NCBI GenBank assembly: GCA_047495785.1
Contig: JBLDXI010000042.1
Location: forward strand, 4,092,001 to 4,156,000
Direction of reading: 5' to 3'
DNA length: 64,000 bases
Source: Lepidodermella squamata
Taxonomy: Eukaryota > Animalia > Gastrotricha
Below are positions 1 through 64,000 of the stretch, in pieces. Each line of letters opens with the position of its first letter. Positions within the stretch are counted from its first letter, which is position 1. The position numbers and the translations under genes were made by a program. Below the pieces are notes generated by a model. That model saw only the letters and a list, made by a program, of their open reading frames with translations, made no database searches and was not told where the DNA came from.

Positions 1-142
1 GATAATATTGGAAAAATTTGTGCAGTTAATTTATGTTTTTCCGAATTATTTTGAAGACATTTTAATGAAAGGAATCGAATAGTTCGAACTACAATCGTAT
101 TACCAATCCATACTAATTTTCTCAACATTTTTATTTTTTTAG

Positions 143-3100
143 AACGACGATTCAAAACGGAACGCTACTCGATTGCTGTGCGAACGAGTTTGCGGCTGGT
201 CGATTGATGTTGTTTCAAACGGTCGAATCCACGCCGGCATTTGCCCCTCCCAAAATCAAGCAAGCGGCGTTTTAGTCGCTAGCAAACTGTCCGTGCGATC
301 TCCGCCGCCTCAAAACGACGATTATGGCGGGCTGAGTGGTGGTACTAGAAGCGACGAACTGGTCGAGCCGTACCAGGCTGACCAGGCCGAATTTTCTCGC
401 GAAAATCTCGGCTCGTTGTGGCGGGTCGGCGGAAGTAGCCGCGGCTCTTCCCCGTCTACCCCTCAGTCCGGCTGTGGCCTGAAATCTTGCTCCTTCGATT
501 CAGACTGCGATTTCAGTGAAAAATGCTGTGCGAGTTCGGAATGTACGACTCGCGTCTGCCTGCCGGCTTCAGTCGAAGAAGAGAGCCCGGGAACTTTCAA
601 AATCATCTCATTCAGCCTGGATAGCGACAAACGCGCGGCGAAATTCAACTGGATCCCGCCGCAGAATCATGTGAAAAATCAAAATACGATGTATCTGCTG
701 GAGTTGAAGTACCTGGTCGTGCCGGCTGCTGGGTCGTCCGGCGATGAGGGTGAACAAACGCTGAGCGAGCAGAGCCGAGAGGACAGAATGAGTGAATGGA
801 TGATAGTCGCAAATGTAATTTTTCAAGTTCTTATCCTATTTTTCGCCCCGATTATTCCTTCAAATTTTTTGAAAATAACAAATTTTTTTCGGTATGCGGT
901 AAATTCCGGTTTTAGTAGCTGAATCTAGTTTCGCCCTCTCCTAATGAATTTTCGCTATTATGGGAAATTATTTTGATCCCTCGAGGTTCTCGCTTTCAGA
1001 CATTTTTGTCTGGGCGCTCGATGATAATTAATTTAGCTATAGCGGTACGAGGATTGAAAGAATGACTGCGACAGAAAAAAACTATGTATGTTGAAAAACG
1101 CTGCGTGAAATCTAATGAAGCTGTAAAATCTTCAAGTTTGACCGAAGCTTGGATTATAAAAAATTGAGGAAAAATTCTGATTGAAGCAACATTTTTCTAT
1201 CCAAAACCCAGTTCTTAATTTAAGGGCTGTTTTCCCACCGCTTTTACGTAAAACCAAACTCGTACCAGATATTTGATTGTATTTACTCGTATTTCGCAGA
1301 CTTCTCACTCGACAAGTTTACACCTTGACGCAAGCGTAATCTGGCCATCGACCTGGTACCGCTTCCGGGTGGTCCGGCTATCGACAAGCGGCCCTATCGC
1401 AATCAGCCAACCGGTCGGCCCGGTCAAAATCGCGAAAGAACTTCGCGAGCTGTCCGAGCCTCGCAATGTCACCGCTTTAGGCGATCAGTGGTTTTTGAAT
1501 GTCGACGACCCAGAATCAGTCGACGGAACAATAACATGGCTACCACCCCTGAATGCCGATGTTCCAGTCACGCGTTACAAGGTGTTCTACACGCAATATG
1601 TCCCGTCGAATGTTCTCGCTATTCTATCATCCCCGCCTGAGTTCAAGAAATCCGTAGCAGGTCACGTGACTTCGATCCAATTGGAACAGCTGATCCCTGA
1701 AACGACATACCGAGTTGATATTCAAGCAATTTCACGACTTCCAGCTGTTAAGCTACGCAGTCAAAAGGCGACAATTTACATCAGAACCGTTGCGTTGGAC
1801 GAGGCAGGCGATCCGCCGGGGTTCAATGCTAGACGCAGTACGATTCCGTCAATCCACGGCACTGGCTCGTTGTTAATGGGTCCGCCGAAAAATTTCGAGC
1901 TCTCCAACGAGCAGGGCGATGGTTACTCGTTGACTGGGAGTGAAATTTTCAAGCTGCCACCAGCAGTTGATGGGTTGAATGTTGGCGAGGTTGTAACGAG
2001 TGGCGCCGGTCGTCTCGAGGTGTTAGTCACGTGGTCGGCCCCGATTCGGCCGACTAATGCGCCGGCTGTTATGAGTACGCTGGAGAATGCGGATGTTTTC
2101 AGTGATGACGAGGAGGAAACGACTGGGACGGCGCAAAATGGCGGCAAAGGTCAGTCGCCGCTGCGGTATATCGTCGAATGGGCGCCGTTGTCGTGCATTC
2201 AACAGGAGCCATCATCGGATAACAACCAGCTGGGCATGTCTCAGGCCATTCGAAGACTCAGCCTCGTCACAATGGTAAGGAAATTTTCTAAAAATTCTAC
2301 GAAAATAAAAAGATTGAAATTTTAGTAAAATTTATTCATCAAGGAGGATTTTTAAAAATTTCAACCTTGAGAAATAGAATAGAAAAAAATCCTCCTTAAT
2401 TTTGATATTTTCTCAATAAATTGAATTTTTCAACATTTTTCTGAAATTTTAATGACAATTTGGTTTAATCTAGAATACATCGGTTACGCTTCATACTCTG
2501 CTGCCGACTTGTTTCTATGAAGTTTCCGTAACCTCCCTGGACCCTGCAAATGGTCTACGCGGGCAAAAACAGACTCAGACCTTCCGAACGCCGCTTTGCT
2601 CGTCGCAAAACGGGCCTTGCAGCGGCGATCTCACAGCTACAACCACGGCTCAATCAAGCGTGACCGCGACGACAACGCGAGAACCTGAGCCGGCGTCAAA
2701 TCGGCCCGAACTCATTGATAGCGAATCCTCCTTACCCGCAGGCGATAATTCTCCGCCGCAAAAACACGAATCTACCTCTTCATACTCTCAAACTTCAAGT
2801 CTCGCCGCCCCAGCGCCTGTTCACAATCTCCAGTTCAAACCTGTAGCCGACAACGGCAGTATTCTAGTGCAATGGGAGTCTTCGCCCATGTCGCCCTTAC
2901 TCGTGCCTGTTGAACTCGTGTTTTCATGGAGCATCTACCCGTCGCTGGAACCCGCGGCCGGGCAGGTCAGACGGCTCAGCCCGAGTCGAAGTCGCGTTAT
3001 CATGCAAAATCTGAAACCAGGCCTACTCTACGTCGTAAGCGTGGTTTCAGTCGCGAGGCGGCAGTCGGATGGCGAGTTGCTAAGGAGTCCACCCGCTCGT

Positions 3101-3322
3101 ATTGTGGTACTCTTAGCCAGCCCAACCCCGGCTTCCCCGGGCCTAATACCCGATTTACCTCCCCCGACCGGGGTCGAATCATCGAAACTCAGCAAGGAGC
3201 AAAGAAGTGCGGGAACAGCTCCAGATCACCTCGCATCTCGAAGTTCAGCGCCGTTTTCAATTTTCCGAAATCTCTGCCCGTGGTACGTGTTACTCACCCT
3301 AGCCTTACCTGTTTTTCGGTAG
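143..3322 (+). CDS. Anosmin-1/KAL1-like protein (WAP + fibronectin type III repeats), 5'-partial; exons ~143-814, 1299-2274, 2473-3322
   Basis: WAP four-disulfide core (GICP...CGLKSCSFDSDCDFSEKCCASSECTTRVCLPA) followed by several FN3 repeats (WIPP, TWYRFRV, TWLPPLNADVPVTRYKVFY, LIPETTYRVDIQA, LKPGLLYVVSV). GT-AG introns link the ORFs. The C-terminus is hydrophobic. Confidence 0.8.
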
Positions 3323-4158
3323 TTGATTCATCGACCTCAAACCGGAATGAAAAATTATATAGTCTTGTATTAAACAATTGATTTCGGCCGAATGATCAAA
3401 AAAACAAGTGAAGAGCTCAGCGCTTCCTCAGGCCGATTTTAGTGGAGAAAGAATGATTTTTGTTTTATTTTTGAACTGCTTTCATTGATGGTGGTACTCT
3501 CGCGTTGTTTCGCGGGTTTTAACTTCTTGTTTTTTTATACGAGCCAAAAAACTGTTGTAAAAAGTCTCTTCTTCTTCTTCGAATTGTATCGCATCGAAAA
3601 ATTCTTGCTCTCTATCTCATGTTTAATCATCTGAAACGACGATAGCGGAAAAAATTGCGGCGTGGTATATGATAATTTATGTAGAAAAATCAATCTAAAA
3701 AAAATGATCGTGTTTTTCTATCAATTTAAACCAATGCTAATAGCTATAAAATTTCTACTTACGAAAATTATATTGCGATAATACTATTTTATATATTTTG
3801 TGCACGACCTAGCAGACGTTGTTTCTGTTGACGTTTTCCTCTATCTTGATGATGATGATGATGTAATTTACTGACTAATGCTGGTTGAAAACTAACGATT
3901 TTGTTCTTGTTCTCCGACTCTGAAGAAGAGACGAATTTGATATATAGGTTGTTATACTACAACAACGGAAAGAATATGTATGATGAGCGAAAAAATGATG
4001 AAAATGCAATAAAAAAGATCAGAAACTAAAATGAGGCTATGTTTGGCTACAATTCAAGTGAAAAATGCTAATTAGGCATAGCTATGCTATCAGTGCGACA
4101 TTTGTCAGCAGTCGAGTTAATTGCAATTCACTTTGAGCTGTTTTCATCTAAAAAAATT

Positions 4159-7100
4159 ATGGACCGTTCAGACACGGTAGCGAGTGGTCTGGATTTCACA
4201 GGGCGAGGGATTGATTACAGCTACGTGAAAAGGCAAAATATTCGAAATGGAGCTTTCAAGCAACGATCAATGTCCTTCGCCCCGATTTCACCCGCTCTTT
4301 GGCAGGAGGAGATTCAATCAGCCGTGAATGCCGTCGCTACAGGCGAAGAGACAGGGGCGAAATCTGACAGCAGCGAGACGAATTCGCCGATCAAAACTTG
4401 GTTCCAGGCGACCATCAAAAACAGCTTGTTTTGGCACTGGTTGACAGAGGACATATCATTTTTCTGCTTTTCGCGGTCTAACATGATACGGAGATGCGCG
4501 ACCAAGTTGGTTGAATGGCGGTGGTTCGAGCGGATCAGCTTGCTAGTTATCGCTTGTAACTGCCTATCAATCGCCATGTTCAACCCATGCGAGGATAACC
4601 TTCGATTCCAGCAATGCAAAACCGAAAAATGTCGAAATTTACGCCTGATTGACGTATTTGTCTCGGCATTTTTCCTATTCGAAATGCTAGTCAAAATGTT
4701 GTCAATGTGCGCGTTTGGTCATAAGAAGGCATACCTAGCCGATCCTTGGAATCGGTTAGACTTTGTCGTTGTTCTGATGAGGTAAGTTGCGAAAAACCCA
4801 CCGTTGCTCCCATTACCGATTTCCCTTTAGCTTTGCGGATTACATGAGCTTCGAAAAGGACGAGGATGCTCATGCATCGGACTGGACTTTACTCCGAGTT
4901 TTCAGGATATTGCGGCCAATAAGAGCAATCAAACGACTACCAAGTTAGTTTGTCCCTATTTGTGCAGTGTTATCTTAAAAAGGGGTTTCAGGCTTGAGAT
5001 TGCTGGTCAATTTGTTGATAGACACCCTTCCAGCCTTGAGTTCTATCATCGTGATCATCATCTTCATCTATTTCATCTTTGGAATCGTTGGAATCCAACT
5101 TTGGTCAGGGGACCTTCGCAAGCGTTGCCATCTCAAGCAACCATCTTTGATCAACACTTCAACTGGCAACGATACTAGCCTGACAGAATCTGAAGATGGC
5201 ACGCTGGATTATCTGTTCCAATACGTTTACTTCGTGAACAACACTTTGACAAGTGGGAATGTATCGCAAATCATTTCTAATGCGACCAACTTCGGAGGTA
5301 GCACTACAAGGTCGCCTGGAAACATGGGCGGGGTGGGGAGGGGTGGAACTCATGGCCGTGTTGCTGTTCGAAAGACAATTCCGATGCCTATATTTTACGA
5401 ATCACCTAGCTTGGACGATTTCACCTGTGGAGGCTTCTTGGAGTGTTCGGAGGTCGTCAACTTCGAGTGAGTTAAATCATCATTAATTATCCCATAACTT
5501 GGCTTTTCCATCAGGAAACGTAACTCCATGTGCGAGACCCTCTATCAGGAGGATGAGGACAGTCAAGCGTTTTGTAGTAACTTGATACCTCACTACAGCC
5601 GATGCAAGCAAAGCGAGGCAAATCCGTTTGATGGCGGCGTTTCATTCGACAACATAGCCATTGCCTTCATCACAATCTTTCAAGTAAGGAACCATTTCAA
5701 GGTGTATTTCAGTAATCATAGCTTTATCTTAGGCAGTCTCCCCTGAAGGATGGAGCGAAATCATGTGGGTTTGAAGATTTCTCATGAAGATCATACTCTA
5801 TACCCCTATGTTTTCTAAGGTATACGGTTCAAGATGCTAGCTCGTTCTGGGCTTGGCCTTACTTTGTCTTCCTGATCCTGCTTATAACCTTCGGCATTTC
5901 CAACTTAGCTTTCATTGTTGTTGCGGTGCAGATTCCTCAAACGAAGAAGCATCTCGCTGCGCAGATGGTATCAAATTTCACTTTCGTTTTACGAAATTCA
6001 AAGCATTTTCGTCGTAGAAACAAGAGGAGCTGGAGGCAAAACGAATGAAGGAAGCATCAAAATTAGGCTACTGGTTCACTCAGGTTAACCAGAAGCTTTC
6101 GGGAGATGTGGTTCCCCGAACAGCGCGATCGTCAGTGATGTCTCATGGCAATCCGAAGTCCAGCTTGCGAGGCGAACGACCTCCTCCGAGTGACACTGGT
6201 ACGACCGGTACGACGTCAGACTTACAAGAGATGAACAGCCGTAACTTTTACACACTTTTGGTTGATTTGATCGTCGACTTTGTACGCGCATGGTTTCGTG
6301 GATTCGTGGACCGACGGCGGCGCGCCTACTACGGTGACAATTACCAAGCTAAAATGGCTGGAAAAAGAGATCAGACCCCGCTCTTCTTGAAGAAATTGTA
6401 CCGTTGGGTAGCTCGAAACAGAGCTTTCATGCGAGGAATTATGAAGCATGTAGCTTGGATAATTTTCATAAAACTAGCGATTATCATTAGCACTGTTTCT
6501 ATGGCCGTGGAACATCACAACCAACCTCAATGGCTGACTGAGGTTGTAGACCATTGCCATCTTGGTTTTACCATTCTTTTCACTATTGAGCTGATCTTGA
6601 AATTATACGCATTTGGATTCGTTTCTTTTATAAGAAAAGGCTTCAATATGCTGGATTTGACCATTGTGGTAATAAGGTAAAACGGCTTATTCTTTAAATC
6701 AGCAAAATTATCAATTTCAAATCTAAGCTTGATGGAGCTGAGCCAGGATGGAACGGACGACACTGGTCTCTCCGTACTCCGAGCTTTTCGACTTTTGCGA
6801 ATATTCAAGTGAAATCTGTGGCACCACATTGTTCCACTTTATCTTTTACTTGCCTAGGCTTCTGAAGTTTTCTCCAGGCATGCAAGATCAACTTGCGGCC
6901 ATATTCCGAACAATAAACAACGTTACACCTTTCATCGTCCTGTTCAGCCTGTTCATATTCATCTTCGTGGTTCTTGGGTAAATTCGACCCGCCGATATTC
7001 GACTTGAATCTGACCCTCAATTCTATCCTACAGGTTGCTTCTGTTTGGCTGCGAGTTCTGCAACAGCCAAACAATGCTTTACTACAACACCAGTTTGACC

Positions 7101-10100
7101 AATTGGACGGTAGCCGAAAGAACAGGATCGATCATGGCGGACCAGTCAATTTCCGGGGCTTGTAAAAGTTACAATAAGCGTCGCCAGGACAATTTCTACA
7201 CCCTCCTCTCATCGCTTCTTACTGTTCTAAGGGTAAGCTCTTATCATCAATATTCTGCTTAGCATCCGCCGTTCTGTTTCAGGTCTTGACGCAGGATGAC
7301 GGATGGTCACAAGCGCTGCGAGATACCATGTTTTATACATCAGCTTACTGGCCGGCGGCTTACTTCGTTTGCTTGTTGATGTTCGGTCATTACGTTTTAC
7401 TTAGCATGCTCCTCGCTATCATTGATGTCGGATCCTCGCAAGCAGGTGCAAAATTCTTGAAAGAAATGGGAAATCGGTCCCAGTATCCATCACTTCTATC
7501 TGTCGCTGCGGTAAGGTCATTCGAATTTTTCCATAAGACGATTTATTCTGCGTCTCGGTTTCTAGTCGTGGAACAGCAGCGTAACAGCCTTTGAAGCCGG
7601 AAGTTGGCGAAGGCAACGCAGGCGCTCATACAGCCGAGCAATTCGGAAGCGACCCCTCGCGCTCAGTAGGCAGACTAGCGAGGAAAAACGAAAAAAATCT
7701 TACAAAATTGCAGTTGCACGCAACCCAATATCAACTCCAACTTTAGCACAGCGACGGAGAAGGCTATTCATGCGCAGGTCATCTCTTGCCTTGCAGCGAT
7801 TGCGCAGCCTGGTTATCCGGGAAAAGCCGAATATTCAGGATATTATTGAAATGCATGAGGTTGTGCCCGAGCCTGAGCCCGAGCCTGAACCTGAACAGGT
7901 TTCCCAGCCAGACCAAATCGATGCTGTTCGGGAAGAAATCGCCGATTTCGACTCGCAGTCACAATCCGAATTCGTCAGCATCATTGATAGCCGACGTCAG
8001 AGCATGTTTTCACTGAAGTCATCTATCAGCAGCGAAAGCCAACCAGCCGAGCCATTGCTGGCTGAAAAATCCAAGATTTCTGATGTCACCGACAAATCCC
8101 AGTCAGGAGTAAGCAGTTACGAAGCTCCTCTCAATTACGGAAACCTGCGAAGCATAACTCCGGTCCTCGCTAGACGCCGTAATTTTGTTGACCCTGTTCG
8201 AACCAGAACTATATCTCAAGGAGACAATGTCAGCATTATCGAAAGCATAATCACAGGAGTGACGCATCTGGAGCCAGAGCCACGGACTCCGATGAATAAA
8301 CTCCGAAGAGGAACTATCAAGCACCTAAGCAACCTCAAGTCTGCTTTAAAATCGATATCGTTGAAGAAAAGCAGTTCCATTCCCGGTAGAGTTGAGAAAC
8401 TTCGGAGGGAGAAAAAAGTTCAGCTGCCAGCGGATGGGGTTCGTGAAGCTATTGGATCTAAAGAACCTTCGGTCTTAGTTTTGCCATTTATTGGTTTCAC
8501 GAAGCAAGTCAACCCACATATGAGAAAGGAAGGCGGAAACAGCGCATCGCTCTACTTGTTTAAATCTGACAACCCTATCAGAAAACTTTTGAATAAGCTT
8601 GTCCTATCAACTCATTATGATACGGTGATGTTGGTCATAGTTCTGCTGAACTGCTTTACACTGGCGTTCGAAAGGCCCTCGATAGATCGCGAAAGCTGGG
8701 AACGGACATTTCTGGATGCGGCAAACTACATCTTCACCGGCATATTTTTCTTTGAAGCTGTCATCAAAATAATCGCGCTAGGTTTCGTTTTTGGACACGG
8801 AACCTATCTACACAGCGGCTGGAATATTCTGGATTTTATTCTGGTAATAATATCTATCATCGATCTTGCTATTGATGACTTTGCGTCATCTGACGACGAT
8901 GGCGATGATTCATTGAGGGCGTTAAGAGCTTTGAGGCTTCTGAGGACGTTCAAACCATTGCGAGCAATAAACAGAACACCAGGTATAGACTTTCATCTCA
9001 ACCTGAACTCAGGACTTCGGAAGATTTGTTTCAGGTTTGAAGACAGTTACCCGCATGCTCTCCGTATCCGTTAAGTCTGTCGCTAACATTTTGGTTATTG
9101 TCGCAATTTTCTTCGTTGCCTTTGCGGTTTTGGGCCTTCAGTTATTCCGAGGCTGCTACTACCATTGCGCCATCAATACCGGTACTGTCAACAACAAAAT
9201 CAATCGGCAACTGAATCTTGCGGCAAGCATGGCTAATCAAACGAGCAATTCCAGCGCAATTTTTCGGAGTGAAAATGCGACATTAGCTCTGACGAAGAAA
9301 CCCGTACTATCCCAGGCCGAACTGAAAGCTTACCTTGAAAACGTCAAAACGCGACGCGACTGTTTAGCGATTGAAGGCCTTCAATGGCAGAATGAACCTT
9401 ACAATTTTGACAATTTCATGCAGTCCATCATTGCTCTAATGGTGAGTACGAAGAATATGAGCTCTCCGTAATCTTAATTATGATATTCCTCAGGTTATCG
9501 TTACGTTTGATGGCTGGATCGAAATTACAGAGAACGGATTGGATTGCGTTGACGTGGATGTTCAGCCGATCCATCACTACGCGCCATGGCGAATAGTATA
9601 CTTTCTCTCCTTCCTAATGATCATTGGCTTTTGCGTTGTGGAAATGTTTGTCGGCGTTATTGTGAATAATTACAAGCACATGAAGGGCCATTTGATCCGC
9701 GAGGCCGATAAAACGCTCAACATCATAACTCGGGCGGGCCAAAAGCTCGAAGAAATGTCCTCAAAGCTTGAGAGGCGCAGTGAAGGCGGATTTGCTGGTA
9801 TTTTAAGGAGTATCAGTAAATCAGAGGCTCTGAAATACATTCTCGACCTGCCATTATGGCGGAAGCGCTTAGTTCGAATCTGTGAAAGCTTCTACTTGGA
9901 CCTATTTATGGCGGTCCTTATTGTGGCTAATATCTTCGTAATGGCGTCAGAGCATTATCAGATGGATAAAAACTTGGCACATTCCTTGAAAATCGTTCAT
10001 TATTGCTTCGCAGGTATATTTACCTTGGAAGTCATTATCAAGATTGCAGCTTTCGGACCCTCGCGCTACTATAACAGCTCTTGGAATCGCTTTGATATCG

Positions 10101-11288
10101 TTGTGGCTCTTCTTTGCGTGGTTGAACTTATAGTTGGCTCGATCGATGCTCTTAACGGTATTTCCTTTGTCGATCCGGGTATTATCCGTATATTGAGAGT
10201 TGCGCGAGTGATAAGAGCCTTGAAATTGCTGAAAGTCGCCAAGGGCGTGCAATCTCTACTGGTGACCCTAAGGCATACTTTGCCGCAAGTGGCAAATCTG
10301 ACGCTATTATTTATGCTGATCTTTTTCATCTATGCAACCTTCGGAGTTGAGCTGCTCGGTCGTCTCCACTGTCCTTACAACAGCTGTGATGGTTTATCAC
10401 GCCACGCTAATTTTCACAACTTCGGTAAGTTCAAAGTCCTTGATTTCACTCATTTTAATCGTGATCATCTAGGAATGGCGATGCTTACTCTGTTCCGTGT
10501 ATCAACCGGTGATAATTGGAAAGCTATTTTGGAAGATTCCTTGGAATTGGCTGCTGATCCGACGACCAGATGCTTCGGACCACCATCTTCAACTCGCGAA
10601 GTCGTCTCGGAACTTGAAAAGTATAACAGACGAGTTGCAAACAAAAACAGCACTGTTTTCGTTGCGTCCTCGTCTTCCTCGTCTATGGACAAGAAACCTT
10701 TAGTTGGCTCTGGGGTTAACGATTGCTCGATCGTAACTGCTTTAGCCCCGATATATTTTACTTCTTTCTTCATCATCACTCAGTTCTTTCTTATCAACAT
10801 TATCGTTGCCTGTCTGATGCATCATCTTGAAGTAAGATATCAACCTTGGTTTAAGACTTTTTTACAGTGGCTTTTCAGGTTGCGGAGAAACAAGGCCTTC
10901 TTCTGTTGGAGCCAGTCGAAAACTTCAAACAAATCCGAGTGAAAAGGCTGCAGGAACTCGTTCCTCGCATGGCCACAACTTCAGCGCCTATCGTTTCTCT
11001 CGCGATAGGACAGGTAAGTTCAGAAGCTGCAAACGCCTACGATCCTAACTTCGTTTTTAGGACGGGACAATCAGCATGACTAATCACACGTTCAACAACC
11101 AATCAGGGGATGAAGAGGATGATGAGCCATTCCTTGAGGTCGCGCCAGACAACGAAAGTGACAATGGAATAGTTATGCGGGAAATCACTAACCAAGAAGA
11201 GGGTGAATCAAATGCATATCGCCGACGGTCTTCATCGGCGAATTCCGCAGCAGGAACAAACAAAGCTTGTTTTTCAAATTATGTTTAA
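4159..11288 (+). CDS. Voltage-gated calcium channel alpha1 subunit, T-type (Cav3)-like, multi-exon
   Basis: Four 6-TM repeats with S4 segments (LLRVFRILRPIRAIKR; VLRAFRLLRIFK; LRALRALRLLRTFKPLRAINR; IIRILRVARVIRALKLLK). Cav3-typical segments include ANPFDGGVSFDNIAIAFITIFQ, SMAVEHHNQP, DCVDVDVQPIHHYAPW, GLSRHANFHNFG and LFRVSTGDNW. Confidence 0.9.
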
Positions 11289-11522
11289 GTAAATAAAAAC
11301 CGGTGTAAAGTATCAAGAGAAGTTCAATCAATCCTCTATATTGTTTTTAAAAATCTGTTAAAAATGCGTTGAGAGATGCGCATGAAATCGATTGTGCACC
11401 AGTAGATAAACAATTTCCGCAGGGCTGATCAGCTATGAGCTGTATTTACTTTGGTTACAAGGTAATACTGGCTTTTTTAGAGTTGGTACTTTGACTTGAA
11501 AATTTTGAGCGACTTTTGCGAT

Positions 11523-12704
11523 ATGGAACTCATCAAATCGCTCCTGATTTTTACGTCCCCCTTAGTTTTGCATCTTATTTCAGCAGCCAGTAGAGAGAAC
11601 GATATTCGATTTTTGATATTGAATGAATGTAACTTTCTACCCGGAGTTACTCATCCTAATGAGAATAACGTGTCCGCCATGCCATCCCCTATGACCATGG
11701 GTTTTTCATACAGTCGATTGATAAAGCTTGATGACTTGGAGGAGACTGTCACGTTGAGTGGGTACGCGTTTCTCGCCATGAAATTGGATTGCATTAAGGA
11801 AGCAGCTCTTCGATACAATGAATCTCGCGTTGTGCCGCCATATTGGAGCCTTACCAATACCAACGAGTATTGGAGGCCAGGCTTAGTCAATGATAACAGG
11901 TTAGGTAATTTTGACATGGGACATCAATTTTGCAAGCAATTTTCATATCACAGTGTGGATGACTATGGCCTCACTAGCAACATATTTCCTGCCATCACTG
12001 CGAGGCCGTTCGATGGCAATATTCAACTGGCTTTCGGAGGTCTATTCAACGTATTCTGTGAGATGAAGTTCGAGAAGTTCCCATTGGATAAGCAACATTG
12101 CTCTCTGGACTTCGGCCTGTGGCTGCCAAGCGCCGTCATTTCATTACAACTCCAGACCATCATCGATAGCCCAACTTTCGCTTCCGCCAATGTCGGTTGG
12201 AATATTGGCAAAATTTCGGCAAACTTCTCTCTAAAAAGCTATACTGAGACTAACTTCCATGCTGTAAAATTTCGCTTCGAACTAATTCGACTGCCCGACT
12301 ACTTCTTACTAAACATCGTTGCACCTTGTTTCATCCTAACAATTGTCCAGTTTGCTGGGGCTTTCTTACCTCCTGATACTTCTGAGCGATCAAGTTTCGC
12401 TGTTACCGTTCTGCTGGCATTCACAGTAGCCCAGAGCCAGGTTCTCGCGAACGTGCCAAAGACGCCGAGCAACATCTTGCTATCTGACCTGCTTTTCGGT
12501 TTGATTGCTTCATCAATGATCATCACTTGTTATTGCGCTGTCATGTGCGCTTGTTGCGAACTGGACGAATCTTTCAATGGAGTCGTTTCATTGTGGCGCA
12601 TCAAAGGTCGGAAAAGCCGATGTATCGACGCCGCGTTCTTTTCTATACTGGCTATCATTGTTTTCATTTTTGTTACTGCAATGTTTATTGCAATCACTAC
12701 TTGA
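11523..12704 (+). CDS. Cys-loop (pentameric) ligand-gated ion channel subunit, cation-type, intronless
   Basis: Signal peptide, YWRPG loop-A motif, Cys loop CEMKFEKFPLDKQHC, pre-M1 R-x-P-x-Y-F, four TM helices, and M2 SERSSFAVTVLLAFTV. Confidence 0.88.
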   Translation: MELIKSLLIFTSPLVLHLISAASRENDIRFLILNECNFLPGVTHPNENNVSAMPSPMTMGFSYSRLIKLDDLEETVTLSGYAFLAMKLDCIKEAALRYNESRVVPPYWSLTNTNEYWRPGLVNDNRLGNFDMGHQFCKQFSYHSVDDYGLTSNIFPAITARPFDGNIQLAFGGLFNVFCEMKFEKFPLDKQHCSLDFGLWLPSAVISLQLQTIIDSPTFASANVGWNIGKISANFSLKSYTETNFHAVKFRFELIRLPDYFLLNIVAPCFILTIVQFAGAFLPPDTSERSSFAVTVLLAFTVAQSQVLANVPKTPSNILLSDLLFGLIASSMIITCYCAVMCACCELDESFNGVVSLWRIKGRKSRCIDAAFFSILAIIVFIFVTAMFIAITT

Positions 12705-13666
12705 TGTTAACCGGTACTTGCGTGAAGCTACGTGTGATGCGAACATGGGGACTTAAGAATAACAAAAAACGAAGGTAGCTAGGGGAAGTTTGCGTGAGTT
12801 GGGTGCCAGTGGATAGTCTGTCTGTACAATATCCCAAATTCACCTTTAATTAACATATTATTTCAAATCAAACTTCGCAGTGTAAGTTTACCTGAATCAT
12901 TTCCACTTGCCTAAGCTATTTAACGGTACGCCTCACGGAGTCTTTATATTGTCTCACCTGCTGTTAAATTTATTCTGTTCAAGTAAACCCACTGCCCAGT
13001 GTCTTAGGGTTATTTTTTTAATAAAAATGGCATCACATTTTCCGCTGGCATCAAATGGCATCAAATGGCAAATAAAATTCCTTCTGTGTTAAATTTTCAC
13101 TATATAAATATGACTCAGATCTCACCCGGGCTGCAACGAAGCGGGGACACTGTTCTAAACTTTGAGCCACCATGGCCGACGCCCAATTCATGTTAGCTCA
13201 TGCGGTTGTGGGTAGACCAGAGAGGGGAGAATGGTAGATGGGAGGTGGAGCTGCTTCCATTCTTATCGTTGCCGAAATAGAAGCTGTGTAGAAATCCGGC
13301 TGCATGGGGTACTGGCGGTAACTTCTCTTCTTGGCATCTTTGGCTCTTTAAATTGAACCATGCTTAAAACTTGAATACTAGTAACGCTTTTTTAAGCTGT
13401 GTTCTTTCGAAACCTGTTCTGTGAAATGTTTAAGGCAATCACATTCTTCTTTTCGAACGATTCGAACTGTCGTTTATTACGATTATGAAGTTATTTTTGT
13501 TCAGTTAAGGCTAGCAGCATAGAATAGCGGCAATGTGGCAGTAATTTAACATCATCAGATACATCACATTGGGACTCAACATTTAATACACAGGCTTTTT
13601 AATTGGACTTTGATTTTGATTTTAAGATAAACCGGCAAGTCTTATTCAATGATCGTACGAGCGGAA

Positions 13667-16009
13667 TTAATTACCACCGTTCCACTTGTACACGCACACG
13701 CGGCATCTGCTGATATGATCCGTAATCTCATCGCCCCAGCTCTTCTTCAAGATCTTGGCGCCAGGACGACGCTTTCCGCACAACTTCTTATCGTTGGCAG
13801 TGGCGACATCAACAGCAGTGGTGCTGGTTGCATTGACAGTTTGGATGGTTAGCCAATAGCTAGGGGAAGAAAATAAGATGCATTTCTTTTTTCAAGTTTG
13901 TTCCCTTAATTACCTGGTCCTGGTGGGGAAGAGTAAGCAGCTGTCACCCGCGGTGCATTCGACGAAAGGATGGGACCTGTAATTTGGAAGACATGATCCA
14001 GGCGATTCAAGATTCTGACCACCGCCCATTGCGCCGGTGGTATGCTGAAAAACCGAAAGCGATATGATTTAGATCTGGAAGAATAGCAAAGTTACCATGA
14101 CAAAGCTGTATCCAGTCCACAGTTCGCTTGAGGTGTATCCAGTTATCTGGAAGCAGTCCGGTAACTTGTTAGTCTGCGAATGGAAGGCGATGACTGGGCC
14201 GTGAGCCTCGCAAACTGCGCAACGACTGACGTAGTTTTCAGACTCGGAGCGAGGGACAACTTGGGTATCAGAGCCGAGAACGCCCGACAGCCAGCTTGAG
14301 GAAGTCGCGCGATTCTTGAAGTGGCAACGGCCATCGCTGCCGCAGAACATGAACGGCATTGGCTCGAACTCGCGAACGCAAGAGCCAGCACCGCCAAGGT
14401 CCTTGACGTGACCACGGCCTTCGTCTTCAGTGTGCAGTAGTGAATAGCCAGTCCAGAGGAGTGTTTCGCCACTTGCACATTTAATGTCGAGATTCGGAAG
14501 CTGGGAGTGGCGAACGTAGATGAACTTCTGAGCGCCATCAACAATAGGACCATCATCACCACGAGGACCCTTGCATCCGACAGGGCATTCGCCAGAGTCA
14601 CCCATCTTACCCTTGAGACCCTTATCGCCCTGGTATCCTTTCGGGCCTCGCTGACCGTTCTGGCCCTTGTCTCCCTTGAGGCCTTTTTCGCCTTTCTCAC
14701 CTGGAGCACCGTTGCGGCCTGGAGCGCCCTTTTCACCCTTTTCGGATCCAGCATAGCCCTTATCACCTCGTTCACCTGCGGCCCCACGGCTACCCGATGA
14801 CCCGTCTTGACCGGGAAGTCCGTCGCGGCCAGGCTCACCAGCGGTACCCTTGATGCCCTTTGTGCCCTTGACACCCTTGTCGCCACGTAAACCCTCTGGC
14901 GTGGCACCCTTATCTCCCTTATCCCCAAGAGATCCAGTTGGTCCCTTCTTGCCGCGAGCACCTTGGTCACCTTTGTCGCCCTTCAAAAATGAACTCGTGT
15001 AAGTCGGATGAATTATTTAGCCGTTATTCTTACCATATCTCCAGCAGGCCCTTCCACATCACTGCCATCAGCGCCAAGTTGGCCCTTTTCGCCTTGGAAA
15101 CCTTTCAGGCCACCGCGGTCGGGGTAGTTATCGCCCACTTCTCCCTCGTCGCCATCATCGCCCTTATCTCCCTCCTCACCGGGTCTTTCCGTGCCGTTCC
15201 AGCCGGGCTCGCCAGTTTCGCCAGCAGTGCCCTTCGGACCTTGAGTACCCGGCTCTCCGTAGTCACCTACGTCGCCGTTTCTGCCTTTCTCGCCCTGGAT
15301 GAAAAAGCATACTGAATTTAGGATAAATGAAAAGGTTCAGGAATTACAGCAACTCCGTAGCAGCCTTTAGCACCCTTCGGCCCAGGCGCACCCGGCCTGC
15401 CCTTCTCGCCCTGAGCTCCAGGAAGACCCGGGTAACCATTATCACCCTTGTCACCAGGCGCGCCGTTCTCAGCATCGGCACCACGGTGACCACGTTCGCC
15501 AGTTGGGCCTTCGTAGCCTTTAGGACCTTGAGGTCCAGGAAGTCCAGCGTAGCCCTTCGGACCTTGGGGTCCATCGTCACCCTGTGAAATGTATTAGGAG
15601 GCTGGCAATATTAGCTCTAGTTTTACCGTTCTGCCAGGGTATCCCTGTGGTCCAGGTTCACCTTGGTCACCTTGATCACCCTTCGGTCCTTGTTGACCAC
15701 GTGCACCCTTGGCACCTTTCGAACCCTGTACTCCGTCGCTAAAAATCACAAAACATTACGAAAAGCCAGGAAATTATGATAATTCACTTACGCGCCACAG
15801 ACACCTTGAGGGCCGGTGCGACCATAGTCACCCCTTTCACCGACATCACCCGCAACGCCCTTCGTACCTTGCTCGCCTCGCCTGAAGCAAAGGCCGTCGC
15901 GTTTCACGCGATCAAGATAGAGATTGACGGGACTCTCGACAGCTGACACAAAATCGCCGGCGATAATAACGGCGCCCAGAACAAAGATGGCGGCACTTGC
16001 GCTGTACAT
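13667..16009 (-). CDS. Short collagen IV-like chain A (signal peptide, Gly-X-Y domain, complete NC1), about 7 exons
   Basis: Gly-X-Y repeats across the exons. NC1 motifs: [51 protein letters not shown]. Stop codon at 13667-13669. Confidence 0.88.
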
Positions 16010-16645
16010 CTTTGTCCGCTCTGTTTAAACACCCTATATATGAATATGTGTACAATATCAGAAGGTTAGCAGCAGTAGCACGGGAAATTTTCAGCTGATT
16101 TTTTTCTATTATTCTGTTCACCGGCGTAGCGCGAGATCGGACGCACGGTTGCATTCGTTACGATGCGAGGTTTTTTCGTCGGAATACAGCTCGAAAACAA
16201 GCAGCGACGGCACCTGATGGAATGCGCGGTGCAACAGCAAGCGGTGGAAAGTGTTTTTTGAATAAAATTAACCCAACCATGCTTGGCTTTCAATTCGTCA
16301 TGCGGCGAAGTCCATCTGAACCCTTGCCCTCGCTAAACGAAACCAGGTTTACACAGGAATTGAATTTAAAAGTGGAAGAATGAATCAGCAAATAAACTGT
16401 TTTGATGATAAAAAAGAAATCGGAAAGTTCAATCGATCACATATTTTTATTTCGTATAATATCTCTCTTAGCAATCGATCATATGGCAGTTTCTGTTGTA
16501 ACACAGGATATTTTGGACAGACTACAATTTCAGAAGGAGCTGACATAAAGGTCAAACGGCGCATTACATTTTGTTTCACAGAAAATACACAGGATAGAGT
16601 TTTTGAACGATTTATTCCTTTCAATTTTTCAGAACCGGCTATTTT

Positions 16646-18832
16646 TTAGCTTTGCTGCTCGTAGCTGCAAACAACACACTGGCTCAGCTTGTCCATGACA
16701 GAGCTCGGGGTCAACAGTGCCGTCTTGTTGCTGTGGGCTTTCGCGGCGAGCCAGTAGCTAAAAAGTCCAAACATAATTAAGATGAAATGTAAAGAGTAAC
16801 AAGCTTACCTAGCGCGGTTTCCGAACAGATGGCAGTTGCCGTCAGCGTTGCATTCAATGTAGGGGTGGCTGCGGAACTCTGGCAAGCATGAACCAGGGGA
16901 TTCGAGCTGTTGGCCACTGCCCATAGCACCGTCAGTGTGCATAATGTGGCTGATGCCGTGCCACAGATAGCGCCAAGACCTCGGGCAGTTCGGCCTCTGG
17001 TTATTCTGCGAGTGGAACGCAATAACCGGGCCCTTGGCAACGCAAACGTGGCACAAGCTGATATACTTGATGACACCCTCTTTGCACAGCATGTCCTTGA
17101 ACTTTTCGGTGATGGGCGCTGCTAGCCAGTAAGACTCAGCGTGGCGAAGGGATTGCAAGCAAACTCCGTCACCGTTGCAAGTCATGAAGGGCATAGGATC
17201 GAAATGCTTAACGCAAGATCCGGCTTTTCCGAGGTCTTGAACGTGAGCCCTACCCTCGTCGGCAGTGTGCATAAGGGAGTACCCGGTATACAACAGATCA
17301 TGACCAGCTGGGCAAGGGCGCCCGTCGGAAGTTGCAGTACTTTCGTGGCGTTGCAGATGTCTGGCGTAAATGGTAAGAACATCACTGTTCCTCGCGGCAC
17401 CCGGGGCTCCTTTGTCGCCACGTTCGCAGGCACCCTGCTTGAATAAACCCGATTCACCCTGGTCACCCAACTCGCCATTATTGCCTTTCTCGCCCTTTTC
17501 ACCCGTGTTTCCCTTATCACCAAGATCACCAGCAGGCCCCTGGCGACCTTCGATTCCCTTATCACCCTTGACACCCTTCTCTCCAGGAGGGCCAGGGGTA
17601 TACAGCGTGTCGTCATCGGCAGAATCGCCCTCTAGGCCAGGGAAACCCTTCTCGCCTCGGTTACCTTTCAGGCCACGAGCACCAGGGCGACCAGTTTGCC
17701 CCTTGTCGCCTTGGTCACCCGGATCACCGCGATCGCCTCGCTCGCCGTCCTCGCCAACAGTTACCCCACCGTTCTCACCCGGGGCGCCTGCCTGACCTGC
17801 ATCACCCTTGAATCCCTTCTCCCCCTTGTCACCTTGTATTCCCTCATTTCCTGGATAACCTGGTCGCGAAACACCAGGCTGACCTTTAACACCGGCCTCG
17901 CCCTTGTCACCCTGCGCGAAATCAAATTCTTAATTGAAAATATGAGCAATAACTTAAAATCAAACCTCTTCACCGAAATAGAGAGCTGTTCCATTGCGAC
18001 CTGATCTGCCTTGCTCGCCCTGTAATATATTTCAGCCATTATGTCGTCATTTTCCACTTCCACTTTCGACTTACCTTGACGCCAGGCAAACCGCGGCTTC
18101 CTGTCACAGGTTGACCCTTCGGGCCGCGAAGTCCTTTGTCGCCCCTATCACCCCGAGCTCCTTCGGAACCAGCAGGGCCTCTTAGACCAGGAGTACCGTA
18201 GTCACCCTAATTTGGTATAACGAAGAGATAATGCGGAGATACGTCAAATTTTTCAAAGTTTACCGTGATTCCCTTGCAGCCACGATCACCTGATGCTCCA
18301 GGTTTGCCCTTTTCACCCCTTTGACCTTGCGGACCGGGAGCGCCATCCAAACCGTCGATGCCAGCGCACCCTGGATGTCCCTTAGCTCCGTCACTGCCCG
18401 GCTCTCCTGGATAACCAGGCTGGCCCTTATCACCTCTTGTACCCTGAACAGAATTTTTTCAAGGAATATAGCGGTAGAATTATAAGGCCTTACAGGTGAT
18501 CCAGGAGCTCCGTAGTCACCCCTATCACCTTTCAGACCAGTGCGGCCAGGGGATCCAGGTACACCTGGCTCGCCATAACCAGCGTTGCCCTTATCACCAG
18601 ATTCGCCTCGTCGACCAGGTTCTCCAGGGTCACCAGCGACGCCATCGGCAGCATCACGGCCTTGAAAACCCTTCACGCCCCGCTGGCCACGGTCACCCTT
18701 CTCGCCCCGATCACCCGTCACACCACATTCGCCGGGCGCTCCGCCACAGTCGCAATCCTGAGCTTGTGCGAATGAACCGGCAAAGAGCGCCAGCGCCAGG
18801 ATGCCGGCCTTAAGCAACCGACAAGACACCAT
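16646..18832 (-). CDS. Short collagen IV-like chain B
   Basis: Signal peptide [27 protein letters not shown] motif, Gly-X-Y repeats, and NC1 ([21 protein letters not shown]; [23 protein letters not shown]; LSQCVVC). Confidence 0.88.
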
Positions 18833-19489
18833 ATCTAAATCAGTCCGATAAAAAAAACAGCAACGGTGAGATTCGTAACCTAGCGATAATAGCGTTAGGG
18901 CTGGTGGAAAAAATAGGAGAAAAAATTAATTAGCTTGTAACGCTGGATAACACGGGATTCGGTATGGACGAGCTCGCCTACAGTTTCAGTGAGAGCTGGG
19001 TATGTGCTCATCAAAACAACGCTACGCGCCGGCGAAAAAATTGACTCGCCCGGTATAACATCGTAATTAAATGCACGAGAAACTTGCAATGTTAAAACGA
19101 GCGTTTTTTTCTCATCACCCTACAATTAGGTCCGGACTAAAGGCCACCAGGATTTAAAAGCGATGAATCATTATTTTCATCTGATGAACATGATTGCCCG
19201 TAACTTGTTAAAGCCAATGATCGATATACTTGTATGACCAAAAAATCTCAAAGATTTTAACTTTTCGAGTTTTCGTTTTATTATCGACATTTTCGGGTTA
19301 TTGATTTTTTATCATTTGTGATGGCAGTATTATCATTATTCACGTCTAACATTCACGGGTCATCATCAGATGAGCTATATTTCGAATAAAAGCACAGGAC
19401 GGGTGTTGCAATATCGGAGACAAAATATAATCAGTACACAGGTTTCAACAACAACTTGAATTCACTCGACATAGATTTAAAGGCAGTTT

Positions 19490-22025
19490 TTAACGACGCT
19501 TCTCAAGCAGCGGGTTGCGGCGTTCGAAATCGTGCTCACCGTCGATAGGTTCGATCAGCTTGTCGTTCGAGCAGACAATGCAACGGCTAACGTGACCGAG
19601 CACGTCGGCGGCATTCTTGATCATACTCGTTGTCTGTTCCGGACCAGTAGCCATCAACCAGTAACTGAAAAGCAATATGAAAGTCAGAACGCGCAAAAAG
19701 GAGACATCAACCGATCACTTACCTCATCTTATCAGAGAAGAAGAAGCAAGTTTGGTCAGCGTTGCATTCCAGGAAGGGATGGGCGTGGAACTTGGGCAGG
19801 CACGAACCTGGCGATTCCAGGCGTTGGCCACCAGCAGCTCGTCCAACGGAGTGCTGAAAAGAGAACAAGTTAAGCATTTTCTGAAGTTCAGTGACAAAAA
19901 TACCATGACGTAGCTGTAGCCAGACCACAAAGGAGTCCAGTTCTTAGGGCACTCAGGTGAGCGGTTCTTTTGGCTGTGGAACGCAAGCACAGGGCCTCGA
20001 GCCATGCAAACTGAGCAACGGCTGATGAAAGGCTTGATTGCATCTCCCCTAAGCAGCTGTTCCGGCCGCTTGTCAGCATCTTCGAACGACGCCGAAAGCC
20101 AATACGATTGAGCGGGCTGGTGGCCAGCTGAGGTAAGCTCTTCGTCCGTATCAAAGGCCTTGAGGAAGGGAGTCGGCGTGAAGCTGCGAATGCATGAGCC
20201 GGCTGCGCCAAGATCCTGAACGTTGCTGCGGCCACCGTCTTCAGTATGAAGAAGGGAGTAGCCGTTCCACAAGAATTTGTGGTAGCTCAAGCAGCCGCGA
20301 TGCTGCGACAGCTCCTTCGGAATCATTGAGTCTTGGAAGTGACGAGCGTAGATTTGGCCACCCTGAATGAAGGGCGAGTCGCCCTTTTCACCCTTAGGAC
20401 CATCATCGCAATCGGCGCCTCCCTTGGTGCCTTTCGGGCCCTGAAGACCTGCGTCACCTCGGGTACCACGCTCTCCCCTTTCGCCATCATCTCCGACGTC
20501 ACCGCGCGGTCCGGTGACGCCCCTGTCACCCGGCAAACCATCGTCGCCCTGTTCACCCTTCGGGCCATAGTTGATCCGGCTACGACCGCGTTTGCCCTTT
20601 TCACCATTTTCACCATCATCACCCTTTTCGCCAAGCTCGCCCTTGGAACCCGCATCACCCTTGTCACCCTCGGCACCTCTGTAACCGGTTTGGCCGGCAA
20701 TACCGGGTTCGCCCTTGCGTGAAATTCCAGGGCGACCAGCTGTTCCCTTGGGGCCTTGCTCGCCAATATCGCCAGCTGCACCAGGGTTGCCAACTGGGCC
20801 TTTATGACCCTTCGGACCAGGAATGGCTACGCCGTTGTCACCCTTAGCACCCTTATCACCTCGGACACCCTTGGGGCCGCGGAAGGCTTCGGCGCCATTG
20901 AAACCTTTCTCTCCCTTATCACCCCTCTCACCCTTGTCTCCCTTATCGCCAGAGATACTGTCACCACGCTCGCCCTTATCTCCTTGGTCACCCGGTACTC
21001 CACGGAGACCAGGTGCTCCTGGATATCCTTTTTCGCCCTTCTGGCCATCAGTGCCCTGAAATACATGCATATTATGTTGGTTTCAAGTGCAGCAGATATA
21101 AATACTCACTCGGTCTCCATGGTCACCGCGGCGGCCGGGGAATCCCGGGTCACCAACAGCACCATCGATGCCAGGCTCGCCTCTTCTACCATTCTGACCA
21201 TCACGACCGCGAACACCCTTTTCACCTTTAGCGCCTCGCTGACCGTCAGCACCAGGTAAGCCGCGGAGGCCTTGGTCTCCATCAGGGCCCTGGGGTCCTT
21301 CGCTTCCGGGTTCACCGTTTTCACCATGCTCACCGGAGGGGCCCTGAAATTAAACCTTAGCAAAATGAAATTCGCGATAAAATTCTTACCGGAAGACCAG
21401 GCAAACCATCAGGACCACGCAGCGTGTCGCCTTTCTCGCCCTTCTCTCCACGCTGACCCTGGTCACCATCGGGACCTGGTCTACCAACGGAGCCATCGCT
21501 GTAAAATGTCTTAGTTCAGTAAGTGATGCGCTTAATTTTTTCGTTACAAACCTGCCATCGCGACCAGCATAACCGCGTTCTCCATCGTCTCCAGTCGGGC
21601 CCTTTTCACCTGGAGCACCCTTGGCACCTGGTACACCCTTGCATTGACAGTTACGACGGGCGTCGATCATGTTGCACTCTGCGCTATTTGCCGACGAAGA
21701 AACTTCTTCTCCCTGAAAAGGACGCGGTGTTGAGGGAATTCTGCTGAGAATATAGGAAAGTTACCGGCAGAACGAAGGCGACAGACGAATCTCCAGCGCG
21801 GGGTCGAGCCTGAATGCGGCGAACGCGATTGGTCGTGACGCGACGACGAGGAGGTTTCGGGGCGGCTTGGGCGTCAGCAGTGCTGGCTGGAGCAGCGCCG
21901 CCTTGAAGTGCCTGGTCTTCCTGAGGTCCGCTTCCGAAAACCGTGATATCATAGCCGAACATTTTGAAAGCTTCGACGGCGCTTGCCGCCAACAGGACGG
22001 GCAGCAACAACTTGACCAATAACAT
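19490..22025 (-). CDS. Short collagen IV-like chain C
   Basis: Signal peptide MLLVKLLLPVLLAASAVEA, NCQCKGVPG motif, Gly-X-Y repeats, and NC1 (QDLGAAGSCIRSF; [23 protein letters not shown]; VSRCIVC). Confidence 0.88.
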
Positions 22026-24173
22026 CTTCTAAAAGGTGTCTACAATAACTGAAGAACAGGCCTGATCTCAAATAAAAACAAACAGGGTAGCATTGGAGTT
22101 GAAATTATTCATTGGTATTTTTTCTATTATTATGATGAGATGGTATTATCTTCTGCGTGTTTTTCCAATTGTTCCGGAATTTCAGCCGGTCACGATGCTT
22201 GAATCAAGCAACGGTGCAGTTGTTAATTTTCACGGCTAGGCAACACGGGGCGATGGACAATTTGCACTGTTCAGCTACGTGAATAAATTATTGTTGGACG
22301 CGGAAAAAAATGGGTTGCTTTGTTCGCTGTATCTTGTTTCGAATGAAAACACGCGCTACCGTTGCTGCTGCTATAGGCTTGACACGTCGGTTGTTATTGC
22401 AATGCTTCGAAAGAAAGACGGCAAACTTGAAACGGCAATAATAAAATCCACTTTCCTTTGAGCTGAAACGTGAACTTCTAAGATCATCTACGGCTTGAAA
22501 TTGCCAAGAATTTAGTCACCTCGTGCCGGTTCAATTTATCTCAGTCAGCAATTCGGTTATTTAGAGCAAGCTTTTTTTCTCGTGAAACTGCCCGTAACAA
22601 GTAACCTGTGAAGTGCAACAATGGCCTAACAAAACGATGTTTTAATGCAAATAAATAGGACGAATCGTTTATTTTTGCCATGAATAGCAGCGAATGCTAA
22701 CGAATGTAAAAAATAATAAAACACAATCAGAAAATTAAAAAAAAAATTAAAAAATCAGATAATAAACAGATACCATATCCATGTGGTGATTCACAATAAT
22801 ATTTAAGTAAAGAAAACTACATTTATGAGTATTCTTTGTCACGCATGATGCCTCGGGAGTATTTTTTCTAACTCCCACAATATATTAACAATGTTTTCCT
22901 TCAGGGTCTGCATTAGCTGGAAATAATTTATTCAAATAATGTTGCCTTGAATGTTCAACAAGGAAATGAAGGAAATACCTTTAGGTACAATTCTTACTAC
23001 TTCACTTTCGCAGAAACACCTCACATGTCTTGGGATACACTAATTTTCGATAGGAGCTTTCTCAATACCAAACCCGATTAATATCAACAAGAAGAATTGA
23101 TGCAGCAGTGCTACTAAACAGCGCTAGTGCGTCATTTGAAACATGGATGCAATGGCTGCCGTAGGTGAAATCAAAGGGCAGGTGTAAGCCTCGACAACCC
23201 ATGTATTCAGGTCAATGATTCTAAGTATTTTTCACCAACAGCCACGACATGCCGACCTAATGCTGCTGCGGAACTAATTCGGTAGTCGACACCAAGCGTC
23301 CGGATGAAAATCGAATCTTCGCTTGATATTCGGATGAGGATAAAAATGCAATAACGCTGTGTTGTTCGCAAATATGTACCATGCAAATAGAAATAGGGTC
23401 TGAAATTCGACGCACAACGAAATTTTCGAAGATGGACGAGTAATCATTCGTCAAATAGTTCGGAAATTTCATGAAATTGTTCGGAATGTGAAGGAGAAAG
23501 AGAAATCGAATCCCGTAGATTTTTAATTTGGTGATTTTCGATATAAATCGCAATTTCGCCTTTATGAACATATAACTGACGCTGATGCCAGAATAACACT
23601 CGGAAATTCAAACTGAGTCTGCAAAAAAGTCTGCACAAATTTTGCATTTTTTGGTTTTTCGGTTCCAAACGCTGCATTTATTAAGTAGTTTTCTGTATTA
23701 ATTTCGCATCGGAGAAAATATTTTTTCAAAATGATTAATTCTGGGCCATAATTATATTTGACCTTCACATATGCCGCTAAAAAATCTCTGACCGCGATAC
23801 GGCGCGCTGCGACGGTGATGGAAGCGTGGCGCTCGCACGATTCTGCTTCAGCCTCTTGTCATCTTCGTTCAGTCCGATCGATTGATTTAGTTTCGATTAT
23901 TTATATTTTGTGAAGTGCACCATTTTCTTGATACTCCAGTCGTGTTTGACAACAGTGTTTCCTCTGTCAGCTTTAAAGGTAAGACGTTGTTTATTGTTGA
24001 ATCACCTTTCGCAAATCAGCACTCTGTTCCCAACTCAACCTTAGTTGGGCTCAATTTTTTCAATTTGCTACATAAATTACTGATCGAAGCTTTTAGAAAT
24101 CATCACTTAATATGATTTTTGCGTTTTAATTGGTTACATTTTATTTTTCAGGTTTTCAATCGCACCATTCATC

Positions 24174-24728
24174 ATGCTTACAGCCGAATCCTTTGCCGCT
24201 GAATGCATCAATTTTCTGACAATTTCGTGCGATTACGGCATGGATTGGGAACAAGTGAACAGTGGCACTTCTAATGTATTTACTGCTGACGCTGTTCTAC
24301 GAAATGAGGTCTTCCTGAGAAGAAAGGAGAAAGTGGCTTCAGTCTCAGATCATAGAGATTTGCTCAATGTCGAACATCACGTCTGTTTTAGCACTTCTTA
24401 CAACTGCCCAGTTATTTATATGAATGTATCGCGATGTAATGGATCTCGTTTGACTATCGAGGAGATTATTAGTGAGCTTTCACCCTCTATGGTGTGCGTT
24501 GAAATGTTACCACCATCTTCGTTCAGCCAAGCTGAACATCCTGCCATCGGTTCTCCCTTTTACTTCTTACACCCTTGCACAACTTCAGAGCTTATGCAAA
24601 AGTTAACCGATAGGCCCAAAAATGTCAACCAAATTGCTGCTTGGCTATCGGTTGTGCAAAGATATGTGTTCTTGAAGCTTTCTCTTCTCGATTACTTCAA
24701 ATCTTTAGAATCCAAAGCTGATGTTTAA
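24174..24728 (+). CDS. ATG10: Ubiquitin-like-conjugating enzyme ATG10
   Basis: EHHVCFSTSYNCPVIY and SQAEHPAIGSPFYFLHPCTT motifs, including the catalytic HPC cysteine. A probable 5'-UTR intron lies at ~23979-24151. Confidence 0.9.
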   Translation: MLTAESFAAECINFLTISCDYGMDWEQVNSGTSNVFTADAVLRNEVFLRRKEKVASVSDHRDLLNVEHHVCFSTSYNCPVIYMNVSRCNGSRLTIEEIISELSPSMVCVEMLPPSSFSQAEHPAIGSPFYFLHPCTTSELMQKLTDRPKNVNQIAAWLSVVQRYVFLKLSLLDYFKSLESKADV

Positions 24729-24760
24729 TTTTTCGGTTATTTACGGTTTAGCTTGTTAAA

Positions 24761-27700
24761 ATGGATGAGCAAGCTGCATTTAATCACACTGTTAGCACTC
24801 TAATTGACGCTTGGAATGACCCTCAAACGAGACTTAATTTTCCTAGTGCAACAAGTGCTTTGCTGGATTGGTTTCTGAGCTATGCACGTTCGCCAATTCT
24901 GGCCATTGTTGACCTTGTCGAGCATTTGATGTTCGCCCATCTATCTCGGCCGCTGAATGAACCAGAGCTGCTCTGCAAAGCTGTACTATACTTGTTTCGT
25001 CAGTGGCTCTCAAGCCGACCCGAAGTCCTTAACGGCTCTTTGAAACTTGAGCCCGAGCTTCAGGTTCGGACCATGCGCGTATTTGGCAGGTAACTTTATT
25101 TGAGGCGTAACATTTTTGGTAATACAATTTACGTAATAGATTGATTCCCGAGTTAATTCCTGAAATGAGAGCTCTCTTTCCGAGCCAGATCGCGACACCA
25201 GAAATGAATGAGGTGGTTGCCGAAACCATAAAAAATCATTTGCCGATTAACAACGAGGCAGCCCTGTCTATTATTATGGGATGCCCCTGTGCTATAACGA
25301 AAATTGATCCTGAAAACATTCAACAGATCGTAATCTTTGCAATGAGCACCGGAAGATTTCAAATAGGAGATCAAATTTTGATGGAATGCCCGCAGGCTCT
25401 TGCATACCCGATTCTCAAAGCTCTGGACTCGTTGCTAGCTTGTCCTACTCCAGACACATTTATTGCTGAGATTTCTAAAATCTGCCAGACTAGCTTTTCA
25501 AGGGTTGATTTAACACACGCGACTGTGGAGCAAGTTATCACAAAAGCCATCAAAAAGCGACAATTATCGAGCACTTCTTGTCCAAAGTTTTTATCCGAAG
25601 TGAAAGCGCGTCTCTTCAAATACTTTCTTCGCAAAACGTTGACATCAGGCAGGCCTGAAATGGATGTTCAAAGCTTTGTTGATGCCATCAAAGATCTGGC
25701 AAGTGGAGATGAGGCGTTTCAGGAGCAAGTCGTCGTCTCGTTAAGAGCTTTAGGCCATTCTGATTTAGCAACGGCATTTTCTACGTATTTTCGCGAGAAA
25801 AACGATTTAGCAAATCATAAAAAACGTCGCAATGGCCAACAAAAAGCAAGTGTCGTTTTACCAGAACGTTTCGCTAACGCAAAACCGCCCAAACCACGGG
25901 GTGATAGTATGTATTCACCGAGTTTGGTTCAGGACGACATTTTACTAGTCGACTCTCCTCACATTTTCGGCTCGTCAATCGACGTGATTCGCCATGTTGA
26001 TCTTATCAGTGTTCGAATGTTTTGGCGCCGGCGTTTTAAACTGATTCATGCTCAAAACACACGCCGCGTGACGTTGATGGTCATCGCAATCCCGCATTCT
26101 GTTTTCATATTTGATCTTGAAAAATTGCTCAAATCGAACGATCGTGTGATTAAAACTGGCTTTGCCGAGCTGGAGAATTTGATGAAATCTGATAAAGTCA
26201 TTAAGCTAGTCTATCTGCCGTGTTCTGATGAACGCGCCATGGTGATGGGGAAAGTTTTCTCCGAATCCTTCAAATACATCACCTCTCGCATAGGAATTCG
26301 TGCGTTATCAAGGAATATCGACCCGTCGCGTCCGCTTTCAGTCCGTTTGTCTTCCGCCGTTCGTACTTGGTTGAATCAATCGTTGCCAACATTTTATCGC
26401 ATGTCAAATTGGACGCAGAGACCGTTGCTACCTGGTCAGCTGAAATTCATGGCTCTCGAGGCTCATGCGCTTTTGGACGTATTTTTCGCAATGAGCGAGT
26501 TTTGCACCAGGAATAATGTAAGTGATGGAAAAAGTTTGTTCACCATTGGGAATAATTGTTCATATTTTCAATTTTAGATGGATTTTGAGGCTGTCAAGAA
26601 TTTAGCTTTAAAAACCGGCTGGGACACCCAATATAGCGAAACTGAATCGGACGATGACGGTGATGATGAGGATGATGCTGTTAATTACGGAGATAATGAC
26701 GATTATCACCAAAACTTTATGGCAAAAGCTTCTTCCTCGAATCAGCAGCCCGAAAAGCAGCAAAAACCCAAGGGCGAGGCCCCGCCCGGTTCAATAACCG
26801 GTCGTTATTTCAACAACAAACCAACAGCAGTAGCCTTGGAGCCTTTCCAAGTCCAATCTGGTCGAAATTCGGGCGAACCATCGGAGAAAAAGCAGAGACG
26901 GTCGAGGTTTGAAGACATATCCCAGCAAGATTTGGCTAACAAAGGCTTATCACTAGCTGCTCCGGCAAAATCTATCAATTATATGGCTCGCAGGTCTGAA
27001 TCGGTCGAATTGCTGAGAAAATCTGTATTATTCATCGTTTCCTACGAATTTACAAATATCGCCCTCGAACTGTGCCGGCTTGAATTCATTGTTCATCTCT
27101 GCTCACCCGATCGATCTACGCCGGAACAAATGCTGGGAATCGGGGCGAATCGAGCCTACAAAAAGGTTGTTATAGGCGGGCAGGAGTTGATTGAAAACAT
27201 GAAAAAACTCAGCCAAAGCTGCTTGATTTCTCAGTTTATTCCGCTGGCAGTTGAAGAAAATCTCAATTTATGGCCGCGGAAAAGTGTTGAGCCAATTTTG
27301 AAAACGACTGGTTTGTCTAGCGATGAAATCGCCTGCCACTATGAGATACGCCGTTTCCCGTTGGAAGGAGCTCCTTTGATCGTTTACCACCCTCGCGATT
27401 GCTTTGCGGCTAAATTACTACGGGGCATGAGGATTGAGACAAAGTTCAATTTTTGTCCAGCGCCGGATTTTCACGGTAAGGCAAGTGACGCTCAACTTGC
27501 GATTTTAGCCGGGGCTGGTTTGGTGAATAATGGCAATCGAGTTTTACTCCTCGCAACGAAAAGTACTGAACAAGTTTTCTCTCGCAGTGACCTTCGAATC
27601 ATTCAAATTCCGAGATTCGAACGGTTTTACTCGCCTGGGGGTTCGAAGAAAAAGGCGCTTGAGACAAAACGTGGCTTAACGCAACAAACAGCCTGGGTTG

Positions 27701-29319
27701 TCTCTGAATTACGCGCAATTTTACCAGCTTGTGTCTTACCCCCTGAGAAAAAGAAATATTTCTCGGCTAAACAGTACGAAGTAACAAAAGTAAACGGTAC
27801 CTCGGAGCCGGTTAAGAAACCTGAACCTGAGCCTGAAAAAGATGCCCTACCCGTGATTCCTGAGCCGGTTGTTGTTACGCAAGAAGAGCCACCCATTGAG
27901 CAGTTAGCGAAATTGGAGCCAGTAAAGCCGTGCGAAAATCCGACCAGTCTGGCTGATGTGAAATTCTTGTTTTTCACAACGAATAAACAACTTTTCACCC
28001 TAGCGTCGTATCTCGCCGCTGTTGGTTTTTCCGCGGTCGTAATGGCAAAATCCGGCAATTTCTCGCTCGATGCCCTGGTTCGGGCGAGAAAAGAGAAGCG
28101 AGTTTTGGTTGTTGATGAGCAGTTCACCCTTGACCAAATCGCATCTTTAGGCGCTCAACCGGGCGAGGCGATTTTACTATCAGCCCCCGACGGTCGTTTG
28201 CTGACGCAAATGCGAGCCCTGGCGGATAAATTCAAGGTGAAGAATCAGTTCATCTCGATTTTTAAGGGGGCTGGTTTCGATGCGAAACAATCAGAACCGC
28301 CTGTTCGCTTGCTGTTTTTCGGCGATACGCTCAAGTGTATTCGCGACTTCTTAGCGAAAATTCCCGCATTTTTCGACGTAATTTCAACTAATGAAGCAGC
28401 GGCTAATGCGCCAGTTAACCCGGTTGCGAGTTTAGGTGGTCCGATTGTTGTGAATCTCAAGGCAGCGGCGAATAATCGAATGGTAGCGACGGCGGGTGAT
28501 ACGATTGAAGCGGCTGTTCAAGTTGCGGCGAGGACCGAGCGAATTCTAGTGGCGGATCTCACTAACTACCCGTTTTTCTCGGCGAATCAAACGAATAACC
28601 CGCGCATTTTGTTGGCCCCAGATCGAACGCTGGACTTGGTTAGTTGGCTACATCTTGTGGTGCCGATTTTTAATTAATTTCCGGTTTTTTTATTTTTTTT
28701 TTGGGTAATTTTGACATTATCTTCACGCCACTTCAATCTAAATTTTTGAAATTTGTCTAAATTTCGAGAAAAATGCGTTGATGTAAATCGATGTAAAATA
28801 TGCCTAAAATCGGATTCAAAGGATTTTCTTTGAATTCGTGATTTCTTTTACTTTTCGGGTTTATGAAATCTGAAATCCTTATGGAAATCCCTTAATAATA
28901 TGCCAATATGCGGTTTCAACTAATTTCAGGCGAAAATGTTCTTTATTGAATTGTTTAAACTACCACAACAACTGCTACTGCCGCCCTTCCGGCCAACTCA
29001 AGTCGACAAGGTCAAATTCGTCATTCATTCGAAACAACTGGTTGATTTTGCGACGTACCTGAAGTTAGCCGGCCTTGAAGTTCGTCTCGATTCTTTGCAC
29101 AAAACTTTCGCAGACGCTTGCGCTGTTGCAAAACGTGAAAATCGCTTCCTGATTTCGATGAATACACGCGAAACTTCTAACTATTTGTGGTCGAATCCGA
29201 ACGTACTGCCCCAGAAAAGTGTTTTACTGCTGTCGGAAGAGCACGCGAAACCGATGCCGTTGATCGATTTGACAAAACGAGTCTACGATCAAGTCGCTGC
29301 TCGATTTGCTGCACCCTAA
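24761..29319 (+). CDS. EXD3/Mut-7/Nibbler-like protein A: helical N-terminus, degenerate DEDDy exonuclease, tandem Mut7-C-like repeats; exons ~24761-25089, ~25140-26517, 26578-~28638, ~28931-29319
   Basis: SNWTQRPLLPGQLKFMALEAHALLDVF matches the EXD3/WRN-type ExoIII region. Repeated F..LA.YL...G......A..E.R.L motifs follow. The 26518-26577 gtaagt...ttttag intron joins the two large ORFs. Confidence 0.75.
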
Positions 29320-29473
29320 TGATAATGACTCTATTTTTCTGTGCGACGTCATATATATGCACATTTTTTAATTTTTCTCGTTTCAAAAAAAATGAAGACG
29401 ATTTTTGTCTTTATTTTAAATAAATAAAAAAGCGCGTTACTATTTTTTCCAGCGATATTGATTGATATTTTGA

Positions 29474-32400
29474 ATGGATGAAGACTCAGCGGCTCGCTAT
29501 ACGAGTAAAACACTGCTAGAGGCGTGGGGCAAGGAGAAATTGCGGCCTAATTTCAAAGCCTCGACCAGTTCGTTGTTAGACTGGCTGTTTGATTATGCGC
29601 CAAATCCTTTCGAAGCGTTATTTGAACTGATCGAGCAAATTCAAATCGATTGCATCGATAAACCAAGCGATATAATTCAAATAATTCTGGAGTATTTCAC
29701 GACTTGGCTGAAACAGCATAGTGTGGATGGATTGATTGATCAAAAAGCGAAGGAACATTTATCTCGTTCTGAACTTCAAGTTCGAGCCATAAAATTGTTC
29801 GGCAGGTAAGCAAATTTATGGGTTTCCTAATTATTTTTAAATTGTTTTTTCCACCCTCTAGGTACTGGCCTGACCTTTTGCCCCTTCTCACATTCTGCCG
29901 AGTCGATTCTAGCAATAAAAACAAACTATTCGACGCGGTTTATTCGGTTTTTTCAATTTTATTAAATGCGAAAAAGCACGATGAAGCGATGGATGTGTTT
30001 CGCAAATTAACCGAAGATTTGCGAGGTTTAATCTCAGATCGGCACATCATTCACCTGGCACGGTATTTAACGTGTTCCGGGCTGCGAAAGGAGTCGGAGC
30101 AAATGTTTCGGCAGTGCAATGAAACGCATCGAGCTTCGATTATGAAGTACTTTGACTCGATGCTGCTATTTACTGATCGCGAATTCGAACGCGAATTTCC
30201 GTGCTGTACCAACGTGATGTGCGCGATTAAAAAAATGGAATTCGAGGAATTTATCGAACATTTACTCACATCGCTATCTTTACCAGTTTCGCTGTGCCCT
30301 TCAGTTCAAATGCGGGCTAAAATTAAATTGTTTCGTTTCATCACTGAAAAGGCGATAAATTCTCGCGATCCGACGATGGATTTGCTGAGTTTTTGCGAAA
30401 TCACAGCTGAAATGGGCGAAGGTGATAAGAATTTTCAAGAACACGTTATCCGTGTTTTGAAAACTCTAGGCCAGTTTGATTTGGCGCATTATTTCAACCG
30501 AAATTGCTTCACACATTCAAGGGATGATGACAGTGAAGATGGGAGATCGTCTTCGAAGCGATCTAAGACTACCAATGGAACGTCTAGCCGACCTCCGCCC
30601 CCACCACCTCCGCCTATAATTTCGGCTCTGAGCTACAAAAAGTCGTCGAGTCGTTCGAAAACAAGCCGATCGACATTCAGGCTTCCGATCGAGGAAAACA
30701 AAGTCGCATTTGTCAACAATGTCGATCAATTCAAGTCAGGTAAATTTTATTTCAAATATTTTACGAAAAATAAGAAAATTGCTGAATTTTTTTATTTCCT
30801 TTTACATTAAAAAAAATATATTTTTGATCGTATTTTGCTTACAGTTATGGATAAGTTGGCTACTTGTCCCCTGATGGCATTTCGTCTATTTTGGCGGCGG
30901 CAGATTCCCGCTTTTCTTGATAAGAGAAAACGCGGAATCGCTCTATCAATTTTGGCCATCGCTATTCCAAGCAATGTTTATCTCATTGATCTAACCCGGC
31001 TACCTCAATTGCTAGAAGCTGAAAAGCGCGGAAATATCCTGTTTTGGCTGCGCGATATACTCGAGGCTGAAAAAACTATTCGCCTAGTTTTCCGACCGAA
31101 TGAGGATATCAAAACGTTGCAGCGTGAATTCGGTGGTTCTAGTAAAAATTTCACCATGAGTTCTCTGCGTGATTTGGCCGGCTTTGTCGATCCAAAGCGA
31201 AGACGGCGAAATTCCCTATCATCGCTGACTAGGCGATGGCTAAATTACAATTTACCGGTGGAATTTCGATTCACAAATTGGCTTCGAAGGCCCTTGTCTC
31301 GGGATCAAATCAAATTTGCGGCTACTGAGACGTACGCTTTGTTGGAAGTCTATCAAAAAATGGCGAAATACTGCTCAAATAATGGGGTTTGTATAAATCT
31401 TCGTAAAAATCGAATTTTCGAAAATCGAAATTTTTAAGGTGGATTTTGCTAGTCTTCGCCGGCTAACTTTGAAAGCTAGTGATGAAGACGGCTTAAGCGA
31501 TGCTTTGATTGATGAAGATGACGGCGAAAGTTCTGATTCGGATTCGGAAAACAACTACGATCTATTTCCACAAGACCGAAATTCTCATGCGAGAAATGGC
31601 CATGAAAAATGCGACGATCGGCCTGTCATTTCGTCTTCCATGTCAGCTAATCCTTATATGAGTTTGACCAGTAGTGTCCCGGTTTCTGCTGCTACTACGA
31701 AATTTACGGTTACTTGCAATTCTCTTCCTTTAACTTCTGCCTCTTCTGTTAATCATTCCTCGAATCTCATGTGCCTTGATTCTGGGCCGCAATTCTTGTC
31801 TGATGAATTTGAACCTCTGCAACCGATTTTCAACGAAATTTCTTATAAAGACGAGTTGCATTCGTTGAAAAAGTCTATCTCTAACCCTCTTGCCTTGAAC
31901 AAATCTTCCGTTGAACACAACTCGTCTTCCTCCCCGCCTCGCGCCAAAGTTTCGCCGAAGAAATGGAGAATGGAAGATGTTTTCTTCATTGTAAGCTACG
32001 AATTCTGCGAACTTGCGCTGGAGCTAGTTCGAATCGGTTTCACGACTCAGTTACTATCTCGTAAAGACAGCTGCGACTTCGAATCTGTTTCGAGAGCCTC
32101 TGTCGCGAAAGGATCCGTCCGACGGGTGGTACTGGGCAAAAGCGATCTGATTGAATCGATAAAATCGAAAAGAGGCAGTGACTTCGAAGGCGTCTTGGTT
32201 CTGGCTCAATCTTTTGAAGATACCGGCACTGCAGTTACGCAAATTCTTCAAAAACTTGATTTTGACTCGATTGCGATTCAGGCAAAACTTGCCAGGGCGC
32301 CGAGATATCCAAGCCCGGGTGATCTGCCGCTGGTGGTTTTTCACCCCCGGGAATTTTTCCCTCGAGCTCTGCGAGAAAGAATTCGGCCCAAAATTTACAT

Positions 32401-33949
32401 TTGCCCCACTCCGTTGGGTGAAAATATTTCAGATGAACAGGTAAAACTTCAGGAAATTAGCTGTAATTGAATGTTAAAATTTATGTTGATAGCTTGCATC
32501 GCTGGCTGGTTTGAATAATTATCGAACGAATCGCGTTTTGATGACTGACAGCGAGTTTGGCGAGCGATTGAAGCAAAAATATGGCTCAACCCTTCGAATT
32601 TTGATTGTCCCGAAAATGTATTTATCGCCGCGAGATTTGGACAAATTAGCCGCTGTTATCGTCGATCAAGTGAAGGAATTTTCGAGAGAAAATCGCCGGC
32701 CAGTATCAGCCTCATCCTCTAATTCGAGCAATGAGCAAAACAAAAAATTGAGCCCGAAACCGGTGATTGAACCTCAGCAGAAAATTGAACCGATTATTGT
32801 TACGAAATCTCCCTTGATTAAATTTTCGCTTCTCTGCGCTATGGATCAAACCATCAGTCAATTCGGCGAATATTTGGAAATTCTCGGCTTCTCCTGCTCA
32901 CGCGTTCCGACTGGGTCGATAACTTTCCAACGAGCGCTAGATATGAGTCGAGTTGGCAAGAAACTACTTATTGCCTCTGAAAGTTTTGCCGGAGATTCTT
33001 CGAATGATGAAAGTTTTGTTTGCGTGAGAAATGGCGATAGTTTTCTCTCGGCCATCAACGCGATTGGCAGCCATTTCAACTGCATAGAACTCGTCGATGC
33101 TCGGCTGAGTTCCTTGAAAGCCAAACTTGAAACGATGCCTTACAAAGTTTTGGTCTATGGAAGCAATTATCGCGGCGTTTATGATTTTCTGGCCCAAGTT
33201 ACATCGTTCATTTCGCCGATTTTCTACGATTCTGCTCAATCTTCGTTTGAGAAAGTGGTGGAAGTTGCGGCTCAAGAGAATCGAATATTGCTCGCAGATG
33301 CGAAGTTGATCGCGACGAAATCTCTGTCTCAAATTTCCTACATATCGCTGGTACCCGACTCAGTCATTGAGGAGGTGAGTCGAATATTGTTTTCACAGAA
33401 ATTTAAGAAAAAATGAAAAATTATCGAAAATCCTTAATTGAAAAATATTTTAATTGATTTAAAGTTGAAAAATGTTGAGTTCTGAATTGAAAAATTGTTT
33501 GAAACTAATGGTTTTTTCTTGTATTTTTTCAGGCAAAATTCATTTTCCATCTCCTCGGTATCGATCAGTTCGCTTTGATTCCGGAAAATTTACGGCAAAT
33601 GGTTCGAGAAACGCGATTTATCATTCACGCTAGCGAGGCCTTGAAACTCGGCTGTTTTCTGGAAATGGCCGGTGCTGCTTCGGTAAACACCGATTTAACC
33701 TCACTGCCCTTCGATGAAGTGTGCGCCGTGGCGAAAAATGAAGAAAACTGCGTAATTCTTGCCAAGAAAACCGAAACTAACCGCTTGTTCCTGTCAACGT
33801 GCCTGGCTAATAGCTGTCACCTAGTCTCACCCGATCAAGTCATTCTGCTTCCATTACCGAGTCTTACTAGTGAATTGCTGAAAGTTATTTTCGATAAACT
33901 CAACGAGTTGCTGGTCAAACTACCGCCGGTCAAGCTGGAATGTGTTTGA
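29474..33949 (+). CDS. EXD3/Mut-7/Nibbler-like protein B, tandem paralogue of A
   Basis: Colinear similarity to A (LLDWLFDYAPNPF, ELQVRAIKLFGR, FRLFWRR, TNWLRRPLSRDQIKFAATETYALLEVY, FIVSYEFCELALEL), with shared intron positions. Confidence 0.75.
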
Positions 33950-34182
33950 GTTTTATGAACTATTTTTTTCCTTTCGAATTTGAGCGTTGTAGCTATCCAT
34001 GACAGATATTTTTGCCGTTTCTTTTTCTGTTTTAATATCTGTCGATAAATTTGTTTGAATAAAATTGAGCGAAAATATCGCGATATAATAGGCTAAAATC
34101 CCTCCTTAATAACTCATCTCTCCACCTTTCAACCCAATATTTTGAAATTTATTTATTACTTGATGTATTAAATAGATTTTTA

Positions 34183-37100
34183 ATGGGTTGGTCCAATAAT
34201 CGATATATTCTATTGGCAGCAGGCGATTTTGTCCTAACCGCAATCTTCTATTATTTCTATCGGAAGAAACGGCATTTATGGCACGCCGTAAAATCAGCCA
34301 TTTTCATATCAAATTCTACCGATCGCGAAGAATTGGCGAAGTTGTTGTATTGTGACCCGAAAAATGCTTCGCCAGCCCCGATATACGTTGCTGTGGAGGG
34401 TATCATCGAACCGACCCCGCCGACTAGAAAAGGCGAACAGGCCCAGGTTCTGGGTAGCCAATACCGACCCGAATCCACCCTAAGAGGCGTCTATCGGTTA
34501 CTTACAGTCGAAGAGCGGCATTTGAAACGATCGGCTGGTAACTGGTACGAGACAACAAATACGATCAGTGAAGATGTCAGCCACGTCCCGGCTTGCCTGG
34601 TCGTCAATTTAGCCGGTCCTCACCATACTGATTCGCTTCAGTCACCCACGGGTTTCAACGTCCAATCTGTCCTATCGCCTTATTCTTGGATATCAGGGGC
34701 GAAAATCGTGTATAAAGGCACAGAAAATATTGTCAAAGGCAGTTATAATCTCATAACAGGGTCAAGTAATGAACAAAGACAACCTAGTGATATTGAAATT
34801 TCTGCGTCTTCCCTACCGTCTAACAAACTTCAATTCTCGCTACCACCTCTCAACCTGGCCGACCAATCGATTTTGCAGGGAAATTGTTTGACCCAGGTGC
34901 ATTCAGAGCTAGAAGATAAGAATCGAAGTGTGATTGAATCGATTGGACAAATCGTTTTTGGTAACGTAGTTTTGGGTACTATTCGTCGCGAAAGCTTGCT
35001 GCTATGCGGCTCTCCTGTCTACGTTTTCGCGAACCTCGAACCCGCCAAATTGACTGGTGCCGGGAAAAACCCGGTTTCAACCGGTTTTTACCGGTTATCA
35101 ATTTTCTCTCGTGGCGGCGATTCCGTGCCATTCATCGTGACTTGTTCATCGCCAAAACAATTGGCCAGCGATTTGAAAACACCGGTCGTCGTCCTCGGCG
35201 TGTTGTCGTTCATCGGGTTTGCTGGGTTGGTCGCTCTTGCGGCGAAATGGTGGTGGGATCAGCGGGAAAGTCGCATGGTCAGCCAACGAGCTAGGCAACT
35301 TCGAGACGATGCGTTGGATCGGCGGCGCAATAAACTGACAGAGGCTGGGCAGGACACGGATACTTCGTCTTTTGATGGTACGTTCAGATTCGATTTGTTT
35401 CCTTGGTAACATGATTGCCTAATCTATAAAAAATGGTATCTATGAAAAACGATGGATATGCAATGGTAGAAGGCAAATATCCATTACTGTAGCGTTGAAC
35501 TTTTTTGAAAAACTGTTCGATTTCTTCCGCAAGACTTACTGATTGAAGTTTCCCTCAGCAAAATATAAGTGCAGTGAATTATGAAATGAAAATGATTTTA
35601 TTGTATCACTTCCCCGCGACTGAGCGTCTATACCCTTTCGGGTTTTGAGGAAGGCGAAGGCAAGGCAAACCAAAAGAATCAGTCACCCGCTGCCGGGAAG
35701 AATTGACAGTAGCGTACCCAAAGGCCGAAGCCGATCTTGAGTCAACCATCAAAACTGAACCTGTTGAGCCAGTTAACCGAATTTCCGGCGCAGGGTGCCG
35801 CAAAGCTGGTCGCTGACCCATCGGAAGCGAACCCGCCCCAAACAGTTCGCTGAGGAAGAAGCGCAGCGGAGATCGACTATCCGGGACGGATAATCCCGAC
35901 AGTGCCGAATCAATTCGCCGAAGTATCCACCAAGCTCAAGCGCTCCGTGAAAGCATTTGAATGCCAAGTTACCGAGCCGTTCGAATTCAGGGAAAACTGC
36001 CTCAAGTCGCATCCGGGCACCCTCGTCGACAACCTAGGATCACAAGGTGCCGCTCAAGGTTAATCAAGCGCTGCAGAAATTGCGGCTTCGTGTTAATGAA
36101 AGCCGGTGAACCGAATTCCATTAAGGGGCGAATGATCGTCCTGCAAAACAACATACCTAAACGCGGATTTAACTTTACCGCGAAACAGCGAGTAAATACG
36201 AGGCAAAGCGCGACCAGTAACATGCGTAATGTGAGATGCCCACACCAAGTGCTTTGAAAGCCACACGCCTAAGTACTTGAACTCTTGTGCCCGCGGAAGC
36301 GGAAGCCCACCAATCAACAGATTGCCAGCGTGAGTATCGGCCTTAGCACCAAATGCAATCCATTCACATTTTCGCGGATTCAAATCTAATCGCCATCGCT
36401 GCTACCAACGCTCAGTAACACGCAATGCTGCCTGTAAACGCACAGTAACTACTCCGGTTGCCCAAACGGCCTGATCGTCCGCATAGGCTGCCATCGCAGT
36501 TCGTACAAGCGCATCGTCATGCCTTACTTCAGAAGGAAAAGAAGTCGCAGTAAAGATTACAAATATAATAGGAGACAGAGGGCTACCTTGAGGAACACCA
36601 CACAGACAATGAAAAGGATCACTAACATCGTCATCGACCTTAACTCGACACCGACGGCCGCGTAGAAAATCAGACACCCAGGGAAGGCTGATACACTTGA
36701 GCGCTATACGCAAGCCGTTGTGCCAGACGCTATCATACGCGGCGCGGTTGTCAAGAAAACCTCACACGATCGATCAATCGAATCCCAAAATTCTCTATCG
36801 CCAGAATGCGGAGAGTTCACACTTCGGCACAACCGGCAATCAACTGCCCCGTTCGAGTTTGAATGGACGACCGCTCATTATTTCCTAGCATAGAATTCTG
36901 ACTAGACGGAAGTGACTTGGGTCGTGATACAATTCAAAATTAAATCTTCGTAAATTCCATCTAGTTATTTCAAAAATAATCTTCATAAAAAAATAGCCCT
37001 TCGATTTCCGATTTCTAGCAATCGAATAAATTTTGTCGACCAGGCGTAAATTAGGAAATATAATCTCGATTGCTTCAAGAGATAGAATCCCCGATGATTA

Positions 37101-37325
37101 AGCTCTATGAAATTATTTTGAAATTTTTTGAAATTATTGTTTTCTGCTTTTTGATCAGTTGATTCAATGTGCGTCGTGTGCTTGGATGCTCGACGTGACA
37201 TCTGCCTGCTGCCCTGCGGTCACGTCTGCATTTGTTCCACCTGTTACGGCCGCCTTCCTCTCCCCGCCCAGTGCCCGTTATGCCGCGGCCTGATCAACGA
37301 CACGGCGCCTTTGTTCTTCTCCTAG
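34183..37325 (+). CDS. MUL1: Mitochondrial E3 ubiquitin ligase MUL1/MAPL-like; exons 34183-35377 and 37159-37325
   Basis: N-terminal TM, GIDE-like region (YVAVEG...), second TM. The spliced last exon encodes the RING CVVCLDARRDICLLPCGHVCICSTC...CPLCR, and the phase-1 GT-AG intron is consistent. Confidence 0.85.
35580..36760 (-). mobile_element. Degenerate 5'-truncated non-LTR retrotransposon (LINE) in the MUL1 intron
   Basis: RT motifs GVPQGSPLSP, AYADD and FKYLGV lie in broken ORFs. The 3' end has AATAAA and a short (tttca)-type tail near 35580-35605. Confidence 0.85.
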
Positions 37326-37646
37326 ACGAAAACAAAATACTTATTACAACTAGCTGTCAATAGCAGCCTGCCAAAAAATGACTGCCGGCTATAAAAGAGA
37401 TACATTATTTTTCATGTGTTTTTTGCGTGTGACCGCTGATTATTTAAAAGCCGCTAAATTTGATCGCGAAATGACAATCGATTTTTTGCGTCTCGCTTGA
37501 GTGATTACGCCGCCTAAATATAAAAAACAGATGATGAAAAAAACGACTTGTTGTGCTATGTACATGATGCGATTTTTTATATCTGTAGAGAAATGAGGTC
37601 TTGTTCCAGATTTATTGAATGATATCATCCGGTTTGTAACAGAAAA

Positions 37647-40600
37647 ATGGCAAAAACTCCCAATTCAACAGCGAAGCAATATGCTTTCGGCGGCTTATCG
37701 TCGATGGTTGCCGAGTTTTCAGTATTCCCTATCGACACTTCGAAAACCCGGCTTCAAATTCAGGGCCAAACCGGGTGTAAAACCCTGGCCAGTCGGACAA
37801 AATACAACGGAATGTTTCATACTATGGTAACAATCGCGAAAGAAGAGGGTGTTTCAAAATTATACGGCGGCATATCGCCCGCGTTATTCCGGCAAGCGAC
37901 CTATGGCAGTATTCGAATTGGCATGTATTACCAGTTGAAGGCAATTTTCACATCGGCTGATCATGGCCGGGAGTCTTTTGTGAAAAATATCGCCGCAGGG
38001 TGTCTAGCCGGGTCTGCTGCGTCTGCAATCTGCAACCCGACTGATGTTTTGAAGGTTCGACTGCAAGCTCGGACTTCGAGTGCTTCGCTAGAAGCGCTGT
38101 CTTTGCCGCGGTGTTTCGCGCTAGTCTTTCGAGAGGAGGGCGTCAAAGGCATGTGGCGAGGGGTTCTGCCGAATGCTGGTCGAGCCGCCATAGTCGCTGG
38201 GGTGGAACTGCCGGTGTACGATTTGACGAAGAAGCTGCTATTATCTCCCCATATCGGCTTGTCAGATGGCAAAAGTGAGTTTATAAAAGTGAAATTTATA
38301 TAAAATGTATGATTATTATTTTCAACCTAAAATGACCACTTTTGACAAGTTAGCTTTGTCATACTTTCTTCCGTCCTAGGTTAAAGTTTGCTCGTAAAGT
38401 GTGTTTTGAGCCTCGTTGTAGGTACCTACAATCTCATATTATTTCTATAATACCGTCGATTTAAACAACAACTGCGCTTGATATTTTTGTTCTTTGCGCT
38501 CGGTTTTCAATATTAAGAAGAACCATGATACTGCTGAGATATCGCGGATTCTCTCACGCCAAAGTCTCACACAACCGTCAAGTGAACGCGTGAATTTGAA
38601 AGCAAATGCTGGCCTGGTTTGGCATTGAAAAATAATTTGTTATTTGAGCAGCTGAAAATTGTTTAGCGCTCTCCATCAGCCGGGAATTTCCCACCACACA
38701 GGACGAACTAGCGCCGATCATCCCACTCAATTAAGCATTCTCAGCCGTTCCGCGTAGAGTTGACATCAGCGCAGGGCACGACAGATAAAAGCTGAGACAA
38801 TATTGATAGTTCTTTAACCATCTACGGCCGAGCAGCTGCCGGTCCTGCTTGACGATAATTCCACCTTTTTATTTAATTCAGCATTCGCACGCTACAAAGT
38901 GTTGCCGTGAAATGCGTCGCTGGCGTGTAGCGATGATAACTTGAAAGTGTCAACCACCAATTCAATTACGAATAATGCTGATTATAATATTATAAGAATC
39001 GGAATTGTTTTCGCTTACCGGTAACAAACGTGCAAAATGTCAGAGCGTGTCATTTTCTAATGAATGATTTGTTGAATCGTGACTTCACCATTTCTCAAAG
39101 TGAAGAACAGACATTATTCATAAATTTGGTAATTTATTTGGAATTTTGGATTAATTTTTGAATTCTTTATATTTTTGAATTTCGATAATTCTTTAATTCT
39201 GTCTAAAATAATTGGAAATTAGGATAAAAAAGCTTCATAATCGTAGAAACCCTCCAGTCTCAGCATCAGTTTCGATATTCGAGGAAACTCATACCTGGCT
39301 ATATCAATTTGCAGTTTTTTAACTCGGTTTTGAATTTTGATGTTGAGTTCTCCGCGCACGATTCGGCCATCGCCACTTTGTTGGATGCTGAATCTCGTTC
39401 CAATTCTTATTTTGCAAATCACTGATATAGAAGAAATACTAGTGTAATAATATCATGCTTAGCTCAATTCCGGGCCCCCTTAGTTTCGCTTTTGCGAGCC
39501 CCGAGTCGCAATTTTCAACTTGGGGTTTATTGATGCGCATTGTACGCACCCAGGCTGGCCTATTCTCGGGCTATCCAACGGTACCTCACTCGCGGGGTCT
39601 TTACCGTTATCATCTTTTCATTGATTTTTGGTAGACCAAAATCACTCCATTTTGGCGCATCAAAATGACCCCACCGTGTAAGGTCAACCCAGTTGGCGGT
39701 ACTATGAAAAACGATTATTTATATGCAGTGGAAATCGTGTAGTTTATTGTTCTTACATCCTCAAAATTTGTGGTTTCAGTCTGGTATTTTAAGCGGATAT
39801 TCTGAACCCATCACCTTATTATTGAATATTATTGAATCGGGCAAATGCGAGCAAAATTAATTGCGGGTAGGCTTATCAGCTTCAGCTACGTAGCACGTGC
39901 ACAAGCCGTAGCCGGTGCCTTCCTCCAAGGAGTGGAATTCAACCATAGGCAAATTCTTGGCCTGGCAGACGACCTTGCAGAACCGCTCGCCGCCTGTTAC
40001 GTTCTCTTCATGGTACAATTCGGGGTTGTAGTTGTAGCAGGAGCACATCTCGAGGAATTCGTGGTATTTAGACCAATACTTGGGATAATTCAAAGAGTGC
40101 ATAATTTCCCCGCATTTCGGTTCGCATTCGTCGGCATTCGTGGCGTCGATGAGTTCCTGGAAACTGTTACTGGGAGTCACGATGGTGGCAGCGGCACAGG
40201 CAACGGCCATGGCGAAGCAAATCAGACGAGCAGCCATTGTGGGGATTTGAATGATAAGATCGAATTTTATGAAAGTGTAGTTTTCTGAGAAACTTCGGAA
40301 TTATTTATAACCATGCCATGAAAAAAACAAGTCGTGGGTGGTTAAAGAAGTATCAATATTGTCTCAGCCCTCTATCGTGCCCTGGGCTGGTGTTAACTCT
40401 ACACGAAACGGCTGATAACACTTCACTGGGTGGGTTGATCGGCGCATTTCGACTAGTGCGATTTTCTATGCTAGCACGGTAAAAACATGAGTTCAGCTGC
40501 TCGACTAGTAAATTCTTTTTTTTATCTTATGAGCCACGTGATGCTTTCCAGGTCAAAATTTTTTCAAATAAATGAACATTGCATGAAATTTGTGAGATCG

Positions 40601-43600
40601 GCAGCACTCTTCGATTTTTGCAAGACTTTTTGTCTCCGACTTCACAAAAGGTGACCATAATATGGCAGTTAGGAGTTCGTACAATGATTGCAAAATAAGT
40701 TTCGAAAGCTATTACCAACGCTTGAAATTTTTCGAATCTGGAGAGGTAATAGTAGCCATATTGGGGCCTTCAGTGAATTTCCAGAAATGTGTACCAAGTT
40801 TTTCTACTTCAACCTTTTTCGTTTCGCAAAATCATACACAAGTGATTATGTACAAAATTGTTAAATTTTACCATATTGATCATTGGCTTTGGGTTGGGAG
40901 ATAGTTGTTGCTTTTTGAAATTGATGAGGTTCCAACAATGTATCCTTAAATGTACCTTGAATCCATATTTTGATCTTATTCGGTATCCCGACGAATTCGG
41001 ATTCGTAAAAACTGTGCTGATGATCGATGAATTAGCTGGCATAATTGCACTTATAATTATTAGGCTAATTATACTAGTCCAAAATCGGACCCCGGCGTAC
41101 TTCCAATATGTTCAACTGCGACGTGACAAAGATAAGTTGAATTTGCAGTAAATTAATAATTAATTCACTGACTCCTATCCGGTTTTTGACTGCATCCTGT
41201 GACTCGAAATATTTCCATCATTGAACGTACTTCAGGTTGTTCGTTTTTCCATACATGGTCCCATTTAAAGTATGGAATCCTTTTTTGGCCTTCCGAACCT
41301 TGAAACCTGTTATACCACGAATTGATTTCGAAATTGGATCTAAGAGTGTACCTAAAATTTATAGTATGCTAAAGAAGCAATTGAATATGATGAATAGCAA
41401 GATATATTGCGATCCTGGATCCTCTGCCGCCAAAGTCTTGCATTCATCGGCGAGTCCAATTGAAAGTTCATCTTAAAAAGTGATGCAAGCTGAAAACGAA
41501 TTCTGACCTCGCGAAAAATCGCTATCGTTTCGCATTGAAAACTTAGTTTATTTGAGCAGCTGAATATTGTTTAGTGCGCTCAACCGGGATCGGCAATCAC
41601 ACCAGACGATAGCACCGATCATCCCACTCACTCGAATATTCATAGCTGTTCCGCCTACAGTTGATATCAGTCCAGGCCCGTCTTAACCGAAAGCTGAGAC
41701 AATATTGATACTTCCTTAACCACCCACGACTTGTTTTTTCATTGCGTGGCAAGGGTATAAATAGTTTCGAATTTTTACAGAGGTTCCACCTGCATCAATT
41801 TTGATCTTATCGTTCAAATACTTATCATGGCTGCTCGTCTGATTTGCTTCTCCATGGCCGTCGCCTGTGCTGCTGCCACCATCGGGGCTCCCACTAACAG
41901 TTTCCACGAAAGCGTCAACGCCACGAATGCCGACGAATGCGAAACGAGATGCGCGGAAACTATGCAGTCTTTGAATTATCCCAAGTATTGGTCTAAATAC
42001 CACGAATTCCTCGAGATGTGCTCCTGCACCAACTACAACCCCGAATTGTACCATGAAGAGAACGTCATGAGCGGCGAGCAGGGCTGCAAGGACATCTGCA
42101 AGGCCAAGAATTTGCCAATGGTTGAATTCCACTCATTGGAGGAAGGCACCGGCTACGGCTTGTGCGCGTGCCACGTTGCTGAAGCCGATAAGCCTGTCTC
42201 CGCTGAAGCTACCATCGAGGCTCCCACTAACAGTTTCCAGAAACTCATCGACGCCACGAATGCCGACGAATGCGAACCGAAATGTGGGGAAATTATGCAC
42301 TCTTTGAATTATCCCAAGTATTGGTCTAAATACCACGAATTCCTCGAGATGTGCTCCTGCTACAACTACAACCCCGAATTGTACCATGAAGAGAACGTCA
42401 ACAGCGGCGAGCAGGGCTGCAAGGACATCTGCAAGGCCAAGAATTTGCCAATGGTTGAATTCCACTCATTGGAGGAAGGCACCGGCTACGGCTTGTGCGC
42501 TTGCCACGTTGCTGAAGCTGATAAGCCTGTCCGCAATTAATTTTGCTCGCATTCGCACGGTTCAATAATATTCAATAATAAGGTGATGGGTTCAGAATGC
42601 TAGATGCTAGCTTAATATACTAGACTGTAACCACAAATTTTGAGGATGTAAGGACAATAAACTACACTGCATATCAGCTATCGTTTTTTATAGTACCGTC
42701 AACTGGGGTCACTTTACACCATGGGGTCACTTTGCCGTGCCAAAATGGTGTGATTTTGGTCTACCAACTATCAAAGATGATAATGGTTAATGGTAAAGGC
42801 CCCGTGAGTGTGATACCCGGGGATAGGCCAAGTAAATGCCAACCTGCGCATCAATACAATCCATCCGGGCTGACGGCGTGCGTTAAAAACGAGTTCCACC
42901 GCGCGCAACTGAGAGCTAGGATCCCAGGGAACTCATTGGCACCTTGAATTCGGTAATTCAGTGAAAGTGGAGTCCGATTTTCGAGCCTGAAATAAGCATA
43001 TAAGTACCACGAAATCCTTTTTCCACATCATTTCATACCACATCACATGCATAGCGACTGTAAGTAGTTGGAACAGTAGTAAGTATATGCATTATGAATC
43101 CCAGCTGCATATATCCTGACTAATCTGCAAAAATATGACCGAGTTTATCAATAATTTGCTCTTTGCGCAGGTGATTTTTATAGGGCAAAGCGCGAATTCA
43201 AACATTCAAACTAGGCAAATCAGCACCTATCATGCCACCAATGTAAATAGTAAATATTCTCATCTTTGAAGCACTAACGCAGGTTGCTAGATGAAAGCTG
43301 AGACAATATTGATAGTTGATTAACCACCTACGGCTTGTTTTTTCATCGCTCGGTGAGGGTATAAATAATTTCAAAAAATGACTCCGAAGTCCAGGCCACA
43401 CTGCAGAAGGACATAGACGAAGTTGTAAAATGGCTGGGCAGCAACTCACTGAAAGTAAACGGGAAAAAATCCCAATTGATGATTATCTCTTACAGTTCAT
43501 CAGAACCAAAAATTGAAATCAAAATCGATGGCAAGAAAATCGATCAGACAAACTCGATGACATTGCTGGGCGTCATTTTAGATAACAAACTAATTTTCAA

Positions 43601-46600
43601 TGACCATGTCGAAAAGGCATGTGCTAAGGCGAGAAAAGGGCTTTTCGCACTGAAATTAGCAGCGCAAAATGGCTTAAACCGAAATTGTCTCAAAGCCATG
43701 GCAAATGGGCTCATCTTTTCGCATCTGCATTACTGCGACACAGTTGTCGGTGAGGCATGTGATACGTCTTTGCAAAGAATGCAAAGCCTTCAAGATAGGG
43801 CTGTCCGTATAATCATGAACGCCCCAGATCATGCCGACGCTAAGACCTTACGAAAAGAATTGGGATGGCTAGACCTAAAGGGCAAACGAGGCGTTCATTT
43901 AGCCACCTTAATGTATCGCTGTTTGGTCGACCAAGCCCCCAAGTCCGTACAATCTATTTTTTCAGCAAATCAGGCCATTCGGCAAACACGTGGTGCCCGA
44001 CTGACATTCAAAATTCCCAACATGCGGCTGAAAACGGGTCAGATTAGCCTCGCTTATCGGGGTCCTACTTTTTTTAACAAACTTCCTTTGTACATACATT
44101 GTCCTTACCATCGTCCTATTGATATTCTTGCTTATACTGAATTACCTCCGGCTTGTACTTGTGGATTTAATGCTTGCCACAGCGCGAACGCGTGCCGTCA
44201 AATTGTTTATAAACACCTGATTTCAATAACGGATGAACGTGTATATAGCAAGCTGCTGTCGATCTCAAATAATTGTTAATTTTTTGTACATCTACTTGAC
44301 TCTTGAATTCTGAACAGGACCGAATAATCATGACTTGTTGCTACCTTTTTTCTCATTGACAATTTTTTATAACCGAGCTCTCAACTGTGGGATAAATGCT
44401 CTTAAATAAATAAATAAATAAATAAAATTTCGAAATTTCTCATAAAATTACACTCACATCAATTTCCATCTTATCGTTCAAATCCCCGCGATGGCTGCTC
44501 GTCTGGTTTTCTTCTGCATGGATGTTGCCTGTGCTGCTGCTATCATTGTGAATGGCGATAACGGTCCTATCCTTTCTCATAAATAGCTAAGCGAATATTT
44601 CATGGCGAATGAACGATAGCTTCTCGTTTCCTTCAACCTCTTTATAGCCGAAATTGCAGCCCTAGGAAATACGCGGGAAATTTATTAGAAAGCAAAATAA
44701 TGTGCGATCTAATAGCCCGTTTCAGCTCCGATTATTTGCTGTTATCGGACGATCTCGGTCGTATTCGAGCAATCTCTTGGGATGGGGTTAATCACCTCGT
44801 TTTCATCAGTATCTATTTTGTCTCACTAAAATCATCATTCTCACTCAAGGGCCTGGTCTGATGTTGAGACAAAGCAACAGTTTGACGAAGGTTCATGAAA
44901 ATAAAATTGCTGGTATTGTGTGACGTAAAATTGCGTCAAAGTCATGGTTTGTTTGATGTTTCAAATTGAAAAATCCCTCCGATGCTCCCCCGATGATATA
45001 ACCCGAAAAAAGTCGGGTGATGTTGAGCTACGGCAATTGACGTGCATCTGGGTATCAGGCTGTTCCGTGATTTTCGTGGGAATTATTTTTCAGTGCGGTG
45101 ATACCAACTTTTGCGAGACATTTGCGCAATAGCACTCGATGCCACATGAGCTCAAAATGAGAGAGGAAATTGCCAGCCTTCACCGGGCGATTTATTTTGC
45201 TTCAATTAACCCACAACCTATTACTGAATTGGGCGCATGCTCATTAAATTAACCGCGGGCGGGCCTGTCAGCTTCATCGGCGAAGCACTCGCACCTGCCG
45301 ATGAGGCTGCCCTCACCCCAGGCGACGTAATCAGCCGGCAGCTGCTTTGCCTCGCAGATTTCATTGCACTCCTGCTCGCCGTTGTTGACGATCTGTTGAT
45401 GGTACTTATCGGGGTGGTAGTTGAAGCAGGCGCAGATCTGGACGGGGCTGAAGAATTTCGAAAACTTGTAGATGGAGCCCTCGTGGTTGCATTTTTCGTC
45501 GCATTCTTCGGCGCTTTTGACGCCCCAGTAGTTATACGGACCGGAAAGTTTTCCGTTGTTCTGATCGAAGTATTCCATCTGCTGTTCGAAATCCTCCAAG
45601 AAGGCTCCGTTATCGCCATCAACGATGATGGCGGCGGCGCAGGCGACAGCCATGGAGAAGCAAATGAGACGAGCGGCCATGATACGAGAAATTTTATACT
45701 GAAATGATGTTAGAATATGAATGAATTTTCCGCAAATCCGCCTTAATTTATACCCGTCTCATCCACCCACTGGTTTTGGCTCTGTGAGATCCTCCGCAAG
45801 GAGCAGCTAATAAAACATTTCAGTTATTTCAGCTTTCAGTTGGTGGTTTCGAAGTACCTTGTGCTTCAGGAAATCTGAGCGAGAAATAACATGTCGCATG
45901 ATATTTTCCGCTCAGATTTTTTTATTTCGCCTGTATTCGTCGTTTAAATGCTGCGGGTTACGGAGCAGCTAGCAACTAGTAAAATATTAAGCCGTTTCGT
46001 TTCATAGAGTGCCACGCCAACGAGTTCCATCCGATAATATAACCCCGAAAAAATTGTTCCGTATAAAGTGTTATTACATGCATTAATTATATATATCTTT
46101 GTAATGTATATACTGTATCTATTAATCTCGGCTTGATCTTAGAATTTGTTGTTTTAGCAGAAATACCGAAATTCAAGCGGAATCAAAATTAAAGAATGAA
46201 TTTGAGTCCAGTAACATTGTCGCGTGTGATCTTGAACCTTCTCGGACTACCGCGAGATTTAATTGCCGACGTTTCGGTTGTTTACTCGCAACCTTATTCA
46301 GGACATATAAGCTGATGCCCGAAAAAGTTAGAGAATGTCTTATCGAAATTAAAGAACAGAATTAAGGAAGATGATTATACAGTCTCGAAATCCCTAAAAA
46401 ACCAAAAACAGAAGATATACAGAATTAGTTGGCATTCAGTATACAGGCAACCACAGATTACAGACGCCCAACAATTATTGTCGCTGGTGTCCAATATTTG
46501 ATGAAATGAGGTGGTTTACCTCTGATATGAAAATCTGAATTTCGCATAACACAATCGGGTATTTAGTTGATTGGCCCCAAAATATAGCTTCATAGTTTCG

Positions 46601-49600
46601 CAATCTTTGGGGCACATCGTGGATCGGGACGTGACGCCCGTGATCTAACACCAGTATAGACCAGTATAAACAAAGTATACTAGCCGTAGAGAAGGTTCGC
46701 AAAAGTGCGTAAAAACACAGAAAAATCAAGCCTTGTGTACCATGAAATCGCTAAAGTTACCTTAATTCATTTTCTGACTTGTGAAACTTTTGCCTTTCTA
46801 CAACGGTTCCGGAATACTGACAACACGGCGCCTAGTCAGCCGGATATTTTGAATAGCGTGAACTTAGAGAACGAAGTTAGACGAATAGACTGCCCAAATG
46901 CCATCGAGCCGATATAGCTATCCGTTCTCTATCAGCGTGAACCATTTAAAATTATGGACTGGTTTAATCTAAAAAGTCTAACTGAGCTCCTACAAAAGGT
47001 TTTGTTTGCTCTTATTATTTATTACTGTGTAATTATCATCATCAAGCGAGTTAAACCCCTCAAACATTGACAACTGAACCCAGTTTAATGGTCGTGGTGA
47101 TCCTCGTCTTCATCGTTGTTCTCATCCTCGGGGAACTCGGGGAACTCGGGGACGTCGGGGTAAATGGGCCTGTCCTTCTCGTCGGCGAAGCACTCGCAAA
47201 GGCCGTAGCCGTACTCTCCTTGGGCGAAGTGGGCGGGCAGGTGCTTTTCATCGCATTTAGCCTTGCACTGCTCCTCGCTCTCGGTGTAATCGGCGTTGTA
47301 CTTGTCAGGGTGGTAGTGGTAGCACGTGCAGTACTGGATGGGGCCGAAGTAGCGAGACCAGTTGAAGTTGGACGACGTCTGCTTGCACTCCTTTTCGCAT
47401 TCCTCAGCGCTCTTGACTTCGTTGATGCCGCCGGTAGCGAACAGCATGTCGATGTGCTGGTCGAAGTAGTCGCCGTGCTTTTCCTCGGGCAGGAGGGGGC
47501 CGTTGTCGCCACCTTCAAGGATGACGGCAGCAGCACAGGCGATGGCCATGGTGAAGCAAATGAGACGAGCAGCCATTTTAGTTGATAATATTAGTCGAGT
47601 ATGGGATTTTCCGGCAAATCCGCCTTAATTTATACTCGAGCAGCCCCCATCTCTGATTCAGGCAGTGCGAATTCCCCCGCTAATGAATGTCTGAGAAAAC
47701 AAAGATTGTTTTTTCAGCTTGAAGTTGCCGATGACAAAGTACATCTAGGTTTGTCATCTTAAGTTTGTTATTTGCATAGGGTTTCTAACTTGTTCGTTAC
47801 TGTGATGTCGCGAATTAGTGATCAGGTGATCAAATATTAAACGTTTTCCTATCGTAATCTATTCATCATCGTCCGTATTATCCTTTGGTAAGTAAGTACT
47901 TGATATATGAGATGCCGAGCTCTCTTACGGTGACTAATACCCTTGGGTATTTTTCGTCCATTTTATTCAATTTTTATCTATTTAGTAAGAAAAGGGTCGT
48001 ATTATTCATAATTAAATAAGTACGCATTTTTTTCGTACTTCAACGGTTACGTAATTTTTCGACCATAATATTATGCTTCTCGAACTACTAAGTTGAAATC
48101 ATATCTGATATTGAAGGCTGAGATAGCTTGCCATTGTCAAATTTACTGGCAGAATCAGGAGTCGTTTTCCATTTTCATAAATTTCGATGTAAGGTCCGGG
48201 ACCTGTTAGGTTTTTTTTAGCTTTCCAACCTTAATTTCATGTTTTTGCTGGCTAATTTGACGAAGCCACGTTTCTCAGCCTTGTAGATGAGATATTATTG
48301 TTACTTCCTTTTTTCTTTCATTCTCAGTTCGAAAAGCAGAATATTATTGTCAAAAAAATTCGAATATTACGTAACAGGAAAGCTGCTCAATTACGAATAT
48401 TCACGCTTTAAGAAAAATTCACGGATTTTCTGCTATTTAAACAATCTGAAATCTACTTCGCTCACCGGTCACTGATTTCTCGCACCGAAAATACGAGTTG
48501 GCCGCGCGCCAAAAAGCGGCTTTTTACTAAATACATTTGAAGATAACATAAACTACACTAAAGTACACTACACCGCAGGCTGCACCTTTAGGAACCTTTA
48601 GATCTGCAGTCTAACCCTGAGCCATTTTGGCTTGATGACAGTTGGGCAGTCTATTCGTCTTACTTGTTGATATGATCGGGTATAAATTAAGAAAGTTCGG
48701 AGCAACCAGTCGAACGTAGAATCTTCCGATCCTCAGTCAAACACTTTTTCCATTACTCCACAATCCCGCCTTTTAAGTGGAAGCTGAGAATCCGCATCAC
48801 AACAATCATCTCTTGGAAAGAGCAGTCGCAGGAAAAATTAATATCGTGTGTATCGCGTGCTTATTTTAAAGCAACCTCCCGACCAATCAGAAAATTGCTG
48901 ATTCTACTAAGCTATTTTTAAATTGAACAAAGCTGTTAGCTGTTGGACGAAGTTCCCTTAATATTTGGCATTTTTTTCAAGTTTCCAAACTTTCTATAGC
49001 GGTTCCAGAATCAGACCTCCAGAAATTAATACGCTTAGCCAGCTGGAACTGTTGGAAATCAACAATTTGCCATTGAATTGGAAATTATGGTTATAGGCTG
49101 ATTTAATTGAACTCCTTGCGGTTTGCTCTTATAGTTTATTATTGCTGTGTCATTCTCATCGTAAAGCAAGTTAAACCACTCAGGCAGTAACAACTGGGCC
49201 CAGCTTATTACTCATGTTGATCGCCATCCTCAACACTGATTTCATCGGAGGAATACTCATCGGGAACGGGCCGGTCCTTCTCGTCGGCGAAGCACTCGCA
49301 GAGGCCGAAGTCGTACTCTCCGGGGACAAAGTGCGCGGGTAGGTGCTTCCCGTCGCAGATGGCCCTGCACTGCTCCTCGTTCTCGGGGTAGTCAATAGTG
49401 TACTTGTCAGGGTGGTAGTTGTAACACATGCAGTACTGCATGGGGCCGAAGTAGCGAACCCAATTGTAGTTGGGCGACGCCTCTTTGCACGCCTTTTCGC
49501 ATTCCGCAGCGCTGTTCGTGTTCATGACATCGACAACGCCGTCGAACAGCATGTCGATGTGCTTATCCATGTATTGTATTTGCTCTTCCTCGGGCAGAAG

Positions 49601-50950
49601 TTGGTCGTTGTCATCACCTTGGAGGATGGTGGCAGCAGCACAGGCTACGGCCATAGCGAAGCAAATGAGACGAGCAGCCATAATTCGATAATATTAGTTG
49701 AATATAAAATGAGATTTTCCGGCAACTTTGCTATGATTTATACCCGCGAAGCCCGTCCTACTTTTCGGCTGGTCGAATTCCCCAATTTATATCTGGGAAA
49801 ACACGATGTGTAGTTTCAGCTTGAAGTTACCGTTAACAAGCTACATCTAGGCTTCCTATCTTTTATTTTTTGCTTCAAGTTTCTCTTACTTTTCGTACTT
49901 TTACTCCTACGTTATTTTGATTTCGCGAATTTCTTATCAGCTGATCAAATATCAAACCCTTTCCTATCTCCGAATTTTGTTGCATTTTTCTAGTGCGCAT
50001 CCTCATATTCCATAATATTCTCCAATTAAATGTAGGATTCTGAGTTGTTTTGTGCTGACTAATGCCCTAGGGTTTTTTCACCCAATTTGATTCAATTTGT
50101 ATCCATGTTGTATGAAAAATCCCGGATTTCTCTAATATTAAACAGCTAAAGTCCGAAAGCTATTTCAGCCAGCCGTCGACGATTTATTAATAAAAAACCT
50201 TTATTGGATTACTCATAACTTATACTCAGGAAATTGTCAATATTTGCTAAAATTGATAATACTTATTGGCTGATTCTTGAGTATCGGATTTTTTTATTAT
50301 TTCTTATGTCCAGCGGTATAGTCGAATTGAACAAGCAATTATTGAAAAAATTGAGTTATGACACAGGTTTTTAGTGAATGGACTGAATTTGATTTGGAGA
50401 TAATTTTCAGATTCTTGGCTACAAGAATTTGGAAATATTCCAAAATGTGTGAAAAATCTTTGGCCAGCGCCTAAATTGGCAGGAAGAAAGAGATATCGAT
50501 TTTGAGTACCTAATGATTGATTTTTTGAGTCATTTCCCTATACAAATTTTATGATAAAACCCCAAACAAAATTTCCCACATTTTTTCGAGGTTGAATTTC
50601 CGAACTTTCATTGGATTTTTTATTTAATTTCAGTTGTGCATTTCACGGCGAGCTTCATCGCCGGTTTCGCAGCGGTTGTGGCGTCCAACCCGGTTGATGT
50701 GCTGAAAACACGACTTATGAACGACAAGAACCACGTGAACGAAGCGACAGGGATGGTGGAGCGCCGGTATCACGGCGCCATCCACTGCGCTCTGACCACC
50801 CTGCGAACTGAAGGCTTCCGCGCTTTCTACCGCGGATTCATTCCGAATTGGCTGCGACTCGGCCCGTGGAACGTCGTATTTTTTATGACACTGGAAGAAC
50901 TTCGGACGCTGGACGCGCGGTTTCACGAAGCTTCTTCTTCGACCGAATGA
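37647..50950 (+). CDS. Mitochondrial carrier SLC25A14/SLC25A30 (UCP5/KMCP1)-like; exon 1 37647-38274, exon 2 50634-50633+317 (50634-50950)
   Basis: Three carrier signatures ([33 protein letters not shown]), plus [11 protein letters not shown] and [10 protein letters not shown]. Donor a|gtgagt at 38275 and acceptor ttcag|tt at 50633 join in phase 1 to give ...DGKIVHFTASF... Confidence 0.88.
38600..38830 (+). repeat. Orphan copy of the upstream regulatory region of the MAARLICF family (similar to ~41500-41720)
   Basis: Shares ttatttgagcagctgaa..ttgtttag, gccgatcatcccactca and aaagctgagacaatattgata with 41545-41720, but no TATA box or CDS follows. Confidence 0.7.
39857..40237 (-). CDS. Secreted cysteine-rich protein, MAARLICF family copy 1 (126 aa)
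   Basis: Intronless ORF with a signal peptide, a CxxxC..CxC..CxxxC..CxC pattern and a TATA box ~70 nt upstream. Confidence 0.85.
   Translation of the reverse strand: MAARLICFAMAVACAAATIVTPSNSFQELIDATNADECEPKCGEIMHSLNYPKYWSKYHEFLEMCSCYNYNPELYHEENVTGGERFCKVVCQAKNLPMVEFHSLEEGTGYGLCTCYVAEADKPTRN
41827..42540 (+). CDS. Secreted cysteine-rich protein, family copy 2 with an internally duplicated domain (237 aa)
   Basis: Signal peptide plus two near-identical 111-aa (333-nt) units; TATA box gggtataaat at ~41753. Confidence 0.85.
   Translation: MAARLICFSMAVACAAATIGAPTNSFHESVNATNADECETRCAETMQSLNYPKYWSKYHEFLEMCSCTNYNPELYHEENVMSGEQGCKDICKAKNLPMVEFHSLEEGTGYGLCACHVAEADKPVSAEATIEAPTNSFQKLIDATNADECEPKCGEIMHSLNYPKYWSKYHEFLEMCSCYNYNPELYHEENVNSGEQGCKDICKAKNLPMVEFHSLEEGTGYGLCACHVAEADKPVRN
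43372..44425 (+). mobile_element. 5'-truncated LINE (ORF2 C-terminal part, ORF 43476-44279) with a (TAAA)n tail
   Basis: [11 protein letters not shown]...[18 protein letters not shown]...[11 protein letters not shown]...LQDRAVRII...LGWL are typical post-RT LINE motifs. The (taaa)5 tail lies at ~44403-44425. Confidence 0.85.
44491..44586 (+). pseudogene. Truncated MAARLICF-family copy ([31 protein letters not shown])
   Basis: Homologous leader and signal peptide with an early TAG. The LINE separates it from its TATA box at ~43360. Confidence 0.75.
45249..45680 (-). CDS. Secreted cysteine-rich protein, family copy 3 (143 aa)
   Basis: Signal peptide, conserved 8-Cys spacing, TATA box cgggtataaatt upstream. 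Confidence 0.85.
   Translation of the reverse strand: MAARLICFSMAVACAAAIIVDGDNGAFLEDFEQQMEYFDQNNGKLSGPYNYWGVKSAEECDEKCNHEGSIYKFSKFFSPVQICACFNYHPDKYHQQIVNNGEQECNEICEAKQLPADYVAWGEGSLIGRCECFADEADRPARG
47085..47576 (-). CDS. Secreted cysteine-rich protein, family copy 4 with an acidic/His tail (163 aa)
   Basis: Signal peptide, 8-Cys core, tail [24 protein letters not shown]. Confidence 0.85.
   Translation of the reverse strand: MAARLICFTMAIACAAAVILEGGDNGPLLPEEKHGDYFDQHIDMLFATGGINEVKSAEECEKECKQTSSNFNWSRYFGPIQYCTCYHYHPDKYNADYTESEEQCKAKCDEKHLPAHFAQGEYGYGLCECFADEKDRPIYPDVPEFPEFPEDENNDEDEDHHDH
49208..49681 (-). CDS. Secreted cysteine-rich protein, family copy 5 with an acidic tail (157 aa)
   Basis: Signal peptide, 8-Cys core, tail [17 protein letters not shown]. 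Confidence 0.85.
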   Translation of the reverse strand: MAARLICFAMAVACAAATILQGDDNDQLLPEEEQIQYMDKHIDMLFDGVVDVMNTNSAAECEKACKEASPNYNWVRYFGPMQYCMCYNYHPDKYTIDYPENEEQCRAICDGKHLPAHFVPGEYDFGLCECFADEKDRPVPDEYSSDEISVEDGDQHE

Positions 50951-51205
50951 AATAATCTACCTTAACGATTTTAACGAAAGTGTAAAATTAAATAGAAAAA
51001 TGAATTATTATTTACTATAGTTTCTACACGGTGTTTATTAGTCCAATCTTTCGACAATCTCGGTCGCTATATAATTACTTGCAGGTGCCTGTGAAAAATC
51101 AACAGAATAATTCCTCTCCTTTCTTGACTTTATTTTCGGTTTCGTCACGCTTGAGAAAATCTCTGAACAAACTATCAAATGATGAGTTATTCTTGTCTGA
51201 ATTTT

Positions 51206-51527
51206 CTCTTGCAATGTTTTTATCGTTCTTCTCTTGACCACTTTCAGAAATGGAACTAAACGGATTCAATTATTCGTACAATGCCGAGATTTGCGTGTAA
51301 AAAAGTGAAGGAAGTCATCAACTTTGTCGAAAATTGCCAAATGCCGTTGTTGTTGTTTACGCCTTCTGCGGCTTGTTGCTGTTGCTACTACCAACAAATT
51401 CTTCGGTGCACTCCAGTATTTTCCAGCAGAATTTTACGCGTTATACATTGTAATATATTGCGAATAATGCGTTAAAATTGAAGAATAAAAAAGTAATTTC
51501 GAACAAGGGAATGAGTTTTCTGGAATT
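51206..51527 (+). repeat. ~320-bp direct repeat, copy 1 (copy 2 at ~61531-61850)
   Basis: Shared blocks such as tatcgttcttctcttga.cactttc and ctaccaacaaattcttcggtgc.ctccagtattttccagcagaattttacgcgttatac. Confidence 0.8.
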
Positions 51528-52416
51528 AGTGTCGTAAGAGTGGTTAATTTTGGACAGGCTATATTTGGACAAAGCGACTTCTACGCGTAAGTGTGTTCAA
51601 TCAGTGAGGTTGAAAAAATTCCCATTAAAATCTCGAGGTGGCTTGAAAGGCGGTCTTTTCAACGGTACCAAGTTAAAGGTATTCTAAAATTTATCTGTTT
51701 TATAATAAATAAAAAGGTGAGATGGCTCAAAACGTTGATTTGGTACCCCTTATTCCCGGCCTACCTGAAAACTTATTGCTCTGAAAAGTTTACAGCTGTA
51801 GTTGACACCATGAACTGTCCACTCGTAAAAAATGGGATATTTGGCGCGGGGGGTTTTTAACAGGTGAGCTCAAGTTTAGGACACACGTGGGGTAATTTTG
51901 GACAGAAAAACGCGTTGGGCTAGAGCACCCCGCCCTAATTTCGGCCGCTTTTCAGGTTTTTCCTACTTTGCCAGCCAGGTGAATTTTTATAAAATATTCG
52001 GCAAAAGCAGAATAAAAGAAGAGTTCTTAGGGTATCGATTGCCGCTTTCCGCAAGTCCGGACGATTTTACCTTGATTTATGGCTAATTTTTTAGTCACCC
52101 AGACACCCGGCCGGAATTAGGGAGCGGGGTGCCCTAATTTCGGCCACCTCATCCAGGTACACTAATACCACGAGTTTGGTATCGTTAGATTTGTCTCAAA
52201 AAGCTGACTATAAAAACCGCATTTGTTGCTTCACCTGTGAGCTTTTCCTTGATGGCGTGATGCCTGAAACTCAAACTTGATTTGACAGGTACAAGTTTGA
52301 TAACTTGTTTTCTACCTAACAGCCCAACTGCGGTTGACTTTCTAAAATTCTGGAAAAATATCTAAAAAATCCCTTGCCTCCTGTAGAATGAGAGTATCGA
52401 TTTTGTTTTCCCGAAT

Positions 52417-52942
52417 CATAGATAAATAAGTGAGAAAAGATAGGAAACTCCTGCATGAGCATTGTTCCGAAATTCAGTGTCAGCTGTGACCAATCGTTGA
52501 ACTCTCGTCCATTTTCGTTTAATCGAAATTTTGGCATTTTTCCAAGCCTCACTTCTCACTCTTATTGCACAGCCCACCTGGCAAACGGCGGAAAATTCGA
52601 TTTACCATTTTGGCAAAAAAAATCCAAAGTTTAGCAACTTTTAAAAAATTTCTAAATAATGTTTTCATGCGGCTAAGCAGAAAATTTCGAATTTTGACGC
52701 TACGAAAAAAATTCAACGAAGTACGGTATTTGGGTAAAATGCCCTTGAATCTAGGCTGAGGTCTTGCGCAGCGTTTGCCAGGTGGGCTGTGCAATAAGAG
52801 TGAGAAGTGAGGCTTGGAAAAATGCCAAAATTTCGATTAAACGAAAATGGACGAGAGTTCAACGATTGGTCACAGCTGACACTGAATTTCGGAACAATGC
52901 TCATGCAGGAGTTTCCTATCTTTTCTCACTTATTTATCTATG
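52417..52942. mobile_element. Non-autonomous DNA transposon (MITE) with 171-bp TIRs and 8-bp TSD tcccgaat; P-element/hAT-type termini (CATAG...)
   Basis: 52417-52587 is the reverse complement of 52772-52942. The octamer tcccgaat flanks both ends (52409-52416 and 52943-52950). Confidence 0.9.
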
Positions 52943-54143
52943 TCCCGAATTCAATTCCACTATTTACTGCTAATTTTTGGAATCGAACCCTCGAAAACAC
53001 TAAAATTACCCCTCTCGATCTCTTCACCTGGGCGGTTTTAGATAGAATTTTTAATACCAAAATGAAGCTGGCGTTTAGCTGGTAGCTGGTAATTAATGAG
53101 GTGAAAGCAGTAAATTTTAAAGAGCCAGTTTCAGCTAAATTATACCTGCAAAGTAGCGGTAACAGAGCACTCGAGAAGCGACATAAGCCCGCTCGCTCGC
53201 ATTTAGAATTATTTTTTTGCGATCACGTGCTTGAAAAATCATGAAACAGATGGGCTCAACAATGCAATTTTACTGAATTGCGTGCAAATAAAACTGCTGC
53301 ACAGCACTTCGTGTCCAAATTTCGGCCGGCGGCCGAATTTAGGAAGTGGCCGAAATTAGGGCTCCCTCCTCTAAAGTAGCGGGAACAAAATTTGAATCGA
53401 GTTTACATGACGTCATCACTTTCTTGGCATCATATGCGCAATTTTATCGGAATTTCAAGAAAAGCTTCAAGTTCTGCACGCATCCCGACTATTATGAATA
53501 TGCCTATGAGGTGTCCAAAATTAACTCACAAGTGTCCGAAATTAGCCAAACCATCAAGTACTTCTATAATATCAAGGTAAAATTGGAAAATTACCAAATT
53601 TTGCGCATAGATGGGAAATGGGCCCCCTCATGTCCTGAATTCATGTTCACACCTCCGATTCATTATGGCAGTCCAGGTAGTACTAGCTTGGAGCGTGGTA
53701 CCGTGGTACCTGGTAGTACCAAATTTGCCAATAAGTATTGGATTTCAAAATTAACAACCGATGGATATTGGAATTAACTTCAATCGATTAATTGGATAAC
53801 CAGACCAAGCGCTTTCAGAATTATTCAGACACCTGTCAGACTTCAATTTCTCGTCGTTGGTATCTCGTTTTTCGAAAATTAACAACTGGTTATTCGTGAA
53901 ATAGGCTGTCCTACCTCTGATATGAAAATCTGAATCCGAATCACATAATCGGTTGACTTGGCTCTGAACATTCTATTCACGGCATCTGCCGAACAGTGTT
54001 TCCATGTGCCGCATTGTGAAGCCAACAAATGAATACAACACATCGAACAAAAGAGCTTCAAAATATTACCCTTTACCGTGTATTTATTTCGCTTGAAATA
54101 GCCCATCACATAAAATAAATTTGGCGCGTGCATGCGTATCTGG

Positions 54144-54572
54144 TTAAGCGTAGATAGGCTTATCAGCTTCATCGGCGAAGCACTCGCATGTGCCGATGAG
54201 GCTGCCCTCAATCCAGGCTTGGTAGTGAGCCGGCAGCTGCCTGGCCTCGCAGACTTCATTGCACTCCGGCTCGCCGTTGTCGACGATCTTCTGATGGTAC
54301 TTGCCAGGATGGAAGTTGAAACATTGACAAAATTGTACGGGACCGAGGAATTGCGACCATTGATAGATGCTTTCGTCTGCCGTGCATTTCTGGTCGCATT
54401 CTTCGGCGCTTTCGACGAACATAAAGCCCCAAGGAGCGGACATTCTTTCGTCATACTGTTTCCAGTATTGGCTTTTTTCTGCGCCAGACAGTACGGGTCC
54501 GTTATCGCCATCAATGATGATGGCAGCAGCACAGGCGAAGGCCATGGTGAAGCAAATGAGACTAGAAACCAT
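54144..54572 (-). CDS. Secreted cysteine-rich protein, family copy 6 (142 aa), outside the SLC25 intron
   Basis: MVSSLICFTMAFACAAA signal peptide and 8-Cys core; most similar to copy 3; TATA box upstream. Confidence 0.85.
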   Translation of the reverse strand: MVSSLICFTMAFACAAAIIIDGDNGPVLSGAEKSQYWKQYDERMSAPWGFMFVESAEECDQKCTADESIYQWSQFLGPVQFCQCFNFHPGKYHQKIVDNGEPECNEVCEARQLPAHYQAWIEGSLIGTCECFADEADKPIYA

Positions 54573-54869
54573 TTTTGCTAAAATTTAGTGAGATATCAAT
54601 GAATTTTCGGAAAATACGCCTTAATTTATACTGGTGCAGCCGCACCCCTGATGTAGGAAGTGCGAAATCCTCTGCAAATGAACAGCTAAGAAAACACTTG
54701 GTGTTGTTTCAGCGTTATACTGGTAGTTGCGGATTTTCGTCGAGCTTGTTTATTTGCTTTCATATTATTCATTCGTCTATATGTGTCGCAGGGTACCGAA
54801 CGTATGATCAAATACGTAGCTTTGAAATGCGTATTCAGTTTTGCAAATTTAACGCAACATGCGTGGGAT

Positions 54870-55012
54870 ATGATGAAGTGATTTCTTGTGACCATTTAAT
54901 CGTCCATATTTTTTTGCTTGTACTTGTGTGGTGGTGGTAGCATGTGCAGTACTGGATGGGGGCCATTGTCGCCAGCAGCACAGGCGACGGCCATGTTGAA
55001 GCAGATGAGACG
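54870..55012 (-). pseudogene. Internally deleted relic of the MAARLICF family
   Basis: The reverse strand contains a signal-peptide remnant (cgtctcatctgcttcaacatggccgtcgcctgtgctgctg) fused to [11 protein letters not shown]. Confidence 0.6.
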
Positions 55013-55213
55013 GCTTGTCTAGGCTTGTCATCTTTCATTTGTTGTTGCATAGGTTTTCACTCCGTTGTAACGAGCTCCTAGAGGCAAGTTTTCAGGAAAT
55101 TTCCAGGATCCCCACCGTCCGGAAACGAAGTTTTCGCAAGTTTTCGCCAGATTCCAGATATCGGGTCGTTCGCATCTCACTAGAATCCGTCTTCTATTCG
55201 ACTTAAATATACG

Positions 55214-55440
55214 AATTCCTCCCGCAGTCATCCCGCACATCCCGCAGTTTATCATGTGGACGTCCACGTGTATTGCAGCGTGATAAAACTTTCTCTGCAT
55301 TCTCCCATACAAAAAATAGTGTGCATATGTTAATGATTTTGCGAGAAGATGATATAGCTTATCCCGCACCCTTATCCCGCAGTCCCGCAGTCATGTTTGT
55401 TCACGTGATGCGGGACTGCGGGATGCTGCGGGAGGAACTT
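55214..55440. repeat. Small element with tcccgca repeats and inverted ends (MITE-like)
   Basis: ttcctcccgcag..catcccgca at the left end and tgcgggatgctgcgggaggaa at the right end, with internal tcccgca copies. Confidence 0.5.
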
Positions 55441-55775
55441 CTAAATAACCGCCGTCACTGGACAAGGCGGCCTCATCCGGGCTGCGTTATTGGTTGATGA
55501 AGTGCGTTAATGAAGACGCAATGTACAAGTATCCATACTTCCACCAGCCTAACTGTTTCCCTATCCACGTCCCATTGGACTTATAACTTATATAAAGATA
55601 ACTCGGCAAGTGAAGGCAATCAGTGCTTGGACGTATTAAAATTGCATGATATCGCATGTAGTGAAGTGACATATGCGACTTATCTTATCGCTTTGAAGAA
55701 CAAGTTGAAAACATGTGTAGTGGCGCAGTAAATTCTAGTGAGCTGTAGTAGAAATTGAGGGACATTTTTCGAACT

Positions 55776-58700
55776 ATGGCTATGTTGATCGGATATAATT
55801 CGATTGGCCAATTCGAAAAAACAAAACTGCTTGGCAGCGGATCTTTTGGTATGGCTTGGCTTTGTAAAAAGGAAGGCGATTTCGCTGACTACGTCGTGAA
55901 GTGTGTAAATCTCGACGCGATTTTTCGCTCTGGAGACCCCCTTGCCGATAGATACGTTAAATTGAGCTGCAGAGAGGTGGCAAACCAATTTTTATATAGC
56001 TTTCATCCGTGATAAATTTGCCACTTTGCAGCACGATTTGCTCCAAACGCTGAAACACCCAAATGTTGTGACTTTGTACGGCGCCTTCCAAGGTCTTAAG
56101 CACAAACGTATCAAACATTTAAAATAGACGTTTTTTCATGTAGAGGCGCTAATGGATGAATCGGAATATAGCGGAAGCAATGTAAAGTGGCTTCCTAATG
56201 ATGACATGTATTACTTGGTGATGGAGTTCTGCGGAAACGGAGACCTCAATAAGTATTTGAATCGTGAAAAGCAAGCTAACAGACTAATACCGGAAAGCAC
56301 TCTTTACGATTGGGCTCGTCAGATGGTGTCCGCCGTATCAGAGATCCATAGATGCCCTGCGCTACATCGGGATATAAAGCCGGCGAATATATTTCTGTGC
56401 AGTGATGGCAATACCCTTAAACTGGGGGATTTCGGGCTGGCTAAAATTTATTCTAGCAGGTAGGACCAACAAAAGACTATGCATTCGAGCGCCGTCATTC
56501 ACAAATTCAGCTCTTTCAAGATCTTATAGAACTTTCTCAACTTCGACAATGCTGGAAATAGGCTTGAACTGTAGAGAAATCTCGGTTTTCATTGTGTATT
56601 TTCAGCTTTAGAATTAAAGCATTTGAAATACACTCAGGTTACTGGCCCGAGAACAAATTATATCTGCGAGCGGCGCATCCGTATGTGACATTATCTACAA
56701 AAGTTATGTTAATTTTACTAAAGCACGGAGAGTGGTACAGCGATTGGACTCGGTTCGCCAGCTTACAGAGCACCTGAAACATACTTCAATGAACAGCACT
56801 CACCAGCCAGTGATTGGTGGTCACTTGGGGTGACGTTTTTTGAGCTAGCTAACTTTTACAGGCCGGTTTGTTGCCTCAATTTATTCTTCGACCACTCTAA
56901 TTACTTGGTTCTTCCAGTTCTACAGCCAGGGCGACATTACGGGGTAACTTGAGAGAAACGCAAAAGACGTGAGTTGAAACTAAATTGACTCCCATTTCTT
57001 TTCAGGAGTGACCCCAAGCATTTTGACGCAACAAGGAAGTATTCGAAGGAATACCAGCAATTCGTGATGTCGATGCTTGTTAAGGACAGGAATAAGCGAG
57101 CAGGCGCTGATCAACTATTGCAGTGCGCCTTCCTGCGCCAGGAGAAGATTCCTGAAGAAATGCCCGATTATGAGCAAATGACAAAGGTAAATACTTGGCG
57201 ATTAAGCTAATTAAACTTCTCAAAGCCCCTGATTCCAGAAACTTTTTCATTTGGCGAAACTGGGCAAGGACGAACTTGAAACTCTCGATGGTTTTCTGTC
57301 GGAAGAAACGAACAAGAACAAACTAAACGTGAACATGAGAGATGCCGAAGGCATGACTCTATTGATGGTTGCAGCTCAGAGAGGAAACAACGAGCTGTTA
57401 AAATTGCTTTTGCGAAAATTCGGGGCGGATGTTGATGCTGTCGACATTACGGGGCGCACAGCTGTATACCTAGCAGCAGAGCATGGAAACGTTGAAACAG
57501 TAAGAATTTTGGCTTCATACAAGGCAAATATAGAGCTTCGTCGAAAAAATGGTTCCACCCCGCTATTTATTGCCTGTAGTAATGGCCATGATGAAGTTGT
57601 GCGCGTTCTTGTTGAGGAGTTGAGCGCCAATGTCAATATTAAAACCACAGACGCATTATTTCCTCTGCTTGTCTGCGCTCAAAGTGGCAACGAAACCCAA
57701 GCAGGGATTCTTGTTCGAGAGGGAAGAGCAGACCTCATGGAAAGAAATGCGTTGGCAAAGATACCGCTCCACATTGCTGCCCAGCAGGGTCATTTAGGCT
57801 TCCTAAGAATAATCGCTACAAAAGAGACTGCTAACGCTATCGATATTTTGGAGGATACGCCTTTGCATTTAGCTGCGCAAAATGGACATGTTGAAATAGC
57901 AAGAACTCTTATTAGTGAGTTCGAAGCCCGTGTTGATGCTGTCGACAAATTCGGAAGAACACCAATGCATGTCGCAGCCGAAGCTGGCCGTATAGCTGTC
58001 ATGAAAGCTTTAGCATCAGAATTTGGTGCGAATGTAAATGCATTGAATAAGTGGGCAAGGACTCCAATGTACATCGCCGCCGAGCAAGGGCAATCTGATG
58101 TCTTGAGCTTCTTGGTTAGCCACGGCGCGGACGTCAAAGCTGTAGACGAAAATGGGTGGACGCCGTTGCATGTGGCAGCTAATTCAGGGCAATCTGCTGT
58201 CGCGAGTTTCTTGGCCGAGCACGGCGCGGACGTCAATGCCGTAAACGAGAAAGGGTGGACTCCGTTGCACGAGGCGGCTCAGGAAGGACGTCAAGAGGCC
58301 GTGAGATCCTTGGCTGGGCACGGCGCGGACCTTAATGCTGCAGACAAAGAAGGATGGACGCCGTTGCACATCGCAGCTCAGGGAGGCCATCAAGAAGTCG
58401 TGAGGGTTCTCGCTGGCGAATTCAGGGCGAATGTCGAAGCAGCGAATAAAATTGGCGAAACGGCCTTGCTTATAGCTGCTCGAAAGGCACACAGCAAAGT
58501 CGTAAGGATTCTAGCAGCCGAATTCAACGCGAAAGTCGATATTGCAGACAGTACCAGTGGCGGTACGCCTTTGCATTACGCTGCGCAAAACGGCGATGTG
58601 ACTTTATTGAAGCTGCTAGCTGCAGACTTCAAGGCGAACGTAAATGCAACACAAATCGAAGGCTACACACCGTTGCATATCGCAGTTGTGAATGGCCACT

Positions 58701-59143
58701 CTGAAATCATCAGAAATCTCGCTAGGGATCTCGGCGCAGAAGTAAATGCTAAGAGCAATGACGGTGTCACGCCGATTTACATAGCTGCTCAGAACGGAGT
58801 CGTTGACGCAGCGAGCATACTTGCCAGCGAATTCCATGCTGACGTCAACTCCGCCAATAAACTCGGAAAGATGCCGCTACATATCGCCGTCAAAAACGAA
58901 AATGTAGACGTTGTAAAAGTTCTCGTCAAATACGGCCCTGATATAAATGCCAGAGATGGAGATGGCCTGAAACCTTTACACCAAGCTGTTTTAACAAAAA
59001 ATGTTGATTTAGTTAAAATTCTTGCTAGCCACCCTGGAGCAGATGTCAATACTCCGGAGAAGGATGGATTGACACCGCTGCACTTTGCCGTGATGGGAGT
59101 AGAGATGCCGCGGTTAAAATTCCAATCTGTTAATCAATTTTAG
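55776..59143 (+). CDS. NEK-like Ser/Thr kinase fused to a long ankyrin-repeat array, multi-exon
   Basis: LGSGSFG, YVVK, LKHPNVVTLYG, LVMEFCGNGDL, HRDIKPANIFL, DFGLAK, GSPAYRAPE and SDWWSLG motifs. These splice via ~57187-57238 into a 630-aa ORF of TPLH ankyrin repeats. Confidence 0.75.
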
Positions 59144-59425
59144 CTAAAACCGAACCGGGACAACCGACCTATTGTATTGGAAAAGTTAGTAATACACAAT
59201 TTCAGTATTATAATCAATCGATCAATTTTAAAATAAATATCCATTTTTGGCAATATCTGTTACTTTGGTGGAGCAATGGATGCGATATTCGTGAACTACG
59301 CAAAAAGTTACCATTAGACACTATTGTCAAAGCTCTAGCATGAATATTCTTTGAATATCGCAACTTCCGGTTTTTCTTCAACTCACTTCCGGTTTTTGAG
59401 GAGAGAGATAAACATTTATTAAAAA

Positions 59426-61025
59426 ATGCCAACGCCATTGTTCTTCGCAGCTCAAAATGGACACACCGAAATCGTCAGAATTCTAGCCGAGGAGTTCAAT
59501 GGCAATGTTAATGCCCGCAATAATGCCGGCTCTACGCCACTGCACTTCGCAGCTCAAAATGACCACGCCAAAATCGTTAGAATGTTAGTTGATGAGTTCA
59601 ACGGCAACGTTAATGCGTCCGATGAGGATGGCTGGACACCTTTGTTCATTGCCGTTCAAAATGGACACGCTGAAGTCGTCAAAATGATTGCAAGGGAGTT
59701 GAAAGAAAACGTTGACGCCCTTGTAAATACTGGCTCGACTCCTATAATGCACATTGCTGGTATGAATGGACATACCGAAGTCGTCAGAATACTTGCAGGG
59801 GAGTTCAACTGCTACGTTGATGCCCAGGTTGATGCTGGACACCGTTGCATTTCGCAGCACAAAATGGTCACGCCGAAATCGTCAAAATGATTTCTGGGGA
59901 GTTCAAGGGAAATGTTGATGCTCTTGTCAAGACTGGCCCCACGGTCTTACACATTGCGGCTCTGAATGTGCACGCCGAAATCATCAAAATGCTAGCCGCG
60001 GAGTTCAACTGCAACTTTGATGCTCAGAATAATTATGTCTTGACGCCGCTGCACTTCGCTGCTGAGAATGGGATGCATGAAATTGTAAAGCTACTTGCTG
60101 GTGAGCTGGGCTGCAGCGTCAACGCAGTCGATCGAAGCGGTTGGATGCCCTTGCACCACGCCGCTGAACAAGGCCACGCTGAAGTGTTAACGACACTCGT
60201 CGGCGAATTCAATGTGAACGTTGAATCCCTTACGACCCCTTACGCTTCTACAGCCTTGCATATCACGAAGAAGTAGTCAGACTTCTCGCCGTTGCATTTG
60301 GAGCAGATGTCAATGTATCGCGGAACGACGGTTTGACTCCACTACACGTCGCTGTCATCGAAAATCGTGTCGGAGTGGTGAGTCCTTGCCGGTAAGTTAG
60401 GAGCGATTGTTAACGCGGTTGATGGTACCTGTGCCACGCCATTGCATTACGCAGCGGCACAGGGCCTTACCGATATGGTGAGAACCCTAATAGGAGAGCT
60501 TAATGCCAATGTCGACGCGGTGCAGGAGCAGCTTATGACACCGTTGCGCACGCTGCCTGTCTGAATAATCAAAACGGGGTTGTGAAGATACTTGCGGGCG
60601 AATTCGGAGCTAATGTCGAGGCTGTTGATGGCATCGGTGCTACGGCACTGCATTATGCTGTGAGGAGAGGCAACGCCGAAATAGTGCGAGCTCTCGTAAG
60701 CAACTTCGGCGCCAACATCAATTACGCGCCTGAGTGTGGTCTTACGGCGTTGCATTTGGCTTCAATAAAAGGAGATATTGGTGTCGCGAGAGTCCTTGCG
60801 GAGCTAGGAGCGAATGTCAGCGCCACAGACCATCGTGGTTGGACGCCACTTCATGCAGTTGCTGATGAAAGTTCTTTAGAGATCGCAACAATTCTAGTTT
60901 ACGAATTTGGTGCGGATGTGGGGGCAACAGATTTCGAGGACCGTTCGCCGCTGCACATAGCCGCTGAAAAAAGCGACGAGGCAATGATAAAGCTCTTAGC
61001 TGACTTTTTGGCGGGAAGTTGTTAG
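59426..61025 (+). pseudogene. Frameshifted continuation of the ankyrin array
   Basis: TPLHFAAQNG-type repeats are distributed over ORFs in different frames (59426-59890, 59845-60276, 60582-61025), with stops between them. Confidence 0.7.
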
Positions 61026-61225
61026 TGGAGAATCGCCTGAAGATGATAGTTCTCACTCCCCATCAAAAACATGCAACGCTATGGGGGCTATGGGGGAAAA
61101 GCTGAACTTATTACAAATCGATCGATCGCACAAATCACTGGCGCCAGCGCTTCCAGGGTCGAGCGCTTGGTCATTAATAGACGAGTAAGAGACGGCCGAT
61201 TTTTCGATACCGAATTTGGATCGAT

Positions 61226-61469
61226 AGGTTATTCATCACCTGATTTAGATCTGGAACCCCCATATTTTGAATATATCGAAATTAATTCTCCCTTGAAGAG
61301 CACTTTTGGCTGATTTCAGCAGTTTTCACTGAGGAATTACATAGAGTTTTTTCGCGCAAAGCTTAATTGTGAGCATCCAATACTGATGACTCATGGTCGT
61401 TCGCTCGCACATCTGGGGTCGCGCCGATCAAAATTTGGGTTCCAAATCTAAATCAGGTGATTAATAACT
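61226..61469. mobile_element. Small MITE-like element with ~30-bp imperfect TIRs
   Basis: gttattcatcacctgatttagatctggaaccc versus gggttccaaatctaaatcaggtgattaataac. Confidence 0.6.
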
Positions 61470-61530
61470 TGTCTTGAAATGCCGTTCAATTTCACCTTAG
61501 ATCCAGGTGTGGATCGTGTTGTCTGCGTTT

Positions 61531-61850
61531 CCCTTGCTATGTTTCTATCGTTCTTCTCTTGATCACTTTCAACTAATCGGAATCAAGTACTCGTACTAAG
61601 CCGAGATTTGTGTATAAAAAAATGAAAACAGAGGGCATCACTTTTGTCGAAAGTTGCTAAAAATGCTGTTGTTCTTGCCATTTTTGCTGTTACGCTGTTA
61701 CCGCTACCAACAAATTCTTCGGTGCGCTCCAGTATTTTCCAGCAGAATTTTACGCGTTATACGTGCTTTGTAATAATGAGAATAAAACGTTAAAATTAAG
61801 AAAATAAAAACTTATTTGGAACTGAATCAAGTGAATGAGTTTTTGGAATT
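61531..61850 (+). repeat. ~320-bp direct repeat, copy 2
   Basis: Matches ~51206-51527. Confidence 0.8.
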
Positions 61851-62228
61851 CGCATCTGGAAAATAAAGGTCACAATTTCAAGCATGAGAAACTCGAGATA
61901 TTGCACGAGTTACAGGCCATGTTTTTCATCAAATGTTAGCCATGATGCTAGTGACATGCCGCATTTCGATCACAAAAAGATGATAATTTAGCCGCAACAA
62001 CTTTTGACCTTATTAAAAAATTACACAAAAATCAGGCGTTTAAATCGAGGTGCCGCGTCTTGGTACGTCTCATGGTGAGTGGGGTACCAAAACCTGGAAG
62101 AAGGGCAATCTTAAGCTGTCATTTAGTATAGTTCCTATCCTATTCCTATTCTATTCCTATTCTAATCTCTATTCCTCCAAGGGTACGAGGCATCACGTGT
62201 TGCAGTATTCACGCATTGCGTACAGTCA

Positions 62229-62350
62229 GCCAATCATAAAGCGTGTGAATTATAGGGCCAGCCAATCAACACACAGAGTGCGCTTCTTTATAATTGCATT
62301 TTTTCAGACTGACCAATAAGAACGCGCACAATTATTAGCCTTTATAAACA
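62229..62350 (+). promoter_or_regulatory. Histone H4 promoter: three CCAAT boxes and a TATA box
   Basis: ccaat at ~62230, ~62262 and ~62313; tataaa at ~62343, about 100 nt upstream of the ATG. Confidence 0.7.
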
Positions 62351-62443
62351 ACCGCAGCTCAGTTTTTTTTGCATCACATACGAACGCGCTACTGCTGATT
62401 CATCGATTTTTCTGCTTACTAACTACTTCACTTTTTACACATC

Positions 62444-62815
<372 letters not shown>

Positions 62816-63544
62816 AATAACACATTCTTTGCTATTTCTCCACAATTCCAGTCTCTCCTTTTTGCAAATTTCACTAACGAAATGACGTGCTTTTAACTAA
62901 TAAAATTCGACAAGGCATCATGATAATGGATCGTTTATTAAGGAGGTCGAAACACAGGTAACACACGTCACCTTGATGACAACCACTGTGGCTTCACACA
63001 GATCTGACGAGATTCTGCCCGTTCAGCGCGGAGCACAGCGCAACATTTTAGGATATTAGACATTTGGAGAGCGTCTTACAGAACTTGGAGAACAGTAATT
63101 TGGAGCTGTTTCTCGGCTCCTCTCTAGCAAGCTCAAGCTCGTGAAAATTGTCCAAAGTCTATTTTGAGGCTACTAGTCACGCTTAAAGGGCTCATGAAGT
63201 ATTGCATATGGTTTAAATCTTAATTATTAATTTGGGAACACAATTCGGAAATATCTAATGACATCCGCTTGCAAATAAGGTAATGTTAAGCGATTTGCGC
63301 AATTTTCGACTGGTGTGCGTTTCTTAGTGTACACTCACGTCATTTCGATTTTACGAGCGTCTCCGTTCAGTGAAAACTGAAGTAATCACGTGATTTTACT
63401 GTTTTAACAAATATGTAATCTGTAATGAATTGCAAATTTTGTTAATAATAGACGGTGTAACATGGACTTTCAATATCGATGAAGTGAAATGAAGTTTCTG
63501 AGCAGATTGAGTTAATGCATGATCAGGAAACGTGTAACCTAGTT

Positions 63545-64000
63545 CTAACTCTGCTGTTGAACCAATTGCAGCCTATCGGCTTTCCCAGCCACCTGACTTC
63601 TCAACCGCAGGACAAGAAATCTACGAAGGAAAACTCCTGATAACAGAGGTTAAATCAGCGAAGTATGGCGCTTACATTGCTCCTGCGAGTGCTATTAAAG
63701 TAAGGCCAAGGAGACCTCCCAGAACGCCACCTAGTATAGCTGCTAATTGATCATCATGGGTTTTGGGCTCCTCAGTAGTAGCGGGGGTAGTAGTGGGTTC
63801 GTCTGGTTCAACTAAACAACCCTCGTCAGTAGCCAAAATCGGATCCATGCGATTGTCATTGCAATGATCGCCACAACAAGTGCATGCCTTTTCGAAACTG
63901 CTGAATCCCGTAATAGTTTTGTTACTCGTAGCAGATTTGCCACAGCCCCCGATCGACTTGGGAAGAGATGTGCAGCCCCATTGGTAATCGACAAAGGATT
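63545..64000 (-). CDS. 3' end of a single-pass membrane protein with a Ly6/uPAR (three-finger)-like ectodomain; exons 64000-63676 and 63620-63545
   Basis: The minus frame reads ..YQWGCTSLPKSIGGCG...ACTCCGDHCND, then a Thr/Pro/Glu stalk, the TM LAAILGGVLGGLLGLTLIALAGAIFLVL, and a short tail ending VQQQS*. This frame is absent from the ORF track. Confidence 0.65.

Follow-up and report, generated by a model that had tools for sequence, protein, structure and literature searches.

Three short genes with collagen-IV-type ends lie head to tail on the minus strand of a contig of the gastrotrich Lepidodermella squamata. This locus raises the questions of whether the three are separate genes, to which branch of the collagen IV family their products belong, and whether the three chains could work together. 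Positions are those of the window, the whole stretch of 64,000 nucleotides that was analysed; the genes, here called A, B and C, occupy 13667-22025.

Three separate genes for short secreted chains

All three genes are intact, spanning 2.34 kb (A), 2.19 kb (B) and 2.54 kb (C) and encoding 677, 639 and 740 aa, in line with the head-to-tail genes of 2.2-2.5 kb and roughly 600-750 aa described in the first-pass annotation. The 17 introns of the models are all GT-AG and 45-58 nt long, no model contains an internal stop, and the exon junctions of gene A preserve Gly-X-Y.

13667..16009, minus strand: gene A, short collagen-IV-family chain of 677 aa (GT-AG model, open frame; 7 exons)
16009-15792, 15738-15627, 15581-15348, 15294-15034, 14980-14096, 14044-13914, 13859-13667, minus strand: exons of gene A
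16010..16645, no strand: B-A gap, containing the 3' UTR of B, which ends near 16428-16444 (X2 depth, X3 contig)
16646..18832, minus strand: gene B, 639 aa (gene model and RNA-like contigs; 6 exons)
18832-18494, 18443-18264, 18206-18075, 18019-17966, 17911-16809, 16757-16646, minus strand: exons of gene B
18833..19489, no strand: C-B gap, containing the 3' UTR of C, which ends near 19305 (X2 depth, X3 contig)
19490..22025, minus strand: gene C, 740 aa (gene model and RNA-like contigs; 7 exons)
22025-21765, 21712-21552, 21498-21390, 21343-21110, 21055-19904, 19853-19723, 19664-19490, minus strand: exons of gene C

We aligned two RNA-like runs (X2 and X3) and one DNA run (X1). In B and C, every one of the 11 introns is skipped by RNA-like contigs at exactly the modelled bases: contigs of X2 skip all five in B, one of them also skipped by X3, and all six in C, two of them also skipped by X3. 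The B-A gap has an X2 depth of 0 over 16031-16230 and of 1.8 over 16231-16430; an X3 contig that begins at 16444 and a T-rich loose end of X2 at 16428 indicate the 3' end of B. The C-B gap is fully covered by the DNA run; X2 depth there is 0 at 18831-19430 and an X3 contig begins at 19305. No RNA-like contig of either run bridges the genes, and neither gap is covered through. A, B and C are three separate genes, each coding for a short secreted chain of the collagen IV family, as first proposed, and separate transcripts were seen for B and C only.

That A, B and C could instead be exons belonging to one longer gene or two, or duplicates in decay, is scarcely credible. Their close spacing on the same strand would suit a longer gene, but each has its own start and leader, its own stop and its own 3' end, and the nil RNA depth between genes contradicts such an arrangement for B and C. 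Decay is opposed by the intact frames, by one-to-one orthologues in a relative and by differences from the runs that are mostly synonymous: 9 synonymous and 0 non-synonymous in the exons of B and 13 and 3 in those of C, or 22 and 3 together.

NC1 domains and their place in the family

Pfam C4 matched two stretches in each gene, with E values of 1.1e-34 (A), 1.4e-50 (B) and 3.3e-32 (C) and bit scores of 111-171, and Pfam Collagen matched as well. The alpha1(IV) NC1 of the PDB was matched by B (E 5.5e-49) and A (6.8e-42). When the exon-5 part of the B domain was folded (pLDDT 85), the model superposed on human alpha1/alpha5 NC1 with a TM of 0.86-0.87 and an rmsd of 2.0 A, and on collagen IV NC1 overall with a TM of 0.86-0.89 and an rmsd of 1.8-2.0 A. 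Over the aligned part, the NC1 shares 38-46% identity with collagen IV chains of vertebrates, arthropods, molluscs and cnidarians; the three domains are 43-47% identical to each other, and the alignment to residues 10-187 of human alpha1 NC1 has hardly any gaps. All three domains have the second HSQ motif; at the first, A reads HSQ, B reads HLQ and C reads HFQ.

13670..14542, minus strand: NC1 of gene A, aa 422-677, 12 canonical Cys and one extra (alignment)
13778..13780, minus strand: extra 13th NC1 Cys of gene A, aa 641 (alignment; conserved in A')
16649..17392, minus strand: NC1 of gene B, aa 409-639 (PDB match and fold model)
17084..17086, minus strand: extra 13th NC1 Cys of gene B, aa 511 in KDMLCKE (alignment; conserved in B')
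19493..20374, minus strand: NC1 of gene C, aa 483-740, 10 Cys (alignment)

The first-pass annotation had credited each gene with a full collagen-IV-type NC1. The two C4 repeats found in all three bear this out. The 12 conserved cysteines are all present in A and B, with one extra in each; C, like its orthologue C', lacks the Cys65/Cys71-type pair of subdomain 1 (region 20105-20167). The extra Cys of A sits in an enlarged subdomain-2 loop whose human alpha1 counterpart carries Lys211; the loop exceeds the human one by about 18-20 residues, so an exact mapping is not possible. That of B lies in a subdomain-1 loop and aligns with Thr97 of human alpha1, which is four residues away from Met93.

Assembly residues were read from the NC1 alignments against the residue list of PMC6527180, where Arg76, Asp/Glu78 and Glu175 form the chloride switch and Arg/Lys179 belongs to group 1. 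At positions 76, 78, 175 and 179, A has R, T, E and G, B has R, A, E and D, and C has Q, A, E and D, so that none of the three aligned domains carries an acidic residue at 78 or a basic one at 179; the animal's own long chains retain R76, D78 and E175. Met93 is replaced by Val in A, the corresponding loop of C has no Met, and the Met of B stands two positions off, aligned to Pro95. A Lys aligned to Lys211 is absent from A and B and stands one residue off in C. From these alignments we infer that the A, B and C domains are without the chloride-switch, chloride-binding and Met93/Lys211 positions of canonical head-to-head joining.

A search of the genome for full-length collagen IV found two such genes elsewhere, whose collagen-coding parts span 5.3 and 5.4 kb, and beside them about 18 further short or helix-less NC1 genes, a radiation of ~20 genes. 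Tandem short genes recur on C24 (a trio), C2 (a pair) and C15 (a cluster); the C24 trio is without evidence of co-assembly comparable to that for A, B and C described below. The nearest paralogue, gene D, lies ~62 kb away and has a helix of ~433 aa and two junction Cys. NC1 trees were built from cnidarian, vertebrate alpha1-6, arthropod and mollusc chains, the animal's own long and short chains and A'-D' of the relative. They recovered a canonical collagen IV clade including the two own long chains (100/100 support; SH-aLRT 99 in a second tree) and placed all short chains, A, B and C among them, outside it, which upholds the earlier distinction from canonical collagen IV. The pairs A/A', B/B', C/C' and D/D' had 96-100% support and the A-B-C-D grouping an SH-aLRT of 98; judged by these trees, A, B, C and D form a lineage-specific subfamily.

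Spongin short-chain collagens, reportedly also treated by Exposito (1991) and Aouacheria (2006), share with A, B and C a short collagenous domain with an NC1-related end and the status of a collagen IV variant that lies outside the canonical clade and occurs beside ordinary collagen IV in invertebrates. Proteins named short-chain collagen C4-like are also the nearest by language-model features (0.95) when C4-bearing clusters are excluded. We nevertheless regard it as very improbable that the three genes are simply this animal's spongin short-chain collagens. Spongin NC1 is devoid of HSQ and of the domain-swapping region, misses four of the collagen IV Cys and carries three others peculiar to it (Fidler 2017). 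The NC1s of A, B and C, by contrast, are full-length and of collagen IV type: each has the second HSQ and A the first as well, A and B have 12 of 12 Cys, and the alignment to human alpha1 is nearly gap-free. Pfam C4, matched at 111-171 bits here, was found in none of the atlas clusters named short-chain collagen C4-like, and against these clusters the B model reached a TM of only 0.49-0.50 (rmsd 4.4-4.5 A over ~133 residues), compared with 0.89 for collagen IV. The earlier separation from spongins agrees with these results.

Helices, cysteines and a possible A-B-C protomer

Each chain begins with a hydrophobic leader, a putative signal peptide judged by eye, followed by the N-terminal Cys motifs CF in A, CDC..C in B and C..CQC in C, so that both elements noted at first pass were recovered; the motifs had been likened there to the 7S region, which in canonical collagen IV is rich in Cys and Lys. 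The motifs adjoin the helix start (a single C in A, more in A') and are conserved in the orthologues. In C they close a longer N-terminal domain, in which basic RRRV/RVRR motifs precede C-x8-CQC directly before the helix; no Pfam family matched exon 1 of this gene.

14543..15877 (introns included), minus strand: triple-helical span of gene A, aa 45-421, 7 interruptions (gene model)
14573..14587, minus strand: junction motif C-x3-C of gene A, aa 407 and 411 (conserved in A')
15899..15910, minus strand: RVKR of gene A, furin-type basic motif before the helix, aa 34-37 (same in A')
17393..18742, minus strand: triple-helical span of gene B, aa 31-408, 8 interruptions (gene model)
18725..18754, minus strand: N-terminal Cys cluster of gene B, aa 27-36 (gene model)
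20375..21637, minus strand: triple-helical span of gene C, aa 113-482, 7 interruptions (gene model)
21638..21968, minus strand: non-collagenous N-terminal domain of gene C, aa 20-112 (conserved in C')

Gly-X-Y register counts on the spliced models gave interrupted helices of 377 (A), 378 (B) and 370 (C) residues, each with 116-120 triplets and 7-8 interruptions. Cysteines occur within the helix at aa 71 and 184 in A and at aa 139 and 169 in B. Near the helix end, the C-x3-C of A stands 10-14 residues before it, B has one junction Cys at aa 397 (17426-17428) and C a single one at aa 471 (20408-20410). GDK and GEK are the most frequent triplets and Pro amounts to 8.5-8.8%, so the short, GEK/GDK-rich and proline-poor helix of the first reading is there; its poverty in Pro, however, is shared by the animal's own full-length collagen IV helix (10.0%), and what distinguishes the short chains is Lys (7.4-9.5% vs 2.6% in own long collagen IV) and KG[DE] motifs.

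The same trio occurs in a distant relative: on its metagenome contigs L046 and L047, C'-B'-A' follow the order and orientation of C-B-A. The proteins C' (734 aa), B' (643 aa) and A' (694 aa) are 60-67% identical to their orthologues in the NC1, and the helices measure 375 (A'), 376 (B') and 370 (C') residues, C' being counted as C with the two triplets beyond the last break included. In both species, six interruptions of each of the three chains stand at matching distance from the end of the helix. Both species also have two junction Cys in A and one each in B and C, and NC1 Cys counts of 13, 13 and 10; the mid-helix Cys of A and B lie 237 and 239 residues from the helix end, and 235 and 237 in the relative.

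We favour, with modest confidence, the reading that the A, B and C products join as a disulfide-locked A-B-C protomer. The conserved trio, the equal helix lengths, the in-register breaks and the complementary Cys counts fit such a heterotrimer, already suggested at first pass, but do not amount to proof of it; the longer helix of D indicates that the ~375-residue length shared by A, B and C is not family-wide. Each chain consists of a leader, a short Cys-bearing N-terminus, a helix of ~375 residues with six matching breaks (about 105 nm if fully helical) and a complete NC1. The NC1 domains would select and trimerise the chains, as in collagen IV, most likely bringing the three different chains into one A-B-C protomer, in which interchain disulfides could form just before the NC1, where 2+1+1 Cys stand at the same level, and a further one in mid-helix between A and B. 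The loss of the chloride-switch and Met93/Lys211 positions means that end-to-end joining would need another route, plausibly a disulfide between the single unpaired NC1 Cys of A and that of B, which sit in the loops holding Lys211 and Met93 in canonical chains; the N-terminal Cys clusters may also take part. The ctenophore cysteine-loop offers a precedent for a Cys-based NC1 cross-link (PMC5395295). Since chloride-independent assembly has been reported in Ctenophora, Ecdysozoa and Rotifera (PMC10694668), loss of the chloride site leaves NC1 hexamers possible.

A less probable but serious alternative is that A, B and C are tandem paralogues whose products form homotrimers, trimers of other stoichiometry or trimers with other family partners, in different tissues or stages, the cluster being a duplication remnant held together by shared regulation. 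Duplication in tandem is frequent in this gene family of the animal, as the genes on C24, C2 and C15 illustrate, the low identity among the three NC1s leaves room for separate specificities, and homo-oligomeric crystals are on record for human alpha1, alpha3 and alpha5 NC1 (PDB titles). In the RNA-like runs gene A also seems rarer than B and C: word-share arithmetic suggests that it is missing from X3 and present at most in part in X2, which would fit a 1:1:1 protomer poorly. Cysteine parity is equally compatible with A-B-B or A-C-C, and the matching breaks and lengths could be ancestral, retained for reasons other than co-assembly. Against homotrimers, one of B or C would have three junction Cys, and a B homotrimer would have an odd number of extra NC1 Cys, three, where a C homotrimer would have none. 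The 2+1+1 and 13/13/10 counts, the A-237/B-239 pair, the helix lengths and the gene order have, moreover, been kept at an NC1 identity of 60-67%.

Going beyond the A-B-C protomer itself, the short-chain radiation of ~20 genes, with A, B and C as an obligate heterotrimer, might build a matrix other than the basement membrane, for example the gastrotrich cuticle, scales or adhesive organs; we consider this improbable and offer it as speculation. NC1-driven trimerisation would then be combined with disulfide cross-links at the sites of the canonical sulfilimine bond. If true, the collagen IV module would have been recruited independently to an exoskeletal matrix, in analogy with the cuticle collagens of nematodes, whose processing site the RVKR of A recalls.

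Comparison with known collagens

With canonical collagen IV, A, B and C share the two-C4-repeat NC1 of the same fold (TM 0.86-0.89, B model), the 12-Cys pattern (A and B), the second HSQ and an interrupted helix, preceded in B and C by a CxC motif, and their NC1 is probably likewise the module of chain selection and trimerisation. They differ in a helix of 370-378 residues instead of about 1400, rich in Lys and Asp/Glu, and in lacking Asp/Glu78, Arg/Lys179, the group-2 residues and Met93. A and B have an extra unpaired Cys and C is one disulfide short. Canonical collagen IV gene pairs stand head to head, whereas A, B and C stand head to tail, in the relative as well.

Collagens VIII and X likewise have a helix only a few hundred residues long, broken at several conserved points, and a C-terminal globular trimerisation domain, and collagen VIII, with its two different chains, recalls the proposed multi-chain product of A, B and C. 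That domain is C1q-like rather than NC1/C4, so homology with A, B and C does not extend beyond the helix.

The ctenophore collagen IV Group II numbers up to 20 genes in unidirectional tandem arrays (Fidler 2017). These chains have an NC2 domain and a cysteine-loop extension of 11-13 residues and are not described as short-helix forms in that work, whereas the helices here are short. Judged by eye, A, B and C have no NC1 extension with 3-4 Cys; A and B have instead a single Cys each, in two internal loops, and the host is a bilaterian with canonical chains. By description, Group II nevertheless resembles the present genes in its large lineage-specific expansion (about 20 genes here), in its unidirectional tandem arrays, in the absence of Met93/Lys211, in stand-alone NC1 genes in the same genome and in extra NC1 cysteines proposed as a substitute cross-link.

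Three short collagen IV-family genes and the messages of B and C

The GC content of the window rises to 54-59% across 13667-22025, compared with about 42% in the surroundings, and open frames resembling collagen and the C4 domain are found there on the minus strand only. Exon borders were placed by coordinate from the sequence and then checked by script, yielding three models:

Gene A, 13667-16009, minus strand, 7 exons, 677 aa
Gene B, 16646-18832, minus strand, 6 exons, 639 aa
Gene C, 19490-22025, minus strand, 7 exons, 740 aa

Every one of the 17 introns has GT-AG ends and a length of 45-58 nt, the frames have no internal stops and the Gly-X-Y pattern carries on over the exon junctions. The three proteins start with a hydrophobic leader, as judged by eye, followed by a Cys motif that is a single C in A and reads CDC..C in B and C-x8-CQC in C, where a 93-residue non-collagenous domain precedes it. 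The triple-helical span measures 377 (A), 378 (B) and 370 (C) residues, made up of 116-120 triplets per chain and broken by 7-8 interruptions, and the C-terminal NC1 domain has 231-258 residues. Pfam C4 matches two stretches per gene (E 1e-34 for A, 1e-50 for B and 3e-32 for C); database searches and folding were run on single exons, while the joined proteins were used in scripts only. Models and Pfam C4 thus agree with the first-pass annotation, which had described three head-to-tail short genes with leader, Cys motif, Gly-X-Y helix and full NC1. It had also called the helices proline-poor, and this holds as a value (8.5-8.8% Pro) but not as a distinction, since the animal's own long collagen IV is likewise low (10.0%). 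Lysine reaches 7.4-9.5% in the short chains versus 2.6% in the long collagen IV, and Lys content together with KG[DE] pairs, rather than low proline, is what sets the short chains apart from the long collagen IV of the same genome. A furin-type RVKR lies ahead of the helix of A (15899-15910, aa 34-37) and is identical in A', its counterpart in a relative; RRRV/RVRR motifs occur in the N-terminal domain of C (aa about 58-75) and also in its counterpart C'. N-terminal processing of the A and C chains is possible.

A search of sequencing runs returned one DNA run (X1) and two runs with RNA-like contigs (X2 and X3), which were placed on window positions 16031-22030. X2 contigs skip every intron of B (5/5) and C (6/6) at the exact modelled bases, X3 contigs skip 3 of these 11 introns and X1 skips none. 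X2 depth is zero at 16031-16230 and 18831-19430, and the messages end at their 3' side near 16428-16444 (B) and near 19305 (C). Spliced contigs, uncovered gaps and own 3' ends indicate that B and C each have their own message and that no exon of a longer gene lies in the gaps, and, the models being intact, we rejected the reading of the trio as parts of longer genes. A pseudogene reading was also rejected in view of the open frames, the spliced RNA-like contigs and the mostly synonymous changes that separate the runs from the window sequence; within the exons of B and C these number 22 synonymous and 3 non-synonymous, indicating purifying selection. The word share was 0.57 for X2 and 0.25 for X3, the latter fully accounted for by B and C contigs. 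These word shares, taken by themselves, suggest that gene A is under-represented in X2 and X3, which speaks weakly against the three chains being used equally.

A pyrimidine tract plus AG is present 2-11 nt ahead of each ATG (16010-16025, 18833-18845 and 22026-22040, minus strand), an arrangement that would fit spliced-leader trans-splicing; no spliced leader sequence was seen in the contigs placed on 16031-22030.

The short chains within the collagen IV family

A six-frame Pfam C4 search of the whole assembly (121 Mb) produced 59 matches, corresponding to about 22 genes, and we fetched 15 flanks of C4 loci and mapped the Gly-X-Y runs in them. Full-length collagen IV was found twice, on separate contigs (C11 and C14) and with collagen-coding spans of 5.3-5.4 kb, so the short chains are additional to it. 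No opposite-strand collagen gene occurs within about 3.3 kb upstream of either long gene, and hence no head-to-head pair. Apart from these two, all C4 genes of the genome are short. The loci discussed here are:

C11:1375100-1385000 (fetched stretch L032), full-length collagen IV
C14:380300-390200 (L034), full-length collagen IV
C42:4175000-4184900 (L043), gene D, fourth member of the A/B/C subfamily, about 62 kb from gene C
C24:472665-482256 (L040 and L041), another trio of short collagen IV genes arranged head to tail
C24:362500-372400 (L038), a divergent gene, its short collagen region followed downstream by several weak C4-like pieces

Gene D was read solely from open frames. Its helix, about 433 residues long, seems Pro-richer by eye, a C-x3-C lies about 45 residues ahead of NC1, and an N-terminal FGFN motif is held in common with gene C. 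The members of the C24 trio are close to each other and to one gene on contig C15, form a clade separate from A/B/C and carry 1, 1 and 0 cysteines at the junction between helix and NC1.

The NC1 of B aligns almost without gaps to residues 10-187 of the human alpha1 NC1 (E 5.5e-49), as does the first part of the A NC1 (E 6.8e-42). A model of the exon-5 part of the B NC1, built from a 25-row alignment, reached pLDDT 85, and its PDB matches were collagen IV NC1 entries only (TM 0.86-0.87, rmsd 2.0 A). In a maximum-likelihood tree of 47 NC1s, vertebrate alpha1-6, arthropods, molluscs, sea anemone, amphioxus and the animal's own two long chains form a canonical clade with 100/100 support, and all short chains of this genome fall outside it. 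A second, quick tree that adds short "alpha(IV)-like" predictions of snail, amphioxus and fishes retains the split (SH-aLRT 99). These short "collagen alpha(IV)-like" forms, the nearest names in the library, were considered as members of the same family and rejected, because they fall on the canonical side and so do not belong with A/B/C. A word-based protein search with the C NC1 returned only canonical collagen IV fragments (34-42% identity) and no orthologue. Being apart from the canonical chains in both trees, with the foreign short forms on the canonical side, the short chains are a lineage of their own, seen so far in this animal and in environmental relatives only.

Spongin NC1 lacks HSQ, four collagen IV cysteines and the domain-swapping region, and has three cysteines of its own (Fidler et al. 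2017). The second HSQ is kept in A, B and C, the first in A as well, the NC1s are full-length and those of A and B hold 12 of the 12 collagen IV cysteines. The ESM-Atlas clusters named "short-chain collagen C4-like" are without Pfam C4, and the B model matches them with TM 0.49-0.50 over about 133 residues, compared with TM 0.89 against a collagen IV cluster. On these published NC1 features and the modelled fold of B, we do not file A, B and C as spongins; the distinctness from both canonical collagen IV and spongins that the first-pass annotation had proposed is thereby supported on either side.

An exhaustive library search with the B NC1 identified three close proteins (69, 62 and 55% identity; the remainder at most 46%). 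The 69% protein sits on two 12-kb contigs (L046 and L047), 99.8% identical and from two metagenome samples, and both carry genes resembling C, B and A, in the order and orientation of the trio. A' (694 aa) and C' (734 aa) were modelled by homology-guided splicing and B' (643 aa) by enumeration of junctions. The tree pairs A/A', B/B' and C/C' with 99-100% support, at NC1 identities of 63, 67 and 60%, respectively, and pairs D with the 55% protein; the D orthologue (protein P0019, stretch L048) comes from the same metagenomes as the relative's trio, on a different contig. Given the conserved pairs and order, A, B and C were already distinct neighbours before two clearly diverged animals split from their common ancestor.

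No flanking gene is common to the relative's contig and the window in the available span. Upstream of the relative's trio, L046:703-2376 encodes a 557-aa secreted-looking protein with a weak Kringle match, to which nothing in the window corresponds. An intronless 402-aa frame on the plus strand just downstream of A (11496-12704; Pfam Neur_chan_LBD 5e-10, Neur_chan_memb weak) is a predicted Cys-loop receptor-like gene.

Assembly residues and possible co-assembly of A, B and C

Chloride-driven assembly of NC1 hexamers employs the switch residues Arg76, Asp/Glu78 and Glu175, Arg/Lys179 (group 1), and Phe/Tyr64, Asn66, Arg76 and Tyr/His189 (group 2) (PMC6527180).

Residues at switch and group-1 positions, read from alignments
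Gene A: 76 R, 78 T, 175 E, 179 G
Gene B: 76 R, 78 A, 175 E, 179 D
Gene C: 76 Q, 78 A, 175 E, 179 D

The own long chains retain R76, D78 and E175. Given the lost switch and group-1 residues, canonical chloride-driven hexamers would not be expected from the A/B/C NC1s, but hexamers may still form, as chloride-independent NC1 assembly exists in other animals (PMC10694668).

Helix lengths are 375, 376 and 370 in A', B' and C', the last counted like C to include two triplets past the last break; the D helix, at about 433 residues, is longer. Counts of the Gly-X-Y register revealed six interruptions whose distances from the helix end match among A, B and C, and the orthologues are alike.

Interruptions, in residues from the helix end
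Gene A: 197, 177, 154, 119, 66, 14
Gene B: 202, 179, 158, 123, 76, 16
Gene C: 194, 171, 150, 115, 68, 13

Shared ancestry alone could explain both the helix lengths and this register. Ahead of NC1, a C-x3-C is present in A and a single cysteine in B and in C, in each of the two species at 10-14 residues from the helix end; this adds up to four in A-B-C and three in a B or C homotrimer. Four cysteines at the same level could close two interchain disulfides in A-B-C, a parity that an A-B-B or A-C-C stoichiometry would satisfy too. The distance of a mid-helix Cys from the helix end is 237 residues in A and 239 in B; the relative's values are 235 and 237.

The NC1 cysteines number 13, 13 and 10 in A, B and C in both species, and the C NC1 is without the Cys65/Cys71-type pair. 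In canonical collagen IV, Met93 and Lys211 cross-link opposite trimers. B has its extra NC1 Cys, in KDMLCKE, at the place of human Thr97 in the alignment, four residues away from Met93, and A has its own in an enlarged loop, the counterpart of the Lys211 loop; an A-B disulfide might form at an A-B-C protomer's trimer-trimer interface. Ctenophore chains lacking Met93/Lys211 use a cysteine-loop (PMC5395295). Taken together, lengths, interruptions and cysteines are consistent with an A-B-C heterotrimer, which we regard as plausible.

The trio among known collagen IV systems

The finding amounts to a short-chain branch within the collagen IV family, specific to its lineage, that includes a conserved cluster of three genes; these have stayed adjacent, their order unchanged, across a divergence leaving the NC1s 60-67% identical. 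The trio's paired oddities (junction cysteines 2/1/1, unpaired cysteines in the Met93/Lys211 loops and a lost disulfide) provide a concrete, testable case of how chain selection by the NC1, and its cross-linking chemistry, can be rewired, and the trio would serve as a compact natural system in which to study how NC1 domains code for heterotrimers, with chains of about 640-740 aa that should be easy to express.

Bilaterian collagen IV is usually treated as a near-invariant pair of chains of about 1,700 residues, the known exceptions being short chains of the spongin type and the expansion in ctenophores. In the present case one bilaterian holds ordinary collagen IV plus a large family of one-third-length chains with full NC1. 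On contig C2, two tandem genes (C2:1044655-1047012, stretch L031) have a complete NC1, while 9.5 kb of that strand contain no Gly-X-Y run of at least 3 triplets; both are stand-alone NC1 genes and resemble the one reported in ctenophores.

Follow-up and report, generated by a model that had tools for sequence, protein, structure and literature searches.

Two adjacent genes, here called A and B, in a 64,000-nucleotide stretch of Lepidodermella squamata DNA (the window, to whose positions all coordinates refer; every feature described lies on the + strand) are read here as tandem duplicates of the MUT-7 family with a dead exonuclease and tail units derived from Mut7-C, whose products work as non-catalytic RNA- or protein-binding adaptors, a reading as a whole to which we give a probability of roughly 0.55. 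The enzymes of the MUT-7/EXD3/Nibbler group shape the 3' ends of small RNAs and carry a PF01612 exonuclease (EXO) domain that is usually followed by a Mut7-C domain (PF01927). A and B derive from these exoribonucleases, and each has kept a helical N-terminal region together with a DEDD-type exonuclease fold that is very basic; beyond an acidic, probably disordered linker lie five alpha/beta modules, each about 100-130 aa long, that are weakly but consistently alike. The modules would most likely come from the N-terminal (TOPRIM/receiver-like) half of one Mut7-C, with the zinc finger gone, and the proteins would act as non-catalytic, multivalent RNA- and/or protein-binding adaptors.

The tandem gene pair, its transcription and its conservation

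The two genes are collinear, A then B, and fill positions 24761-33949 according to splice enumeration and translation. Gene A (24761..29319) encodes 1385 aa in four exons (24761-25089, 25140-26517, 26578-28638 and 28930-29319) and gene B (29474..33949) encodes 1350 aa in six (29474-29805, 29862-30739, 30845-31386, 31439-32440, 32493-33374 and 33533-33949), with GT..AG at the introns of both. The proteins are 25.6% identical over their full length (blastp, E 3e-99), and three intron positions are common to the two genes, introns 1 and 2 of A matching introns 1 and 3 of B in position and phase. An earlier first-pass annotation of this DNA had proposed a pair of tandem paralogues at this place, which the gene models and the blastp identity bear out, and all the peptides that it quoted are found in the predicted proteins.

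Transcript support comes from RNA-like contigs of the public run X1, which skip one A intron (28639-28929, in one contig) and four of the five B introns exactly as predicted; at B intron 4, a loose contig end at 32440 continues with the opening bases of the following exon. Introns 1 and 2 of A lie outside read coverage and are based on their match to the B introns. The open reading frames, described earlier as intact, are accordingly spliced and transcribed, and splicing, which had been suggested as a test, came out as predicted where the contigs reach.

Between the genes lies a spacer (29419..29452), read directly from the sequence, in which two overlapping copies of AATAAA (29419-29428) are followed by TTTTTTCCAG up to 29452, 21 nt upstream of the ATG of B. 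Judged from these letters, the spacer looks like a putative operon or trans-splice arrangement; no support for trans-splicing was found among the reads. A repeat search returned no transposon-like flanks around the pair, and an Rfam scan gave no match in the window.

Exonic differences from related strains comprise 25 synonymous and 7 non-synonymous changes (crude dN/dS ~0.08, binomial p 8e-11), and indels relative to a second run are confined to introns. Given this synonymous excess, A and B are under purifying selection, as had been inferred earlier from the intact frames of the two dead-site copies. The tandem duplication that gave A and B is old; since the same dead motifs and the three intron positions are common to paralogues that are only 26% identical, the loss of catalysis predates a long period of conservation. 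A new observation here is that a relative lacks the pair at the syntenic locus, where an Atg-like gene directly adjoins a MUL1-like gene on the corresponding contig. The product of a neighbouring mitochondrial-carrier gene shares only 50-55% identity with its counterparts in named animals from many phyla.

The missing locus, the lack of database homologues, the very fast divergence and the loss of catalytic residues could also be expected if A and B were decaying duplicates of functional MUT-7 genes, either young pseudogenes or copies under neutral drift, that have no function. This is scarcely credible, however, as two reading frames of about 1350-1385 codons have stayed intact across introns and are spliced correctly in RNA-like contigs, and as the shared motifs and intron positions, the 25:7 ratio and the restriction of indels to introns all argue against decay.

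Exonuclease domains of the MUT-7 family with replaced catalytic residues

The pseudo-exonuclease domain of A was located at 25996..26517 (aa 396-569) by phmmer to 7JW2, and that of B at 30847..31386 by PF01612 and 7JW2 alignment. In a Pfam scan, the domain of B matches PF01612 at E 1.1e-11 and that of A has no match at E<=1. Both have their best PDB match in Drosophila Nibbler (7JW2; E 1.4e-8 for B and 4e-6 for A), and a word-index search with exon 2 of A gave one weak match, to an oomycete PF01612 protein. On these sequence matches, the membership of A and B in the MUT-7/EXD3/Nibbler family of 3'-5' exoribonucleases is well supported and can be regarded as shown, in agreement with the first-pass assignment. 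The HMMER comparison with DNA_pol_A_exo1 and Mut7-C that had been recommended along with it succeeded in part, with PF01612 recovered in B only and Mut7-C below threshold in the third unit of A alone. For the N-terminal helical domain, residues 111-463 of A gave no Pfam or PDB sequence match that would tie it to the MUT-7/Nibbler NTD, and the linker that follows the EXO domain (26578..27009, aa 570-713), which is acidic, Ser-rich and probably disordered to judge from its composition and net charge of -8, matches no family in Pfam.

The catalytic motifs were compared with those of Nibbler 7JW2 and of an intact oomycete PF01612 protein (P0001). Exo I, DxEW in active enzymes, reads RMFW in A and RLFW in B, so that Asp is replaced by Arg and Glu by Phe in both paralogues. 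Similarly, Exo III (YxxxD) reads FMALE (FMALEA) in A and FAATE (FAATET) in B, with Tyr changed to Phe and Asp to Glu in both. The earlier description of an eroded active site is thereby confirmed against both reference proteins. As for the intact DEDD set that an alignment might have uncovered, sequence alignment keeps the Exo II Asp only (SDER in A, NEDI in B), the one DEDD carboxylate retained, and Exo I and Exo III are replaced. The retained Exo II Asp was absent from the first-pass annotation.

Two-metal hydrolysis by A and B almost certainly cannot run, since the Asp and Glu of Exo I and the Tyr and Asp of Exo III are replaced in both copies. It could be argued that the domains are still nucleases or other hydrolases that work through the Asp of Exo II, the Glu of Exo III or other residues, given that this Asp is kept in both proteins, that the change from Asp to Glu in Exo III is conservative and that, among the long regions, A and B are most alike in EXO (36% identity). 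Such residual activity is nevertheless very unlikely: Arg and Phe stand in place of the two Exo I carboxylates in A as well as in B, MUT-7 loses its activity when a single Exo-site Asp is changed to Ala (PMC11347159), and EXD1 (PMC4712191) and PML-PXL (PMC13659232), which have undergone similar losses, are inactive.

Five alpha/beta units in each C-terminal half

The C-terminal half of A and that of B each hold five alpha/beta units. The first unit of A (A-U1, 27010..27366, aa 714-832) starts with VLFIVSYEF, is modelled by AF2 with a strand-helix alternation repeated four times at pLDDT 52-70, and shares 33% identity with the collinear B-U1 (31970..32326). A-U2 (27367..27735, aa 833-955) starts with PLIVYHPRD and gave a poor AF2 model, and B-U2 (32327..32693) is split by the intron at 32441-32492. 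A-U3 (27949..28290, aa 1027-1140) is collinear with B-U3 (32811..33134) and, alone among the units, has a Mut7-C-like score. The fourth units run into a later exon, with the last helix of A-U4 (28291..28638, aa 1141-1256) in exon 4 at 28930-28977 and that of B-U4 (33135..33374) in exon 6 at 33533-33580, and the fifth units lie at 28978..29316 in A (A-U5, aa 1273-1385) and at 33581..33946 in B (B-U5).

Cross-unit HMM scores exceed those of all 400 shuffles for many unit pairs, always in register, although such shuffled controls are compatible with convergence of alpha/beta patterns. For example, with the U2 profile both A-U4 and B-U1 score higher than every shuffle and in register, and the same holds for A-U4 against U3 and U5, for the U1 profile on B-U2 (12.3 bits), for the U5 profile on B-U4 (9.4 bits) and for the U4 profile on B-U5, where the units are aligned; the U3 profile reaches 15.9 bits on A-U5, from strand 1 to strand 3. 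In hhalign comparisons, E values among U3, U4 and U5 are 0.002-0.03 (U3-U5 0.0017, U3-U4 0.0032), and U1 is not significant. The unit alignments and scans covered nine of the ten units, leaving out the intron-split B-U2.

The top Pfam match of A-U3 is Mut7-C (PF01927), at E 0.0039 and 17.7 bits against a gathering cut-off of 23.3, and it spans profile positions 3-86 of 146, which is the N-terminal half of the model. The other eight of the nine units scanned have no Mut7-C match at E<=10, and an NCBIfam scan of the units returned nothing relevant. The five Mut7-C repeats proposed in the first-pass annotation are thus partly borne out: they stand as five units with in-register similarity, and their naming as Mut7-C depends on one sub-threshold match in A-U3, on the weak likeness among the repeats and on a model of low confidence. 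Its observations on missing features were accurate. No paired CxxC of a Cys4 zinc ribbon is present in either C-terminal half, a CxxC scan finding none in A and a single Cx4C in B (CLANSC, aa 1302). Furthermore, the Asp that Mut7-C domains conserve behind their first strand (PMC5499597) is replaced in all ten units, where S, H, T, G or A occupies the position.

AF2 models of the tail are of low confidence (pLDDT 53.6 for A-U3 and 44.2) and show strand-helix alternation, with the same strand-helix order for U1 and U3 in a low-confidence model that was built without any repeat alignment. When the A-U3 model was compared with the atlas, a Mut7-C cluster appeared at TM 0.54 alongside CheY-like receivers. 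Foldseek and VIA searches with the same model gave generic Rossmann/receiver matches at noise level and did not list 8Q66, an atlas shape search with a 543-aa model stayed below TM 0.3, and an ESM-atlas feature search with U3-U4 gave scores below 0.8. The combined AlphaFold and Foldseek check that had been advised thus yielded the alternation, at a pLDDT of 44-54, and Foldseek matches at noise level. Taken as modelled, the units look like a generic flavodoxin/receiver-type fold.

Sequence searches at larger scale returned nothing further. A phmmer search with exon 3 of A (687 aa) against 1.84 billion representative proteins had 0 matches, and this absence of relatives of the tail is new here. 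With a U3-U5 profile, 5.8 billion proteins yielded no match at E<=10, and no locus could be confirmed when JGI metagenomes were scanned with the U1-U2 alignment. In the PDB, the unit profiles and A-U3 had matches at chance level only and did not recover the C-terminal domain (CTD) of MUT-7 (8Q66).

We infer that the tail units originate from Mut7-C. A different origin is possible, though it seems the less probable course: A and B would be dead MUT-7-family exonucleases all the same, and the tail would be a lineage-specific, generic flavodoxin/receiver-like array without Mut7-C ancestry, with modules that could be of de novo origin or taken over from some other family. The single sub-threshold Mut7-C match among nine units, best structural matches that are at noise level and go to receivers of the CheY type and to Rossmann-like folds, the loss of both the zinc ribbon and the conserved Asp, and the empty phmmer search would all suit such an array. 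Against it, Mut7-C tops the Pfam list of A-U3 with a match over the entire N-terminal half of the model, the atlas Mut7-C cluster is among the nearest shapes, and Mut7-C is just what one would expect to follow a MUT-7-type EXO (PMC11347159). The receiver matches do not speak against Mut7-C, since the N-terminal part of the MUT-7 CTD (CTD-N) has itself been described as receiver/TOPRIM-like (PMC11347159). In the Mut7-C reading, the units correspond at most to this CTD-N half, and the label "PIN-like" given to them earlier is among the weaker points; a clear PIN similarity of the Mut7-C domain was not found in the same study (PMC11347159).

Relation to known systems and possible roles

The likeness of A and B to the MUT-7/EXD3/Nibbler enzymes is one of layout, with a putative helical N-terminal region, an RNase D-type EXO domain after it, and then a tail of which one unit scores best on Mut7-C; the differences begin with the replaced catalytic residues of Exo I and Exo III. 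Whereas the tail of MUT-7 is one Mut7-C, made up of CTD-N, CTD-C and a Cys4 finger, that of A and B has five finger-less units and disordered linkers. In length, A and B exceed C. elegans MUT-7 (about 910 aa) by a factor of about 1.5. The numbering of MUT-7 constructs runs to about residue 900, the Mut7-C domain binds RNA, and an understanding of the role of this tail has only just begun (PMC11347159). Another parallel by description is C. elegans ZK1098.3 (P34603), a MUT-7 paralogue with an N-terminal domain (NTD), EXO and a partial CTD that is without the partner-binding insertion (PMC11347159). Its likeness to A and B, drawn from the description only, is that of a MUT-7 paralogue in which NTD and EXO are kept beside part of Mut7-C, and direct homology of ZK1098.3 to A and B was not detected in our sequence searches.

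Inactive relatives of the DEDD fold offer further precedents. EXD1 contributes an inactive DEDD domain to the PIWI-EXD1-TDRD12 complex and serves a small-RNA pathway as an ssRNA-binding adaptor that is conserved though inactive (PMC4712191), and it resembles A and B in having lost its catalytic residues while remaining conserved. It belongs to another branch of the family, however, and EXD1 chains were not among the PDB matches of the B EXO domain at E<=1; it is also small, carries an Lsm domain as well as a hook for dimerisation, and lacks the array of alpha/beta units. [quoted passage not shown] They are, like A and B, pseudo-exonucleases that retain at most one acidic residue, but they have an EXO-SAM architecture on a TREX-like branch, and no sequence relation to A and B was found here. 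The feature that unites EXD1 and Exu as a functional class, though not as a sequence family, is a conserved DEDD fold without metal ligands; it is found in A and B, which have their dead motifs in common and are under purifying selection.

From the family context and the precedents of EXD1 and Exu, A and B probably bind RNA or partners instead of cutting. If so, they would be a natural separation-of-function variant, in which catalysis has been discarded, the fold kept and part of the tail multiplied, and could show which non-cutting roles the EXO fold and the CTD-N module have. They would also add a case from the MUT-7 branch to the short list of pseudo-exonuclease adaptors, and, with the pair absent at the syntenic locus of the relative, they may reflect a rapid, lineage-specific remodelling of a small-RNA system. 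A more specific version, in which a lineage-restricted dead MUT-7 pair with a fivefold Mut7-C N-terminal half forms a multivalent RNA scaffold, perhaps as an A/B heteromer, that holds or protects small-RNA precursors or 3' ends, is tentative and on balance unlikely; were it true, a small-RNA pathway would here have evolved a new organiser, comparable to the MUT-8/Mutator-focus system that is specific to nematodes. The net charges of the EXO domains, +13 in A and +16 in B, are indirectly compatible with RNA binding by A and B without cleavage.

Gene models, transcription and selection

Gene models were built from the ORF listing together with enumeration of frame-preserving GT..AG introns, and these place two tandem paralogues on the forward strand. 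Gene A (exons 24761-25089, 25140-26517, 26578-28638 and 28930-29319; 1385 aa) and gene B (exons 29474-29805, 29862-30739, 30845-31386, 31439-32440, 32493-33374 and 33533-33949; 1350 aa) fill exactly the interval 24761-33949 delimited by the first-pass annotation, from the A start codon to the B stop codon. An old DNA-level tandem duplication is the origin that the sequences point to, because the two proteins align collinearly along their full length (25.6% identity, E 3e-99) and have three intron positions in common (after ...FGR, after the exonuclease domain, and before AK(M)F(F)I).

Two public sequencing runs, X1 and X2, were compared with window positions 28400-34000. X1 is RNA-like, with contigs that skip introns 28639-28929, 29806-29861, 30740-30844, 31387-31438 and 33375-33532 at the exact predicted GT..AG sites, and with a loose end at 32440 that continues for nine bases into the exon beginning at 32493. 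Read depth also drops within the A and B introns of this stretch; the first two introns of gene A lie outside it and are predicted. X2 looks like DNA from a close relative or strain, and has all of its indels in introns. Among the 40 differences listed (of 153 in total) 32 are exonic, 25 synonymous and 7 non-synonymous, and for this sample the crude dN/dS is about 0.08 (binomial p 8e-11, with a synonymous-site fraction of 0.23). One X1 contig has 18 loose T before position 29330, just past the A stop codon, which may mark an antisense poly(A) end or have arisen as an artefact of the library or the assembly; X1 also contains many 'opposite strands' joints.

An eroded exonuclease domain

Most of the first-pass annotation is borne out: it had described both proteins as MUT-7-type exonucleases with a lost active site, and there is good support for their being dead members of the MUT-7 family. 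The Drosophila Nibbler exonuclease domain (7JW2, 'Exonuclease mut-7 homolog') is the top PDB match for both B (1.4e-8) and A (4e-6), followed by EXOSC10/Rrp6 and WRN. Protein B matches the Pfam family DNA_pol_A_exo1 (PF01612) at E 1.1e-11, and A has no match to this family at E<=1. Motif substitutions were read from the PDB-search alignments and from a comparison with an oomycete PF01612 protein whose motifs are intact: Exo I has RMFW (A) or RLFW (B) where the intact enzyme has DTEW, Exo III has FMALEA (A) or FAATET (B) in place of YAALDA, and the Exo II Asp is kept (SDER in A, NEDI in B). Although A and B are only 26% identical, they have lost the same residues: Arg and Phe stand in for two metal ligands, Phe for the general-base Tyr, and Glu for one Asp. 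A single active-site Asp-to-Ala change abolishes MUT-7 activity (PMC11347159), and EXD1 (PMC4712191) and PML-PXL (PMC13659232), which show similar losses, bind RNA or DNA but are inactive. Retained nucleic-acid binding would fit the exonuclease domains of A and B, since these are very basic (net charge +13 in A, +16 in B) and among the best-conserved parts of the two proteins (36% identity).

Repeated C-terminal units

Following an acidic, Ser-rich stretch, five units (U1-U5) of about 100-130 aa were delimited in each protein. In their pattern a hydrophobic strand leads into a helix ending L..(G)F/L and the next strand into one ending A..e.R; an hLhh(D) strand comes after these and, further on, an iLL.PD strand. 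Two-sequence profiles compared with hhalign related U3 to U5 (E 0.0017), U3 to U4 (0.0032), U4 to U5 (0.022) and U2 to U4 (0.033), and gave nothing significant for U1. Single-unit HMMs beat all 400 composition-matched shuffles among U3, U4 and U5 mutually, between U1 and U2 in B, and between U2 and U4, and all cross-unit matches above the shuffles are in register. These weak but consistent signals indicate a repeated pattern and probable homology rather than proof of it, because the shuffles leave generic alpha/beta periodicity uncontrolled.

The proposal of five amplified Mut7-C domains (PF01927) survives in a weaker form, as five related alpha/beta modules; only unit 3 of A (A-U3) resembles Mut7-C, with a sub-threshold match confined to the N-terminal half of that domain (CTD-N). 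Mut7-C is the top Pfam match of A-U3 at E 0.0039 and 17.7 bits (cut-off 23.3), over profile positions 3-86 of 146, or at E 0.1 with the whole exon as query; none of the eight other units scanned singly matched it at E<=10. As the first-pass annotation had noted, no zinc ribbon is visible: neither tail has the CxxC pairs that a Cys4 ribbon needs (A has none, B a single Cx4C), and every unit lacks the Asp that Mut7-C carries after strand 1 (PMC5499597). Unit profiles found nothing in the PDB, 5.8 billion proteins or JGI metagenomes, and phmmer with the 687-aa exon found nothing in 1.84 billion representatives.

The suggested AlphaFold and Foldseek analysis recovered alpha/beta alternation in U1 and U3, but at low confidence. 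AlphaFold2 modelled A-U3, aligned with nine units, as strand-helix-strand-helix-strand-helix-(strand)-helix-helix (pLDDT 53.6); in the model of A residues 714-1256, aligned with B only (pLDDT 44.2), U1 and U3 each have four strand-helix pairs (pLDDT 52-70), and U2 and U4 are unmodelled. Foldseek with the A-U3 model returned CheY-like receivers from the PDB at E about 0.01 and nothing at E<=0.001, and an ESM-atlas shape search retrieved receivers together with a single cluster composed 100% of PF01927 (TM 0.54). Such matches are compatible with a CTD-N origin of the units, without establishing it, because the MUT-7 CTD-N is itself described (PMC11347159) as resembling receiver and TOPRIM domains and as lacking clear similarity to PIN. 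In the main rival reading the C-terminal tail would be an unrelated flavodoxin-like array; we consider this less likely. Our overall reading, dead MUT-7-family exonucleases acting as adaptors, is given a probability of roughly 0.55, with more confidence in the architecture and less in the function. Most likely the two proteins, built on a MUT-7 chassis, would act like EXD1/Exu as adaptors for RNA or partners, without catalysis.

Genomic setting

Every gene between 24.1 and 38.3 kb lies on the forward strand with short spacers, including an Atg3/Atg10-like gene (24174-24728; Autophagy_act_C E 1e-24), a MUL1/GIDE-RING-like gene (34183-37352) and a mitochondrial-carrier gene (37647-38303) 3.7 kb downstream of the pair. 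The Atg3/Atg10-like stop is 32 nt from the A ATG (spacer within 24726-24763), and an acceptor-like GGTTTAG ends 9 nt upstream of this ATG; the A-B spacer (29317-29476) holds two AATAAA and then TTTTTTCCAG, ending 21 nt upstream of the B ATG. With such very short same-strand spacers, the acceptor-like site, and AATAAA with TTTTTTCCAG upstream of B, the layout looks like an operon or trans-splicing arrangement.

A relative of the carrier gene, at 74% identity, lies on L001, a metagenome contig from ENA; named animals across many phyla reach only 50-55%. This contig is syntenic (1190-4443), with the order Atg3/10-like, MUL1/GIDE-RING-like, mitochondrial carrier conserved (L001 1349-1666 corresponds to window 24369-24707, and 1853-3320 to 34183-37352). 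On L001 a gap of 187 bp separates the first two genes, and the carrier gene comes next; the 9.2 kb with A and B has no counterpart there, and tblastn of A and B found no match on the parts of L001 examined. No transposon-like repeats flank the pair, which was either inserted in this lineage or lost in the L001 relative.

Elsewhere in the window, several large forward-strand ORFs at 4084-10942 with Ion_trans domains (up to E 1e-54) look like a multi-exon gene for a four-domain voltage-gated cation channel. An ORF at 11496-12704 has a Cys-loop receptor ligand-binding domain, and a 630-aa ORF at 57251-59143 consists almost entirely of ankyrin repeats (Ank_2 E 6e-166). Blocks of 54-59% G+C with strong negative GC skew, compared with 40-45% G+C elsewhere, occur at 14000-22000, where they overlap collagen-like genes.
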